The position numbers were made by a program, and so were the translations under genes. DNA of 64,000 nt from Candidatus Velthaea sp. (GTDB taxonomy: Bacteria; Vulcanimicrobiota; Vulcanimicrobiia; Vulcanimicrobiales; Vulcanimicrobiaceae), in NCBI GenBank assembly GCA_050012475.1, contig JBEKHC010000006.1, forward strand, positions 1-64,000, written 5' to 3'. Shown one piece after another: positions 1-64,000 of this stretch. Under the pieces are notes generated by a model that saw only the letters and a program-made list of their open reading frames with translations, did not search any database and had not been told where the DNA came from. How positions within the stretch are numbered: the stretch's first letter is position 1; every line of letters begins with the position of its first letter.

Positions 1-105
1 CGGCGAGAGGCTCGCGTCCCAGCGATCGAGTGCGGCGGCAACGCTCGGCGCGAGCAAGTCGCGGCGACGAAGCGCAGGTTCCAATTCAAGACGGCCAACG
101 TTCAC
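1..105 (-). CDS. 5' end of a gene running off the window, possibly YbaK/EbsC family
   Basis: GTG at 105 preceded by GAGGA; reads MNVGRLELEPALRRRDLLAPSVAAALDRWDASLSP, resembling N-termini of YbaK-like proteins; only 35 codons visible. Confidence 0.4.
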   Translation of the reverse strand, partial: MNVGRLELEPALRRRDLLAPSVAAALDRWDASLSP

Positions 106-426
106 GCGCTCAGTGTCCTCATCGCGGCGCTTCGTTTGCCTGCGCGCGCCCTTTGTGCCCAATCCGCATCCTGGTGCCAAACGCCGGCATCCGCTGACGA
201 CTCCATGGGACGGACGCCGCCCACCTCAAGTTCGTGGTCGAACTCATGGCGTGGGCTGAGCCGGCAGCTTCCCTCGGGACAGGCCCATCCCTGGCCGGAA
301 CCGTCGCGCTACAACGCCGGTTGCCTTGCGCGGCAAGATCCTCTGGCATGACGGGAACGGGCCATGACGTCCTTCTGCAGTCAAAGCATGATAGTGCTGG
401 GTCGGGCGGCGAACACTGTTCTTGTT

Positions 427-759
427 ATGCACGGCCAGGCAGCCCTGGATTCCCACAATATTCCCATCCTCGAGACAGCCCTGAAGAGTCTGCTTTCGCA
501 CGAAGCTGAGCTGCGCGCGGCGGGCGTGAGCCATGCAGCGGTGTTCGGCAGCGTTGCGCGGGGTGAAGCAACCGCCGATTCTGATATCGACGTTCTCGTC
601 GAGCTTGACCCGGCAGCGCGCGTCAGTCTCTATGACCTTATGGGCATTGAATTACGCCTAAGGGAGATCTTCGGGCGAAAAGTCGATGTCGTGAGCAGGC
701 GCGGCCTTCGGCCTCGCCTTGACGACGATATTTTAGAAGACGCCGTAAGCGCGTTTTAG
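427..759 (+). CDS. Minimal nucleotidyltransferase (MntA-type antitoxin)
   Basis: FGSVARG...SDIDVLV and RKVDVV motifs; start uncertain. Confidence 0.9.
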   Translation: MHGQAALDSHNIPILETALKSLLSHEAELRAAGVSHAAVFGSVARGEATADSDIDVLVELDPAARVSLYDLMGIELRLREIFGRKVDVVSRRGLRPRLDDDILEDAVSAF

Positions 760-761
760 CA

Positions 762-1136
762 ATGCGGCGCAGCGACCGCTTTATTTCACGACTTCGGGAT
801 ATTCAGCTGTATGGGGAGCGCGCTAAAAACACCGTCCGCGATCGCTCGTTCGGTGATATGGAACCGGTCGAACTTGATGCTCTTTGCTATCTCGTACTCA
901 TTATTAGCGAAGCAACGATCCATGCGTTGTTGCTCGATGAGGAGTTAGCCCAGCGGCATCCGGAAATTCCCTGGCGGGAGATACGCGCTACCGGCAATCG
1001 CTTGCGTCATGGATATGCGACGATCGATCTTGAGCTCGTACATCAGGTGGTCCAAAAGGGTCACATCGATCAGCTATTGGAGGTCGCACGTACAGAATTA
1101 AGCCGCGCTGGTCTTCTTGATAGCGGCTCGAGTTAA
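762..1136 (+). CDS. DUF86/HepT-like HEPN ribonuclease toxin
   Basis: PEIPWREIRATGNRLRHGY HEPN-like motif; 2 bp downstream of the MNT gene. Confidence 0.85.
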   Translation: MRRSDRFISRLRDIQLYGERAKNTVRDRSFGDMEPVELDALCYLVLIISEATIHALLLDEELAQRHPEIPWREIRATGNRLRHGYATIDLELVHQVVQKGHIDQLLEVARTELSRAGLLDSGSS

Positions 1137-1361
1137 GAAAGCCGCTTCCCCGCCGAATCTTCGTTAGCGCGCCAACGGGTGAACCCAACAAGTCGCCGCA
1201 TCTCTACGAAACCTGCCGTCGGTTCGCTGCCGCGTCGTTGCCGGTCAGGAGACGAAGCGGAACGCCGTTGGAAGAATGGCGCGAGGTTCGGCAGCCATGA
1301 TGGAACTCGACGTCGCGCACGAGTGATGCCGACAAGCGGCTGCACAGCGTGACGAGCGCTT

Positions 1362-1916
1362 TTAGCCCTTACACATGGCTTTCATCTGCTCTTTAGCGTG
1401 CGCCGCAGTTGCACCACCGGCCGCGCCCTGCGCAGCCAACGCGATATAGCCCTGGTCGAACGGCGGTGTAATGTTCTCGATGCCGATCTGGGTTCTATCC
1501 ATACCGAGCGACTTCGAGGCTTCCGCCAGTTTGGCGCTGCTGAAGTTCATTCGGCTGACGACGACTGTCTGCGATCCGTCGGCGCTGATGACCTCGAGGG
1601 ATGTCTGACTGTTTCCGCCGGCCTCGTCGCTTAGCATCCGGGTGAAATCGATCGCGCGAGACCCGGGGAGCCGGCTTTGGTACCATTTCGCGACCAAGTG
1701 CGGATCGGCGTTGACCGTCAATGACTTCTCGACGGTGATCGTGCGACCGCATGAGGTTGTTCCCGAATGACGGCCGGGTGGAAGCTTCTCCTCGTGCGCT
1801 GCCGGATATGCCGGGAGGTCGGCGCCGGCCGCCGCCGCCCGAGTAACAGAACTCAGGGCCGTCGCGAGCGCGAGCACGAGGAGCTGAGCCAGAGGTCCTG
1901 CGGGCTTGAAATGCAT
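1362..1916 (-). CDS. Secreted hypothetical protein
   Basis: Signal-peptide-like N-terminus MHFKPAGPLAQLLVLALATALSSVTRAAAA followed by DLPAYP. Confidence 0.7.
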   Translation of the reverse strand: MHFKPAGPLAQLLVLALATALSSVTRAAAAGADLPAYPAAHEEKLPPGRHSGTTSCGRTITVEKSLTVNADPHLVAKWYQSRLPGSRAIDFTRMLSDEAGGNSQTSLEVISADGSQTVVVSRMNFSSAKLAEASKSLGMDRTQIGIENITPPFDQGYIALAAQGAAGGATAAHAKEQMKAMCKG

Positions 1917-2112
1917 CGGTCGGTCTCCAGTTGTAAGGGGGCGCCCGAAGCAACTGCCGTTGAGCGCTCCGCTCATGCTAACCACAGGTCGTGCCGCCGG
2001 CGTGCGGTCCGTTCGGAGCCGGCTCGGCTCGCGGTCCGGCGGTGCGGCGCCCCTTGCGCGGACGTCGTCAATCCAAGGGTTCGATCTGCCGGAGACTATA
2101 AGGAACGGTTTC

Positions 2113-3027
2113 ATGGTCACACCACAAACCGGAATCTTCGCGCTCGGCGATGCCGCGCACACCTATCTCGAGTTCGAGCTTCGCCCCGGCATCGATGCGG
2201 CTCGCTTCGTGCAGTCGGTCGTGGACATCCACGAACCGCGCTCGACCGTCGCGGGCGTCAACTTGATCGTCGGTTTCCGGCCGGAGCTGTGGCGCACGGT
2301 TGCTCCGGATGCAATCCCCGCCGCACTGATCGGCTTCAATGCGCCCATGACGGGTCCCGACGGCTACACGATGCCGGCGACCCAGGCCGACCTGTGGATG
2401 TGGCTCGCGGGATCGTCGTACGACGTCGTATTCGATGTCGCGCGCGACGCGATCGCTGCGCTCAAATCGGTTGCCGCTCTGACGAGAAATCTCGACGGCT
2501 GGTCCTATCGGCATAACCGGGACCTTACCGGCTTTCAGGACGGCACGGAAAATCCGTCGCTGATGATCGCGCCCGACTTCGCGATCGTACCTGACGGCAC
2601 ACCGGGAGCCGGCGGAGCCGTTTTGCTCTATCAGCAATGGCAGCATCAGTTCGCCGCTTGGGAGGCGCTCTCCGACGACGCCCAAGAACGCGTCATCGGA
2701 CGAACGAAGCTCGCGAGCATCGAGCTTGCCGAAGATGTCATGCCGGAAGATTCGCACGTCTCCCGCACGACCGTCGAAGAGGATGGCGAAGAGCGCAAGA
2801 TCTTCCGGCGCAATACCGCCTACGGCAATGTCACCGACCACGGTACCATCTTCGTCGGTTTCGGCGCCGACCAAGACCGCTTACACCGGATGTTGGAGCG
2901 CATGGCCGGGATCGGCGACGGCAAACGCGACGCGCTCACGCGCTATACGACCGCCCTGACGGGCGCGTATTACTTCGTTCCGTCGCTTCAAGATCTGCGC
3001 CGGTTCGCAAGCCCGGAGAGCGACTAA
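2113..3027 (+). CDS. DyP-type peroxidase
   Basis: PQTGIF N-terminus, GFQDGTENP, proximal His in SHV, IFRRN, YYFVPS; AGGA RBS. Confidence 0.95.
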   Translation: MVTPQTGIFALGDAAHTYLEFELRPGIDAARFVQSVVDIHEPRSTVAGVNLIVGFRPELWRTVAPDAIPAALIGFNAPMTGPDGYTMPATQADLWMWLAGSSYDVVFDVARDAIAALKSVAALTRNLDGWSYRHNRDLTGFQDGTENPSLMIAPDFAIVPDGTPGAGGAVLLYQQWQHQFAAWEALSDDAQERVIGRTKLASIELAEDVMPEDSHVSRTTVEEDGEERKIFRRNTAYGNVTDHGTIFVGFGADQDRLHRMLERMAGIGDGKRDALTRYTTALTGAYYFVPSLQDLRRFASPESD

Positions 3028-3189
3028 CGCCGGGCGACGCACCGGAACTGGCAATATTTCATCACGCTCGCTGGTCGCCGAAATCGTTGCACTCCAGCGC
3101 GCGGCGCGGGCATCCGGATCGTGGTGCTTTAGCGCGGCCCGGACGGTTGCGCTCGTCGTTCACGAGAGCATTTCCCCGCGCCGCTTACC

Positions 3190-3493
3190 GGCAAGGACGA
3201 AGCTCCACCGCGCGCTCGCGCGGGGAACCGTCTTCCTAAACACTTGCGCAATGTCGACACGGCGGGTTGGCAAACCGTCTTCGAAACAAGCACCGCGATC
3301 GCAACCTGCACCAGGAAGAGATGTATTCGCAACAACAACGTTGCTTGCAAACCACACTGCACTTGCGTACCACACTGCAAATGAAGCCTTCGGAGCCATC
3401 CCACGCATCCGGCGTATTGCCACATTGTCTCGAACGAACACAATGCGTCGAGCCGGATACCATCGACGGATCGCCGTCACTCCTTAACGGAGC
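3190..3493 (-). ncRNA. Candidate structured, repeat-containing ncRNA
   Basis: Promoter-like TTGAAA-16-TACATT upstream; nested stems ATCCGGC/GCCGGAT and CATTGT/ACAATG; GACGG/CCGTC hairpin; 18-bp tandem repeat at 3344-3379; GC hairpin at about 3205-3226; no convincing ORF. Confidence 0.45.
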
Positions 3494-3499
3494 GCTAAC

Positions 3500-3527
3500 A
3501 ATGTAAAACTACGCGCCGATATTTCAA
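3500..3527 (-). promoter_or_regulatory. Sigma70-like promoter (minus strand)
   Basis: TTGAAA (3527-3522), 16-nt spacer, TACATT (3505-3500). Confidence 0.5.
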
Positions 3528-3529
3528 GT

Positions 3530-4018
3530 ATGCGGCTGCTTGGAATGGTCGTCGCGGTGCTCTGCCTAGTGGGCTCAGCCTCCGGCGAAACTGAATACGA
3601 CCCGCTCGTTGTGGTCAATCCCGTTCCCGCTGTCGTGCGCACCGCGGATGAAGCGGCGCTCATTTCGGATGTCAACATCGTACGAATCCGCCACGGCATC
3701 CCCACGCTGCGCACCGACAGCCGGCTCACCGAAGTTGCGCTCTCGCACGCGGAAAACATGGCCGCGCGCCGCTTCTTCGGCCACACCGGACCCGACGGTG
3801 TCGATCTTCCGGCCCGGCTCGCAAGGGCGGGCCTGCAATGGACCGTCGCGGCCGAGAATATCGCGCTTGACAGCGACGAAGCGCATGCAAACAACGCGCT
3901 GGTCAACAGCTCCGAACATCTGGCGAACATCCTCGACCCGCGAGTTCGAAAAATCGGGGTGGCCGCACTCGGCGTCGGCCACCAGGCAACCCTGTACGTC
4001 GAAGACTTCGCGCTCTAA
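3530..4018 (+). CDS. CAP/SCP-domain secreted protein
   Basis: Signal peptide; HAENMAARRFFGH, AENIA, SSEHLANILDP, IGV motifs. Confidence 0.9.
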   Translation: MRLLGMVVAVLCLVGSASGETEYDPLVVVNPVPAVVRTADEAALISDVNIVRIRHGIPTLRTDSRLTEVALSHAENMAARRFFGHTGPDGVDLPARLARAGLQWTVAAENIALDSDEAHANNALVNSSEHLANILDPRVRKIGVAALGVGHQATLYVEDFAL

Positions 4019-4361
4019 CCCGCGGCCGGCAGCAAAAGATCGCCGTTCGAGCAGCGACGTGCGGCGCGGGCTCCCGGCTGCGTCCGACGTTTGCGACCGT
4101 CGCGGCGATCACGCCGTCGAAAGCAGCGCCCCTATGCGCACGTTGTCCATGTGCGTCTCGGCCGGACACCGACGAGTTTTTCGTCGAGATTCGTGACAAA
4201 GTCGCGACGCGCGCGTCCCGCCTCCGCCGAAAACCGCTGCCGAGAGGCCGCGCGGTCACGGCGGGGGAGGAATGGTGGACACGTCCGAGATCATGCGGCA
4301 GACAATCGTAGCTGCTGCTGCCGCATCATCCAACCCGAAGCGACGTCCGGAGGCGACCGTC

Positions 4362-4391
4362 AGGGCTCGTCCGCGCCGGCCGAGCCCCTTT
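4362..4391. terminator. Hairpin terminator between convergent genes
   Basis: AGGGCTCG/CGAGCCCT stem followed by a short T run, just after the aldolase stop. Confidence 0.5.
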
Positions 4392-4396
4392 GCCGT

Positions 4397-5329
4397 TTAG
4401 ACCTTGACCGTCGAAGCTTGGAAGATCTGGTCGATCGCTTTGGCGAGGGCCGCGTCGAATTCGGCGTCGGTCATCTGGAAGCGCAGTTCCTCGACCAGCG
4501 CCCGCGAGAAGCTCGCGATCATCCCGTGGTTATGCGCGAGTTTCTTGCACGCGTCGTCGCGCGTGTAACCGCCGGACAACGCCACGACGCGCTCGACACG
4601 CTCGTCCGCGATGAGCGGCGCGTACAGGTCGGCCTTGTCGGGGATCGTGAGTTTGAACATGATCGGCTTGCCGGCGGGGTACGAATTGAGACCCTTGAGC
4701 AGCTCGGCGAGCAGAATGTCCTCAGCCTTGGCTTTTTCGGGGCTCTTGATCGAGACTTCGGGCTCGAGAATCGGCGACAGTCCGTGAGCCGCGATCTGCG
4801 CGCCCAATTCGTACTGCTGCTTCACGATCGCCGCGATGCCGCTGGGGCTGGCCAGATTGATGACCGAACGCATTTTCGTGCCGTAGACACCGAGCTTCAC
4901 GGCACGCGCGAGCAGTTCGTCCAGACCCGGAATCGGCTTCATCAGCTGGACGCCGTCGGCTTCCTTTTCCAGGCCTTTGTCGACTTTGAGCAACGGGACG
5001 ACCCGGCGATCTTCCCACAAGAACGACGGAACGGGTTTGCCGTCGACATCGCCGTCCATGGTCCGCTCGAACAGAATCGCCGCGATGACTTTGTCGCCGG
5101 TAAACGCCGGCGATTTCATGATGCGGACGCGCCATTCGTGCATGAGTTTAAACATCTCGGCGTCGCCGCTGTACGCGGTTTCCGCGATCCCATACGCGCG
5201 CAAGGCCCCCGGCGTCGAGCCGCCGCTTTGATCGAGTGCGGCTAGGAAGCCCGGCTTCTTGGCGATCTGCTCGCTCATCGCCGCCTGCGACACGGTTGTA
5301 GCATTGACTGACAAAATTGGTTCCTCCAC
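4397..5329 (-). CDS. fda: Class I fructose-bisphosphate aldolase
   Basis: GFLAALDQSGGSTP, ILFERTM, LKVDKGL, GTKMRSVI, ALSGGY, ASFSRAL; start may lie 12-17 codons downstream. Confidence 0.95.
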   Translation of the reverse strand: MEEPILSVNATTVSQAAMSEQIAKKPGFLAALDQSGGSTPGALRAYGIAETAYSGDAEMFKLMHEWRVRIMKSPAFTGDKVIAAILFERTMDGDVDGKPVPSFLWEDRRVVPLLKVDKGLEKEADGVQLMKPIPGLDELLARAVKLGVYGTKMRSVINLASPSGIAAIVKQQYELGAQIAAHGLSPILEPEVSIKSPEKAKAEDILLAELLKGLNSYPAGKPIMFKLTIPDKADLYAPLIADERVERVVALSGGYTRDDACKKLAHNHGMIASFSRALVEELRFQMTDAEFDAALAKAIDQIFQASTVKV

Positions 5330-5646
5330 GAAAAATGACGTTGCCCCGTTAGCTTCGGCCCGACGGCAAAAAGTACCTTAGAGGCGCTTGCCATCTATGA
5401 CGGCCCCACGAGATTGAGCGCGGCATCACTTGCGACGTCGAATGCCGCTCGTTGATGGCCGGTTCGCGCTCGCGCTAACGTGTTACGCGGCTTCAGGCAG
5501 TTCTCGTTCGAGTAGACGCTCGCGCCGGTGAGCGGCGCTGTTGTAAGCCAGGTCTCGTTCGAGCGAATGCTTGCTACCTCACGGGCTCAGCTCGCCGCCG
5601 AGAGCCGCATCACGGCCGTGTGCGGTTGCAGCATTTCGCCGCGTCT

Positions 5647-7446
5647 TCAAACGCTGAGCAATTCGATGGGCAACTCGCGGTGCAGCAAGACCCACTCTCC
5701 GTTTTCGACGACCGCCTCGCGGCCGATATCGAGGATGACTTCGCGGGCAACCGCCAAGCGCGACGCCGGAGCATCGTCGTCGGGGTCTTGCTGCGGCTGG
5801 TCGGCACGGTCGAGCGCATCGATCGCGCGTTGGTAGATCGCCTGCATCACGGAGTACCGGCGCGCGTGCTGGTGCAGCGCGCGGCGCTCCGGATAGTCGT
5901 GCAGCAGCGCAGCGAGAATCGTCGACGCGGCGATGAGAAAGATCAGGACGCCGTGCGCCGTTTCGGTGACATCGTCGGTTGGATACGATGCGCGCCCGAA
6001 CGTCCACCAGAGGTGCATCGACACCCCAAAAGCGATCAAGAGCACCGACGAGGCGAAGCTCAGTCCCAAGGCCCACGTCGCGAGGCGCTTGTATCGATTC
6101 GCCGCAGCGCTCTCTCGCTTCGACGCCGTTTCGAAATACGCGAGCTGTTTGGCCACGAAGTCACGCACCGCCGCAACACCGTCCGCTTCGTCGAAGGCAT
6201 ACGTCGGGTTGACCGCGCGATCGACGTTGTGCGCGGTGCGAATCGCCTCGCGGATCCAATCGAGCTCGCTGCGCTGGCGTCGCACGTAGTAGTCGGCCAC
6301 CGAGTCGCGCAAGCCGATGCGCATCCAGACGTGCTGCACCCACAGCCCCATTTCCAGTGCCCGATAGTCCTGACAGCGATCTTGCCAACGGCCGCGGCGG
6401 GCCGCCAAGTAAGCGAGACCGGCGATGACGAGCGCCGCGAGATAGGGCAGCACCAGCAGATGCTTGCGCGGATACAGATGCGAATAGCCGGCTAAGGTCA
6501 GCGCGGCGACGCCGGTGGCCAGGAACAGCCGGTCCAGGGCGACGCGCGACTTGCGCTGATAATGATTTGCTGCCGCCTCGGCCATGCGCATTCGACGCTC
6601 GGTGAACGACGTCGCGCTCGTGGGCGCCTGATCGATGAGCTGGCAGTCGTCGTTGAAATCCGCGATGCGCCGGTACAGCGGCTCGAACGGATCGGACTTC
6701 TCCCCTTCGAGAACCGCCAGCGCATACGGCGCGTCCGTGGTCGGCAGACCGCCGCGAACGATCCGCTGGGTATGACCCGGCGGTACGACCGCATCCTGCT
6801 GTGCGAAGCGCGGCGCATACACGTGATAGACGCAGCCGGTCTCGGGCGCATCGAGGACCGAGGTGCGGTGTAGATAGTGACCGGGGACGCCGTAACAGCG
6901 AAAGCGCACGATCTCCGCGGTGCCGCCCACCGCCGTTGACTGCTCGCCGTCCCACAAGGCAATGAGTACGTGCGAGGCTCGCGCGATATGCGCGCCGACG
7001 AGCGCATACTGGTGGGCCCGGCGATCCGGTTCCGCGACGTTTTCGGGATCGTTGTCGCGCACGAACGGCATTGCATACGAGCCGACGGCGCCGCGCAGCA
7101 GTTCGCCGAACTCGCTGCGCGAAGCAGGACTGAAGTCTTGGCAGTACTGCGCCAGCGGCAACGGCAGCGGGACGAGATACGAGATGTTGCGCGCGATGGC
7201 AACGCGCGCCAACAAACGGTCCGCGCCTTCGGCCAGCGGCGTCAGCGCCAACAGCGGCGTCGTCGGATAGTCGGCCCGCAGCTGGTCGAGGATCCGGCCG
7301 ACAGCGCGTTCGAGTTCCGCGAGGTCCTCTGCGCGCAGATCGCGATGTCCGGTAACGCCCACGATGATCGGCAGCCCGCGCAGCGATCGCCGCCCGGATA
7401 ACGCCGGCTCGTGCACGCTCGGCACTTGGAGACCCGCCTGGGTCAC
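5647..7446 (-). CDS. SLOG-domain protein fused to transmembrane (SLATT-like) effector domains
   Basis: IVGVTGHR, PLAEGADRL and LIALWDG...GGTAEIV SLOG motifs; two C-terminal pairs of TM helices; ends ENGEW; start uncertain. Confidence 0.75.
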   Translation of the reverse strand: MTQAGLQVPSVHEPALSGRRSLRGLPIIVGVTGHRDLRAEDLAELERAVGRILDQLRADYPTTPLLALTPLAEGADRLLARVAIARNISYLVPLPLPLAQYCQDFSPASRSEFGELLRGAVGSYAMPFVRDNDPENVAEPDRRAHQYALVGAHIARASHVLIALWDGEQSTAVGGTAEIVRFRCYGVPGHYLHRTSVLDAPETGCVYHVYAPRFAQQDAVVPPGHTQRIVRGGLPTTDAPYALAVLEGEKSDPFEPLYRRIADFNDDCQLIDQAPTSATSFTERRMRMAEAAANHYQRKSRVALDRLFLATGVAALTLAGYSHLYPRKHLLVLPYLAALVIAGLAYLAARRGRWQDRCQDYRALEMGLWVQHVWMRIGLRDSVADYYVRRQRSELDWIREAIRTAHNVDRAVNPTYAFDEADGVAAVRDFVAKQLAYFETASKRESAAANRYKRLATWALGLSFASSVLLIAFGVSMHLWWTFGRASYPTDDVTETAHGVLIFLIAASTILAALLHDYPERRALHQHARRYSVMQAIYQRAIDALDRADQPQQDPDDDAPASRLAVAREVILDIGREAVVENGEWVLLHRELPIELLSV

Positions 7447-7839
7447 GGCAACGCGCGCCGACCGAACCGGCGACGCTTGCGGTAACGGCCGTTCACGTGC
7501 ACGACGCAACCTTTCCGAACAGAGTCGACCCCAGAAGCTGAGTCCGCCCACGCGACTCGGCTGTCCTTCATCCAGCCGATTGCATGGCAAGCGCCAGTCG
7601 AGGGCTCCAGCTAGCATTCACAGTGCCAAAAGCCCCAATTCTTTGCGTCTCCATCGCGCGGTCTGTGCCGAAGGAACAACGACGCATCACCCTTTTGTTT
7701 GCGCGATAGGAACGGAAACGTTGCACGAGTCTTGCTCACCGTATGGTCGTCATATCGACGGAATCGATTGCGCTTGCCGAGCGCTCGACCCGCGTCGTTC
7801 TGATCGAATCCGGCTTCGCTGCCCGAACGTCATAGTGGA

Positions 7840-9507
7840 ATGATTCACAGCGGAAATTCGGAGCAGCGCTCGGACGGCCAACGCGGACAGATCCGCGCGC
7901 TGGCGGCGGACTATTATGACGTTCTCGGTGTTGCGCGCTCGGCTAGTCCGGCAACGATCAAGTTTGCCTATCGTCAGTTGGCCCGCAAGCACCATCCGGA
8001 CGTCAGCGAAGACCAAGCTTCAGCCGAACACAAGCTGCGCGAAATCAACGAGGCGTACAACGTCCTGAGCGATCGCCGCAAGCGGGCGAACTACGATCGC
8101 TTCGGCAACGCCGCCGCGACGGTCGGGGGCGCGGAAACGATGGCGCGCGTCTTCGACATGTTCTTCGGCGCAGCGCGCAAAGGCGCCGGCGAATCGCCGG
8201 GAAAAGACTTGCACTGCGACGCTGACGCTACCGCCGAAGAGTTAGCGGCCGGAACCGACCGCGAGATCTCGTTTCGCCATCTCGTGGCCTGCGAGGCTTG
8301 CAGCGGCTCGGGCGCCGACCCGGGCACGCCGGTATCCGTCTGCGAGCGCTGCTCGGGCAGCGGCACGATGCGCCAAGTGCGGCAGACGCCGCGTTCCGTT
8401 CACCTCACGCAGACGACCTGTTCGCTGTGCAACGGCGAAGGACAGATCGTCGCGACACCGTGTCGCGTTTGCGGCGGACGCGGCGGCATCGAGTCGGAGA
8501 AAGCGGTGATGGTGACGATCCCGCCGGGCACCCCCGACGGAACCGTGATCAAAATCGAAGGCGGCGGCGCGGCCGGTTTGCGCGGCGGCCGGGACGGCGA
8601 TTTGTACGTCCGTGTCGCGGTCGCGAGCAACGAGCCGAGCGCAAGCGACACGCCGTTGCCCAGCGACGCAGGGCCGGCCACTCCTGCTCCTCTTTCTTCC
8701 ACGATCCGCTGGCAGTGGATCGTCGCGATCGTGTTGCTCGCGCTCGTTCCGAGCGCAGGAATCGTCTATGCCGTCGATCATCGAGCTGCCGTCAAGCCGG
8801 CGAATGCGGCCGTCACCGTCTGCGCGATGCCGAGCGCGGAGCGGCTCGCGACCGACCTCGTGCGGGGCTACCGGCTCGGTGCGCTCAAGACGCCCCAGCG
8901 ACTCTTTGTCACCGGGACCGACGGTGACAACTGCGACGTTCGGTTCTCATTCGCGCCGGGCAATCTCAAGGCGGCCGTCGCGCGCGACGGCATCGTCGCG
9001 ATCGTCAATCCGCTCAATCCGATCTCGCGCATCAGCGAAGCCCAGCTGCGCGCGATCTTCAGCGGAACGATCCGTGACTGGTCGGAATTGGGCGGCCCGC
9101 CCGGCGCCATCGTTCCAATCTTGCCCAACGCTGCATCGGACGAAGCGCACGCCATCGAAGCGGCGCTCTTTTCGGGGCTGTCGATCGATCGCAGCGTGAT
9201 CCGCCGCCCGACGATCGCCGACGTCACGCGAACCGTCGCCGGAGCCGGACGGATCAGCCGCACGGCCATCGGACTCGTTCCGTACAGTCAAGCCATCCCG
9301 GCCAAGATGATTCCGCTCGCCTATCTTCCGCCCCCCAACGTTCTGACGATTGCGTCGCAACACTATCCGCTCACGCTCACCATCGCGCTGCAATCCGAAT
9401 CCCAGCACGACGGCGCGGCGGCGCAGCCGCTGATCGATTTTGCTCTCTCCCGCGACGGTCAGGCGATCGTCGAGAAGAACGGGCTCATCCCCCCGGAAGG
9501 CTTCTAA
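7840..9507 (+). CDS. DnaJ (J-domain plus zinc finger) fused via a TM helix to a PstS-like periplasmic binding domain
   Basis: DYYDVLGV...HPD; four CxxCxGxG; GDLYV; TM WQWIVAIVLLALV; VARDGIVAIVNPLNP...IFSGTIRDWSELGG; YPLT. Confidence 0.8.
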   Translation: MIHSGNSEQRSDGQRGQIRALAADYYDVLGVARSASPATIKFAYRQLARKHHPDVSEDQASAEHKLREINEAYNVLSDRRKRANYDRFGNAAATVGGAETMARVFDMFFGAARKGAGESPGKDLHCDADATAEELAAGTDREISFRHLVACEACSGSGADPGTPVSVCERCSGSGTMRQVRQTPRSVHLTQTTCSLCNGEGQIVATPCRVCGGRGGIESEKAVMVTIPPGTPDGTVIKIEGGGAAGLRGGRDGDLYVRVAVASNEPSASDTPLPSDAGPATPAPLSSTIRWQWIVAIVLLALVPSAGIVYAVDHRAAVKPANAAVTVCAMPSAERLATDLVRGYRLGALKTPQRLFVTGTDGDNCDVRFSFAPGNLKAAVARDGIVAIVNPLNPISRISEAQLRAIFSGTIRDWSELGGPPGAIVPILPNAASDEAHAIEAALFSGLSIDRSVIRRPTIADVTRTVAGAGRISRTAIGLVPYSQAIPAKMIPLAYLPPPNVLTIASQHYPLTLTIALQSESQHDGAAAQPLIDFALSRDGQAIVEKNGLIPPEGF

Positions 9508-9508
9508 C

Positions 9509-11242
9509 ATGTATCGCATGCTTCACGTCGTGCGCACGGCAGCCGCGGCTCTCGTCCTCGTGCTGCTCGCGCAGGGAGCGGCGCAAGGGGCGCAGCCGCG
9601 GCGCACGATCCTGTTCGGCTGCCCAATCGCGCTGACCGGCATTCTGGCCAACGAAGGCCGGCTCTTACAACAAGGCTACGATCTGTGGGCCGGCTACGTG
9701 AACGCGCACGGCGGCTTGCGGGTCGGCGCCGCCAGCTATCCGGTCGCGATCCGCTACCTCGACGACACCTCCACGCCGGCCCAAACCGCGCGCGCTGCAG
9801 AGCAGCTCATCACCGCAGACCACGTCGACTTTCTGCTCGGGCCGTATGGATCGGCCCAGACGTTTGCCGCTGCCGCGATCGCCGAGCAGCATCACGTTCC
9901 GATGGTCGCGAGCACCGGAGCCGCGGAGCGAGCATTCGATCAGGGCTACCACTTCATCTTTAGCGTGATCGCGCCGGCGCGGAAGTACTTCGCCGGAATC
10001 ATCGAATTCGCGGTCCGGCGCACGCCGCGCCCGCAAACCGTCGCCATCAGTTCGGCCAGCGACGAATTTTCCCGCGAGGTCCAGCAGGGCGCCGTGCAAT
10101 CGGCCAACGACCACGGTTTCCGCGTCGTTTATGCCCAGCAATACTCGGGCGACAAGGCCAGCGTCGACGCAACCGCCGCCGCGATCGCCGCCAAACGGCC
10201 CGATATCATCCTCAACGCCGGTCACTTGCACGACGCCATGGCGCTGCATCGCGCACTGCTGCGGCAGGGCGGAACGCCCAAAATCTACGGTTATACCGTC
10301 GGACCCGACACGGCGGATTTTCGCACCGCGTTCGGCGCGGACGCGCAAGGCGTGATGGAGAGCGCCCAATGGTCGCCGGCCGTGTCGTATGCCGGCGACC
10401 CCGGATTTTATCGCACGGCAGCGGAGTACAGCGCCGCGTTCACGCGCGAAGTAGGACACCCGCCCGAATATCATTCCGCCGAAGCAAGTGCGGCCGGGAT
10501 TGCCTTCGCCGATGCGATCGTCGCCGCCGGAACGCTCGAGCCCAACGCGGTTCGCAGGGCCTTGTCGCAGCTCAACGTGCTGACGTTCTTTGGCCCGCTG
10601 CGCTTCGACGAACGCGGCGTCAACGTCTACAAACCCATGGTCATCGATCAGATTCAAGGTCGGGACCTCGTCACGATCTATCCGTACCGGCTCGCCAACG
10701 CGCTGCCGATCTACCCGGCCCCGAGCGGAGCGGGCGAACTCGCGGCGCACGGTTCAGCCGACATCATCACCCACGACTTTCGCATCGAAACCGATCGAAC
10801 CGATTCCGACCTCACCGACGGCAGCTTCAGCATGCCGCATCCGGTCAGGCTCATTCGCCCGGGCATCGATGTCGTCGGCGATAGCGCGAAAGGCAACACC
10901 CGCGACGGCATGGTCACCGTTACCGGTCATGCGGTTTTTCGCCAGGGCCTCCTCGCAGCGGACGGTGTCGCGCGGGCCGCTTCCCCGCCCAGTCCGGGGA
11001 CGCTGCAATGCGACGAGCTCCAGGTCGACTCCAAGCGCAACATCGACGTTGCCACCGGCAACGTCGTCTTCGCGCAAGGCTCGCGCCGGGCGACGGCGGA
11101 GAACGGCCGGCTCGACGAGAATGCACACGAGCTGTTTCTCTCGGGCAACGTCCGGCTGGCCGACGGCGATCAAGTCCTCACCGCGCAGACGATTCGTTAC
11201 GACACGCTCACCAAGAAGGTCATCAGCAGCGCTGGCCCGTGA
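9509..11242 (+). CDS. Branched-chain amino acid ABC substrate-binding protein fused to an OstA/LptA-like C-terminal domain
   Basis: Signal peptide; VDFLLGPYGS; TFFGPLRFDERG; then a beta-jellyroll-like tail (VTVTGHA, VATGNVVFAQG, LFLSGNVRL, AQTIRYD). Confidence 0.8.
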   Translation: MYRMLHVVRTAAAALVLVLLAQGAAQGAQPRRTILFGCPIALTGILANEGRLLQQGYDLWAGYVNAHGGLRVGAASYPVAIRYLDDTSTPAQTARAAEQLITADHVDFLLGPYGSAQTFAAAAIAEQHHVPMVASTGAAERAFDQGYHFIFSVIAPARKYFAGIIEFAVRRTPRPQTVAISSASDEFSREVQQGAVQSANDHGFRVVYAQQYSGDKASVDATAAAIAAKRPDIILNAGHLHDAMALHRALLRQGGTPKIYGYTVGPDTADFRTAFGADAQGVMESAQWSPAVSYAGDPGFYRTAAEYSAAFTREVGHPPEYHSAEASAAGIAFADAIVAAGTLEPNAVRRALSQLNVLTFFGPLRFDERGVNVYKPMVIDQIQGRDLVTIYPYRLANALPIYPAPSGAGELAAHGSADIITHDFRIETDRTDSDLTDGSFSMPHPVRLIRPGIDVVGDSAKGNTRDGMVTVTGHAVFRQGLLAADGVARAASPPSPGTLQCDELQVDSKRNIDVATGNVVFAQGSRRATAENGRLDENAHELFLSGNVRLADGDQVLTAQTIRYDTLTKKVISSAGP

Positions 11243-11296
11243 TCCCGCCCGATCGGCCCACGGGCCTTCGCCTGCCGTGTCATTGTTCGCCCAGCG

Positions 11297-12373
11297 CTAC
11301 GTTTTGAGTTCGTGCCGCCGCTGCGGCCCCGTCGGGATCGCGAAGTCGCCGCGCAGATGACGGCTGGTAACGCGGCTGGGCTCTTGGCCATAGCTCTGCA
11401 AAACGTGGAGGTAGTTGGCGCGCTCGAAAGCGGCGGGATCGGTCACCTGCCGCTGACTGAGCGAACCGCGAAACTCGTCGAGCGACGTGAAACCATTCGA
11501 CTCCATCCACGTCACCAGACCGTCGCGCAGTGTTGCCATGTAGCCGGCGCCGTGCCGCAGCAGCGCCGAGGTCGTCATCACGACATCGGCGCCGGCCAGC
11601 AGATACTTCACGGCCTCTGCGGAAGTCTCGAGCCCGGTGCTGGCGGCCAGCGAGAGCTTGAGCCGGCCCGCGAGCACCGCCGTCCAGAGGAGCGGCAAGC
11701 GAATCTCCTGCTTGCTGCTGAGTTGAAGATCCGCGACCAGCGAGAGATCGGCCAAATCGATATCGGGCTGATAGAAGCGATTGAACAACACCAGCGCGTC
11801 GGCGCCAGCATCTTGCAGCCGCCGCGCAAACGCGAACGGAGCGCTGAAGTACGGGCTGAGCTTGACGGCGATCGGAATGCGCACCGACTGCTTCACGGCG
11901 CGCAGGATGTCGATGTACCGGCGTTCGACGTCGCCGGCATCGAGGGCGGCATCGGCCGGAATGAAGTAGATGTTCAACTCGATGCCGCTTGCACCGGCCT
12001 GTTCGAGCTGTTTCGCGAAATCGATCCAGCCCGTGTCGGTCGTGCCGTTCAAGCTCGCGATGATCGGAATACCGACCGCGGCGCGCGCTCGCCGAACGAT
12101 ATCCAGATACGGCCGCGTGCCCGACTCGAACAATACCGGGTCCGGAAAATACGTCAGGGCCTCGGGTGAGCTGTCACTGGCGACGGACATGCCGCGCTCG
12201 AGTTCCTCGCGCTCGGCGTCAATTTGCTCCTCGAAGAGCGAGGGCAGGACGATCGCTCCCGCGCCGTTCTCCGCGAGACGCTGAATGTTCGCGATGTTGC
12301 GGGTCAGCGGCGACGCGGAGGCGACGAGCGGGCTCGACAGGTTCAACCCCATGTAGGTGGTTGCCAGCTTCAT
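11297..12373 (-). CDS. Dihydroorotate dehydrogenase-like flavoprotein
   Basis: LATTYMGLNLSSPLVASASP, SLFEEQI, IASLNG, VKLSPYF, LFNRFYQPDIDL. Confidence 0.9.
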   Translation of the reverse strand: MKLATTYMGLNLSSPLVASASPLTRNIANIQRLAENGAGAIVLPSLFEEQIDAEREELERGMSVASDSSPEALTYFPDPVLFESGTRPYLDIVRRARAAVGIPIIASLNGTTDTGWIDFAKQLEQAGASGIELNIYFIPADAALDAGDVERRYIDILRAVKQSVRIPIAVKLSPYFSAPFAFARRLQDAGADALVLFNRFYQPDIDLADLSLVADLQLSSKQEIRLPLLWTAVLAGRLKLSLAASTGLETSAEAVKYLLAGADVVMTTSALLRHGAGYMATLRDGLVTWMESNGFTSLDEFRGSLSQRQVTDPAAFERANYLHVLQSYGQEPSRVTSRHLRGDFAIPTGPQRRHELKT

Positions 12374-12643
12374 AAATGTGGGCTCCGGAGAGTGGGAACA
12401 CGTTATACCGCCGGGCGGTCCATTGCTCCTCGAACCTTCCTTGCTCGAGCGACGCACAAAGCGCAGTTTTCGACCAAGTAGGCACCGGCGCCGGCCGCGA
12501 GGGGTTTCACCATGCCGCCGGCAACGACGGGATCGGCGACCCGCCGAGGCCATCGTCCGGCTATCATAGCCCGTAGCGTCTTCTGTCACGGCACGAGCCT
12601 TGACGTGACCGGCGGCTGTTCGCTCCGCGCTGGCGGCGGTGTT

Positions 12644-13084
12644 TTATTGCACCCGGAACGAACCGAGGCTCGTCGTGGGAACGCAAGTGCTGTTGGCATT
12701 GTTCAGATAGACCGTCAAGGTGCTTCCGGCGACGAACGTCACTCCGGGATTCCCGCTCGCCTGATACACCGGGCTGGCAAAACTCGGCACGGCATTCGGG
12801 GTCGGCAAGGGGTTGGGCGCCGCGCCGACCACGTTGAACAACAGGCCGTTTTGGGTCGTATTGTTGACTATGTAGGCTTGAAAGCCCGATGGGAGCGCCG
12901 TCGTGCTTCCGAGCACGACCAGACCAACGTTATCGGGAATGCCGCTCGAACCCGGCGCCGGATAGACCAGCACGGTTTGCGTGCCGCCGGGTGGACCGCA
13001 CGGGCCGGGATTCGACGAGCTGTTGCCGTTGCAGCCCGCCAAGAGCAACGCCGCAACCAAACCGAAGCCGATCGTCCCGCGCAT
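12644..13084 (-). CDS. Hypothetical lipoprotein
   Basis: GAGGAG RBS; lipobox LLLAGC; the upstream extension in the ORF track runs through the repeat and is not credited. Confidence 0.85.
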   Translation of the reverse strand: MRGTIGFGLVAALLLAGCNGNSSSNPGPCGPPGGTQTVLVYPAPGSSGIPDNVGLVVLGSTTALPSGFQAYIVNNTTQNGLLFNVVGAAPNPLPTPNAVPSFASPVYQASGNPGVTFVAGSTLTVYLNNANSTCVPTTSLGSFRVQ

Positions 13085-13237
13085 GCTGACTCCTCGCTCA
13101 ATCGACGTGACGTTAGGGCCGAAGGATCGTCTTCGTAGCACGGGGCCGCGTTTCGTTGTGGTTAATGCATTTTTAATCGGCGCGGCGGCTGGCGAGCACG
13201 CGAGGCGCTTGAGCGCCCGACGCACATTGCCTTCAGC

Positions 13238-13480
13238 GTGCACTGCGCAGCCAGCAACGCAGACGCGCACGGTGTAGCGAGCTACGCAGACGTTCACTGC
13301 ATAGCGAGCAACGCAGACGTTCACTGCGTAGCGCAACGCACGTATGACGAGCAACGCACACATAGCGAGCAACGCGCGCGTAGCGGGCAACGCAGAGGTG
13401 CACTGCGCAGCACAACGCACGTGTAGCGAGCAACGCGTAGCGAGTTGGGCAGACGTCCACTGCGTAGTCCAACGCACGTG
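13238..13480. repeat. Degenerate modular tandem array of 11 units (27/18/16/14 bp)
   Basis: Consensus GTAGCGAGCAACGCAGACGTTCACTGC and shorter GTAGC(GA)GCAACGCACGT; unit starts 13247, 13274, 13301, 13328, 13344, 13362, 13380, 13407, 13423, 13437, 13464. Confidence 0.9.
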
Positions 13481-13669
13481 TTTTTTCTCCCAACGCCGCA
13501 ATGTTTCTTATGAACGTTGCCGATTCCGCTTCGTCATTCCGCCGTATCGGACATAGCAATGAGCGATTCGTCGATTGATTCGACATTTGGACAAGGAGCG
13601 CACTTATCTGCGATTGTCATTCGTCGTTAAAGATTATTCCACGTTCGACTCCACATCATCGAGATTTGA

Positions 13670-13771
13670 CGTTACACCCTGAAACGTAACGCGAAACCGT
13701 TCGTAATTTAACCCGAATCAACCCGTTTTACGACTATTCCCATTTGAAAAATAGGGTTATCCTGAGATAAT
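13670..13771 (+). promoter_or_regulatory. Palindromic operator-like site and sigma70-like promoter
   Basis: CGTTAC-N10-GTAACG at 13670-13691; TTGAAA (13744)-16 nt-GATAAT (13766) with extended TG, ending 6 nt before ATG 13778 (possibly leaderless). Confidence 0.45.
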
Positions 13772-13777
13772 GAGGCT

Positions 13778-14113
13778 ATGGACACCGACGCGCAAGCAGC
13801 ACTTTCGGTTGCGTACCAATGGATCAGACAGACGGCGAACAGTTCGCGAGCAAATCGAGCGAACATTTGGCGGGCCGACGATTTCATCGCGCGCGCCGGC
13901 GAGTTCAACGCTCGCGTTCATCTCAGCACCGCGCCAAAACGCATCGGAGCTGATTGTATTCTGCTTTGGTTCTCGGCGAAGGCCGCCGGCGCGTCCGCCG
14001 TCATTTCGCTCGCCGGCGCAATCGATGCCGATATCGCCGCGATCGGTGCCGAGATCGCCGTTTACAACGCGCGCCGCAAATCGCCGGCCCCGCGGACGCG
14101 GCCGAGTTGCTGA
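13778..14113 (+). CDS. Hypothetical protein
   Basis: 111-aa ORF with normal composition directly behind a promoter-like sequence. Confidence 0.55.
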   Translation: MDTDAQAALSVAYQWIRQTANSSRANRANIWRADDFIARAGEFNARVHLSTAPKRIGADCILLWFSAKAAGASAVISLAGAIDADIAAIGAEIAVYNARRKSPAPRTRPSC

Positions 14114-14451
14114 GAGCTGCCCGAGCAATCGCATCCGTCGGAGCGGCGTACACCGTGCTGCTCGCGGTCTGCATCGGTGTGTGCGCGTTTTGCGGAATCG
14201 AAGGCGGGTTTCAACTCCATTTGAGCCACGATCATCCCGCGTTGGAGTGCGTGGTCAGTTACCTCTCGGACGGCGACAGCGTTTCGGCGCCGCCGTGTAA
14301 GATGCCGGACCAAAACGGTGAGACTTGGCGCTTACGCCTCGTCGCGCTGAACATGCTGGGGTTCGTCACCTTCGGCACGATCGCACTCGCGCTGCGGGAA
14401 ACGAGAAAGACCGTGGAAGTGACGCCGGGAGCTTGGCGCCGCAACAGCTAA
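14107..14451 (+). CDS. Small two-TM membrane protein
   Basis: TTG start overlapping the upstream stop; two hydrophobic helices. Confidence 0.5.
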   Translation: MLRAARAIASVGAAYTVLLAVCIGVCAFCGIEGGFQLHLSHDHPALECVVSYLSDGDSVSAPPCKMPDQNGETWRLRLVALNMLGFVTFGTIALALRETRKTVEVTPGAWRRNS

Positions 14452-14458
14452 AGAAATC

Positions 14459-14492
14459 CGCTTCGCGCATTCCGTCGCGTTTGGGCTTGGCG
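14459..14492 (+). repeat. Dispersed REP-like element copy
   Basis: CGCTTCGCGCATTCCGTCGCGTTTGGGCTTGGCG; 31/34 identical to the reverse complement of 51608-51641. Confidence 0.75.
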
Positions 14493-14573
14493 TTCTGATT
14501 TCACCGGCAGGCGAAGGATTTGGTTCCCTTGATGTCGCTTCGCTTGACGAAGAAGTCACGAAGGGAGCCGCGT

Positions 14574-15296
14574 GTGTCGCATCCGTTGACGATGATCACC
14601 GGAGCCAGTTCGGGGATCGGTGAGGCCTCGGCCCGAGCGTTTTCCGCCGCGGGTCATCCGCTGCTGTTGCTGGCGCGCCGGTTGGAACGGATGGAGGCGT
14701 TACAGCTGCCAAACACGCTGTGCCGCGCGGTCGACGTCCGCGACCGAGCGGCGATCGCCGCCGCCCTCAACGAAGCGGAAGGGCGCTATGGTCCGGTCGA
14801 TTGTGTCATCAACAATGCCGGCGTCGCGCATCTCGCGAACGTGCTCGAGCAAGACCCGCTCGAATGGGACGAGATGATCGCCGTGAACGCGACGGGCATG
14901 CTCAACGTGCTGCACGCGGTCATGAGCGCGATGGCAGCGCGGCGGCACGGAACCATCATCAATATGAGTTCGATCGCCGGCCGCAAGAACTATCCTGACC
15001 ACACCGTGTACGGCGGGACGAAGTATTTCGTGCACGCGGTCTCGGAAAGCATCCGCGGCAAGCTCGCCCCGTACGACGTGCGCGTGATGGTCGTCTCGCC
15101 GGGAATGGTCGAAACCGAGGTTCTCGATCACGTCACCGATCCCAAGACGCTTCGCAGCTATCAGGAGGCGAAGAACCGCATCGGCGGCGGCATCTCGGCC
15201 GATCATGTCGCTGCGTCGATGCTTTTCGCGTATGGGCTGCCGCAAAGCGTGCTGATCCAAGAACTTTGCCTGGCTCCTACGCGCCAACAATACTGA
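14574..15296 (+). CDS. SDR oxidoreductase
   Basis: ITGASSGIG, INNAG, YGGTK. Confidence 0.95.
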   Translation: MSHPLTMITGASSGIGEASARAFSAAGHPLLLLARRLERMEALQLPNTLCRAVDVRDRAAIAAALNEAEGRYGPVDCVINNAGVAHLANVLEQDPLEWDEMIAVNATGMLNVLHAVMSAMAARRHGTIINMSSIAGRKNYPDHTVYGGTKYFVHAVSESIRGKLAPYDVRVMVVSPGMVETEVLDHVTDPKTLRSYQEAKNRIGGGISADHVAASMLFAYGLPQSVLIQELCLAPTRQQY

Positions 15297-15374
15297 ACCA
15301 AGGCCGGCCCATGCGCGGGAGCGGGGACCGCGTCAACGGATGAAAAGGCCCCAATCGAGCCGAACCGGAGCGCG

Positions 15375-16016
15375 ATGAAGAGCCGATGGTCCGACGCCCA
15401 AGCGCAGGCGTTCGCGCACGCTTGCGACGTCACCGACGCGCACGCGGTCCGCGCTGCGTTCGACGCGATTGTGACGCGCTTCGGCGGCGTCGACATCGTC
15501 GTTTCAAACGCCGGCGCGGCCTGGACCGGCATGTTGGCCGACCTCGACGATGCCGTGCTGCGCAAGAGTTTCGAACTTAATTTTTTCGCTCATCAGTACG
15601 TTGCAAGCACGGCCGTGCGGATCATGCGCCAGCAACGCCACGGCGGCGTGCTGCTCTTCAACGTGTCCAAGCAGGCCGTGAATCCAGGCCCGGGTTTCGG
15701 CGCGTACGGCCTAGCTAAAGCGGCACTGCTCGCGCTGGTTCGGCAGTACGCGCTCGAGCACGGTGCCGACGGCATCCGCTCCAACGCCGTCAATGCCGAT
15801 CGCATCCGCTCGGGCCTGCTCACCGACCGTTTCATCGCCGAGCGGGCGCGCGCACGCGGTGTAAGCGAACGCGAGTACATGGGCGGCAACCTGCTGCACG
15901 AAGAGGTGCTGGCCGACGACGTCGCGCAGGCGTTCGTGACCTCGGCGCTGCTCGAAAAGACGACCGGCAACGTCATGACCGTCGACGGCGGAAACGTGGC
16001 GGCGATGCTTCGCTGA
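15375..16016 (+). pseudogene. Internally deleted bifunctional aldolase/short-chain dehydrogenase (RhaD-like)
   Basis: N-terminal MKSRWSDAQAQAFA typical of the aldolase-SDR fusion joins directly to CDVTD...VSNAG...YGLAK; the aldolase domain and GxxxGxG are absent. Confidence 0.65.
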
Positions 16017-16101
16017 CGGCACGTCCGGCGAAGGACCGACCGGCGCGGTCGATAACACTCCTCTCTGCCGTCCGATCCTGGAAAAAAGTCTCTTTGAGCC
16101 G

Positions 16102-16503
16102 ATGAGTCAGCTGGCTGAGATGGCTTCGTTCTGGACGTCGCTGGGAAATCCGTACCGCTCGGTGCTGACGAGCCTGACGCACTACGAGGGCTTGGATCCC
16201 GCGGTGCAGGAGATCGCGGTTCTCGCGCTCATGCACAACATGGCGTCGATGTTGAAGAACCCGGAAAAGATCAAGACCACGTTGAGCGCCGAGATAGCGC
16301 GTTCCGCGTCTGTTGCGGCGCTAGTGCCCCGCTTGATCCGGCGAACTCGCGAGAAACATGCATTCAAACCGCTCGACATAGGAGAGTGCGTCGGCGTGTT
16401 TGAGCGGCGGGCCGGTGAGATGCCCTTGCACCGCATCGCAACCTTCAGCACGCAGGAACTCGAGCTGATCGTTCGATTGAACTCCCTCGGCGATAACGAG
16501 TAA
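16102..16503 (+). CDS. Hypothetical protein overlapping the convergent phytochrome 3' end
   Basis: First ~70 codons look coding; the last 183 nt are antisense to the EAL domain. Confidence 0.4.
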   Translation: MSQLAEMASFWTSLGNPYRSVLTSLTHYEGLDPAVQEIAVLALMHNMASMLKNPEKIKTTLSAEIARSASVAALVPRLIRRTREKHAFKPLDIGECVGVFERRAGEMPLHRIATFSTQELELIVRLNSLGDNE

Positions 16504-19194
16504 ATTGAGGCTATGCGCCATCGCGATGATCGCCCGGACGATCGCGGCATCGTCCGGCAGCGTCGTAATGTCGCGCACGAAGGTCTGGTCGATCTTCAAG
16601 ATGTGCACCGGAAGGCGCTTGAGGTAGCCCAGCGAGGAGTAACCCGTGCCGAAATCATCGATCGCGATGCGCACGCCGTTCTTGGCCAGCGCCCGCAGTG
16701 TCGCAATCGCGTACGCTTCATCGCCGATCAGCAGACTCTCGGTAATCTCGATTTGCAGCGCCTCGGGAGCAAGTCCGGTCGCAGCCAGCGCTTCGTTGAC
16801 GGTGGGCAGAAAACGCGTATCGGCAAACTGACGGGCCGAAACGTTCACCGAAACCGACGCTGCCTCGGGGTTGCCGTTGATTCGCCACAGTGCAGCATGC
16901 CCGCACGCGGCCCGCAGCATCGCGGCGCCGAGCGATACGATGAGATGCGATTTTTCGGCGAACGCGATGAACTGCGAGGGCGGCAAAATCCCGCGGTCGG
17001 GTGAGATCCAACGCGCCAGTGCTTCCATCGATTTGAGCCGTCCGGATCGAATATCGACGATCGGCTGGTAGTAGGGGACGAACTCGCCGCGTTCCAAGCC
17101 GCGCTGCATCCGGCGCTGCAGCGCGATCACCTCGGAAGCAGCGCGGTCCTGCGTCTCGCCGAAGCGCCCAAGACGGTTGTGGACCAGCTCCTTCGAGCGC
17201 AGCATCGCGGCGTCGGCATGCCGTACGAGCGTTTCGGCATCTTGCCCGTCGACCGGATAGACGGCGACGCCCATGCTCGCGGTGAATCGAAGTTCCTGGG
17301 CATTTGCCACGATCAACGGTTCGGAGATTGCGGTCAGGATCGCGTTCGCTACCGTTTGCACGTCGGTTTCGGTCGCAAGCGGCGCTGTCAAGACGACGAA
17401 CTGATCCGCACCGAACCGCGCGACCGTGTCCTCGGGCCGCACGCAGCGCCGCAGCCGCTCCGCGACGGCCTGCAAGACGCGGTCGCCCACGGCCTGTCCG
17501 AACGTATCGTTCAATCGCTTGAAGCGATCGATGTCGAAAAACAGCACGGCAAGCAAAGCGCCGTTGCCCATTGCTTCGCTCAGTGCGGTGTTGAAGGTCG
17601 CGCGGTTCGGTAATCGGGTGAGCGGATCATGATCGGCAAGATAGCGGATCCGCTCGTCGGCCCGCCGCCGGTCGAGGGCATGCGCGCGCTCGATGATCCG
17701 CTGGCGCACGACGCGCGCCGTGTCGGCATCGTGCTCCGACCAAGGCAAACTTCGCCCGCGAATCGTTTCCTTGGTCAGTCGCAGCGGCGTGCGCGGACCC
17801 GGCGCGCCGTTCTCATCCATCGCGGCTGCACGCACGACACCGCTCCACTCGACGACTTGGATCGTTTCTTGACGGAAACATAGGACATACTCATCGCACG
17901 AGCCCGAGAGCGCCAGCAAGAGCGCTCCGCCCGGCAAGTTCGCACCCAAGCTCGCCGGCGCAACGAAGTCCGCCAGACGATCGGTCGATGCGACACCGTT
18001 GTCGGCAATACGGAAAAGCTCGGCGGCGATCTGCCCCACGCCCCGTTCGTCCGGCACGCTGCCGGCCCAGCGAAACGTTCCGGCGTGTCGCACGACGACC
18101 CCTTGCGCGCAGAACAAGTCGAACAGATCGTGGGCCGCTGCGATGAGGCCGACGCCGATGTCGTCATACGCGGCCAGATTGCGGCTATGCGATCCGACCA
18201 GCGCGCTCGTGCGAACCTTGGCCTCGAAGGTCCGGGCTTCCATTCGCGACGCAAGCTGCAGGGCCAACACGTCCGCCAGCAGCATGCAAAGCGCGCGCTT
18301 CGCGTAGTCGATGCGATACGGCTTGCGGTGGTGACACATGATGAGGCCCCAAAGCCGGCGGCGGATGACGATCGAAATCGACATCGACGCACCAACGCCC
18401 AGGTTGCGCAAGTACTCACGGTGCACCGGCGAGACGCCGCGCAACATTGCCGGCGACAAGTCGACGACGCACTCGTCCGACAACGCCGGGGCGACGATCA
18501 GCGGAACCGGCACGGAGCCGACATCGGGGATGATCCGCAGCACGCTTTTTGGGGAGAGCCGCGGCGCTTGCTCGGGGAGGTCGTCCGCTGGGAAGTGCAG
18601 GCCCAAGAAAGCCGCCGAAAGTTTTTCGCTGGTGACTTCCGCGATGACTTCGCCATTGAAGGCAGGATCAAAACGATAGACCATGGCGCGATCGAACCCG
18701 GTGATCTTTTGAACGGTGGCGGCGCTGAGGCTTACCAATTCCGTGATCTCGAGCGTTCGTTCCATCCGCGCGAGCAGCATGCTCATTTGCGCATACGAAT
18801 CGACCTGCGCGCCGCCGTCGTCCACACAGAGAACTTCGAGTTCGAGGATGACCGACGTCGCCGAGCGATGCGCGACGCACTCGAACCTGAGCGGCGTGCC
18901 GCCGGCGTCCCACTCGAATCGCAGCGGGTTGGCTGCGACGAGCTCACCTTGGCGAACGCCGGCTTCGAGACGGCTCCCCAGCGCGACACCGAAAATCGCG
19001 TTCAATCCCGCGCCGCACGCGGCCGCAGCAGGGATCCCAAGCAGTGGTTCGATGTTCGCGCTGACGTGAGTGACGGTGAAGGTCGTGGCAGCGAGCACGA
19101 TGAGCACACCGTGCGGCTGAATACTGCACGGCATGAGGATCGGCTCTGTCGCGCAACGCGATCTCTCGTCGGGCGAGCGCGCCTGATCGGTCAT
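16321..19194 (-). CDS. Bacteriophytochrome (PAS-GAF-PHY) with GGDEF-EAL output
   Basis: N-terminal Cys in CATEPI..SIQPHG; DRAMVYRF; GLHFPADDLP; SPVHREYLRNLGV; GADQF; EAL; DDFGTGYSSL. Confidence 0.92.
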   Translation of the reverse strand: MTDQARSPDERSRCATEPILMPCSIQPHGVLIVLAATTFTVTHVSANIEPLLGIPAAAACGAGLNAIFGVALGSRLEAGVRQGELVAANPLRFEWDAGGTPLRFECVAHRSATSVILELEVLCVDDGGAQVDSYAQMSMLLARMERTLEITELVSLSAATVQKITGFDRAMVYRFDPAFNGEVIAEVTSEKLSAAFLGLHFPADDLPEQAPRLSPKSVLRIIPDVGSVPVPLIVAPALSDECVVDLSPAMLRGVSPVHREYLRNLGVGASMSISIVIRRRLWGLIMCHHRKPYRIDYAKRALCMLLADVLALQLASRMEARTFEAKVRTSALVGSHSRNLAAYDDIGVGLIAAAHDLFDLFCAQGVVVRHAGTFRWAGSVPDERGVGQIAAELFRIADNGVASTDRLADFVAPASLGANLPGGALLLALSGSCDEYVLCFRQETIQVVEWSGVVRAAAMDENGAPGPRTPLRLTKETIRGRSLPWSEHDADTARVVRQRIIERAHALDRRRADERIRYLADHDPLTRLPNRATFNTALSEAMGNGALLAVLFFDIDRFKRLNDTFGQAVGDRVLQAVAERLRRCVRPEDTVARFGADQFVVLTAPLATETDVQTVANAILTAISEPLIVANAQELRFTASMGVAVYPVDGQDAETLVRHADAAMLRSKELVHNRLGRFGETQDRAASEVIALQRRMQRGLERGEFVPYYQPIVDIRSGRLKSMEALARWISPDRGILPPSQFIAFAEKSHLIVSLGAAMLRAACGHAALWRINGNPEAASVSVNVSARQFADTRFLPTVNEALAATGLAPEALQIEITESLLIGDEAYAIATLRALAKNGVRIAIDDFGTGYSSLGYLKRLPVHILKIDQTFVRDITTLPDDAAIVRAIIAMAHSLNLLVIAEGVQSNDQLEFLRAEGCDAVQGHLTGPPLKHADALSYVERFECMFLASSPDQAGH

Positions 19195-19309
19195 CGACTA
19201 TCGTTTTTTCCAGCTGCTCTGCATCGCAGCCCCGCCGCAGAGCGCGCCGCCGGCGGCCCTTGATTTGTAGACCCCGATAGTATTCGAAGTGTGCCTAGCC
19301 CCGACCCTT

Positions 19310-20827
19310 TTAGACGACGGCCGCCGGCGAGCGCTCGAGCGCCTCGGCGACGTGGCGGCGTTGGACCTTCCCGGTTGCGGTTTTCGGAATCTCGCTGGTG
19401 ACATGAACGATGCTCGGCACTTTGAACGTCGCAAGACGCGTGCGAACGTGCGCGAGCACGTCCTCCGCCGTTACCCCCGGGCGCAGCACGAGCGCGGCCG
19501 CGACGGTCTCGCCATACTTTTCGTCCGGCGCGGCGTAGGCGACGGCATCGATGACGCCCGGATGCGAAAGCAGCGCTTCGTCAACCTCGAGCGGTGAGAT
19601 CTTCTCGCCGCCGCGGTTGATCGTTTCCTTGATCCGTCCCGCCAGCGTCAGATAGCCCTCCTCGTCGAGCATCCCACAATCGCCGGTGCGGAACCAGCCG
19701 TGAACGAACGCCTCGGCGTCGGCCTCCGGATTATTGTGATAGCCGGAGGCGACATTTCTTCCACGCACGACGACTTCGCCGACGACACCGGATCCGAGCA
19801 GATTGCCGGCCTCATCCATCGTCCGCACGTCGACGTTGGCGCCGATGCCCACCGAGCCCGGCCGGCGTTCGCCGTCGACCGGGAGCGGATTGGCGCACAT
19901 CTGATGCGACGCTTCGGTCATCGAATATGCCTCGATGACCGGAACGCCGAAGCGCGCTTCGAGCCGCAGCATCTCCGTCGGGGGCAGCGACGCGCTGCTG
20001 GAACGCATGAAACGCAGCGTGTGTTCCCCCGGCCCGGGCGCACCGTCCGTGTCCGCCCGCAGCAGCAGCGTGCGGTAAATGGTTGGCACGGCGCTCACGA
20101 TCGTCGCCCGGGCGCGCCGGACGTCGGGCCAGAAAGCCGATGCCGAGAAACGCTCGGGAACGATCTCGGTGGCACCCGCCAGCAGCGTCGCGAGCGTCGA
20201 GAAGACCAACCCGTGCACGTGGAACAGCGGCATCACGCACAGCGAGACGTCACGCGGCTCGATGTGGTACCAGCGCACGATGTTGCGCGCCGACGTGGTG
20301 AGGTTGGCATGGGTGAGCGGCACGCCTTTGGGGCGGCTCGTCGTGCCGCTGGTATGCAGGAACAGCGCGACGTCCTCGTCGAGCGGCGTCGCGACCGGCG
20401 CATCGAGGATCAAGGGGACGCCGTCGAGCACGAGCGTGTTTTGAATGTCGAGATTCAGCTCGATGATCGCGATGTTCAGCGCGGTTGCGGCTTCCCGCGC
20501 CAATGGCGCCGCGCCCGGCAAGACGATGAGCGCTTTGGGTGCGATGTCCTCGAGATAAAACGCGTATTCGTCGCGCGTGTACGCCGGATTGAGCGGTGCG
20601 GCGACCGCGCGGGCGCAGGCGACCCCGAAGAATGTCAGCACGATTCGGGGGCCGTTCGGCAGCGAGATGGCGACGCGGTCGCCGGGCGCGATGCCGCGGT
20701 CTTGCAGCGCACGCGCCAGCGCATCGACGTTGGCCCGCATGCGCGCGTAGGTGAGATCGATGCGGACGAGTTGCCGCAGTGCAAGCCGGTCGGACGCGCC
20801 GGTCTCGAGCAGTTCGCGTAATTGCAT
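19310..20827 (-). CDS. Acyl-CoA synthetase, probable oxalate-CoA ligase
   Basis: LFLHTSGTTSRPKGVPLTH, PLFHVHGL, EAYSMTEASHQM, PKTATGK; translationally coupled to oxlT. Confidence 0.85.
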   Translation of the reverse strand: MQLRELLETGASDRLALRQLVRIDLTYARMRANVDALARALQDRGIAPGDRVAISLPNGPRIVLTFFGVACARAVAAPLNPAYTRDEYAFYLEDIAPKALIVLPGAAPLAREAATALNIAIIELNLDIQNTLVLDGVPLILDAPVATPLDEDVALFLHTSGTTSRPKGVPLTHANLTTSARNIVRWYHIEPRDVSLCVMPLFHVHGLVFSTLATLLAGATEIVPERFSASAFWPDVRRARATIVSAVPTIYRTLLLRADTDGAPGPGEHTLRFMRSSSASLPPTEMLRLEARFGVPVIEAYSMTEASHQMCANPLPVDGERRPGSVGIGANVDVRTMDEAGNLLGSGVVGEVVVRGRNVASGYHNNPEADAEAFVHGWFRTGDCGMLDEEGYLTLAGRIKETINRGGEKISPLEVDEALLSHPGVIDAVAYAAPDEKYGETVAAALVLRPGVTAEDVLAHVRTRLATFKVPSIVHVTSEIPKTATGKVQRRHVAEALERSPAAVV

Positions 20828-22104
20828 CAGTCGATCACCGAAGCCAGCCGCGCGTCGGCGGTCAGCCTCCCCGTGAGCGTCACCTGTGTTTGACGACGCA
20901 GCGGTTTGAGCGCGAAGACCGCCAGCAGCGCCGTAACGACATTGAAGGCGATGATGATCTCGAAGATCGCGTTCCACGAACCCGTCACCACCGTGACGTA
21001 ACTCCCGATCGGCACCAGCAACGCAGCGACCCCCTTAGCGGTATAGAGTAGGCCGTAGTTGATCGTCGCGAAACGACGGCCGAAGATGTCCGTGCAGACG
21101 GCCGGAAAGAGACTGTAGATCTCGCCGGCGGTAAAGAACGTCAGGCCCGAGAGGACGACGAACAAGGCGGCATCGTGGGCAACCGACAGCAGCGCGACGA
21201 TCGCGATGGCCTGCAGCCCGAAGGCTACGGCCATCGTGTTCTCGCGTCCGATCCGATCCGAGATCGCACCGAACACCGGCCGGCTCAGACCGTTGAAGAT
21301 GCGGTCCAGCGCGAGCGCGAACGGCAGCGCCGCCAGCGTGATGCCCAACAGCGAAACCGGTGTGTCGGCAATCTTGAAATCGGTGGCCATCACCGAAAGC
21401 TGGGCCGTGATCATCAGCCCGCCGGTCGCGATCATGACGAACATGCCATAGAGTAGATAAAAAGCGGGCGTACGCAGTACGACTTTTGGGGGCGCTCCGG
21501 CATCGGCACGCGCCGGGATCCCCGGCGCATGGTCGTCGGCGACGGCGACGGGCGGCTTGACGAGCAGCGCCGCGACGGCCACCACCACCAGCCCTTGGAT
21601 CGCGCCGAACACGGTAAACGTCGCGTGATACCCGCTCGATTTGATCATCTGCGCGATCGGAATGACCGTCAGCGCGGAACCGGCGCCGAATCCGCCGGCA
21701 GTGAGGCCCGCGGCAAAACCGCGCCGGTCGGGAAACCACTTCACCGCATTGCCGATCGTCGCGCCGTAGATAATGCCGGCGCCGACCCCGCCCAAAACGG
21801 CGCCCAAATACAGGATCCCCAGGGTCGCCGCCTTGGCGTCGATGAGCCAGGCGGCGCCGACTAGAATTCCGCCGAGTGCGACCATCGGACGCAGTCCGAA
21901 CCGATCGATGAAGTAACCCTCGACGGGCACCAGCCAAGTTTCGGCGAGCACGAACAGGGTGAAGGCGAGTTGAATTGCACCCTTGGACCAGCCATGATGT
22001 TCGGCCGCCAGCGGGGGAACGAAAAGCGTCCAGCCGTACTGGAGGTTGGCGACCATGACCATGGCGAGGATGCCCAGCGCGAGCTGGACCCACCGATTCT
22101 TCAA
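20827..22104 (-). CDS. oxlT: Oxalate/formate MFS antiporter
   Basis: NRWVQL...ANLQYGWTLFV, KWFPDRRG, LLYTAKG; TTG start with GGAGG RBS. Confidence 0.92.
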   Translation of the reverse strand: MKNRWVQLALGILAMVMVANLQYGWTLFVPPLAAEHHGWSKGAIQLAFTLFVLAETWLVPVEGYFIDRFGLRPMVALGGILVGAAWLIDAKAATLGILYLGAVLGGVGAGIIYGATIGNAVKWFPDRRGFAAGLTAGGFGAGSALTVIPIAQMIKSSGYHATFTVFGAIQGLVVVAVAALLVKPPVAVADDHAPGIPARADAGAPPKVVLRTPAFYLLYGMFVMIATGGLMITAQLSVMATDFKIADTPVSLLGITLAALPFALALDRIFNGLSRPVFGAISDRIGRENTMAVAFGLQAIAIVALLSVAHDAALFVVLSGLTFFTAGEIYSLFPAVCTDIFGRRFATINYGLLYTAKGVAALLVPIGSYVTVVTGSWNAIFEIIIAFNVVTALLAVFALKPLRRQTQVTLTGRLTADARLASVID

Positions 22105-22128
22105 ACCAATCCTCCGCAAGGAGCCCTT

Positions 22129-23106
22129 TTGAAACTTGCCGTTGTCGGTGCTGGGGCGATTGGCGCCTACGTCGGGGCGGCCCTGGCCCGGGGGGGAGCC
22201 GACGTCACGCTGGTCGCCCGCGGCCCGCACCTGCAGGCGTTACGCGCGCACGGTGTGCGGGTGCACAGCGAACGCGGTGACTTTGCCGCGCATCCGAAGG
22301 CCGTCGAACGGATCGCCGAGGTAGGCCGCGTCGACGCGGTGATCTTGGCGCTCAAGGCGCATCAGCTCGGCGACGTCCTCGCCGGGCTGCCCGCGCTCTT
22401 TCACGAACGGACGATGGTCGTCGGGATGCAGAACGGGCTGCCCTGGTGGTATTTTCAGCGTCACGGAGGCCCGTACGACGGCATGATTCTCGAGAGCGTC
22501 GATCCCGGCGGGCGGATCTCCGCAGTGATCGACGCCCGCCGCGTGATCGGCTGCGTGGTCTATGCGGCGACCGAAATCGCGTCGCCGGGCGTGATCCGCC
22601 ACGTGGAGGGGACCCGCTTTTCGCTGGGCGAGCCGGATCGCACGATCTCCGAACGCAGCCGCGAACTCGCCGCGGCCTTCGTCGCCGGCGGCCTCAAGGC
22701 GCCGGTTGAACGCGAGATTCGCGCCGAAATCTGGCTCAAGCTGTTGGGAAACGCGTCCTTCAATCCGCTCAGCGCGCTCACGCGCGCCACGCTGGTCGAG
22801 TTGACCGACGACCCGTTCGTCGAACCGCTGGTCCGCGAAATGATGGTCGAATGCGTCGCGCTGGCAAACGCGCTGGGCGTGACGCTCGACATCACGATCG
22901 AGCGCCGCATCGACGGGGCGCGCCGGGTCGGCGCCCACAAAACGTCGATGCTGCAAGACCTCGAGGCGCGCAAGCCGCTCGAAACCGAAGCCCTCGTCGG
23001 CTGCATCGTCGAACTAGGGACGAAGCTGGGCATCCCCGTGCCGGCGACCCGCCACGTGTACGCGCTCACCAAACTGCTGGAGCGTTCGATCCGCGCTGGA
23101 CGTTGA
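22129..23106 (+). CDS. Ketopantoate reductase family protein (PanE-like; possible oxalyl-CoA reductase)
   Basis: VVGAGAIG, QNGLPWWYF, WLKLLGN..FNP, KTSMLQD; TTG start with AAGGAG. Confidence 0.88.
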   Translation: MKLAVVGAGAIGAYVGAALARGGADVTLVARGPHLQALRAHGVRVHSERGDFAAHPKAVERIAEVGRVDAVILALKAHQLGDVLAGLPALFHERTMVVGMQNGLPWWYFQRHGGPYDGMILESVDPGGRISAVIDARRVIGCVVYAATEIASPGVIRHVEGTRFSLGEPDRTISERSRELAAAFVAGGLKAPVEREIRAEIWLKLLGNASFNPLSALTRATLVELTDDPFVEPLVREMMVECVALANALGVTLDITIERRIDGARRVGAHKTSMLQDLEARKPLETEALVGCIVELGTKLGIPVPATRHVYALTKLLERSIRAGR

Positions 23107-23351
23107 GCCGCGGATTACTTTGCGGGCAGGACGATCGCGGTGAGCTGATGCGAGTCGTCGTGCGCGACGACATAACGGAACAGCGTGTCGACGGCCACGC
23201 AGCTCTTGGCCGCCGGCGCAAACGCTGCAGCCGACACCGCGCTATCTCGCAAACAACGCGAGGCTGACCTTCTTGTTCCATCATATCGAGCGATAAATAA
23301 GACGTATCGACCGCATCGATGCGCAGCCGGACATGCTTTTTCGGGTAGGTT

Positions 23352-24458
23352 CTACGACGTTGCCCGGCGGGCAAACCGGACGCTGGCCGCGACCAGCAGC
23401 AGGGTCGCCAAGGCCAGCATCGCGAGGACCGGCTGCCACAGTTCGCCCAGGCCCGCGCCGCGCAAAACGATCCCGCGCAAGATCTCCAAAAAATACGTCA
23501 ACGGGATCACGTCGCCCAACCACTGCATCACCGGCGGCATGAGCGGCCGTTCGAAAAAGAAACCGGAAAGCAGAATCGACGGCAGCGTCAGCGCGAAGAC
23601 CCCGAGCATCGCTTGGACTTGCGTTTCGGCTATGGTCGAGACCAACAGGCCCATGCCCAGCGCCGCGGCCAGAAAGCCGACCGCCAGCAGCAACAACAGC
23701 GGAATGCTGCCTGCGATGGGGACGCGGAAGACCACGTTCATCGCCAAGAGCGCCAGCAGAAAATCCACGAAGCCGATCACCGCATAGGGCGTGATCTTTC
23801 CCAGCATGAGACCGAGCGCGCCGATGGGCGTGACCATCAGCTGATCGAGCGTGCCGCGTTCGCGCTCGCCCACGATCGAGAGTGCGGTGAGAAACATCGT
23901 GATGAGCTGCATGATGACGCCGATGAGACCCGGGACGAGAAAGTTTGCGCTGCGCAGAGCCGGGTTGAACAAGACCCGCGGCCGCACGTCGAGGATCGCC
24001 GGCGGCATCCCGCTCAACGCGCCGCCAATCGCCGTCGCTGCCGCATAAGCGGGCTGCGCGACCGTCGAATCGGAGCCATCGATGAGCGCCTGTACTTGGG
24101 CGGGATGACGCGCGTCGAGATCCGCGGTGAAGTTGGGCGGGATGTCGAACGCGACGCGGCAGGTGCCCGAGACGATCAGTTGCTCGAGTTGCGCACGCGA
24201 CGCCGCAACGTCGCTCACGTCGAAGATCTTCGAACCCCGCAGCGCATCGATGAATGCGACCGAACGCGTTCCGCGATCTTCGTTGAAAACGGCGGTGCGG
24301 ATATGTTCGACTTTGGTATTGATGGCGTACCCGAAAATGATCAACTGCACGACGGGCAGCATGAACGAGATGATCAGCGTCAGCCGGTCGCGCATGACGT
24401 GGCGACCTTCTTTGTACAGGACGGCGCGAAAGCCGCCGGTATCGAAGGGGTTGCGCAT
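23352..24458 (-). CDS. ABC-2 exporter permease (YbhR/S-like)
   Basis: ERERGTLDQL, GKITPY, PLTYF; multiple TM helices. Confidence 0.92.
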   Translation of the reverse strand: MRNPFDTGGFRAVLYKEGRHVMRDRLTLIISFMLPVVQLIIFGYAINTKVEHIRTAVFNEDRGTRSVAFIDALRGSKIFDVSDVAASRAQLEQLIVSGTCRVAFDIPPNFTADLDARHPAQVQALIDGSDSTVAQPAYAAATAIGGALSGMPPAILDVRPRVLFNPALRSANFLVPGLIGVIMQLITMFLTALSIVGERERGTLDQLMVTPIGALGLMLGKITPYAVIGFVDFLLALLAMNVVFRVPIAGSIPLLLLLAVGFLAAALGMGLLVSTIAETQVQAMLGVFALTLPSILLSGFFFERPLMPPVMQWLGDVIPLTYFLEILRGIVLRGAGLGELWQPVLAMLALATLLLVAASVRFARRATS

Positions 24459-25396
24459 CAGGTTTTGCGGTGCGCGCGCGTGAGCGCGACGAAGACGTCT
24501 TCGAGCGTCGGCTCGATGTCTTGCACGGATTCAACGGGGACGTGAAGATCGCCGGCCAGCCGTTCGCGCGTTGTGGTGTCGTCGACGAGCACGTGCAGCT
24601 CCTGACCGAATATCGTCGCATCGCGAACATACGCGATCTGCCGTGCTTCGCCGAGCGCCTGCACGACGTCGCGGCAATGGGCTTGATAGCGGCGCGTCGC
24701 GGCGGGCGAGACCTCGGGCCGCGCCCGCAGCTCGTCACGCGAACCGGCGGCGACGAGCTGACCGTCCAAGATATAGCCGACCCGGTTGCAGCGTTCGGCT
24801 TCATCCATGTAGTGCGTCGTGACGAACAGCGCAACCCCGCCGCGGCTGAGCGCGAAGAGCAAATCCCAGAGCTCGCGGCGCGCCACCGGATCGATCCCGG
24901 CCGTCGGCTCATCGAGAAACACCACGCGCGGTTCGTGCAGCAGGGCGCCGGCAAGCGCCAAGCGCTGCTTCCAACCCCCCGAGAGCGTGGCTGCGAGTTG
25001 GTCGCGGTACGGCTCGAGTGCCGAGAAGGCAACGAGTTCTTCGATGCGCTGCGCGCGTTTGGCCGTCGAAAGACCGTAGGCGCGGCCATAGAACTGTAAG
25101 TTCTCGAACACCGTGAGATCGCCGTAGAGCGCAAACGATTGCGACATGTAGCCGATCGAGCGGCGGACGTCGTCGCCCTGAGCTTCGATATCGAAGCCGC
25201 AGACGCTCGCCGTTCCGGATGTCGGCTGAACCAGACCGCACAGCATCTTTATCGTGGTCGACTTGCCGCTGCCGTTCGGCCCCAGAAAACCGAAGATCTC
25301 GCCTTCGCGGACGGCCAGTGAAAGCGCGTCGACCACGACCTTCGAGCCGTACTGTTTTTTGAGCGCGCGCGTTTCGATCGCGATCCGATCGATCAC
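24458..25396 (-). CDS. ABC exporter ATP-binding protein
   Basis: GPNGSGKST, LSGGWKQR, LDEPT, TTHYMDE. Confidence 0.95.
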   Translation of the reverse strand: MIDRIAIETRALKKQYGSKVVVDALSLAVREGEIFGFLGPNGSGKSTTIKMLCGLVQPTSGTASVCGFDIEAQGDDVRRSIGYMSQSFALYGDLTVFENLQFYGRAYGLSTAKRAQRIEELVAFSALEPYRDQLAATLSGGWKQRLALAGALLHEPRVVFLDEPTAGIDPVARRELWDLLFALSRGGVALFVTTHYMDEAERCNRVGYILDGQLVAAGSRDELRARPEVSPAATRRYQAHCRDVVQALGEARQIAYVRDATIFGQELHVLVDDTTTRERLAGDLHVPVESVQDIEPTLEDVFVALTRAHRKT

Positions 25397-26505
25397 GGCA
25401 GCGCGACCGCCGCCGTCGTTCCGCCGTGTACGCGGCCGGCGCGGTCGTGGATGCGCACTTTCACGCCGAAGGCCAACGTAGCGCGATCTTCCGCGGTCTG
25501 CACGCTTTGCGGCGTGAACTGCGCTTGTTCGTCGATTTGCTCGATCGTGCCCGCGAGCTTCACGCCGGGTTGCGAATCGGGATAGACCGCGACGTCGGCG
25601 CCGACGTTCGCGCGCGCGAGCAGCGACTGCGGAACGAAGATGCGCACGAACGGTTCACCGTCTTCGTCGATCGTGGCGACGGCGGCACCCGGCGCGACGA
25701 GGTCGCCGACGTGCAGGTTCAGCGCGCTCACGATACCGTCGGCGGGAGCGCGAACTTCGGTGTCGTTCAAGCGCGCCCGGGCGTTTGCGACACCGCTGTT
25801 CCCCGCGGCAAGCGTCGCTGCAGCCTGGCGAATTGCGTCGGGCCGTGCGCCTGCCGCCAGCGAGCGATACGCGTTTTGCGATGCATCGAACGAGGCCTTG
25901 GCGGCCGCGGTATCGCGCGGCAGCGTCACGTTTTGGGCCTGCTCGAGTTCCCGCTCGGCGTTGCGCACGCCGGCGCGAGCGGCATCGGCCTGCGCGCTCG
26001 TGCGCACGGCCCGCGCGACCGCCGCGTCGCGTTGTTGTGCCGAAACGTCCCCGGTGACGAACAGCGCGCGCGTCCGCACGGCATCCCGGCGCGCTTGTTC
26101 GCCGTCGGCGAGCACGTCGGCGAGTTGCGCCCGCGCCTGGGCGAGGTCTCCGCGCAGAATGCTTATCTGACGGGCTTGCGAAAGGCGCGTGCGCTCGAAC
26201 GTTTCGCGGGCTTCGCGAGCTTGATCGTTGGCGCGGGCAAGATCTTCGGCGCGGGTGCCGGCGCGCAGATCCGCGAGCGCGGCTGCCGCCGCAGACGCCT
26301 GCTGCCGCGCCGCTTCGAGCGCCGCCCGCTCTTGCGCGTCATCGAATCGGACCACCAGTTGGCCGCGGCGCACCCGCCGGCCGTCCTGCACCGCTACCAA
26401 CGTGACCCGGCCGCCGATCGGGCTCCCGACGGCGGCACTTTCCGCCTGAACGGTTCCGCTGAAGAGATCGCCGTTCGCGCGCGCACAGGCGGCAAGCCCG
26501 AGCAA
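25393..26505 (-). CDS. HlyD-family membrane fusion protein
   Basis: Hairpin coiled coil; VRAPADG; AQFTPQSVQT; start uncertain. Confidence 0.9.
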   Translation of the reverse strand: MLGLAACARANGDLFSGTVQAESAAVGSPIGGRVTLVAVQDGRRVRRGQLVVRFDDAQERAALEAARQQASAAAAALADLRAGTRAEDLARANDQAREARETFERTRLSQARQISILRGDLAQARAQLADVLADGEQARRDAVRTRALFVTGDVSAQQRDAAVARAVRTSAQADAARAGVRNAERELEQAQNVTLPRDTAAAKASFDASQNAYRSLAAGARPDAIRQAAATLAAGNSGVANARARLNDTEVRAPADGIVSALNLHVGDLVAPGAAVATIDEDGEPFVRIFVPQSLLARANVGADVAVYPDSQPGVKLAGTIEQIDEQAQFTPQSVQTAEDRATLAFGVKVRIHDRAGRVHGGTTAAVALP

Positions 26506-26637
26506 TGCGCCCAGGCTGATACGTGCGAGGTTCGAGAGCGTTCGGGTTCGCCGCGGCTTGTACGTAAGTGGTCGTTTCCTTGCCGATGTCCTTAGCTTGG
26601 AACGCAGCGTCGACCTCGATGGCCCGCCGGCGTCAGC

Positions 26638-27246
26638 TCACCAGCGAATTTCAAACGTGCAGCTCGGCGCGCCGCGTGCCTCGCAGTCCACCTCGACGGC
26701 CCGGGCCCGGGCCGTCACCAGCGCGCGGAACAGCCCCTCGAACGACGCGGCGTAGTAGCTGCACGCCGGGGCCTGCGCCCGCGAGCCGCGACAAACGGGG
26801 CACCCTTCGATCGCGATCCGCGGCGGACGGCCGCCGCGGACGCGCACCGCCCCGCTGCCGGCGAACGTCCAGGTATGCTTGGTGATCGATGCAAGCAAAA
26901 TGGGCGCGACCAAACGCGGCGGCAGCAGCCGCAACAGCGTCTGGGCCGGGCGCGGGATGCGATTGGCCAGCACGTAGTCGGCAGTTTTGTAGCCCGCGAG
27001 CCGCGCCACGAGGTCCGCGTCGATTCCGTCGAGCCGCAGCCGGACGACGCGATAAAGCTCGCTGACGTCGGCTTCGGGAACCATCGTCGAAGGCACGGCG
27101 ACGCCGTACTCACCCAACCCGGCGGCGTGCAACAACTCGCCCGTTGCGGAAGCCCCGATGCGCTCCCGCAACGCTGCGAGGGTCTGGATAATCGCGTTGG
27201 GCCCGATGCGTGCCGATTCGGCGGCAACCGCCGGCCGCGTCACCAC
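26638..27246 (-). CDS. bchJ: BchJ (V4R-domain protein of bacteriochlorophyll synthesis)
   Basis: RIGPNAIIQ, TADYVLANRIP, HTWTFAGSG, CEARGAPSCTFEI; immediately after bchE. Confidence 0.93.
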   Translation of the reverse strand: MVTRPAVAAESARIGPNAIIQTLAALRERIGASATGELLHAAGLGEYGVAVPSTMVPEADVSELYRVVRLRLDGIDADLVARLAGYKTADYVLANRIPRPAQTLLRLLPPRLVAPILLASITKHTWTFAGSGAVRVRGGRPPRIAIEGCPVCRGSRAQAPACSYYAASFEGLFRALVTARARAVEVDCEARGAPSCTFEIRW

Positions 27247-28944
27247 CTAATGCGTGCCGGCGGACCCGGCGATGCCTTCGGCCTGCTCCAGCGTCGCGAG
27301 CTCGGGCAAGTCGTTGGGTGCCCCGCAGACGTTCGCCGTGTCGTGCTCGGGGAGGCCGCCCGGCGCGCCGCACGCGCTCACCAGCGAGGTCGTGGTGTTC
27401 GCGCGGCCCTTGTAATTGACGTCCGCGCTCAGCTCGGGCTTCGCTGCTTTGAGGGCCGCGATCTGCTCGCGGCTGAGCACTTTGGCGGTATCGAAGCCGA
27501 AATCGACATCGGTGCGGTTCCCGCGGAACTTGAGCCGCTCGAGATCGTAGAACTTCTTGGTCGCCGTGCTCTTCAGAAACGCTTTGAGGCAGCCGAGCAT
27601 GTAGCGGCGTTTGAGATTGTCGCCCTTGATCATGAGATACTCGAAGAACGCCTTGTGCATGTAGAAGCGCGCGTAATTGCGCAGCACGCCTTTGAGCACG
27701 TCGGCGCGTTCCATCTCGTCGGGCTTCATGATGGGCGTGACAAAATTGTACTTGGCGTAGTCGCGAACTTCGACGCGGTCGCCGAGATCCTCGAACAACT
27801 CGGCGAACGGCCACGGCGTATACATGTTCCAATTCGCCATGTCGGTCTTCCAGTCACGCGCGTAGCGGTACGTTTCCTCGATCGTCTCTTTCGTTTCGCC
27901 TTCGAGACCGATGATAAACTGCGCTTCGGCAACGATGCCCGCTTCGCGAATGAGTCGAATCGCCTTCTTGTTTTGTTCGATCGTCGTCTGCTTGCGGAAC
28001 AGATCGAGCTTCATCTGCGCGGCTGCTTCGGTGCCGAGCGAGATGTGCAGCAGCCCGGCCTTGCGGTACAGCGGCAGCAGATCGGCGTCGCGCAAAATGT
28101 CGGTCACGCGCGTGTTGATGCCCCAATACACGGGAATCTTGCGCTTGATGAGCTCCTCGCAGAGTTCGATGAACTTCTTGCGGTTGATCGTCGGCTCTTC
28201 GTCGGCCAGAATGAAAAAGCCGACGTTATAATCGCGAACGAGGATCTCGATCTCGTCGACGAATTTCTTGGGATCGCGCGTGCGGTATTTGCGCCAGAAT
28301 TTCCACTGCGAGCAGAAGCGGCACGTGAACGGGCAGCCGCGCGCGAAGTTCGGTACCGCAACGCGGCAGTTGAGCGGGATGTAAATATACTTGTCCCACT
28401 TCAAAATGCTCCAATCCGGCGTGAGCGTGTCGAGGTTCTCGATCACCGGGCGGGCCGGAGTCGCGATGAGCTTGCCGTCTTCGAGAAACGCGAGGCCTTG
28501 GATATTCGCGCGATCGGTTTTGTCGGTTCGCGCGTCGATCGAGCGCAACAGTTCGACGATGATCTCTTCGCCTTCGCCGCGCACGATGTAGTCGATCCAC
28601 GGCGCCTCGGACAGCACCTGCGCGTACATGAACGTCGGATGGATCCCGCCCAAGATCGTGACCGCGCCGGGAACCGCTTCTCTCGCGAGCTTGAGCGTCG
28701 TTTGCGCTTTGTAGATCATCGGCGTGATCGCCGTTGCCATCACGATATCCGGCTTCTTTTCGCGGATCATTTCGCGCAGCTGGTCGTCCTCGATGTGAAA
28801 CGCCATGGCGTCGAGGAACGTGACGTCGTCGAAGCCGGCATGTTTGAGCGCGCCGCCGATGTAGGCCGCCCAACCCGGAGGCCAATTTCCCGCAATCTCC
28901 GCGCCCCCGGCGTGGTAGTTGGGTTGGATCATCAAGATGCGCAT
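27247..28944 (-). CDS. bchE: Anaerobic Mg-protoporphyrin IX monomethyl ester oxidative cyclase
   Basis: [17 protein letters not shown]12-binding domain, [32 protein letters not shown]. Confidence 0.97.
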
Positions 28945-28972
28945 GAAGGCCTCACATTTGCGGCTGCGGTGA

Positions 28973-30160
28973 TCAAACGAGGACGATCTCGGCATCCCTG
29001 GCGATTTGCGCATCGCTGAGGTGACAGGCCGGATCAGGAGCCCACATATCGCCGCTTTCGGCAAGGGCGCGAGAGCGGCAATTTCCGCCGCAGAGGTCGA
29101 GATAACGGCACGCCGCGCAGCGGCCTTTGAGCCGCGGCAGCCGGTCGCGCAAATCGGCCAGCAATTCGCTGCTGGGATCGGTCCAAATTTCGCTGAATTT
29201 TCGGTCCTTGACGTTGCCCAAAGTCGCGCTCTGCCAGTGCCGATCGGGATGGACGTTCCCTTGCGAATCGATGTCGGCGATACCGACACCCGAGGACGAA
29301 CGGCCGCCGCCGGCGCAAGCCAGCGCCGTATACGCGCGGTCGGCGGCGTCCAGCCGGCCTTGCGCGCGCAGCATCAAATAGTAAAACGGGCCGTCGGCGT
29401 CATTGTCGGCCGTGAAGATCCGGCGCCGGTCACCCCGGTCGTCGAATTGCCGCGCTCGCCGCGCGATCGTACGCAGGGCTTGCCGAATGGCATGCCGAGA
29501 CGAGTCGGCTTGGGCATGTCCCCGGCTCGCAGCGACGACGTGCGCGAACGTGACGCGCTCGATCTGCAGGTCGTCGACGAAGTCGAAGATTGCGTCGAGC
29601 TCGCACAGCGTTTGCGGCGTTAACGTGAGCCGCAAACCGACGCACTGCCCAGCCGCCTTGCAATGATGAATACCTTGCAAAGCGCGTTCGAACGCCCGCC
29701 GCTTGCCGCAGTACACATCGTTGGCGGCGCCGATCCCCGCGATGGAGATCTCGACGGAAGCCACCCCGACGTCGCGAATACGGCGCGCAGTGTCGAGATC
29801 GAGCAGCGTGCCGTTCGTACACAGCGTCACGCTCAATCCGAGCGAGCACGCGTATTGCGCCAAATCGAGCGTATCGCGGCGGACCAGCGGTTCGCCGCCG
29901 GAAAAAGCCACCATCGGTACGCCGAATTCGGCCAGATCGTCGAGCAGCGCCCGCCCCTGGGCAGAGCTGAGTTCATCGGGATACGCCACGGCGCTCGAGT
30001 CGGTCTGGCAGCGGATGCACGCCAGATTGCACGTCCGCGTGAGGCTCCAAACGACGACCGGTTTGCGTCCCGCAACGCCGTCGGGCGAATCGCTGCCGCT
30101 GCGGCGGCGTCCAGCGCCGGGCAGCTCAGCGCCGCACACCAGCGCGGTAACGTCGATCAC
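28973..30160 (-). CDS. Radical SAM/SPASM protein, AhbC/NirJ-like
   Basis: [49 protein letters not shown]. Confidence 0.85.
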
Positions 30161-31278
30161 GCAGTGGCGCTCTCGGGCGAACGAACGTACGCCGGGGATC
30201 GATAGACGCAGCACGGTTCGGACCCGAACGCGTCGCCGCTGAACCCATACGCACGTGCACGCGAGCCGCCGCACATCTGGCGGAAATCGCAGCCGCCGCA
30301 CTTTCCGTTCAACCGATCGGGATCGCGCAAACGACGGATGGTGGGATCGTTGCGGTAGACGTCGATGAGCTTCTCTTCGCGCACGTCGCCGACGGCGATC
30401 GGTAGAAATGCGCCGGGAAAGATGCCGCCGGTGTGCGAGACGAACACCAAGCCCTTGCCGTCGCCGATCGCCGGAAAGCGAAAATGATCGGCCTTCGACG
30501 GCCGCTCCTTGACCGGCAGCGTTGCGATCCGCTGAGAAACGAAACGCCGGAAATGCGGCGCTTCGGTCGTCGTCAGCATGAACGGCGCATCTTTCCAAAC
30601 CGCAAAAAGGTCGGCGAATGCCGCCTCGAATCCCTGCGCATCCAGACAATCCTCGATCTCGGGCGCAGTCACGGGCACGGGAAAGGATACCGCCCACAGC
30701 GACGCGTCGAGCCGCGGAATGAGATCGGCGATCGCTTTGATCTGGGACTGATTGTGGCGCGCGAGCGTGGTGTTGATCTGCAGCTCGATGCCGGCTTCGC
30801 GGGCGTGCGCGGCTGCCGTCAGCGTGCGCTCGAACGCGCCTTCGACGCCGCGAAACCCATCGTGGGTTTGGGCGTCAGCCCCGTCCAGGCTCAACGACAT
30901 CCGGCGGCAGCCGGCCGCGGCCAGCCGTTCGAGCGCAGATTTGGTCAGCCGTGCCGTTGCGCTGGGCGACAGCGCAACGCGCAACTCGCGCTGGACTGCG
31001 TACGAGACGATCTCGAAAATATCGGGCCGCACGAACGGATCGCCGCCGGCGAGGATAAAAATCGGCCGGCCGTAGGCGGCAACTTCGTCGACCAGATCGA
31101 AAGCCTCAGCGGTCGTGAGTTCCCGACCGTCACGCTTGGGAATCGACTTCGCACGGCAGTGCACGCAGGTCAAGGCGCAGGCGCGCGTCACCTCCCAAAT
31201 GACGATACGCGGACCGTCGTCGTAGATACTCACGGGCCTACCGTACTTGAGGTTCCCGAAGAACCCAGGAAGAAACAT
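30157..31278 (-). CDS. Radical SAM/SPASM protein, AhbD-like
   Basis: IWEVTRACALTCVHCRA, TTEAPHFRR, DGKGLVFVSHTG, KCGGCDFRQMCGGSRARAY. Confidence 0.85.
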   Translation of the reverse strand: MFLPGFFGNLKYGRPVSIYDDGPRIVIWEVTRACALTCVHCRAKSIPKRDGRELTTAEAFDLVDEVAAYGRPIFILAGGDPFVRPDIFEIVSYAVQRELRVALSPSATARLTKSALERLAAAGCRRMSLSLDGADAQTHDGFRGVEGAFERTLTAAAHAREAGIELQINTTLARHNQSQIKAIADLIPRLDASLWAVSFPVPVTAPEIEDCLDAQGFEAAFADLFAVWKDAPFMLTTTEAPHFRRFVSQRIATLPVKERPSKADHFRFPAIGDGKGLVFVSHTGGIFPGAFLPIAVGDVREEKLIDVYRNDPTIRRLRDPDRLNGKCGGCDFRQMCGGSRARAYGFSGDAFGSEPCCVYRSPAYVRSPESATA

Positions 31279-31425
31279 ATCGGGAGTCCGTACAGTTCCT
31301 TCAACAAACGTTCACACGTTGACGACGCAACGCGTTCCGGAAATTGCCGCGCCAACTCCAGAAATGACGGGGTGAGCGGGGTCGAGAAGCACACGAAGCG
31401 CCGCACAGGCGCGGGAGTTTTCACG

Positions 31426-31824
31426 ATGAAGCGGAGCCTTTTCCTGACCGCGGCCTTGACCGCTCTGACCGCGCCGGCGTCTGCGGCAGGCGTCACCGGC
31501 TGCACGTGCTGCGAAGGCTGGGCCGGCGCGATGAATGCGAAAGGCTACCACACCACCATTCACGAGATCGAACACGCGGCGCGCTTGGCGAAGTTTGCCA
31601 TTCCTGCCGAGTTGGCCGGCTGTCACACCGCGGTTGCCGCGGGTTACCTCATCGAAGGGCACGTGCCGGTCGAGGCCGTCGCGAAACTCCTGCGCGAACG
31701 CCCGAAGACGCGCGGCGTCGCATTGCCCGGGATGCCCAGCGGAACCCCCGGTATGCCCGGGCCGTCGAGCAAAATCGACGTCGTGTTCCTCGACGACCCG
31801 CAGCGCGTCTTCTTTACGCGCTGA
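31426..31824 (+). CDS. DUF411 metal-binding protein
   Basis: CTCCEGW, GCHTA, IEGHVP, LPGMPSGTPGM; GGAG RBS. Confidence 0.9.
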   Translation: MKRSLFLTAALTALTAPASAAGVTGCTCCEGWAGAMNAKGYHTTIHEIEHAARLAKFAIPAELAGCHTAVAAGYLIEGHVPVEAVAKLLRERPKTRGVALPGMPSGTPGMPGPSSKIDVVFLDDPQRVFFTR

Positions 31825-31853
31825 TCGTTGATGTGCGGGCAGGGCCGCGGCTC

Positions 31854-33491
31854 GTGACGCACGCCGTCGAGAATCAGCCGCCCCTGCTGTGTCCGTACAA
31901 TGTGTTCGAGGCCAGCCCGCTGCTGAGCGAAACGCTGGACACGTTCGCGGCAGCCGGCGCCCGGCGGCGATTGAACGAGCTCGGCGCGCTCGCCGGCAGC
32001 GCCAAGGCCATCGGCTGGGGATTCGACGCCAATCGCAATCCGCCGGCCCTCAAGACGTTCGACCGCTTCGGACATCGCATCGACGAAGTCGAATATCATC
32101 CGTCATACCATGCGCTGATGGAGGTCGCGGTCACGCACGGTCTGCACGCATCTTCCTGGTGCGATCCGGCTGGGGGCGCCCACGTTGCGCGCGCCATTGC
32201 GTTCTTCATCTGGAGCCAAGTCGACGCCGGACACGGATGTCCGATCTCGATGACGCATGCATCGATTTCCGCCCTGCGCGTGCAGCCCAATCTTGCCGCG
32301 CTCTGGGAACCCGGCATTCTCGCGGCTGCGTACGACCCCGTGCTGCGGCCGCCGGCCGAAAAACGAGGCCTGCTGCTGGGTATGGCGATGACCGAAAAGC
32401 AAGGCGGCTCCGACGTCCGCGCCAACACGACTCAGGCCGTCGCTACCGGGGCCGGCGGTCCGGGCCAAGAGTATGCGCTAACCGGACACAAATGGTTCTG
32501 CTCCGCTCCGATGTGCGACGCGTTTCTGGCGTTGGCGCAAGCACCGCGCGGGCTCTCGTGTTTCCTCGTGCCACGCATCCTGCCGGACGGAACGCGGAAT
32601 GTTTTCGCCTTGCAGCGGCTCAAAGACAAGCTCGGCAATCGTTCCAATGCCTCCAGCGAAGTCGAGTGGAACGGCACGCTCGCGTATTTAGTCGGCGAAG
32701 AAGGCCGGGGGATTTCGACGATCGTCGAGATGGTCAACTTTACGCGACTCGACTGCATCATCGGTTCGGCCGCCGGCATGCGGCAAGCCGTGACGCAGGC
32801 CGCGCATCATCTTGCGCACCGTTCGGCTTTCGGGAAGATGCTCATCGACCAACCGCTGGCGCAAAACGTGCTCGCTGATCTGGCGATCGAAGCCGAGGCA
32901 GCGGAGCTGACGTTTCTGCGCGCGGCACAGGCGTGCGACCAGGCCGCCCGCGATCCGGCGCAAGCCGCCTTCAAACGCATCGCTACGGCAGTGGGAAAAT
33001 ATTGGGTCTGCAAACGCGCCGCAGCCCACGCCGCCGAAGCGCTCGAATGTTTGGGCGGCAACGGCTACGTCGAAGAGAGCATCATGCCGCGGCTTTATCG
33101 CGAGGCGCCGCTCAACTCGATCTGGGAGGGATCGGGAAACGTCAACGCGCTCGACGTCCTGCGCATCCTGGCCAAAGAGCCCGCAGCGGTCGAAGCGTTT
33201 CATGCTGAGATTGCGACCGTGCGCGGCGCCGACGCGCGCTTCGATGCAGCGTCGGCGGTCCTGCAACGCGAGTTGCGCGATCCGGACGAGCGCGAACGCC
33301 GTGGGCGGCTGCTCGTCGAACGGATGGCGCTGATGCTCCAAGCGTCGCTGCTCGTTCGCTACGGCGATCCGAACGTTGCCGACGCTTTCTGCGCCAGTCG
33401 CCTCGCTGGAGGCGCGGGCCATTGCTTCGGAACCTTGCCGCCCGAGGCCGGCTTCACGGCGATCGTCCGGCGTGCGGCACCGCTCCGATAG
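31854..33491 (+). CDS. aidB: AidB-like acyl-CoA dehydrogenase
   Basis: THAVENQPP, CPISMT, MTEKQGGSD, GHKWFCSAP, IWEGSGN. Confidence 0.92.
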   Translation: MTHAVENQPPLLCPYNVFEASPLLSETLDTFAAAGARRRLNELGALAGSAKAIGWGFDANRNPPALKTFDRFGHRIDEVEYHPSYHALMEVAVTHGLHASSWCDPAGGAHVARAIAFFIWSQVDAGHGCPISMTHASISALRVQPNLAALWEPGILAAAYDPVLRPPAEKRGLLLGMAMTEKQGGSDVRANTTQAVATGAGGPGQEYALTGHKWFCSAPMCDAFLALAQAPRGLSCFLVPRILPDGTRNVFALQRLKDKLGNRSNASSEVEWNGTLAYLVGEEGRGISTIVEMVNFTRLDCIIGSAAGMRQAVTQAAHHLAHRSAFGKMLIDQPLAQNVLADLAIEAEAAELTFLRAAQACDQAARDPAQAAFKRIATAVGKYWVCKRAAAHAAEALECLGGNGYVEESIMPRLYREAPLNSIWEGSGNVNALDVLRILAKEPAAVEAFHAEIATVRGADARFDAASAVLQRELRDPDERERRGRLLVERMALMLQASLLVRYGDPNVADAFCASRLAGGAGHCFGTLPPEAGFTAIVRRAAPLR

Positions 33492-33507
33492 GATACGGTC
33501 CTTATGC

Positions 33508-33553
33508 CATTGCGCTCATTACGCCCAATTGCGCCCATTACGCGCATTACGCC
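33508..33553. repeat. Five tandem 9-10 bp units (CATTRCGCN)
   Basis: cattgcgct cattacgcc caattgcgcc cattacgcg cattacgcc. Confidence 0.8.
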
Positions 33554-33567
33554 GGGAACGAGGTTTG

Positions 33568-33877
33568 CGTAAGAATCGCTTAACAAAAAATGATGTGGAT
33601 CTTCAGCGCAGCGCCGAGCGGCGTTACGTTAGCTTCGTTAAAGACTCTTTACAACCGTAAAGCTGCTTTACAAACGGCCCATACATCGTTAGCGCTCGCG
33701 TCGAATGCGCGACGATGCTTTTCGTTAAAACTGCTTTACACGGATAGCTTCGTACGTCATTTGCGGTCAACGCTGCAAACGGCGATTGCGTAAAAACCAC
33801 TTTACAAACAACGCGTACGCCGCTAACGACGCGCCATCCGGCGCGACGAGGCTTTCGTTAAAACCGCTTTACACGGA
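33568..33877. repeat. Array of six semi-palindromic CGT(T/A)AA...CTTTACA boxes, mostly 66-68 bp apart, forming three ~88-bp units
   Basis: Boxes start at 33568, 33636, 33656, 33723, 33789, 33856; perfect palindrome GTAAAGC-T-GCTTTAC at 33657-33671. Confidence 0.85.
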
Positions 33878-34093
33878 CTAAAGTCCGTAGCTTTTACGGC
33901 GTTAAGAACCATACGGTTGTAATAATTGCCGGGCGATACGATACGAACGTAGCACTTCATGCTGCGCCGCCCGTAGCGCCTATGCCCTAAGGCGTCGGGC
34001 CGCCGGGTTATCTGTTTATCGAGTCAGCTCCGGCCATCAAACTGCCATAGTACGCTCTGCGCTACTATATATAGCGCTTCCCAGAGCAATACA

Positions 34094-34121
34094 ATCCCTG
34101 AACGCTCCGTCGCGCAGGGAT
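34094..34121 (-). terminator. Hairpin terminator after the small peptide gene
   Basis: ATCCCTG/CAGGGAT stem followed on the minus strand by TGTATT, about 10 nt after the stop. Confidence 0.55.
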
Positions 34122-34130
34122 CCGCGGCGA

Positions 34131-34286
34131 CTACCCGGCCAGCGGATGTCCCGTCGACGGCTTCGGCGTGGGCTTGGCAACGGCCGGCGCATAAAAGGCT
34201 GCGGGCGTCGCATGGTTCACGTAGGCAGCAGCGTGCGAACCGGCACCGGACATTGCTGACAGAAGGGCCACGAGAAGGGCGATCAT
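34131..34286 (-). CDS. 51-aa secreted peptide precursor (not in the ORF track)
   Basis: GAGGT RBS, ATG; MIALLVALLSAMSGAGSHAAAYVNHATPAAFYAPAVAKPTPKPSTGHPLAG-stop; followed by a terminator hairpin. Confidence 0.7.
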   Translation of the reverse strand: MIALLVALLSAMSGAGSHAAAYVNHATPAAFYAPAVAKPTPKPSTGHPLAG

Positions 34287-34801
34287 TTAAATTAGACCTC
34301 ACAGCGAGAAGTGCGAACAAAGAAGAAGACCAAGGCAAGTCGACCAACATTTTTGCTGGTCCAAAGACTGATGGACCGAGTTAGACTTGAATGGTTTCAC
34401 GTCAAATTCTGCCGTTGTTAAACGCGGTGGACCGCGTTGACTACGGTAGCTTCCGGGCGGCTGGCCCTTTTTCACACGAGCCTGCCTCCGTATTTTCAGT
34501 ATTCGGTTGCCGTTGGCTGAACTTTATAGTGCTCCAGTATGATTCTGCAGACAACTCTACGAACTTGCAGGTTCCCTCTTTTTCAATGATCGAACGACAT
34601 TAGGCCCTACCGTATTTGCATATAACAACAGTGCCGTGCAATAGGAACATTCGCGTCAATTACTCAGAAACAGTTTGAACGGACGGATGCTCGTCCTTGC
34701 GTTCGACACAATCCGCCTTGAACGCGCAACAGTACAGAAGGCTGGAAATCCTAGCGCCTGCGGTCCAGCAACGCCCGGCAAACGGGTTTAGATTGGGTTC
34801 G

Positions 34802-34834
34802 GGTTCGCCGAATCCGCCGCATTTGGGGCTACGC
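34802..34834 (+). repeat. Degenerate REP-like copy
   Basis: GGTTCGCCGAATCCGCCGCATTTGGGGCTACGC resembles the 14459 and 61483 copies. Confidence 0.5.
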
Positions 34835-34921
34835 ATAAGCCGCAGGGCTCGAGTGGGACGCCCACCCGAGCGAGGCCCAGGCGCCCAGCCAGTCGTCGCG
34901 TGCCGGGTAAACCCGACCGGT

Positions 34922-35911
34922 TCAGGAACGCTTGGTCAAGACGTCGTTCATGGCGTCGATGACTTCGGGATCGAACTGCGTCCCGGAGTGACGGCGCAAC
35001 TCTTCCAAGGCCGTTGCAGGCCGCATGGGCTGCCGATACGGCCGGTTCCCGATCATCGCGTTGAACGAATCGGCGACCGACACGATGCGAGCCGCAAGCG
35101 GGATTTTCGAGGCCGCGAGCCCATCGGGATAACCGCGGCCGTCGAGCCGCTCGTGATGGCCGCGCACCGCCGGCGTGTGCTGCGCCAGCAACGGGATCGC
35201 CGTGATGATCGCGCCTCCGTCTTCAGCATGCCGTCGCATGATGTTCATCTCCCGCGCGGTCAGCTTGCGCGGCGCCGTGAGGATTTCGGGCGGCGTCGTC
35301 ATCTTTCCGATATCGTGGATCAATCCGCAGCGCGACACGTACGTCGTCTCGGTACGCGAAAGCGACATCCGCTTGCCGATGCGCGAGCACCAAACGGAAA
35401 CGGCGCGCGAATGTTCCGCCGTCAATGGATCGGACGCCTCGAGGCGGCTCACCAGTTCGCCGAGCACGACATCGATTTCGTCCAGCGTATCGGTCGCAAC
35501 CAACGCTGCAGGTACGCGCGGACGGCGAATGATGCGATCGATCTCTTCGGCCACTACGTCCAATTCCGACGTCCGGTTGGCCAGGCCCACGTTCAATTCG
35601 CTCACCACGCCGGCTGTCGTCGACGTCGCCGCGCTCAGCAGCCGCGGAATCACCGCCATGTGCGGATACTTCTCGCAGATCCCGTCGACCCACGCAAGCA
35701 AAATCGACCAGTCTCCGCCGGCGATCGCGTCGGCAAACCGCTCGGCGAACGACAGCGCCGTCAGTTCCAGTCCGATGTTGATCTCGCGCCGGCGAACCGA
35801 GCGTTGGATGACTGCGGCTGCAACGGCATACTTCTTCGCTCGAACCGCGTCTGCGATAGCGATTCGATCGTCGCGAATCGGGCTGGCGACGAAGTGTCGC
35901 TCGAACTGCAC
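34922..35911 (-). CDS. HD-GYP phosphodiesterase with helical N-terminal domain
   Basis: EHSRAV, LIHDIGK, HHERLDGRGYP, VADSFNAM...RPY, GTQFDP; starts 7 bp after the regulator stop. Confidence 0.92.
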   Translation of the reverse strand: MQFERHFVASPIRDDRIAIADAVRAKKYAVAAAVIQRSVRRREINIGLELTALSFAERFADAIAGGDWSILLAWVDGICEKYPHMAVIPRLLSAATSTTAGVVSELNVGLANRTSELDVVAEEIDRIIRRPRVPAALVATDTLDEIDVVLGELVSRLEASDPLTAEHSRAVSVWCSRIGKRMSLSRTETTYVSRCGLIHDIGKMTTPPEILTAPRKLTAREMNIMRRHAEDGGAIITAIPLLAQHTPAVRGHHERLDGRGYPDGLAASKIPLAARIVSVADSFNAMIGNRPYRQPMRPATALEELRRHSGTQFDPEVIDAMNDVLTKRS

Positions 35912-35918
35912 GGACGCC

Positions 35919-38564
35919 CTACTTTGCCGTCGTGGAGCGCCGCAACATATCGGCACTTTGTGCCAAAGCCACAGCGTAACGCGGGCTCGTACAGCCCAGC
36001 TTGCGACACAGCGATCGGATCAATGATTCAACCATTTCTTCGGTGCGTCCGGAAAGGAGGGCAATTTCGTCGGCTTTGAGACCCTCGGACAAGTGAATGA
36101 GGACATCCCGCTCGCGGTCGGTAAGCTGAGAGAACTGCTGGGCGAACGTTTCCGGTAAGGGCAACGCTTCGATCAACAGACCGATGCCCCCAAAATCACA
36201 AGCGTCGAGCGTGGCCAGCGCTTCGCGCAGATCAGCCGAGTAGCGGCCACGCGACCAGCGGTCGTTGATGGTTCGAATCGCTTCGACCAGCTGCTGGAAT
36301 CGCGGGGTCAGCGTGTTGGAGCGGCTCAGCCGTGAAAGCAAGCGTGCCGCTCGCTGATGAAAACCGAGCAGCGTCAGCGTCAGGGCAACATACGACTTGG
36401 CGAACGCAACCGCTTTCGCCGACGGCTCTGCTTTAGCGGCAAGCTTCAAAGCCGGCTGCACGGCCGCAACGGCCTCAGCGTGGAGGCCGGCTGCAGCTGC
36501 GTACAGCGCGATCTCGGCGTAGCGCTGCGATTGACGCATTGGAGTGATTTGTTTCTCCGCAGTCGTAGCGAGGAGGCGGTAAGCGCGGTGGAAATCGCCC
36601 GTCCAGGTTGCGCGCAGTGCCTGTGCGGGCAGCAGCATCTCGCTAGCGAACACAGAGTAATTTACTTCAAGGGCCTGAAGTGCCTCGTCCAGGCGCGCGC
36701 TTTCGTGTAAATTTCCCCGCAGCACCTCGATCTCGAACTGGCCGAGCGTAGCGTAAACGAGCAAGTTCCGGCTGCCCGCTTTGATGCTGCACGACGCAAG
36801 CTGATCTAGATACGATCGACCTGCGCGCACGTCGTCTTCGTAGTCCATCGCGATATTGTAAAGAATGCTCAACGCTCGCGCGGCGATGTCGTACAGATGA
36901 GACGCAAACGCGGTCTCGACGGCTTGGCGGGCGTATGCCTTGGCACGTTCGGGATCGCGCGCAAAAAAGGCAACGTATCCGGCCTGAAAATACAACTTCG
37001 CCCGCACCGATGCGTCGCTAACGTCGGAAAGCTGCTCGAGAGCGCGTTCGATCGTCAGTGCGGCAAGCTCGCCTTGTTGATGCGTCGCGTACGCGGTGGC
37101 GAGCAGACCGGCCAGGGAAACGGCAAGCGCGAGGTCGTGTCCGCCCTCCGCGACAATCGGTTGCAGCAGATCGATCGCGTCGCGCCGGTCCTGGCGCACC
37201 AGGTCGGTCGCAAAGCGAAACACGATCGCGCCGCGCTGGCCGAAGTCTTCGACATGCGCGATCGCATCGCGAAACCACGCTTCAGCGACGTCGAAACTTC
37301 CGTGCAGCGATTCCAAGCTCGCCTTCACCGCGAGCGCGACGGGGAATTCAGAAAATTCGACGTCGCTGAGCGCATTGAGCGCCCCGTAGATGAGATCGGT
37401 CTCGCCGCGATCGATCAGCTCGAAACCGCGCTCGCTCAGCAGACGCGCGAGAGGCACCACGTCGTGCAATTCGGTATACAGCTCGATGGCGTCGGTCCAA
37501 CGTCCGACCCGTCCGCAGACGGCGGCCGAGGCCGTGCCGATCTCGCGGTACGAGGGATCGGGACCGGCGCGCAGCCGCTGCTCGAGGAACGCGCGAAATA
37601 ACTCGTGGTAGCGATACCCGCGGGGACCTTCACGGAAGATGATCGCGCCTGCGCTGCAGAGCCGATCGAGCATCGGCGCAGCGTCGTGCCAGCCCGCTGC
37701 TTCGAGCAACGCGACGTCGAAATGCTTGTAGAGGCACGTCTGGAGGAGAAAGCGCCGTTCGTTGTCCGGTCGTGCCGCAAGGGCCCGTTCGGCGAAGTAC
37801 GCGTATGAGTGCGCGTCCGGTTCATCGACGAGCATCGCGAGCCCGGGTATGTCGCTCAAGGCGAGGGCGGTTGCCGCCGGCCAGTTGTCCGTCATGCGGG
37901 AAAGTGCGAGTACCGTCGTGCGCGAGATCGGTGCCCCGGAGCGTTCGACGGCGACGCTTAAATCGTCGGGGGTGAGCGCCAAGTCGATATCGTCCAGCGG
38001 CAAATCGAGCCGATCGTTGGCCAACCAGCGCGCGATCGGAAAACGGTCGGCGCTTTCGGCGACGAGTACCCAACGGATCGTCGTCCGGTCGGTCTGATCG
38101 ACCAGTTCGGTGAGCAGGCCGAATAGCCGTTCATCCGTTACGTTCTGCAGCCCATCGATCATGACGGTAAGGTCGAGCGAGACCAGATGGCCCGCGGCCC
38201 ACGCGGCGATCTTCTTCGGCCCTTCGTCCGCATTGTGCATGCGGTCGTACACGCCCAGGAACGAGGTGCGTAAAGCCGGGACCAGATCGCCCAAGCAATT
38301 CGTAAAGGCCCGCATGAAACCGAGCAAATCGCCCTGATTCGACGCCAGTTCTAGACACCGGTACGGGCGACCAGTGGCTTTGAAGAATTCGCGCAGCACC
38401 GTGCTCTTGCCGAAGCCCGTGGGAGCGGACACCACCAAAATGGGGAAATCGACCGCTCGTTCCAGCCGCTTGAATGCGCGCGTACGGGCCGCAGACAAGA
38501 GCGCTTGCGCGCTATGCCGCGCTGTTGCGGCGGAGGTTTGCACGTGCGACACGATGTCACTCAC
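35919..38564 (-). CDS. MalT-like AAA/helical-repeat/LuxR-HTH regulator
   Basis: Walker A APTGFGKST, WPA, YRYHELF, TPR-like helical region, C-terminal LTDRERDVL...KLG. Confidence 0.88.
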   Translation of the reverse strand: MSDIVSHVQTSAATARHSAQALLSAARTRAFKRLERAVDFPILVVSAPTGFGKSTVLREFFKATGRPYRCLELASNQGDLLGFMRAFTNCLGDLVPALRTSFLGVYDRMHNADEGPKKIAAWAAGHLVSLDLTVMIDGLQNVTDERLFGLLTELVDQTDRTTIRWVLVAESADRFPIARWLANDRLDLPLDDIDLALTPDDLSVAVERSGAPISRTTVLALSRMTDNWPAATALALSDIPGLAMLVDEPDAHSYAYFAERALAARPDNERRFLLQTCLYKHFDVALLEAAGWHDAAPMLDRLCSAGAIIFREGPRGYRYHELFRAFLEQRLRAGPDPSYREIGTASAAVCGRVGRWTDAIELYTELHDVVPLARLLSERGFELIDRGETDLIYGALNALSDVEFSEFPVALAVKASLESLHGSFDVAEAWFRDAIAHVEDFGQRGAIVFRFATDLVRQDRRDAIDLLQPIVAEGGHDLALAVSLAGLLATAYATHQQGELAALTIERALEQLSDVSDASVRAKLYFQAGYVAFFARDPERAKAYARQAVETAFASHLYDIAARALSILYNIAMDYEDDVRAGRSYLDQLASCSIKAGSRNLLVYATLGQFEIEVLRGNLHESARLDEALQALEVNYSVFASEMLLPAQALRATWTGDFHRAYRLLATTAEKQITPMRQSQRYAEIALYAAAAGLHAEAVAAVQPALKLAAKAEPSAKAVAFAKSYVALTLTLLGFHQRAARLLSRLSRSNTLTPRFQQLVEAIRTINDRWSRGRYSADLREALATLDACDFGGIGLLIEALPLPETFAQQFSQLTDRERDVLIHLSEGLKADEIALLSGRTEEMVESLIRSLCRKLGCTSPRYAVALAQSADMLRRSTTAK

Positions 38565-39032
38565 GTGCGAACCCGCCCCTCACGTGCAAGCGTACACGGC
38601 CCGATCGCGAGCGGTCGCCGGGCACAGCGCAAACGACCGCGTCCGACGAACGCCTAGGCGCATCGATCTTCCTTCGCTCTCACTCACCTTAAAATCCAGT
38701 CCGCAGAATAGATCAAAAGTTACGCGTACCGCGCCCGCAGCATTCGCAATAAAATAAACAGTAACAGTTTCGCGCGCTTTCGTCACTGAGAATCGTTCAG
38801 ACTTGACACGCGCCAAGTCAACCAGGCTATAACAACTGCCGCGCGAGCCGATAGACTTCATAATGCTGAAAACGTCCGGGCGCTGGTCGCGTTTGGTTTC
38901 CCGCAGAGGTTGCATGTCAGGTTTCGTACTGCAGCCCGGCTTCTCGTTCGCACGCTCTTCTTGTCGAGCGCAGTGCGACGCGGCGTGCAGCACGTACTGC
39001 GAGCGAACGAGCCGCGTGACGGTTGGCCCGAC

Positions 39033-42014
39033 ATGTTGAGCAAACGGCCGGCGAGCGCATTAGCGCCGCGCGGCACGATCGTGCTGGCGGAAGACGATGC
39101 AGCCACCCGCATCGTTCTGTGCCGAATGCTCTCCAATGAGAATTTCCGTGTCGTCGCCGTCGAAAACGGCCGCCTTGCCTGTGAAGCCGTGCGACGCGAG
39201 CGTCCGGACGTCATCGTGCTGGACTGGCTGATGCCGGTTATGGACGGCCGCGCAGCGGTCGAGGAGTTGAAGTCGAGCGTTCAAACGCGCAGCATCCCGA
39301 TCGTCATGCTCACGAGTCTCTCGCAGGTCGACGAACGGATCATCGCGCTCGAATCGGGCGTGCAAGATTTCTTGAGCAAACCATGCGATCCGCGCGAGCT
39401 GATCGCTTGCATCGAACAGCAGCTGCGCTGGCGCCAGGGTCTGGCCGTCGACGCGGACGCCGCGTTCATTGCCGAACGCGACGCAATCCGCGCGGCGAAC
39501 GAACGCCGGTACCGTTTGCTAACCGAAGCAATGCCGCACATCGTGTGGATCGCGGATTCACACGGAGAGATCACCTATTTCAATCGCGCCTGGTGGGACT
39601 ATGCGGGCGGTTCGCCGGAAAGCAGTGTCGGCGCCCATTGGGCGTCGGCCGTCCATCCGGACGATCGCGCGCGCTCGCAAGCACCTTGGCCCGCGGCGTT
39701 GGCGACCGGAAAACCGTACGAAGTGCAATGCCGTCTGCGGCGCAAGGCGGACGGCATGTATCGCTGGCATCTCGTGCGCGCCATTCCGACGAACGACGAG
39801 CACGGCGCCGTCATCGAATGGGTGGGCTCATGCGCCGACATCCACGACTACAAGATCGCCAGCGAAACGCGCGCTATCCTGGATTCGATCGGCAGCATCG
39901 TGGCAATTCGAACCGAGGACGGCTTCGTCGATTATGCCAGCCCGTGTTGGAATCAGCACACCGGATCGCCCGTCGGTTCGGCGCTAGGCTTCGGCTGGCG
40001 TGACTTCGTCCATCCCGACGACCTGCCCGTCGTCGAGCACAGCCGCACCTCGTTCTCCGCGAGCGACAACGACCCGCACCAATACGAGATGCGGTTGCGC
40101 GGACGCGACGGCCGCTATCGCTGGTTTTTGACGCAGACGACGGTGCTCCCCGAAACGCCCGACGCCCCACACCGCTGGATCGACACATCGACCGACATCG
40201 ACGAGTTCAAGCGCACGCAATCCGCCTTGGCAAATAGCGAAGCGCGCTACCGCGCGCTAACCGACTCGATGCCGCAGCTGGTGTGGGTCATGGGCGAGTC
40301 GGTTTGTGAATACGTCAATCACCGCTGGTCGGAGTACACCGGTTTCGATCTTGGCGCGACGCGCAGCGCCGGTCCCGCTGCGCTCGTCCATGACGACGAT
40401 CGTGCGGCGCTCGAAGCAATTTCGACGGCAGCGCCCGATCTCGAATATACGTGTGAGGCTCGCTTTCGACGCAACGACGGCACGTATCGTTGGCACGCCG
40501 TACGCGCGGTGGCTTTCGACGGCGCAGGTGAAACGTCGCCGAAGTGGATTGGAACCGCGACCGATATCGAAGACAGCAAGGCCGCCGCGACGCTGCTGGC
40601 GGGAACCGCCGCCGCCCTCGAGCATCTCGCCCACCACGATCCGATGACGAACCTGGCCAACCGGCGGCTGCTCGAAGAGCGTCTTTCGCAGGCCATCGCC
40701 TTGGCGCAACGCGCCAAAACCGAAGTGCTCGTGCTTTACCTCGATCTCGATCGCTTCAAGATCGTCAATGATACGCGCGGCCATGCTGCCGGCGACCGCG
40801 TCTTGGCCGTGACGGGCGAACGGATCGCCGACGCGCTGCGTACCGGAGACACGGCCGGACGCGTCGGCGGCGACGAGTTCGTGCTGGTCTGCGCGACATC
40901 GGAGGCAAAACACGAAGCAGGAAGGCTCGCAACTCGTTTGCTCCACGCCGTGAACGAGCCGATCGAGATCGACGGCACATCGGTTAGCATCGGCGTCAGC
41001 ATCGGCATCAGCTTGTATCCGTCCGATGGCACGACCGTCACGGAGTTGATCCGCAAGGCCGACAGTGCGATGTACGCCGCCAAACAAAGCGGCCGCAACT
41101 TGTTTCACCTCTTTCAAGAGGAAACGCACAGCTCCATCGTCGCGGCGATCGAACTCGAGGCAGAGCTCCACGCAGCCGTCGCCGAGCGTCAAATCGTGGT
41201 GCACTACCAGCCGATCGTCAGTCTGCGAACCAACCGGCTCATCGGCGCCGAAGCCCTCGTGCGTTGGCTGCATCCGCAGCGCGGACTGCTGCAGCCCGCC
41301 GATTTTCTGGCCTTTGCCGAACAGCACTGGCTCATGGGCGAGATCAGTGCGATCGTTCTCGACGCCGTCTGCGCGCAGATCGCGGCCCTCGGGCCGAGCG
41401 TCCCCGACGGTTTTCACATCTCGATGAACGTCTCCGCGCGCCAGCTCATCCAACCCGGCTGGGTCGCGCAAGTTGCCGACGCGCTGCGGCTGCACGGTGC
41501 GCAAGCACGGTATTTGCAGATCGAACTAGGCGAAAGCATCGTCACCGCGGAGGCCCGCTCGATTCGGGCGGTGCTCGACGACCTGCGAGCGTTGGGCGTC
41601 TCGCTCTCGATCGATGATTTCGGCACCGGCCTCGGATCGCTGGCGTCGATCAAAGACTTTCCGCTGCACACGCTCAAGATCGACCGCTCGTTCGTCGAGC
41701 GGATCGTCACCAATTCGAGCGATCAAGCCGTGGCCAAAACGATCATCATGCTCGCGCACAGTCTCGGATTCAAGGTCGTGGCAGCGGGCGTCGAAACGCC
41801 GGATCAAATCGCTGCATTGCGAGCTTTCGGATCCGACGCGTTTCAAGGCTACCTCGCCAGCCCGCCGATCGCGGCGGAGGAGCTAACCGCTTTCGTCGCG
41901 CGGCATGAACCGCGCGGCTTGCCGGTCGTGTACGCCGAATTCCAATCGACCGATTCTGCCGAAATCACTACCGTGTCCGGTGGGGCAACCGAACCCGGCC
42001 ACCCCGCCCATTAG
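39033..42014 (+). CDS. REC-PAS3-GGDEF-EAL c-di-GMP enzyme
   Basis: AEDD, LDWLMP, KP; three PAS/PAC repeats (VHPDD...YRW); intact GGDEF; EAL domain with AAGVE. Confidence 0.93.
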   Translation: MLSKRPASALAPRGTIVLAEDDAATRIVLCRMLSNENFRVVAVENGRLACEAVRRERPDVIVLDWLMPVMDGRAAVEELKSSVQTRSIPIVMLTSLSQVDERIIALESGVQDFLSKPCDPRELIACIEQQLRWRQGLAVDADAAFIAERDAIRAANERRYRLLTEAMPHIVWIADSHGEITYFNRAWWDYAGGSPESSVGAHWASAVHPDDRARSQAPWPAALATGKPYEVQCRLRRKADGMYRWHLVRAIPTNDEHGAVIEWVGSCADIHDYKIASETRAILDSIGSIVAIRTEDGFVDYASPCWNQHTGSPVGSALGFGWRDFVHPDDLPVVEHSRTSFSASDNDPHQYEMRLRGRDGRYRWFLTQTTVLPETPDAPHRWIDTSTDIDEFKRTQSALANSEARYRALTDSMPQLVWVMGESVCEYVNHRWSEYTGFDLGATRSAGPAALVHDDDRAALEAISTAAPDLEYTCEARFRRNDGTYRWHAVRAVAFDGAGETSPKWIGTATDIEDSKAAATLLAGTAAALEHLAHHDPMTNLANRRLLEERLSQAIALAQRAKTEVLVLYLDLDRFKIVNDTRGHAAGDRVLAVTGERIADALRTGDTAGRVGGDEFVLVCATSEAKHEAGRLATRLLHAVNEPIEIDGTSVSIGVSIGISLYPSDGTTVTELIRKADSAMYAAKQSGRNLFHLFQEETHSSIVAAIELEAELHAAVAERQIVVHYQPIVSLRTNRLIGAEALVRWLHPQRGLLQPADFLAFAEQHWLMGEISAIVLDAVCAQIAALGPSVPDGFHISMNVSARQLIQPGWVAQVADALRLHGAQARYLQIELGESIVTAEARSIRAVLDDLRALGVSLSIDDFGTGLGSLASIKDFPLHTLKIDRSFVERIVTNSSDQAVAKTIIMLAHSLGFKVVAAGVETPDQIAALRAFGSDAFQGYLASPPIAAEELTAFVARHEPRGLPVVYAEFQSTDSAEITTVSGGATEPGHPAH

Positions 42015-42029
42015 GATTAAGCGAGCTCT

Positions 42030-42240
42030 TTGAGCTCGCGTAATCCGTGACGTTTACCTCTTCGGGCCGAAACGCCGCGGCGTTCGGCGCCGCGCGCCTA
42101 GCCGCGGTTGCCTTCGCGGCTTCGCCCAATCCGTGACATTCGGCGTTGCGCACCCAGCCTTGGCCGCTATTAGGCCATCGGCCGACCCGCGGCGTTCGGC
42201 GCTATGCGCCGAGCCGCGGTTGCGTTTGGGCTTTGCCGGG
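42030..42240. repeat. BIME-like cluster of REP-like hairpins between convergent genes
   Basis: CCGCGGCGTTCGGCGC...GCGCCnAGCCGCGGTTGC at 42075 and 42187; AATCCGTGAC at 42042 and 42128; GCGTTTGGGCTT near 42222. Confidence 0.7.
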
Positions 42241-42249
42241 AGTCCGTTT

Positions 42250-43680
42250 TTAGAACAGATTCCAGAGATACTGGTTGTACACTTCGTGGTGGTATTGTAC
42301 TTCCTCGGGCTTCACGAACGTGCCTAACAGCTTCGGACAGCGGTCTGCGCTGGCTTGTTTGAGGTCGGCATACCGCGCCTTGACGTCCTCGCCGAGCAAG
42401 GTGCTCACCCACTGCGAAGAACGGAAATCGGCCAGCGCATCGTAGATGTTGTCGGGCAAGTAGCGATCGGCTTGGCGCAGGTTTTCGGTGCTGCTGATCG
42501 AGCCTTCCAGGCCCGTCTTGAAGACCGACAACAAGACCATGTACGGGTTCGCATCCGGCGCGACCGAGCGCATCTCGACGCGCGAACTGCGTTCGTTGCC
42601 GAGCGGAACGCGAATCATCGAACCGCGGTCGACGGCTGAAGCCTTGATTTGATTCGGCGCCTCGAAGTGCGGATCGAGCCGGCGGAACGCATTGACGCTG
42701 GCATTGAACACCAAGCACGTATCGCGGCCGACCGACAAGATGCGATCGATGAACTGCCAGCCGAAGTCGCTGAGCTTCTCTTCGCCGGCCGGATCCCACA
42801 TCAGGTTTTTGCCGTTCTGAGAGACCGAAACGTTGGTGTGCATCCCGCTGCCGTTGACGCCGACGACGGGTTTGGGCAAGAAGCTCGCCGTCATCCCGAG
42901 ATTCGTGGCGACTTGGCGGCAAATGAGCTTGTAGAGCTGAATCGTGTCGGCGCCCGCCGTTACTTCACCGTAACCGTAGTTGATCTCGAATTGCGACGGC
43001 GCGACCTCGGGATGATCCTTCTCATTCTCGAAGCCCATCGCGCGCTGCACTTCGGCGACCGTGTCGATGAAGGTTCGCAGCGGATCGCCGGGCAGCGAAT
43101 GATAGTAGCCGCCGGTGTTGACGTAATCGAATTTGCCGGTTTTATAGAAGTGCTGTTCGGCGTCGGCACCTTCGAAGACGAACCCTTCGATCTCGTTGGC
43201 CGCATTGAGCGTGTATCCGTTTTTCTCGAAATGCGTGTTCGAGAAGGCCTTGAGAATACCGCGAATGTCGGCGGGGAACGGCGAACCGTCTTTGTCGATC
43301 ACGTCGCCGAACACCAGCACTTTGCCCGACCCGAAGACGTCGGCCGGCGTCCAATAGAACGCGCTCCAATCCACGAACAACCGCAGGTCGCTCTCCTTTT
43401 GCGCCGTGAAGCCGCGAATCGACGAGCCGTCAAAGGTGAGATTGTCGCTCGACTTGATCAAAAATTTCTTATCGTAGTCGAGCATGTGCAAACGGCCTTC
43501 AAGATCGCTGAACAACAGCGTGACGGCCTTGATCCGCTTCTCATCGGCAAGATATTTGATCCGCTTTTCTTGCAGCACATGCAGCGGGACGCGTTTCTTT
43601 CGCTCCTCTTTTGCCGCCAAGTTAAGCTCTTCGAGCTCGCTGTACGGCAACTCGAGAAAGTCGCGTAAGTTGGTCGTCAT
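42250..43680 (-). CDS. glnA: Glutamine synthetase family protein
   Basis: FDGSSI, EIEGF, HPEVAPSQFEI, FLPKP..GVNGSGMH, RVEMRS..PDANPY; GGAG RBS. Confidence 0.92.
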   Translation of the reverse strand: MTTNLRDFLELPYSELEELNLAAKEERKKRVPLHVLQEKRIKYLADEKRIKAVTLLFSDLEGRLHMLDYDKKFLIKSSDNLTFDGSSIRGFTAQKESDLRLFVDWSAFYWTPADVFGSGKVLVFGDVIDKDGSPFPADIRGILKAFSNTHFEKNGYTLNAANEIEGFVFEGADAEQHFYKTGKFDYVNTGGYYHSLPGDPLRTFIDTVAEVQRAMGFENEKDHPEVAPSQFEINYGYGEVTAGADTIQLYKLICRQVATNLGMTASFLPKPVVGVNGSGMHTNVSVSQNGKNLMWDPAGEEKLSDFGWQFIDRILSVGRDTCLVFNASVNAFRRLDPHFEAPNQIKASAVDRGSMIRVPLGNERSSRVEMRSVAPDANPYMVLLSVFKTGLEGSISSTENLRQADRYLPDNIYDALADFRSSQWVSTLLGEDVKARYADLKQASADRCPKLLGTFVKPEEVQYHHEVYNQYLWNLF

Positions 43681-43832
43681 ATGATTATTTTGAAACTCCT
43701 TGACGTGCCCCGGTTTGAGGCGCAAATCGCGTGAGACCGGCGGGAACGGTGCGTAGTTAGCAGCCTATAGCCGAATTCCTCGCTTTAATTGGGTGACCAA
43801 CCGGCTCACTTTTCTTTAAAAGAACAAAGGTT

Positions 43833-43981
43833 GTCCGGGGAACAATGTCCGCCCGCCGAGCATGGAAGCACTCCCAGGTCGCCCCTCGCAAACAACGGAA
43901 TAGCTCTTCTCGCTCCTTCCCCCGGCGTCCGAGGCACGTGAACGAAAGGAAAATGGTGCTCAGCGACCGCGTTCCCTCGAC
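43833..43981 (-). ncRNA. Candidate long-hairpin ncRNA (6S-like shape) or glnA leader
   Basis: Terminal GGGAAC/GTTCCC stem, CGCTGAGCA/TGCTCGGCG stem, pyrimidine-rich central bubble, apical imperfect stem. Confidence 0.4.
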
Positions 43982-44038
43982 TAATGCTCTGGTGAGCCCC
44001 CCGGCAGCGGTGTCCGCCGCCTTCGCAGGGTGGCGTCG

Positions 44039-44281
44039 ATGACGCTGCGCGCCGTGATTGTGTTCGCGCTGCTCGCGGCGATCGTCATTCCGGTGGTTGT
44101 GGCGGAGTTGCGGCGGTTTCGTCCACGGCCCGGAAGCCGTACGAGCGCGCCGCGCCCGCCCAAACACGCGGCGGCCGCAAAAACGCCGCTCCGGCTCGTC
44201 GTCAACCGGAACGACATGGACCGCGAACTCGCCGCCCTGCTGGCCAAGAATAGCCGCGAGACGCCGGAGCCGGACGAATAG
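44039..44281 (+). CDS. Small membrane-anchored hypothetical protein
   Basis: N-terminal TM helix; apparent operon with the next gene. Confidence 0.65.
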   Translation: MTLRAVIVFALLAAIVIPVVVAELRRFRPRPGSRTSAPRPPKHAAAAKTPLRLVVNRNDMDRELAALLAKNSRETPEPDE

Positions 44282-44286
44282 CCCGG

Positions 44287-44706
44287 ATGCGCGGGCTCGC
44301 CGCCGGACTGGGCTTGGCCATCATCGCGGCCGGGTGCTCGCCGGCGCCGACCTCGACCACCGACCGTTGCGACCCGGCCGCTTTCCGCAGCGTGCAAGCC
44401 GCGCGCGCCGGCCACGCGGAGGTAACGCTGTGCGGAACGGTCGTGCGGACCGGCCGCGTGCGCCGTTCGCGCAGCGGTGTGCACCGCGTTTTCATTGTCG
44501 ACGTCGGGAACGGCGACCGCGTCCAAATCGACGCGAATGTCGACATCATGGGAGACTTTCCCATTCGCAGCGGCGAGTACGCCGTGATCCGCGGCGAATA
44601 TTATTACGACGCCCCCGGCCGCGACGGCGTTCACTGGACACACCGCACCGATCGCGGGAGCCATCCGCCCGGCTACGTCACGCTCGACGGCGTGACGTAC
44701 CGTTAA
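44287..44706 (+). CDS. DUF3465-like OB-fold lipoprotein
   Basis: Lipobox AAGC; HRVFIV, NVD, GEYYY, VHWTH, HPPGYV. Confidence 0.85.
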   Translation: MRGLAAGLGLAIIAAGCSPAPTSTTDRCDPAAFRSVQAARAGHAEVTLCGTVVRTGRVRRSRSGVHRVFIVDVGNGDRVQIDANVDIMGDFPIRSGEYAVIRGEYYYDAPGRDGVHWTHRTDRGSHPPGYVTLDGVTYR

Positions 44707-44713
44707 CCCGCTC

Positions 44714-44974
44714 TCAGCGCTGCGCGCGAGCGTCGAGAAACGCCGAGCCCAGCGCGGCTAGTCCGAGCAGCGACACGACCGCGATCGCGGCGCCGTTGCC
44801 GGCAAAGTGAAACGGCACGACGGCGACCAGGCCGATCGCGGCAACGATGGTGAGCACGCGCGTGCGCTGGGTGTAGCGGCTGCAGTTGCGCTTGCGCGTC
44901 ATATAGAGGAAGAACGCATACAACACCAAGCCGGCCAGCTCGTACGGATAACCGGCGTCGAGGACGGCATTCAT
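44714..44974 (-). CDS. Small three-TM membrane protein
   Basis: MNAVLDAGYPY...; start overlaps the upstream stop (ATGA). Confidence 0.7.
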   Translation of the reverse strand: MNAVLDAGYPYELAGLVLYAFFLYMTRKRNCSRYTQRTRVLTIVAAIGLVAVVPFHFAGNGAAIAVVSLLGLAALGSAFLDARAQR

Positions 44975-46599
44975 GACCGTTCGGTCCTCCAGGCCGCAGC
45001 GTTCCAGGTCGGCAGAAAGGCATTGGGCGCAAACCCGCGGAGCCGGCGCGCGTACGCGTACACGTACGCCGGATTGAACAGATAGACGATCGGCACGGCC
45101 GCCGCGACGCGCCGCTGGACTTGCGCGTAGAGCGCTGCTCGCAGCGCGCGATCGGGTGTGGCGATCGCGCGCCGTTCGAGTTCGTCGACCGCCGGATCGC
45201 ACCAGCGCATGTAGTTGGCCGTTCCACGGCACGTCAGCAGAAAACTGTCGTCGGGGTCGGCGCCCATCGACCACGGCACATAGGCGAGGTCGAAGGCACC
45301 GCCGGCCAGCGTGCCGCCTTGCGACGCGGGCAGAAAAAGCTGCGCGTTCGAGATCGACTTGATCGTGATGGCGATGCCGCGCGCGGCCAGTTCGCTTTGC
45401 ACCACCGTCGCGACGCGGACGCCCGTCGTCGTTTCGGGAAACTGCACGTACGTCAACGCGAGAGCGCGGCCGGCTTGCATCCGCATCCCGCCCGGGCCGC
45501 GTTTCCAGCCTGCTGCGTCGAGCAGCGCGTCGGCGGCGCGCGGATCGTAAGCGGGGAGACGCGCGGCCGGATCGTGCGCCCACGACGTCAGCGGCTGATC
45601 CGTATCGATCGGCGGATACCGTCCATACGTTATTTTGCGGCTGATGCCCGCCCGGTCGATCGACGCCGCCAACGCTCGGCGCACGCGGACGTCGTCGAGC
45701 GGCGGATGCGTCGTGTTGATCGCGATCCCGGCAACCAGCGCGAGCGGCGCGATCGCGTACGCCAGCCCCGGCTTGCCGGCGAGCGCGGCTTGTTGCGCGG
45801 GTGCGATCAGATTCCAGTCGATCGCGTCGCTGCGCAGTAAGGTGAGGTTGGTGCCCGGATCGGGCACGATGTTGAGCTGCAAACGCTGCACGGGCGGGCG
45901 GCCGTGCCAGTACGCCGGATTGGCCTCGTAGATGAGGCGCTCGCCCCGATCCCAACGCACGAAGCGAAAGGGCCCGTTGCCGACCGGATGCGCACCGAAG
46001 GCGTCCTGCGCGAGATTCGCCCGTCCGGCGAGCAGATGCTCGGGCAGCACGTACTGCGGCGCCGTTCCGTAGCTGAAAAACGTCGCCACGGCCGGCGCCC
46101 AAGCCGAGCGCAACCGGATGCGCACGGTTCGGTCATCGAGCCGTTCGGCCGCCGCGATCCGGTCGTAGCCTTCACGCGAACGGACCGGATTGCGCGGATC
46201 CACGATCGCGCGCAGCGTGAAGAGCACGTCCCGCGCGGTCACGAGCGGTCCGTCCTGCCAGTGCACGCCGGGGCGCAGATGATACGTGATGGTCCGCCCG
46301 TCGCGGCTGAGGTCGCCGTTGGCCAATGTCGGTATGCGCGCTAGGAGCACCGGAATCGATTTGCCGCGAGCGTCGATGTCGATGAACGGCTCGAACGCCA
46401 GGCGCGCCACTTGGCCCTCAACGCTGTTGGCATCGACGTGCGCGAAGAGCGGATCGAGCGTGGCCGGATCGGCGGGCAGATCGAACCGGACACTGCTCTG
46501 GGCCGTCCCGGCGGGCGGCTGCGCTCGGCTGCAGCCCCCGAGCGCCGCGGCCACTACCAGCACACAGAAAAGACGGCGCCCGGCCGCGAAGAATCGCAT
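44971..46599 (-). CDS. Peptide ABC substrate-binding protein (family 5), lipoprotein
   Basis: Lipobox LGGC; WQDG..VTARDV, PVGNGPF, VRRAL. Confidence 0.92.
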   Translation of the reverse strand: MRFFAAGRRLFCVLVVAAALGGCSRAQPPAGTAQSSVRFDLPADPATLDPLFAHVDANSVEGQVARLAFEPFIDIDARGKSIPVLLARIPTLANGDLSRDGRTITYHLRPGVHWQDGPLVTARDVLFTLRAIVDPRNPVRSREGYDRIAAAERLDDRTVRIRLRSAWAPAVATFFSYGTAPQYVLPEHLLAGRANLAQDAFGAHPVGNGPFRFVRWDRGERLIYEANPAYWHGRPPVQRLQLNIVPDPGTNLTLLRSDAIDWNLIAPAQQAALAGKPGLAYAIAPLALVAGIAINTTHPPLDDVRVRRALAASIDRAGISRKITYGRYPPIDTDQPLTSWAHDPAARLPAYDPRAADALLDAAGWKRGPGGMRMQAGRALALTYVQFPETTTGVRVATVVQSELAARGIAITIKSISNAQLFLPASQGGTLAGGAFDLAYVPWSMGADPDDSFLLTCRGTANYMRWCDPAVDELERRAIATPDRALRAALYAQVQRRVAAAVPIVYLFNPAYVYAYARRLRGFAPNAFLPTWNAAAWRTERS

Positions 46600-46723
46600 A
46601 CGTTTCAGGCGTTTCGTTGCGCCGGCGGCGACCCCGCTCGCCCGCAAAAACATCACGAATGTTTCGAGGGTACTTTCATATTTATATCGAACATATCGAG
46701 CGTGACAGAGGGAGTGTCCAACG

Positions 46724-47209
46724 ATGATCGCGCATTCCGAGCTTGATCAGCTCGACCTTCAGCTCGTCGAAGCGTTGCAGCGAAACGCCCGTTCTACCTT
46801 TGCGGAGCTGGGCACCATCGTCGGCCTCAAGGCACCCGCCGTGCACGAGCGCGTGAAACGGCTGGAGAATCGCGGCTACCTCCGCGGCTACGCCGCCCAG
46901 GTTGACAATCGGCGCTTGGGCTACGAACTCATGGCATTCGTTGGCGTCGTCACCGCGCCGGAGAAAACGTACGACGAGTTCACCACCCAAATTGCGACGC
47001 TCCCCGAAGTACTCGAGATGCACAGCGTCGCCGGCGACCAGACGTTTCTGCTCAAGGTTGCGACCCGCTCGACTGGGCACCTGGATGATTTGCTCTCGCG
47101 CATCAAGCGCATCCCGGGAATCGCGCGAACCCAAACCACGATCGTCCTTTCGACGCCGTTCGAACGGCCGGGGGTCGTCGTCGTGGATCGCGCGCTCCTG
47201 CCGGCGTGA
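46724..47209 (+). CDS. Lrp/AsnC family regulator
   Basis: LDQLD...LQRNAR, ERVKRLE..G, HSVAGD; GGAG RBS. Confidence 0.95.
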   Translation: MIAHSELDQLDLQLVEALQRNARSTFAELGTIVGLKAPAVHERVKRLENRGYLRGYAAQVDNRRLGYELMAFVGVVTAPEKTYDEFTTQIATLPEVLEMHSVAGDQTFLLKVATRSTGHLDDLLSRIKRIPGIARTQTTIVLSTPFERPGVVVVDRALLPA

Positions 47210-48267
47210 ACGCGGTGGTTTCCGGCTGCCGCCTCGGAAGCCACCGCGTCGTGAGCCCCGCCGGAAGTCTGCCCCAGGCCGCTTGGCAGCTGGACAACAC
47301 GCCGACGCCATATGCCAACGAGATCCTCTGCGGGGTCGACGTTCTCAACATCGACTCGGCATCGTTTCGGCAAATCGCCGAGTCCTGCTCGCACGATCCT
47401 GCGGCGATCGGCCGGCACATCGCGCAAACCGTGGCCGAGCGCGGCAAACAGCATAACCCGGTCACCGGCAGCGGTGGGATGTTCGTGGGCCGGGTGCTCG
47501 AAATCGGCCCGGAGTTGGCGGCGCGCGACGACATTGGGGTTGGCGATGCGATCGCCTCGCTTGTTTCGCTGACGCTCACGCCGCTGACCATCACGGCCGT
47601 CCACGAGGTCGACGTCGCGACCGGCCGCGTCTGGATCGACGGACGGGCGATCCTGTTCGAGACCGGATCGTACGCTCGGTTGCCGGACGATCTTCCACTC
47701 GACGTCGTGCTGGCGGTGCTCGACGTTGCGGGCGCCCCGGCCCAGGTTGAGCGGCTGGCCCAGCCCGGCCAAAGCGTGTGCGTGATCGGCGCCGACGGGA
47801 AATCCGGCCTTCTGGCATGTGTCGCGGCCCGCGGCCGGGTCGGTCCGGCCGGACGGGTCGTGGGGCTCGTTCCGGTTGCCGGCTCCGCCGCTGCCCGCCT
47901 TTTGATCGAGCACGGCTACGTCGACGCAATCGTGGAAGCCGACGCTCGCGACGCACTGGCCGTCGTCGCTGCCATCGCGACCGCGCTCCCCGGCCTCGCC
48001 GATCTGGTCGTGAATTGCGTCAACGTCCCGGGCACGGAGCTGGCCTCGATCCTGTGCGCACGCGACGAGGGCACGGTCTACTTTTTTTCGCTGAACACCT
48101 CGTTCACCGCGGCGGCGCTGGGCGCCGAAGGGGCGGCCAAAGACGTCACGATGATCGTCGGCAACGGGTATGCCAAGGGCCACGCCGCCTGCGCGCTGCA
48201 AACGCTGCGCGATCATGTCCCAGTTCTAACATATTTCACGCAACGCTACGCCCCCCGAGCGGTTTGA
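47206..48267 (+). CDS. kdd: L-erythro-3,5-diaminohexanoate dehydrogenase
   Basis: G.HRV..P.G.LPQ.A, LNIDSASF, GKQHNPVTGSGGM, SLVSLTLTPL, LDVAGAP. Confidence 0.9.
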   Translation: MNAVVSGCRLGSHRVVSPAGSLPQAAWQLDNTPTPYANEILCGVDVLNIDSASFRQIAESCSHDPAAIGRHIAQTVAERGKQHNPVTGSGGMFVGRVLEIGPELAARDDIGVGDAIASLVSLTLTPLTITAVHEVDVATGRVWIDGRAILFETGSYARLPDDLPLDVVLAVLDVAGAPAQVERLAQPGQSVCVIGADGKSGLLACVAARGRVGPAGRVVGLVPVAGSAAARLLIEHGYVDAIVEADARDALAVVAAIATALPGLADLVVNCVNVPGTELASILCARDEGTVYFFSLNTSFTAAALGAEGAAKDVTMIVGNGYAKGHAACALQTLRDHVPVLTYFTQRYAPRAV

Positions 48268-48280
48268 GAGAACTGGTTCT

Positions 48281-49660
48281 ATGGACATCCTTGCTCCGCG
48301 TCACCTTGCCAAGCCGCCCGTCGATCCCGCGACCCTGGCGTACCGCAACCTGCGCGAGGGAGAGTTCTGGCGCTCGATTCCCGCCTATTCCGAGGTCGAC
48401 GAGGCGACGTTCCTCGATCATATTTGGCAAGGCCGCGAGTCGGTGAAGACGCCCGAGGAACTGCTCGAAACGATCAAGGACTTGGTGCCGGCGGCGTTCT
48501 TCGACGACGCGCGCGAAGGCTTCCGGCGCGCGCCGATGGCCGTGCGCGTTTCGCCGTATCTGATCGCGTCGATCGATTGGAACGCGCCTTACACCGATCC
48601 GATCCGGCGCCAGTTCATCCCGCTCGCGTCGCATGCGCTGGCGGATCATCCGCGGTTGTCGTTCGACTCGCTGCACGAGCAAGACGACTCGCCCGTTCCG
48701 GGCGTGATCCATCGCTACATCGACAAAGCGCTGTTTCTTCCGCTCAACACGTGCCCGGTGTACTGCCGGTTCTGCACGCGCTCGTACGCCATCGGACCGG
48801 ATACCGAAGGCGTCGATCGCAAGACCCGGTTGGCGAAAACACCCAAAGATTGGCAGAACGCGTTCGACTACATCGCGTCGCGTCCCGAGCTCGAAGACAT
48901 CGTGATCTCGGGCGGCGACACCTATCAGCTCGCGCCCAAGATGCTCGCGCTCATCGGCAACGCGCTGCTCGACATTCCCAACGTGCGCCGGATGCGTTTC
49001 GCCACGAAAGGGCCGGCCGTGATGCCGATGAAAATCCTGACCGACGCGGCGTGGACCGACGCACTGACCGCGATCGTCGAGCGCGGCCGCACGATCGGCA
49101 AGGAAGTCGTGCTTCACACGCACTTCAATAGCCCGAACGAGATAAGTTGGATCACCCAAAAAGCGATCGACGTTTTGTTCGAGCGCGGGATCTACGTGCG
49201 CAATCAGAGTGTGCTCATCCGCGGCGTCAACGATACTACCGCGACGATGACGACGCTGGTCAAGCGGCTCGAATACGTGAACGTTCACCCGTACTACGTC
49301 TACATGCACGACCTCGTCAAAGGGGTCGAGGAATTGCGCACGCCGCTGCAAACGGCGATCGACATCGAAAAGAGCTTGCGCGGCGTCACGGCCGGTTTCA
49401 ACACGCCGACGTTCGTCTGCGACGCGCCGGGCGGCGGCGGCAAGCGCGACGTGCACAGTTTCGAGCATTACGATCGCGAAAACGGGATCGCCGTCTATAC
49501 TGCGCCGAGCGTGAAGCCGGGCAAGTACTTCTTGTATTTCGATCCCATCGACACGCTGTCGCCTGCAGCGCAGCTGCGCTGGCAATCACCGGCGCTGCAG
49601 GAACAGATGGTCGCCGAAGCGATCGAACGCGCGGGCGGCCGCGTCGAAGCCCTCGCGTAA
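48281..49660 (+). CDS. kamA: Lysine 2,3-aminomutase (radical SAM)
   Basis: DPIRRQF, HRY, CPVYCRFCTR, ISGGD, NQSVL.RGVND, DAPGGGGK. Confidence 0.9.
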   Translation: MDILAPRHLAKPPVDPATLAYRNLREGEFWRSIPAYSEVDEATFLDHIWQGRESVKTPEELLETIKDLVPAAFFDDAREGFRRAPMAVRVSPYLIASIDWNAPYTDPIRRQFIPLASHALADHPRLSFDSLHEQDDSPVPGVIHRYIDKALFLPLNTCPVYCRFCTRSYAIGPDTEGVDRKTRLAKTPKDWQNAFDYIASRPELEDIVISGGDTYQLAPKMLALIGNALLDIPNVRRMRFATKGPAVMPMKILTDAAWTDALTAIVERGRTIGKEVVLHTHFNSPNEISWITQKAIDVLFERGIYVRNQSVLIRGVNDTTATMTTLVKRLEYVNVHPYYVYMHDLVKGVEELRTPLQTAIDIEKSLRGVTAGFNTPTFVCDAPGGGGKRDVHSFEHYDRENGIAVYTAPSVKPGKYFLYFDPIDTLSPAAQLRWQSPALQEQMVAEAIERAGGRVEALA

Positions 49661-49813
49661 TCGCCCGGAACCGGCCGGCGGCGCCGGCGCGGAGGACGCG
49701 AGTGAATCAGGGAACGTTCGCGAACGAGATCGTATGCTTGTCAACGCCGTGAACTCCACGGGGATTCGCCCGCTTGCCCTATCCCTTTTGGGTCAGCCGT
49801 GCACGCCGCTCGC

Positions 49814-50359
49814 GTGATCCGTTGGTGCGTCTTCTGTGGTTCGTCGCCGGGGCACGACCCGCTGTACCGGCAGACCGCGACCGCAACGGGAACGCTGTTC
49901 GCGCGCGCCGGCATCGAGGTCGTGTATGGCGGCGGAAACGTCGGCTTGATGGGCACCGTCGCCGACGCGGCGATTGCCGCGGGCGGAAAAGTCATCGGCG
50001 TCATTCCACAATCGCTCGCCGCGCGTGAGGTCGCGCACGACGGGATCACCCAACTGTATATTGTTGACTCGATGCACGAACGCAAAGCTCGAATGAATGA
50101 GTTGTCGGACGGATTCTTGATGTTGCCCGGCGGCTTCGGCACCTTTGAGGAGTTCTGCGAAGTGGTCACGTGGGTGCAGCTGGGAATTATCGCCAAGCCC
50201 TGCATCGTGCTCAACGTCGGCGGATACTACGATCCGCTCTTGGCGATGTTCGATCAGGCGAACGCCTACGGCTTCATCAGCGACCGCAATCGCGCGATCG
50301 TCGACGTCGTTCCCAGCGTCGAGGCGCTCGAGGGGATCGTCGCGGCGTTTACCGATTAG
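49814..50359 (+). CDS. LOG family protein
   Basis: CVFCGSS, YGGGNVGLMG, MHERK, PGGFGTFEE. Confidence 0.95.
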   Translation: MIRWCVFCGSSPGHDPLYRQTATATGTLFARAGIEVVYGGGNVGLMGTVADAAIAAGGKVIGVIPQSLAAREVAHDGITQLYIVDSMHERKARMNELSDGFLMLPGGFGTFEEFCEVVTWVQLGIIAKPCIVLNVGGYYDPLLAMFDQANAYGFISDRNRAIVDVVPSVEALEGIVAAFTD

Positions 50360-50546
50360 TGTGGTGTCTCAGAAGTTCGCATACAAAATCTCGCTCGTCT
50401 TTTCGCCCGGCTCATCGTCGTTCTTCGGTCACGAAGCGGCTTCGCCGGGTGCACCGAGCGAAGCCGAGGGCACCCATCCCATCACTCCTCGATCCGAACG
50501 AAAATACTTCGCGATCTTTTGCATGGAACTTCTGAGACACCGCACT
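50358..50546. mobile_element. MITE-like element, 189 bp, with long imperfect terminal inverted repeats
   Basis: Left AGTGTGGTGTCTCAGAAGTTC versus right-end reverse complement AGTGCGGTGTCTCAGAAGTTC (20/21), continuing imperfectly for about 55 bp; no transposase. Confidence 0.75.
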
Positions 50547-50548
50547 GG

Positions 50549-51466
50549 TCAGCCGTTTCCCTGAGCGGGCGCTGCGTCCGCGTAGGGGGCGTGCTGCGCG
50601 CCGGTTTCGCGCGGCCGATCTTCGCCCAGAAAATCCGCGATGATCTGCGCGCACTCGCGAGCGCTCGTGACGAGAAACAAGTGCCCGTCATCGATCGTCA
50701 CCAGCCGCGCGTGCGGAATCATCGCAGCCAAGAAGCGTCCGTTCGCGAGGGGAACGATCGGGTCGTCCGTTCCCGCCATCACGAGCGTGGGCTGTTGCAC
50801 GCTGCGCAGCCAATGTGCGCTTGTCCAGCCGACGAGAGCGCGCAGCTGTAGCCCGTATCCCGTCGAACGCGGCGCGCGGAGCGAGTCGGCGTAGCGCTCG
50901 AGCAGTTGCGGATTGCCGCGCAGTTTGCCGCCGTAGAGTTCGCCCCCGATCCGCAGCATGAAGTCGCGATCGGTGTAGCGGCGCGGGTCGAGCAGCTTGA
51001 CGAACGCCGCCGGCGCGCCCGGCAGCGAGACCGCACCGGCGGACGTTGCAGCCAGCAGCAATCGCCGCACGCGCAACGGGTAGCGGTGGGTGAATTCCTG
51101 CGCGATGCCGCCGCCCCAACTCACGCCGCCCACGTCGACTTGACCTTCGATCCCCAGGCTCACCAGAAGTGCACACGAGAGGCTGGCCAGCCACGCCAGC
51201 CGGTATGGCCCCGGCGGATCGCTCGAGCCGCCGGTGCCCGGCACGTCGAATGCAACGATACCGATTCCCAACTGCTGCATCTCATCCGCGAAGCCGCGCA
51301 AAAGTTCGAGGTTCGCTCCGATGCCGTTGAAAAAGAACAGCGGCAGCGCACCCGGCCGTCCCGCACTGGTCGCCACCCGCAGGTTCATTCCGTCCACCGC
51401 GACCGCTCGAATGTCCACGTACTTTGTCTCTCTCTTTCGCACCGGCGGCATCACGGCACGCCGCAC
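50549..51466 (-). CDS. phaZ: Poly(3-hydroxyalkanoate) depolymerase-like alpha/beta hydrolase
   Basis: FFNGIGANLEL, FDVPGTGGS, GVSWGG, GTDDPIVP, GHLFL; start uncertain. Confidence 0.85.
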   Translation of the reverse strand: MRRAVMPPVRKRETKYVDIRAVAVDGMNLRVATSAGRPGALPLFFFNGIGANLELLRGFADEMQQLGIGIVAFDVPGTGGSSDPPGPYRLAWLASLSCALLVSLGIEGQVDVGGVSWGGGIAQEFTHRYPLRVRRLLLAATSAGAVSLPGAPAAFVKLLDPRRYTDRDFMLRIGGELYGGKLRGNPQLLERYADSLRAPRSTGYGLQLRALVGWTSAHWLRSVQQPTLVMAGTDDPIVPLANGRFLAAMIPHARLVTIDDGHLFLVTSARECAQIIADFLGEDRPRETGAQHAPYADAAPAQGNG

Positions 51467-51582
51467 TGCAGCAACACCGTTCAGCGTGCTTGAAAGATAC
51501 CCCGGCCGGCGACCACGTGAATCAGCTCGGCAGAACGACTCTCCTGCGATTTAAGTCGGAATGCTACGGGCGGCTTATGGTT

Positions 51583-51641
51583 GTGCCTCGACTTCGCTCG
51601 CTGCACCCGCGAAACCCAAACGCGACGGAATGCGCGAGGCG
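51583..51641 (-). repeat. Longest REP-like copy
   Basis: Reverse complement matches 14459-14492 in one half and 50438-50473 in the other. Confidence 0.75.
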
Positions 51642-51648
51642 AATTCCG

Positions 51649-54600
51649 CTAACGTTTGGGACCCGGATCGTCTTCGTCGAGCGCGGTGCGCACGATGCGC
51701 TCTTGTTCGACAGCGTGCGCGCCGGGGTAGCCCTCGGACGGGCTCGCCCGATACGGCCGGCCAATGTATTCGATGTCGCTGATATATTTGGGAAGATTTT
51801 CCACCAGCCGGCGCCGCACGTGCGCGCGCGCACCCATGTTCTTGGGTTCCTCTTGCACCCAGACGATGCGTTTGAGATTGGGATACGAGCTGATGAGGTC
51901 GAGCAGCTTCGCCTTGGGCAAAGGCGACAGCATCTCGACGCGGACCAGCGCCGTTTTCTGCATCTTGCCGAACGCCGGATCGGCGACCAGATCGTGATAG
52001 ATCTTCCCGGTACAGATGAGGAGCCGCTCGACGGCACCGCGATCCTCTCTGAAGCGCTTATCGTCGATGACGGTATGGAACCGGCCGTCGACGAGTTCAT
52101 CCAACGTTCCGTACGACGCGCGATTGCGCAGCAGCGATTTCGGCGTCATGACGACGAGCGGAAACGCGCTGACGGCTCGCGACTGCGCGCGCAACAGGTG
52201 AAAGTACTGACTCGACGTCGAGCAATTCACGATGCGGATGTTGCCCTCGGCGGAAAGCTGCAGGAACCGCTCGAGCCGCGCGCTCGAATGTTCGGGGCCC
52301 GCACCCTCGTAGCCGTGCGGCAGAAGCAAGGTCAGCCGCGTGTCCTGGCCCCACTTGGCGGCACCGGCAGCGATGAACTGATCGATGATGATCTGCGCGC
52401 CGTTATTGAAGTCGCCGAACTGCGCCTCCCACAGCACGAGCGCGTTGGGCAGAACACCGCCGTAGCCGTATTCGAAGCCTAAACAGGCGTATTCGGACAG
52501 CGGCGAGTTGTAGATCTCGAACGACGCCTTCGCATCGGAGACGTGGTGGAGCGGAATGTATTTCTGGTTCGTCCGCATGTCGTGCAGTACGGCATGCCGA
52601 TGACTGAACGTGCCGCGCTCGACATCCTGCCCGGTCAGCCGGATCGGTGTCCCGTCGCTGAGCAGCGATGCAAACGCCAAGCCTTCCGCCAGCGCCCAGT
52701 CGATTTCGCCCTCGGCCAGCAGCGTCGTCCGGCGCTTGAGGAATTGGCCTTGGAGCTTTTTGTTGAGCTCGAACCCGGGCGGCGTCGCGATGAGTTCGTC
52801 GGCGTACCCCAAGAGCCGGCCGCGCTCGATCTCGGTCGTCGGCATGGTTTCGACGTGGGCACCGCCGGGCTGACTCTGGCCGACGATGAGTTTGTTCCCG
52901 TAGCCGTCGCGCACGTTGCGGTGGGCCTCGGCCATGCGCGCGCTGGCGGCTTCCTGCATGACCTTGACTTCGTCGGTCGTGAGGACGCCCTGCGCCACGA
53001 GTTGGGCGGCAAAGAGTTCGCGGACCGTCGGGTGCGACTTGATCGCCTCGACCATCAACGGCTGCGTGTACGCCGGCTCGTCTTGTTCGTTGTGACCGAA
53101 GCGGCGATAGCCGATCAGATCGATGACCGTATCGCGGCCGAACTTCGCGCGATAGTCGATCGCAAGGCGAACCGCGGCAATGCACGCTTCGACGTCGTCC
53201 GCGTTGACGTGCACGATCGGCACGTCGTAGCCTTTGGCGAGATCGGACGAGTAACGGGTCGAGCGGCCTTCTTGCGGATCGGTCGTGAAACCGACTTGAT
53301 TGTTCGAGATGATGTGGATGGTGCCGCCGGTCGAATACCCGGTGAGCGCCTGCAGATTGAGCACTTCGGCGACGACGCCTTGTGCGGCGAACGCGGCGTC
53401 ACCGTGGATCAGAATCGGCGCGGCCGTCATGAAGTCGAGCGTCGGCGGGTTCGAGCCGTGGTTGGTCTGGAGCGCGCGGGTGATCCCTTCGACGACGCCG
53501 TCGACCGCTTCGAGATGCGATGGGTTGTTGGCCAGCGTGACGTTGATATTCGTGCCGTTCGAGGTCGTGTAGACGCCGTTGGCGCCGTGATGGTACTTGA
53601 CGTCGCCGGTCACGTCGGCGTCGTCTTCGGGATCGGGCATCGCCGTCTTCATCGCGCCGGCCTCGAACTCGGCCAGCAGCTCTTCATACGGACGATTGAC
53701 GACGTGCGCGATCGTCGAAAGCCGTCCGCGATGCGCCATCCCGAGCACGGCGTGCTGGGTGCCGTCCTCGGCGAGCATGCTGATGATCTCTTCGAGCATC
53801 GGCACCATCACGTCGAGGCCTTCGATCGAGAACGTCTTTTGCGAGAGGAACTGCTTGCGGAAATAGCGCTCCATCGTTTCGACTTTCGTCAAACGCTCGA
53901 GCACTTGAACTTTGCGCTGCGGTTGCAGTTCGCGGCGGTGCAGTCCGCTTTCGATGTATTCCCGCAGCCATTCGCGCTGCGCCGTGTTGGAGATGTGTTC
54001 GATCTCGTAGGCGATGGTCGAGGCGTAGGTTTCGCGCAGCCGCGGCAGTGCGTCGGCAAGCGTGTTGCCGGGGACTTTGATGCGCAGAACCGAGGCCGGA
54101 ACCGCGTTGAGCAGCGCGGGGGTGAGATTATAGTACCGCTCGCTCAGCGACGGTTCGCCTTGCGGCTTCGTGCCCAAGGGGTCCAGCGTCGCCGCCAAGT
54201 GCCCGTGACGCCGGTACGACGAAACCAACGCCATGCCGGCGGCGATGGCGCGCACCATTTCGTCCGAGGCCGCGGCGACGTCGGTATCCGCCGCTGCGTT
54301 GGCGGCCGCCTGTGCTTCGGCGTCCGCCGCCTCGGCCGCGGCAGCATGGGGCGCGATGCCGAACTGCTCGAAGAGCTTTTCGTAGAACGCGTCAGCGCCC
54401 GACAGCAGCTCCTCGATCCGCTTGAGAAACTCGCCCGACTGGGCACCTTGGATGACGCGGTGATCGTAGGTCGAGGTCATCGTCATGACCTTTTCGATCC
54501 CGAGTTGTTTGACCGTGGCTTGCGGCGCGCGCCGGAATCCCGGGGGCAGAGCGATGGCGCCGGCGGCGATGATCGCACCTTGCCCGACCATGAGCCGCGG

Positions 54601-55665
54601 CACCGACGCGACCGTACCGATTCCGCCCGGATTGGTGAGGGTGAACGATGCGCCGGTTTGATCTTCGACCGAAAGTTTGCCGTCGCGCGTTTTCGCTACC
54701 AGTTCGTCGTACTTGGCCACAAATGCCGGAAAGCTGAGCGTCGCGGCGTTCTTGATGACCGGCACGACCAGGAAGCGCGAACCGTCCTTGCGCTGCGAAT
54801 CGACGGCCAAACCGAGGTGCACGCCGGCTTCGATCTTCTGCGGCTTGCCGTTCTCGCGCCGGAACGCCGCCGTGATCGCGGGCTGTTCCTTGGCCGCGCG
54901 CACGATCGCGTACGCGATGATGTGCGTGAAGCTGACTTTCTCGCTGCGTCCGGCGCTCTTGAGTGCGGCGTTGAGTTCGCCGCGGCGCGCTTCGAGGGCA
55001 CCGACGCCCAGCGTGCGGAACGACGTGGCCGTCGGAATCGTCAGCGACTGGTCCATGTAGCCGGCCAGTGTCCCAACCGCGCCTTTGAGCTCGCTGACTT
55101 TCGTTTCGGCGAGCAGCGGCGGGAACGCGGCTTGCCGGGCCCGGTCGCGCGGGCCGTTCCCCGTTGGCAGCGCACCGCCGGTGGCCAGGGCGCGCTCGAC
55201 GTCGGCGCGCAGGATGAGGCCGGCCGGACCGCTGCCCGTGATGCCGGCCAGATCGAGGTGATGGCGCTGCGCGATCAGCTTCGCCTTGTGCGACGCGACC
55301 CCGGCCGGAACCGGGTCGCCGTTGGCCGTCGCCCGCTCCGCGGGAGCCGCAGCCGCTGCCGCTGCCGCCGATGCCGACGCGGCCGCCGCTGCCGGAGCTT
55401 CGCCCGCCGGTTTGGCCGCGGTCGGATCGATTTCGACCAGCACCGTGCCGACGGCGACGGTATCCCCTTCGCCGCCGTGAAGTGCGACGATCACCCCCGC
55501 AACGGTCGCCGGAACTTCGACGTCAACCTTATCGGTCGTGACGTCGACGAGCGTCTCGCCCTCGTCGACCCATTCGCCGACCTTCTTGCGCCACTCGACG
55601 ATCGACCCTTCGGCAACGGATTCCCCCATCTCGGGCAACGCTACCTTTACCAACGATTCGAGCAC
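51649..55665 (-). CDS. sucA: Multifunctional 2-oxoglutarate dehydrogenase: lipoyl + PSBD + E2 + E1
   Basis: TTDKVDVEV lipoyl motif; GSGPAGLILRADV; TYDHRVIQG; GMAHRGRL, HGDAAFAAQG, RRFGHNE, QDVERGTFSHRH; AGGAG RBS. Confidence 0.95.
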   Translation of the reverse strand: MLESLVKVALPEMGESVAEGSIVEWRKKVGEWVDEGETLVDVTTDKVDVEVPATVAGVIVALHGGEGDTVAVGTVLVEIDPTAAKPAGEAPAAAAASASAAAAAAAAPAERATANGDPVPAGVASHKAKLIAQRHHLDLAGITGSGPAGLILRADVERALATGGALPTGNGPRDRARQAAFPPLLAETKVSELKGAVGTLAGYMDQSLTIPTATSFRTLGVGALEARRGELNAALKSAGRSEKVSFTHIIAYAIVRAAKEQPAITAAFRRENGKPQKIEAGVHLGLAVDSQRKDGSRFLVVPVIKNAATLSFPAFVAKYDELVAKTRDGKLSVEDQTGASFTLTNPGGIGTVASVPRLMVGQGAIIAAGAIALPPGFRRAPQATVKQLGIEKVMTMTSTYDHRVIQGAQSGEFLKRIEELLSGADAFYEKLFEQFGIAPHAAAAEAADAEAQAAANAAADTDVAAASDEMVRAIAAGMALVSSYRRHGHLAATLDPLGTKPQGEPSLSERYYNLTPALLNAVPASVLRIKVPGNTLADALPRLRETYASTIAYEIEHISNTAQREWLREYIESGLHRRELQPQRKVQVLERLTKVETMERYFRKQFLSQKTFSIEGLDVMVPMLEEIISMLAEDGTQHAVLGMAHRGRLSTIAHVVNRPYEELLAEFEAGAMKTAMPDPEDDADVTGDVKYHHGANGVYTTSNGTNINVTLANNPSHLEAVDGVVEGITRALQTNHGSNPPTLDFMTAAPILIHGDAAFAAQGVVAEVLNLQALTGYSTGGTIHIISNNQVGFTTDPQEGRSTRYSSDLAKGYDVPIVHVNADDVEACIAAVRLAIDYRAKFGRDTVIDLIGYRRFGHNEQDEPAYTQPLMVEAIKSHPTVRELFAAQLVAQGVLTTDEVKVMQEAASARMAEAHRNVRDGYGNKLIVGQSQPGGAHVETMPTTEIERGRLLGYADELIATPPGFELNKKLQGQFLKRRTTLLAEGEIDWALAEGLAFASLLSDGTPIRLTGQDVERGTFSHRHAVLHDMRTNQKYIPLHHVSDAKASFEIYNSPLSEYACLGFEYGYGGVLPNALVLWEAQFGDFNNGAQIIIDQFIAAGAAKWGQDTRLTLLLPHGYEGAGPEHSSARLERFLQLSAEGNIRIVNCSTSSQYFHLLRAQSRAVSAFPLVVMTPKSLLRNRASYGTLDELVDGRFHTVIDDKRFREDRGAVERLLICTGKIYHDLVADPAFGKMQKTALVRVEMLSPLPKAKLLDLISSYPNLKRIVWVQEEPKNMGARAHVRRRLVENLPKYISDIEYIGRPYRASPSEGYPGAHAVEQERIVRTALDEDDPGPKR

Positions 55666-55858
55666 GCTATCTCCTAAAAATGCAGAGCGCTGAACACAGC
55701 AAACTTAGCTTCGCCGACTGATCGGCCTGCACCGCCGGTTCCGGTTTTTGTTACAACTCGCAAACACAACACACCGCGTCGTTCCCCGGCAAACATATCA
55801 CTCCGAGCGGTCTTGATCATGCGTCCGGACCGCTCGCCGCCGCGTCGGCCCGCGCGCC

Positions 55859-56026
55859 CTACGAAGCCTCGGAACCCGTCGGGCGATAGTGCAGGCAGCC
55901 GCAGATCTTCTGCTGCCGGCCGCCGCGCCCGGTCGGCTGAGTCGACGACTGAACGAGGCACCGGCCTGCGGGATTGTGCTCCGCCCGGGTATGTCCGCAC
56001 GTGCACGGCGGCTTGTCGCTTTTCAT
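55859..56026 (-). CDS. 55-aa Cys/His-rich putative zinc-binding microprotein (not in the ORF track)
   Basis: MKSDKPPCTCGHTRAEHNPAGRCLVQSSTQPTGRGGRQQKICGCLHYRPTGSEAS; CxCGH-x4-H-x5-C...CxCxxY. Confidence 0.65.
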   Translation of the reverse strand: MKSDKPPCTCGHTRAEHNPAGRCLVQSSTQPTGRGGRQQKICGCLHYRPTGSEAS

Positions 56027-56140
56027 GTCGACCGGTCATATTCGCGAGAACCGGAGCGGGCAACCCCTAAACGGCCGAATCCCACGTCTCGGCTCGAGAC
56101 GAAAACGGCCGCGTCAGAACGCAGCCGTTTCCCACGAACC

Positions 56141-56224
56141 TGCCCAAGAAGGGACTCGAACCCCCACGGCCTTGCGGCCACTGGTACCTGAAACCAGCGC
56201 GTCTACCAATTCCGCCACCTGGGC
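56141..56224 (-). tRNA. tRNA-Leu(CAG), CCA not encoded
   Basis: GCCCAGG acceptor stem, GGAATTGGTAGAC D-arm, CTGGT-TTCAGGT-ACCAG anticodon arm, long variable arm, GTTCGAGTC T-loop. Confidence 0.97.
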
Positions 56225-56326
56225 GCGACCAGGCGCGATTAGGCGCCGCCCTAACCCGGGCCTTTATCCGTCAAGCCGCCCAGCGCCAAATCCAATGCCG
56301 GCCGCGCCCGGTGCTAGACACTATGT

Positions 56327-57235
56327 CTAGGCCCGCTGGACCAGAAAAATCCCCAGCGCGATGGCAACGAGGCCGCCGACGTCGCGCGCTCCGACGCGTT
56401 CGCCCAGCAGCAAATACGCGATGAACAAGCCGAAGATCGGCGTCAGGAAATAGAACGCGCTGACGCGACTCGCTTCGCCGCGGTTGAGGAGCCAAAACCA
56501 CAGCAGCGACGCGCCGACGCTGATGACCAACACCAAATAGACGAACGAAGCAACGATGCGCGGCGACCACACGACGTGCGGCGGGCCCTCGAAGATCAGC
56601 GCGCACGGGAGCAGCACCGCCGACGCGGACAGCAGCTGCAGCGACGTCGTCACGCGCAGATCGAGCCCGCCGCAAAAGCGTTTGAAGACGAGCGTCGACG
56701 CCACGCTGGCGACGACGCCGATGAACGCGAGCAGCACGTCGGGCGGGTTGGCGCTGCCGCTGCCGGTGCGCGCGATCATCACCGCGACGACGCCGCCGAA
56801 TCCCAGCAGCAGTCCGCCGATCTTGAGCGGTGTCAGCCGTTCGCGCAAAACGTAGGGTGCCGCGATGGCCAACACCAGCGGATTCATACTGGCGATGATC
56901 GCGCCGACGCCCGACGCGAGATGCCGCAACGCTTCGTACGTGAAGCCCAAATACAGCGCGTTGCCGCAGATGCCGAGCGCCGCTATGGCGGCCCATTCGC
57001 GCGCGTTGCGCGGCAGCGTCGCGCCCAACCGCAGCGCGATCCCGAACGCTACGGCGCCGGCGGCCCCAAAGCGCACGCACAAGAACCACAGCGGCGAGGA
57101 ATCGAGCACGCCGATCTTGCTCGGAACGTAGGCCGAGGCCCAGAGAAAAATATAGAACAGCGCGCCGGCCACGCCCAGCATCTCGCTGCCGGCTGCCGGT
57201 CCGCGCGGTAAACCGTCGGCGCGGTTTGCTCGCAT
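56327..57235 (-). CDS. EamA/DMT family transporter
   Basis: Ten-TM pattern, LRERL, LLGERV; start may be 57181. Confidence 0.9.
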   Translation of the reverse strand: MRANRADGLPRGPAAGSEMLGVAGALFYIFLWASAYVPSKIGVLDSSPLWFLCVRFGAAGAVAFGIALRLGATLPRNAREWAAIAALGICGNALYLGFTYEALRHLASGVGAIIASMNPLVLAIAAPYVLRERLTPLKIGGLLLGFGGVVAVMIARTGSGSANPPDVLLAFIGVVASVASTLVFKRFCGGLDLRVTTSLQLLSASAVLLPCALIFEGPPHVVWSPRIVASFVYLVLVISVGASLLWFWLLNRGEASRVSAFYFLTPIFGLFIAYLLLGERVGARDVGGLVAIALGIFLVQRA

Positions 57236-57238
57236 CGC

Positions 57239-59596
57239 CTACGGCTGCAACACGAGCGTCGACACGCCGGCCCGCGCCACGGCCGCGTCGGAAAACGGCA
57301 GCGGCGTCAGGGCGTGGCGGGCATAGCGCGCAGCTAGATCGCGGTAATGAGGCGAGCCGGGTTCGCCCGACTCTCCGAGTGGAATGTCGATCCCGCCGGC
57401 GTCCCAGTTACCGACGTCCCACACCGCACGAAAACTTTGACCGAACGTTGCTGCTTGCACAGCGGGAGCAAACCGTCCGCCCTGACCGCGGAGACGCGGG
57501 CCGTTCCACATGGCGAACCCGAAACTGGCCAACGGATGTTTTGCCATGACGGCAAACGTGTCGCCGTACGGCGTTGCGACGCCGTCACGGCCATAGCGCC
57601 CGACGATCGAACGCACCTCCGCGGCCAGAAACGCGTCGGGGTCATCGCCGGCGAACCAGCCCCGCGGCCGTTCGCGCAGCGCCCGCATGAGCAGCGGAAA
57701 CCGCGAGTCCGCCGCGAGATAGCGCGCCGCCAGCGCCGGCGGCAGATGGGCGCGCACGAGATCGGCGGCAGCTTGCAGCCGCAACCGTTCGACGACCGTC
57801 GCGCCGCGCGATTCGGGCGTGAAACGGCCGTCGAACGAGGCCAACGCGAGATAGGCCGGGCGCAAGGCGTCGTCGCGATCCCAACCCCGCGCGCGCAGCG
57901 CCGCCGCCGCGCGCCGCGCCAACTCGCGTTCGGCGAGCGATTCGGTGTCGGCTTGGATCGCCGCGAATGCCGCCGGATCGTAACGCGACACGGCGCGCAG
58001 GCGGCGCGCGATCTCGGCCGCGCGATACGGCGCGCGATACTCGGGACTCAGCCGGTAGGGATAACCCGCGCCGTACTGCAGGTTGTTCGCGCTGACGATC
58101 ACCGCCGAACGATCCGGCGGCACCTGCGGCAGCCGGTCGAACGGAACGAATTCCAGCGGGCGCGGCGTCGCCGCCACACCGTCAGCGGCCCGCAATCCCC
58201 ATGGTCCGTCGGGGATCGACCCGGCCAGTGCGTACGCGGCGCGTCCGGCGATATCGGCGAGCACGAAATTTTGCGGTGGGCCCGGATACTGCGCGAGCGC
58301 GGCCCAGGCGGCGCGCAGATCCGCGGCGCGGGCGAGCTTGTCGAAGGTGTCCAGCGCCGCGGCCGGACGCGTGACAACGTCCCACTGCACGGCATGGCGC
58401 ACGCGTCCGCCGCTTTCGACCACGAACCCGTGGCGGGTGGAGAGATAGCGCCGGGTGCGCGTGCCGCCGAAGCGGACGGTGAAGCGCTCGAGCCGCGGCG
58501 TCGCCGCGCGCACACCGCGTTCCGTCGCATACGTATCGCTCGACGCCGAAGCGAACTCTTCGCGAAAAACGCGCGGCCCGGCGACGGTCCCGTTCGTGGC
58601 GGCCCAAGCGACGCGCTCGTTGTGGCCCAAGATGATGCCCGGGCTTCCCGCCAGCGTCGCTCCAGCAACGTGCAGCCCGGGCGCCGCCAAATCGACCAAG
58701 TACCAGATCCCGGGAATGCTGCTGTCGAGATGCGGATCGTTCGCCAGCAATGCCCGCCCGGTCGTCGTCCGATCGGCACCGGCGGCAAAGGCATTGCTGC
58801 CATGGCCGGAACGTTCGCGATCCTCGACCTGCGCCACCGGATCGGCGCTCCCCCGCGTGGCCGCGATGCTCGGAAGCGGTGCGATCGCGGCTGGCGAGCC
58901 GCCGACGGTCGGGACGTCGTACGCCGGATCGCTCAGTGGGAAGAAGGCCGCGATCGCGTGCGGGCCGCCGGCGCGCACGACGTCGTCGCGCAGGATCACG
59001 TCGTGCCAGCTGTCACCCAAATCGCGGACGGTCGCGAGTCCGCACGCCAACGAATCTTGAGGCTGCCACGGCTCGAAACGTGCGAGGAGTGCGACGTATT
59101 CGGGCGGCGTGGGCTCGCGGCTCGCAGCAGCATTGACTCCTTGCGCATACGCGCGCAATTCGTCGCGCTGAACCTCGTCCAGCCGCGCAAATTGCGCCGC
59201 AACCACGGCAGCGGGGTCGTAAAGCCGGCTTTCTTCGTCGGTTGGCAGGGTCACGGCGCCGAGCATTTCGGCGAGCCGGCCGTAGACATACCGCCGCGTG
59301 ACGTCGATTTGAAACAGCCGATCGCCGCCAGTGACATATCCTTGGGCGAAATAAAGATCGTGCAACGTCCGCGCGCGGATGTGCGGCACATCGCGCGCGT
59401 CGCGCACGATCCGCACCGGAGCGTCGAGCGGTAGTCCGGCGATCGTTCCCTCGGTTCGCGCAACCCCGCGCAGCACCGTGAACGCCACCGCGCCTGCGTA
59501 CGCGGCAAATGCGGCAACGACGAGCCCGAGCGCGATCGCCGCTGCAACGGCGACACGCACCCAGCGGCGCCGCTTGCGCCGAAACGGCGGCGGCAT
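57239..59596 (-). CDS. Penicillin acylase family Ntn-hydrolase
   Basis: RDARDVPHI, FAQGY...DRLFQ, GSNAFA, LLANDPHL, GHN, SANN, GESG.PGSPHY.D. Confidence 0.92.
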   Translation of the reverse strand: MPPPFRRKRRRWVRVAVAAAIALGLVVAAFAAYAGAVAFTVLRGVARTEGTIAGLPLDAPVRIVRDARDVPHIRARTLHDLYFAQGYVTGGDRLFQIDVTRRYVYGRLAEMLGAVTLPTDEESRLYDPAAVVAAQFARLDEVQRDELRAYAQGVNAAASREPTPPEYVALLARFEPWQPQDSLACGLATVRDLGDSWHDVILRDDVVRAGGPHAIAAFFPLSDPAYDVPTVGGSPAAIAPLPSIAATRGSADPVAQVEDRERSGHGSNAFAAGADRTTTGRALLANDPHLDSSIPGIWYLVDLAAPGLHVAGATLAGSPGIILGHNERVAWAATNGTVAGPRVFREEFASASSDTYATERGVRAATPRLERFTVRFGGTRTRRYLSTRHGFVVESGGRVRHAVQWDVVTRPAAALDTFDKLARAADLRAAWAALAQYPGPPQNFVLADIAGRAAYALAGSIPDGPWGLRAADGVAATPRPLEFVPFDRLPQVPPDRSAVIVSANNLQYGAGYPYRLSPEYRAPYRAAEIARRLRAVSRYDPAAFAAIQADTESLAERELARRAAAALRARGWDRDDALRPAYLALASFDGRFTPESRGATVVERLRLQAAADLVRAHLPPALAARYLAADSRFPLLMRALRERPRGWFAGDDPDAFLAAEVRSIVGRYGRDGVATPYGDTFAVMAKHPLASFGFAMWNGPRLRGQGGRFAPAVQAATFGQSFRAVWDVGNWDAGGIDIPLGESGEPGSPHYRDLAARYARHALTPLPFSDAAVARAGVSTLVLQP

Positions 59597-59705
59597 CCGC
59601 CGGGCTCGAAGCGAACCCCTAACGGTTCACGCCGGAAAGGAGCATAGCTTCCCTTGCGCGTTCGCGCGCACCGGACCCTCTGGGTTCGACTTCGGCGAAC
59701 CCTTC

Positions 59706-59781
59706 GCGTTCAGCGGCACCGAGCCGCCTCTGGGCTCAGCGGCGCCGAGCCGCCTCTTGCGTTCGGCTGCGCCGAGCCGCC
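59706..59781. repeat. Three tandem ~26-bp hairpin repeats
   Basis: GCGTTCRGCnGCRCCGAGCCGCC(TCT) at 59706, 59732, 59759; same core as the 42075 and 42187 copies. Confidence 0.75.
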
Positions 59782-59787
59782 ATCGCG

Positions 59788-60420
59788 TTAGGGAGCTTTG
59801 GGTTTGAACATGCGGGCGGCGACGCCGGCGATCAGCACGCGCGGCAGCAGGCGCGGCGCGAACGCGACGAACCGATTGAGCGGGCCGTCGACGGCCAGGC
59901 TGTCGCCGCGATCGTAAGCGCGCATCGCCGTGCGAATGACTTGCGCCACGCTGCGGGCGCCGCCGAATTGCGCGCCCTCGCCCGCCGTCTTGAAGAAGTT
60001 CGTCTTCGTTGCGCCCGGGCACAGTGCGAGGACGCGCACGCCGCGGCCCTTGAACTCTTGCGCGAGCGCCTCAGTGAACGACAACACGAACGCTTTGGTC
60101 CCACCGTAGACGGCCATATACGGCACCGGCTGAAACGCCGCCGTCGAGGCGACGTTGATGATTCCGCCGCTGCGGCGCGCGAGCATTTCGGGCGCAAACC
60201 GATTGGTGAGCGCGACAAGCGCCTCGATGTTGACACGCACTTGAGCGGTGTTGCGCGCGAACCCGAGTGACTCGAATCGGCCGTGGGCGCCGAAGCCGAG
60301 TTCCGCACCGCTGCGGGCGACGAGCGCGAGATCGTAGCCGCGGGCGGCGAACGCGTCGGCAAATGCTTCGCCGATTCCCATCGAGGCGCCGGTGACGAGC
60401 GCGACCGGACGCTCAGACAC
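59788..60420 (-). pseudogene. SDR oxidoreductase with in-frame internal deletion
   Basis: VTGASMGIG and YGGTK present, but ARSGAEL joins directly to GFG; the DL..NNA segment is missing. Confidence 0.65.
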
Positions 60421-60712
60421 GGACGGTTTCCTGCTGTGCGCGCAGCGCACGCACCGTTGCGGCGATCGCGGCATCGTACAGCGTTTTGCGCACGTCCGGC
60501 AGGACCGAGCGCAGCAGCGCGTCGTCGAGCACGACCGGATGCGTGAAGAGATAGTACGTCTCGACGAATTCGCGCAGCAACGGGCTGAACGTGAGCGCCG
60601 CGAGTTTCTTCGCGTCGCGTCCGACGATGCGAACGCGGTGCCCGCGGCCGAGCAATTCGGGCAAGGCGATGCGGCCGATCGCTCCCGCCGCGCCGAAAAT
60701 CGCAACGTTCAT
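60413..60712 (-). pseudogene. NAD-dependent epimerase remnant with large internal deletion
   Basis: IFGAAGAIG N-terminus joins to a C-terminal FSPLLREF.E..YL...PVVLDD segment; only 99 aa. Confidence 0.6.
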
Positions 60713-60779
60713 CTTCGCCCCTCACCGGAGTGCGCCCAGGTGCTTTCATTCTGGCACCCCCACGACTTACCGAACCAAC

Positions 60780-60829
60780 ATACTGAACGGCGTTCATTAT
60801 GTCAATACAGATTCATTGAATGATTGACA
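60780..60829. promoter_or_regulatory. Divergent promoter with palindromic operators (likely TetR)
   Basis: TGAAC-GGC-GTTCA (60784-60796); TGTCAAT...ATTGACA (60800-60829), giving TTGACA on both strands. Confidence 0.6.
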
Positions 60830-60862
60830 GTCACATTCTGAGAGCCTATGCTCGAAGTCAGG

Positions 60863-61474
60863 ATGGGGACGAGCGAGCGCCGTGAACGCGAGAAGGCCGC
60901 ACTGCGCGATACGATCCTCGCGGCCGCCCGGCGGACTTTCGCCGAAGAGGGTGCCGCGGGTCTGACGATGCGGCGGATCGCCGACGCGATCGAGTATTCA
61001 CCGGGAACGCTGTATCTCTATTTCGCGAATCGCGAGGAGATCGCGCTCGTTCTGGTGCGCGAGGGGTTCGAAAAACTGCTGGCGGCGTTCGCTCCCGCCC
61101 TGACGGTCGCCGACCCCGTCGAGCGTTTGCGGGCGCTGGGCCGGGCCTACGTCGATTTCGGCCTCGACGATCCGCAAACGTACGAACTGATTTTTATGGT
61201 CGATGCGAAGTTCGTCTACGCCGTGCTCGGATCGGCGGAGCCGAATCCGGCCGGCGAGCCGGGGCAGCGCGCGTTCGATCTGCTCGCCGCAACGGTCGCC
61301 GAAGCCGTGGCCCAGGGCGAATTTCGACCGGTCGACCCCGCCCGTGCCGCGGACGCGCTGTGGGCCTCGCTGCATGGTGTCGTGAGCCTTTCAATCACCT
61401 GTCCGGGCACGCTGCCCGATCCCCGAACCGTCGCCGACCTCATCTGCGAGGCGCTGCTCGCCGGATTTCGGTAG
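60863..61474 (+). CDS. TetR/AcrR family regulator
   Basis: ERREREK...TMRRIADAIEYSPGTLYLYF; WASLHG. Confidence 0.95.
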   Translation: MGTSERREREKAALRDTILAAARRTFAEEGAAGLTMRRIADAIEYSPGTLYLYFANREEIALVLVREGFEKLLAAFAPALTVADPVERLRALGRAYVDFGLDDPQTYELIFMVDAKFVYAVLGSAEPNPAGEPGQRAFDLLAATVAEAVAQGEFRPVDPARAADALWASLHGVVSLSITCPGTLPDPRTVADLICEALLAGFR

Positions 61475-61482
61475 CGGGTTTC

Positions 61483-61516
61483 AGCTTCGCTGAATCCGTC
61501 GCGTTTCGGCTTCGCC
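61483..61516 (+). repeat. REP-like copy
   Basis: AGCTTCGCTGAATCCGTCGCGTTTCGGCTTCGCC, similar to 14459. Confidence 0.65.
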
Positions 61517-61561
61517 GAAGCCGCCGCAGCGATGCGCGCTCCGGACGGTTTGAGAGCGAGG

Positions 61562-62410
61562 ATGGCAGAACGCAAGCCCGTCCTAGTCACCGGCGCGTCG
61601 TCGGGCATCGGCGAAACGACGGTGGCCGAATTGCTGCGGCGCGGCTTTCGCGTCTATGCGGGAGTCCGCTCGTGTGCCGATGCAGCGCGGCTGGCGGGGA
61701 CGGACCCGCGCTGCACGCCGTTGCAGCTCGACGTGACCGACCCGGGCTCGATCGCCGCGGCGGCGCAGACGGTGCGCACCGCCGGCGGACTCTATGGCCT
61801 GGTGAACAACGCCGGCATCGCGGTGGCTGCGCCGCTGGAATATCTTCCGCTCGACGAACTGCGCCGGCAATTCGAGGTCAACGTGATCGGCGCGCTGGCC
61901 GTCACGCAGGCCTGCCTGCCGTTACTGCGCCGATCGCTCGGGCGGATCGTCAACGTGGGTTCGATCGCGGGGCGGGCGCCGCTGCCGATTGCCGGACCGT
62001 ATTCCGCCTCCAAAGCCGCGCTGGACTCGCTCACCTCGAGCCTGCGCATCGAACTCGCGCCCTTCGACGTGCTCGTGTCGTACATCGAACCTGGATCGCA
62101 TTGCTCGCCGATCTGGGAACGCAGCCGGGACGACGCCGAACGCTTACGCGCGCAGCTCCCGCCGCTCGCCCGCGACTACTACGGCGCCGCGTTCGAGGCG
62201 CTGGCCGCGCTGACGAAGGCGGCCCAAGCGCGCGCCGGCGACCCGTTGCGTGTCGCCGAAGCGATCGCCCATGCGCTCGAATCCGAACATCCGCGGCCGC
62301 GCTACACGATCGGCGCGGACGCTCGGCTCGGGGTGTTGTTGGGATTGCTGCCCGCGCGCTGGCGCGATCGCCTCATCCTGCGCCGCCTCGACGACGCGGC
62401 GTCGACATGA
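61562..62410 (+). CDS. SDR oxidoreductase
   Basis: VTGASSGIG, LVNNAG, YSASK; GAGG RBS. Confidence 0.95.
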   Translation: MAERKPVLVTGASSGIGETTVAELLRRGFRVYAGVRSCADAARLAGTDPRCTPLQLDVTDPGSIAAAAQTVRTAGGLYGLVNNAGIAVAAPLEYLPLDELRRQFEVNVIGALAVTQACLPLLRRSLGRIVNVGSIAGRAPLPIAGPYSASKAALDSLTSSLRIELAPFDVLVSYIEPGSHCSPIWERSRDDAERLRAQLPPLARDYYGAAFEALAALTKAAQARAGDPLRVAEAIAHALESEHPRPRYTIGADARLGVLLGLLPARWRDRLILRRLDDAAST

Positions 62411-63573
62411 TTCTGCGACTGCTGCCGATTCTGGGAATCACGTTCATCGATATCCTCGGCTTCAGCATCCTCATCCCGCTCATGCCGTTTTACGTGCAAC
62501 GCTTTGGGGGGTCGCCGTTCGTCATCGGTGTCTTGTTCTCGACCTTCGCGTTCTGCCAGCTCATCGCCGGGCCCGTGTGGGGCAACGTCAGCGACCGCAT
62601 TGGGCGCAAGGCCGTGCTCATCGTTTCGCAAATCGGCGCGACGATCGGCTGGACGATGCTGGCGTTCGCACCATCGCTCGCCTTCGTTTTTCTGGCCCGC
62701 ATCATCGAAGGATTGTCGGGCGGCAACATCAGCGTGACGCAATCGTACGTTGCCGACGTCGTCGAACCCGCCAAACGCGCGCGCGCCTACGCGTACATCG
62801 GCGCGGCATTCAGCGCCGGAATGATTTTCGGTCCGGCCGCCGGTGGCTATCTGGCCCACGCATACGGTTTCGCCGCACCGTTCTTGCTCGCCGCGGCGCT
62901 GCAGCTCGTGACGCTCATCGTCACGGTCTTCGCGTTGCCCGAATCGCGCGCGGCCGGCGCCGAGCACAGCGTCGCAACATTCGCCGACATCGTGCTCGCG
63001 CTGCGCAATCCGGCCGTCGCCCCCGTGCTGTGGCAAAAACTCGTGTATTCGCTGGGATTGTACGGCTGGTTCGCGTCGCTCACACTCGTGCTGCAGCGCG
63101 AACTCGGACTGCGCGAAGACAGGGTGGGTTATTTTTTCGCCGGATTTGCCGTCGTGAGCATCGTCATGCAGCTCTTCGTGGTTGGGCGCTTGACCGAACG
63201 CATCGGCGATCGGCGCGCGAACAACATCGGCCTCGCGGCAACGCTCGTGTCGTTCGCGATCGTGCCGTTCATGCACGACGCGGCAACGGCGCTGGCGATG
63301 CTGGCTGTCTTCGCGCTGGGCTTGTCGATCAACAACGCGACACTCGCAGCGCTCATCGGCGAAGCCGCGCCGGAAAACGCGCGCGGGACGATCTTCGGCG
63401 TCGGTTCATCGCTGGACAGCGCGTCGGGTGTGATCATGCCGCCGCTCTCGACGGGCACGCTGAGCGCGTACGGTTCGCCCGCGACCGCGGCAATCTCGGG
63501 AACGCTGACGCTCGTCGCGCTCATCATGGGCCTGGCCCAAACGCGGCGCGCCAAACGCCGGGCCGTCGAATGA
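62407..63573 (+). CDS. MFS transporter (TetA/DHA1-like)
   Basis: GNVSDRIGRK motif A, ARIIEG, GMIFGPAAGG. Confidence 0.93.
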   Translation: MILRLLPILGITFIDILGFSILIPLMPFYVQRFGGSPFVIGVLFSTFAFCQLIAGPVWGNVSDRIGRKAVLIVSQIGATIGWTMLAFAPSLAFVFLARIIEGLSGGNISVTQSYVADVVEPAKRARAYAYIGAAFSAGMIFGPAAGGYLAHAYGFAAPFLLAAALQLVTLIVTVFALPESRAAGAEHSVATFADIVLALRNPAVAPVLWQKLVYSLGLYGWFASLTLVLQRELGLREDRVGYFFAGFAVVSIVMQLFVVGRLTERIGDRRANNIGLAATLVSFAIVPFMHDAATALAMLAVFALGLSINNATLAALIGEAAPENARGTIFGVGSSLDSASGVIMPPLSTGTLSAYGSPATAAISGTLTLVALIMGLAQTRRAKRRAVE

Positions 63574-63581
63574 GCGCGCAA

Positions 63582-64000
63582 TCAGCGCCCTTCGGCGCAC
63601 TCGAGCGACGCGAACAACGCGCGCTCGACGATGTCCGCGGCCGCCTCGATCGCCGCGTCGCTGAGCCCGTCGCGCTCGAGAATCGAGGCCCGCACGATGC
63701 CGTCGTATAAGGCGATCAGCGCCGCCGCCGTCGACGCCGGATCGGCGACGCGGGCAAACCCGCGGGCATCGATGGCAACGATGTGATCGCGTAGGCGAGT
63801 AAACATGCCTTCGCGGCGTTCCTCGCGATACGCCGTGAGCCGGGCGTCGCTGGCGATGAGCGCGTGCCAGGCGCAGACGCTGGCCCGGCGCTCCCGCGCG
63901 TAGCGCAGCTTGTCGACGATCCAGCGGCGCACGCCGCTGCGCGCCTCGCCGGCCGACGCGACGTCGTCGCGCAGTAAGCGATCCTCGCCGATCCCCCGCG
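63582..64000 (-). CDS. 3' part of a probable TetR-family regulator (start outside the window)
   Basis: Helical C-terminus DPASTAAALIALYDG; frame open to the window edge. Confidence 0.5.
   Translation of the reverse strand, partial: RGIGEDRLLRDDVASAGEARSGVRRWIVDKLRYARERRASVCAWHALIASDARLTAYREERREGMFTRLRDHIVAIDARGFARVADPASTAAALIALYDGIVRASILERDGLSDAAIEAAADIVERALFASLECAEGR

Follow-up and report, generated by a model that had tools for sequence, protein, structure and literature searches.

Background

Peptide signalling through cytoplasmic receptors of the RRNPP type (Rap/Phr, NprR/NprX, PlcR/PapR, AimR/AimP) has been described for the Gram-positive Firmicutes, with a Sec-secreted propeptide of 10-100 aa, a receptor of 250-500 aa containing tetratricopeptide repeats (TPRs) and directly adjacent genes as the criteria set out in PMC10075063. 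The locus described here lies within a window of 64,000 nucleotides, which is the whole stretch of DNA that was analysed, from contig JBEKHC010000006.1 of Candidatus Velthaea sp. (Table 1). It resembles the RRNPP systems in having a small gene for a putative signal-bearing propeptide near a gene for a putative helical-repeat cytoplasmic receptor, in the conserved C-terminal peptide, and in the locus-specific peptide variants of the wider family. It differs in that the receptor, at 881 aa, is a STAND NTPase and not one of the TPR proteins of 250-500 aa, the receptor and peptide genes are separated by an HD-GYP gene and a 635-bp spacer, the host lineage is Gram-negative rather than firmicute, and most relatives of the system hold the peptide inside a protease. 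The parallel with RRNPP systems drawn in the sequence-only reading is retained as an analogy only: the propeptide falls within 10-100 aa, but the receptor is longer and the genes are not directly adjacent, and the system, judged by these features, is not an RRNPP member.

The presumptive receptor resembles the STAND regulators of the MalT/LAL type (E. coli MalT, 8bob) in combining an NTPase, helical and TPR-like regions and a C-terminal LuxR-type helix-turn-helix (HTH). The ligand of MalT is a sugar. The present protein differs from MalT in the second acid of Walker B and in its degenerate recognition helix, has no maltodextrin genes nearby, and is paired or fused with an HD-GYP domain. No description of such a system was found among literature titles and abstract openings (for broad queries, among the best matches only), and HD-GYP architecture tables may list a related fusion.

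Table 1. Features of the locus, in coordinates of the window.
Feature	Position	Strand	Remarks
GC-rich hairpin after stop, without U run	34109..34131	-	
51-aa small gene	34131..34286	-	hydrophobic, signal-like N-terminus lacking basic residues; conserved tail after a variable Ala/His/Pro linker
TGHPLAG tail codons and stop	34131..34154	-	candidate mature signal
Ribosome-binding site TGAGGT	34296..34301	-	9 nt before ATG
Sigma-28 (FliA/SigD)-type promoter-like site TAAAGTTC-N11-ACCGAATA	34500..34526	-	240 nt before small ORF
HD-GYP protein, 329 aa	34922..35911	-	globin-like N-terminal domain (predicted) and HD-GYP domain
MalT-like STAND protein, 881 aa	35919..38564	-	
REC-PAS-PAS-PAS-GGDEF-EAL gene	39033..42014	+	divergent from regulator; longest ORF starts at 38910

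Results and Discussion

A small gene conserved within the genus

The small ORF is as first described, including its own ribosome-binding site, and its conservation, singled out beforehand as the point on which the sequence-only reading could fail, was borne out by synteny across the genus and by database proteins. The ORF follows the orthologous regulator/HD-GYP pair in all four genomes of the genus, with one copy in each, and was found in none of 397 other genomes of the phylum; 21 database proteins are relatives of the peptide. The H[PA]LAG tail, immediately before the stop codon, and the ribosome-binding site are kept across the four genus loci (the GAGG core of the latter in 11 of 11 loci compared), with stop codons TAG, TAA, TGA and TAA. 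The pN/pS of the tail is 0.26, an unbiased value from the four loci found by synteny alone; the dN/dS of 0.07 on 11 loci is biased, seven of them having been fetched with a pattern that demanded the tail. On this evidence the ORF is a real gene.

The 22 aligned members are 45-52 aa long with a hydrophobic stretch of about 12 residues, and all lack Lys and Arg in the first 12 residues as well as any Cys or lipobox. No match was found in Pfam, NCBIfam or the ESM Atlas, nor a paralogue in the same genome. A DNA pattern scan returned nine true matches and one false in metagenomes, and two true and nine false in genomes. The HD-GYP gene is visible upstream in four of the nine metagenome loci; the other five have 22-765 nt upstream, of which two (706 and 765 nt) may be long enough to show it. 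RNA contigs from four runs of one study leave the small ORF uncovered, and the neighbouring ones, of 167 nt (33933-34099) and 264 nt (34897-35160), are uninformative on its expression. A RiPP precursor was considered and rejected, the radical SAM neighbours differing between genomes.

The lower-GC spacer upstream, previously put at about 630 bp, measures 635 bp at 53.5% GC in a genome of 64% GC. It contains a conserved sigma-28-type promoter-like site that the first reading had missed. Against a consensus of the TAAA-N15-CCGA type, the site scores 18-21 in all 12 loci that have 300 nt upstream (4.3% of 1616 background regions score at least 18), and it has the same form as the sites before flagellin and flgF in this genome. 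Scores of at least 18 occur at none of 16 other HD-GYP loci, one of eight sister loci and none of eight free-standing multi-copy genes; by this comparison the site is not a feature of the wider cassette family. FliA is over the cut-off in G000, G001 and G002 of the genus and was not found in G003, a genome 90% complete. Because neither FlgM nor RsiG was found in G000 (the RsiG model matched no control either), no link from cyclic di-GMP to sigma-28 is drawn.

The STAND protein and the HD-GYP protein

The STAND protein consists of an NTPase, a putative helical/TPR sensor region (residues about 430-805) and a degenerate LuxR-type HTH (about 810-868). Its description as MalT-like holds, with a match between the regulator family profile and solved MalT (8bob; E 1.3e-37, residues 12-400) and weak AAA, TPR_MalT (24 bits, E 2.7e-5; cut-off 45) and GerE (23.1 bits; cut-off 23.5) matches, all below the Pfam cut-offs; the NCBIfam MalT equivalog NF003420 gives 85 bits, short of its cut-off of 537. 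Walker A is intact (APTGFGKST), and Walker B in the peptide clade reads IDGL instead of IDDL, its second acid replaced by Gly, an acid lost in 20 of 40 HD-GYP-linked family members versus 1 of 50 others. The recognition helix of the peptide clade has lost the TxDxH pattern, which is retained in the sister clade, and because this LuxR-type helix looks degenerate, "regulator" may not mean DNA binding here. Three of the six paralogues in this genome are STAND-TPR-HD-GYP fusions, and the regulator match in fusions stops at residue 802, before the HTH. The most conserved part of the receptor within the clade is the first TPR stretch (80% identity versus 62-73% elsewhere).

The 7-bp gap reported between the regulator and HD-GYP genes exists if translation of the latter begins at the GTG at 35911; its longest ORF (from 35956) overlaps the regulator stop codon. 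The enzyme resembles PmGH, VCA0681 and globin-coupled HD-GYP proteins in its predicted globin-like N-terminal domain and in its motifs, comprising HD, HHExxDGxGYP, the metal-binding His/Asp and RxYR (as RPYR), the roles of which are treated in 10.1101/2021.11.05.467447. It differs from these known sensor HD-GYP proteins at the equivalents, mapped in the present analysis, of PmGH D308 (Asn in the window, Asn or His across the cassette family) and E185 (Leu), and in an N-terminal domain that has no credible Pfam match. According to PMC4212101, D308 is needed for PmGH activity, and VCA0681 is active without it. A model of the N-terminal domain aligned with 4xxi at Z 12.0 (rmsd 2.7, 118 aligned), a Z below the tool's safe level for helical bundles, and with RsbR-N at Z 9.8. 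For this model Foldseek found nothing at E 0.001 or below, and a search of the ESM Atlas with the domain gave none; only 81 relatives were found among 1.84 billion representatives. A single-sequence fold of the HD-GYP protein (pLDDT 38.8) was discarded.

Peptide sources beside the regulator genes of the phylum

The regulator family occurs in 143 of 401 genomes of the phylum, and at 72 of 92 regulator loci it adjoins an S53-like (sedolisin-type) protease, the linkers of these proteases carrying tandem, locus-specific octapeptides. Tandem repeats are present in 48 of the 72 directly adjacent proteases versus 1 of 55 proteases without a regulator in the locus, and in 6 of 15 versus 1 of 55 when loci were chosen by the protease alone. 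Among the 20 protease-less regulator loci, three have a peptide of the 51-aa type and seven a free-standing multi-copy propeptide, the first unit of which begins at what looks like a signal-peptidase site; L006 carries another repeat, and no candidate peptide was seen at eight of the 20, some of them at contig edges. The family-wide rule is that a source of short, locus-specific peptides is found next to the STAND gene. The second point named beforehand as decisive, that similar peptides should accompany the regulator family, was thus upheld in the form of repeated short peptides, mostly in the adjacent protease or in other free-standing propeptides.

The regulator tree places the peptide clade (support 1.0) as sister group (0.991) of loci of regulator, HD-GYP and protease, so that the peptide slot is here filled by the small ORF. 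The protease lipoproteins of the sister loci occupy the same position behind the regulator-HD-GYP pair and share with the 51-aa product an apparent signal sequence and a linker followed by an xx[HR][AG]L[PA]G-like unit (ESGRALPG, YISHALPG and NQSRALPA in the sister loci). The 51-aa product differs in having neither Cys/lipobox nor catalytic domain, and in ending with a single unit that has Pro at position 5 and Ala at position 7 and is preceded by a Pro-rich stretch; this tail occurs once and hardly varies within the genus, whereas the units elsewhere are multi-copy and variable.

The tail was compared with a family unit motif learned without any locus of the window's genus. The C-terminal window of the peptide scores best in 16 of 22 peptides, and the G002 tail ISAHALAG, at 11.0 bits, is inside the range of real units (leave-one-out median 13.4 bits). 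The window's tail, STGHPLAG, scores 0.2 bits, in the top 1.5% of background windows, and fits the motif only weakly. By BLOSUM comparison with the sister-clade units, the C-terminal window is best in 6 of 22 peptides, and the window's tail averages 5.7 versus 16-23 for the units among themselves.

Possible functions of the small gene

We lean towards the view that the 51-aa gene encodes a cognate exported signal for the STAND/TPR receptor, the output of which is probably the HD-GYP enzyme. The proposal of the sequence-only reading that an exported or processed peptide is the ligand or target of the regulator is thereby partly supported, by the conservation of the gene and by the co-occurrence of peptides with the regulator family. 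The sister position to protease-bearing loci, the fit of the G002 tail to the unit motif, the co-variation of unit and TPR distances (below), the STAND-TPR-HD-GYP fusions and the lost recognition-helix pattern also speak for this view. Against it stand the weak fit of the window's own tail and its single-copy, little-varying form, the rarity of the sigma-28-type site elsewhere in the family, the HD-GYP gene visible at only four of nine metagenome loci, the eight protease-less loci that showed no candidate peptide, the Asn at the D308 position and the double membrane of a Gram-negative cell. The small gene would be transcribed by sigma-28, and the propeptide would leave via Sec through a short signal without an n-region; many other proteins encoded in this genome that appear to be secreted also have short N-termini free of basic residues. 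Cleavage, for which the S53-like paralogues are candidate enzymes, would free the conserved tail xTGHPLAG. A cultured relative has Gram-negative cells, so the signal has two membranes to cross unless it remains in the periplasm; it may be re-imported through a family-5 ABC importer (the genome encodes 13 family-5 binding proteins) and bind the helical sensor of the adjacent STAND protein. That protein would in turn switch the HD-GYP enzyme, and hence the cyclic-dinucleotide level, rather than control DNA.

In an unlikely alternative, the small gene specifies an independent, sigma-28-driven, exported or membrane motility peptide that landed behind the HD-GYP gene after loss of the protease, leaving the receptor orphaned or responsive to a different signal. 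The gene's own promoter-like site of the flagellin/flgF form in 12 of 12 loci, the weak fit of the tail and the changes in the receptor's HTH and Walker B are compatible with this, but an orphan receptor would hardly be expected to have so strongly conserved a first TPR stretch, the G002 tail is a good match to the family motif, and replacement of the protease by a free-standing propeptide has also occurred in other clades.

Improbable to a somewhat greater degree is an action of the octapeptides on the proteases themselves, as self-cleavage sites or inhibitory propeptides, with the free-standing versions as decoy substrates or inhibitors that form the cassette output. Most units are indeed part of proteases whose S53-type catalytic motifs are intact (among 58, E-x-x-h-D in 57, xGD in 54 and GTS in 56), and the genome has five such proteases, two also with sigma-28-like sites. 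Yet the homologous proteases without a regulator are nearly repeat-free (the 1 of 55 above) and so have no need of the repeats. Moreover, the unit sequence is tied more closely to the TPR region of the receptor than to the catalytic domain encoded in the same gene as the unit: over 58 loci, unit distance tracks TPR distance (partial r 0.23 after control for the NTPase and for the catalytic domain of the protease itself; 0 of 300 permutations), with no residual for the catalytic domain or NTPase (0.07 and 0.04), although the loci are kin, so that these Mantel values, like Fisher values for the repeat counts, overstate.

A cis-acting leader, ribosome-arrest peptide or protease-targeting tag, whose tail would work inside the ribosome tunnel or serve as a C-terminal degron, is very improbable, for although the signal-like N-terminus, variable linker and invariant tail beside the stop recall the similar layout of SecM-type arrest peptides and ssrA-like tags, the downstream gene is not conserved and all three stop codons are used. 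No tmRNA was found.

If the 51-aa product is indeed a signal, a secreted peptide would be tied directly to cyclic di-GMP turnover, dozens of MalT-like orphan regulators would acquire named candidate ligands, and the same signalling logic would have arisen independently, built on STAND ATPases, in a soil phylum of Gram-negative bacteria. It is conceivable, if somewhat short of probable, that a family of the Vulcanimicrobiota has its own class of peptide signalling, in which STAND (NLR-like) ATPases would be the cytoplasmic receptors for self-encoded octapeptides, with output via the LuxR helix to DNA or via the paired or fused HD-GYP domain to cyclic di-GMP, and with three interchangeable peptide supplies: the tether repeats of a secreted protease, a multi-copy propeptide or, in this window, a sigma-28-controlled propeptide with a single copy. 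No other case is as simple as the locus in the window, with one receptor, one enzyme and one eight-residue candidate, so that purified proteins and synthetic peptides would suffice to test it without culture; the natural receptor/peptide pairs permit tests of cross-specificity.

Flanking genes

The terminator attributed to the small ORF was not recovered, a scan of the minus strand finding no terminator-like site, and the hairpin after the stop codon shows no conserved position across 11 loci. No conserved gene was found downstream of the small ORF across the loci compared; the genes there, at 75 to more than 1100 nt, include a convergent acyl-CoA dehydrogenase gene, two different radical SAM genes, a thiamine-diphosphate enzyme-like gene and others. 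On the other side of the regulator, the gene taken for a divergent diguanylate cyclase does encode a GGDEF domain, not as a plain cyclase but as a hybrid that includes EAL. Its place in the system is uncertain: tblastn found it at none of eight sister-clade loci, and it is syntenic in the genus only.

Gene organization of the locus

The regulator, the HD-GYP gene and the small gene, whose product ends in STGHPLAG, lie on the minus strand where the sequence-only reading had placed them, with the 7-bp gap between the first two borne out by the HD-GYP GTG start and the low-GC spacer of about 630 bp measuring 635 bp (53.5% GC). The description of the regulator as MalT-like stands in that its family profile matches the solved MalT (E 1.3e-37), but AAA, TPR_MalT and GerE gave weak matches in the 881-aa protein, every one below the domain-search cut-off, and it is not a MalT equivalog. 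The divergent gene, proposed there to be a diguanylate cyclase, is a REC-PAS3-GGDEF-EAL hybrid, and the supposed terminator after the small gene is a hairpin that lacks a U run. An imperfect direct repeat of ~35 bp (33842-33876 and 33707-33743, minus strand) was noted by eye in the low-GC DNA that separates the small gene from a convergent acyl-CoA dehydrogenase (AidB-like) gene. A radical SAM pair with a bchE-like gene (26638-31278, minus strand) recurs as a block directly after the small gene in G003, another genome of the genus.

Features of the locus in the window
Feature	Position	Strand	Basis or remark
Small gene, 51 aa	34131-34286	-	ORF read
HD-GYP gene	34922 (end)-35911 (GTG start)	-	ORF read
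Globin-like N-terminal domain of HD-GYP protein (predicted)	35444-35911	-	predicted fold comparison
Regulator, 881 aa	35919-38564	-	ORF read
REC-PAS3-GGDEF-EAL hybrid gene		divergent from regulator	domain search
Family-5 ABC substrate-binding protein	45214-46332	-	~7 kb from regulator, beyond glnA

Regulator family and its peptide units

The regulator family occurs in 143 of 401 genomes of the phylum, all within one family. Among 140 loci chosen from the best or large-contig matches of similarity searches (20 by HD-GYP, 60 by regulator and 60 by protease similarity), 92 contain the regulator, and 72 of these (one, L073, from an unpublished genome) have an adjacent subtilase with a Pfam S8 match and S53-type motifs. 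The stretch from their lipobox to the catalytic domain contains locus-specific units of 7-9 residues, often in tandem (ESAAGLPG x6, DTAMGMPG, EGANALPG, GARAIPI, ESGRALPG and others). The expected co-occurrence of short peptides with this family was found: tandem repeats are present in 48/72 directly adjacent proteases versus 1/55 whose locus has no regulator (another six, intermediate in position, were excluded and had none); for the 60 loci selected on protease similarity only, the figures are 6/15 regulator-adjacent versus 1/55. The sole repeat-bearing protease without a regulator in its fetched locus has SAYPI units (L173:6480-8060, minus strand). Proteases of a distinct subgroup, marked by an RxLRxPLG-type motif in the linker, lie upstream of their regulator on contig C12 of the window's genome and at L008 and L015; the copy on contig C68 has no regulator nearby.

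Twenty regulator loci lack a protease: three hold the Velthaea peptide, seven a secreted-looking protein of 85-105 aa with 2-5 units (DVPSAVPG, DSVTAKPG, DSASAVPG, DSGAAVPG, DIPHAMP, GQPRALPS, AGPKAQPS), one a frameshifted protease and one a different repeat protein, while in eight no candidate peptide was found. L017 has an eighth multi-copy propeptide gene, and its regulator match is truncated by the contig end; in 48 loci without a regulator match, tandem repeats occur in 2 of 156 small signal-like ORFs, one being the L017 gene. At L006, a regulator gene and two HD-GYP genes are followed by a gene (5224-5433, minus strand) that has a sigma-28-like site scoring 19 and encodes a 69-aa secreted-looking protein of KLPH[IV]/KTPHV repeats.

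The small gene and its promoter-like site

Conservation of the small ORF was sought by reading the DNA downstream of HD-GYP orthologs (66-80% identity) in the three other genus genomes; every one of these orthologs is followed by an equivalent ORF of 45-49 aa that has a GAGG site, begins hydrophobic and ends in H[PA]LAG. Across the four genomes the stop codons are TAG, TAA, TGA and TAA, and pN/pS over the last seven codons is 0.26. A profile search recovered 21 database proteins from 102 candidates (one of them the window's own gene, called too short, and four calls extended upstream); the 22 aligned products all share A3, P43, H47, L49, A50 and G51 and differ in their linkers through in-frame indels. 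The alignment matches 4/401 phylum genomes, in single copy and in the genus only. Judged by its sequence, the small ORF is a gene, with a promoter-like site of its own. In 16/22 peptides G-[SAN]-H follows the hydrophobic stretch (residues 16-18; 34230-34241 in the window) and would form an ATCUN-type Cu/Ni-binding motif at the mature N-terminus if cleavage falls just before it.

A TAAAGT[TC]-N11/12-[AGC]CCGA site lies 170-240 nt upstream of the small gene across loci, presumably of sigma-28 type; scored against the sigma-28 consensus, it reaches 18-21 at all 12 loci for which 300 nt of upstream sequence were available (two near-duplicates of others; a further locus had only 22 nt), compared with 4.3% of 1616 upstream regions in the window's genome scoring 18 or more; the test is partly post hoc because the motif was first spotted by eye in four loci. 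Flagellin and flgF sites of this genome have the same form, and FliA is present; Pfam models found neither FlgM nor RsiG. Three near-identical tandem flagellin genes lie on its contig C93 (3547-7848). Among the other loci of the regulator family compared, the site is not general.

Position of the Velthaea locus within the family

In a midpoint-rooted FastTree tree of 95 sensor regions (excluding, for low coverage, a paralogue on contig C22 of the window's genome), the four Velthaea regulators group in one clade (support 1.0), whose sister (0.991) comprises regulator-HD-GYP-protease loci with RALP/HALPG-type units, the small gene occupying the position held there by the protease. On gene order, the wider family accounts for the slot behind the regulator-HD-GYP pair. 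A unit motif trained on 79 sequences, none from the genus, ranked the C-terminal window first in 16/22 peptides and gave 11.0 bits to ISAHALAG, the tail in the genus genome G002, but just 0.2 bits to STGHPLAG (leave-one-out median 13.4). Scored against nine sister units, the tail ranks within the best 3% of 2913 background windows, far below what the units score with one another, and the C-terminal window comes out best in only 6/22 peptides. What links the small gene to the family motif is its position, the G002 form and the tail's invariance, and not a strong match. Across 58 protease loci, unit distance tracks TPR distance after removal of catalytic-domain and NTPase distances (partial r 0.23, 0/300 permutations; residuals for catalytic domain and NTPase 0.07 and 0.04), with three loci of wrongly picked unit left out and related loci not independent.

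Likely output

The STAND-TPR region is fused to an HD-GYP protein in three of six paralogues of the window's genome, the regulator match stopping before the HTH, and Velthaea-clade regulators have lost the recognition-helix pattern seen in the sister clade. Of the HD-GYP-linked members, 20/40 lack the second Walker B acid, versus 1/50 others; in MalT, its loss reportedly slows hydrolysis. On contig C22, the sixth MalT-like paralogue, without HD-GYP, has neighbors (region ~25300-40500) whose likeness to RiPP biosynthesis genes was judged by eye: cyclodehydratase/YcaO-like, oxidase-like and an ABC exporter. At L010, L012, L013 and L017, a ~189-aa gene follows the HD-GYP gene and a convergent multi-copy propeptide gene; in L017 it has a LuxR-like HTH by eye, and it may supply DNA-binding output for regulators lacking an HTH.

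The HD-GYP domain retains its metal ligands and RPYR, with Leu at the E185 and Asn at the D308 position of the reference enzyme PmGH. Such a Leu points to the binuclear class according to 10.1101/2021.11.05.467447. With the Asn the protein is a putative phosphodiesterase: D308 is needed in PmGH, but VCA0681 is active without it (PMC4212101). Its N-terminal domain (predicted fold, pLDDT 89) resembles globin-like domains, the scores supporting the fold at most. The best fold matches are bilin-binding domains (ApcE, photocobilins). All family members have W74, and all those of the genus clade have C79.

Proposed mechanism and comparison with known systems

At slightly better than even odds, we infer that sigma-28 would transcribe the small gene, that its product would be exported and clipped, and that the tail would re-enter through a peptide importer and bind the STAND sensor, which in turn would switch the HD-GYP enzyme. 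The window's genome encodes 13 family-5 binding proteins; a Gram-negative envelope is described for a cultured relative in the same phylum (PMC9758169). That the sigma-28 peptide is unrelated to the adjoining receptor, itself orphaned, seems unlikely, at roughly a one-in-five chance; a protease decoy or inhibitor is somewhat less probable still, and an arrest peptide or degron highly improbable.

No description of a STAND receptor/peptide/HD-GYP system appeared in the literature searched, nor in the abstract and outline of 10.1101/2024.03.06.583649. Under the five RRNPP criteria of PMC10075063, the small gene has the size of a propeptide, whereas the regulator falls outside the receptor length and the two genes are not directly adjacent. 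On the remaining two, Sec export and receptor TPRs, the peptides show a hydrophobic stretch of about 12 residues but no K/R among the first 12 residues (22/22), and TPR_MalT scores 24 bits (E 2.7e-5) against a cut-off of 45, leaving both as candidate traits. By this comparison the system is not an RRNPP member, and its working would be RRNPP-like if the proposed re-import mechanism holds.
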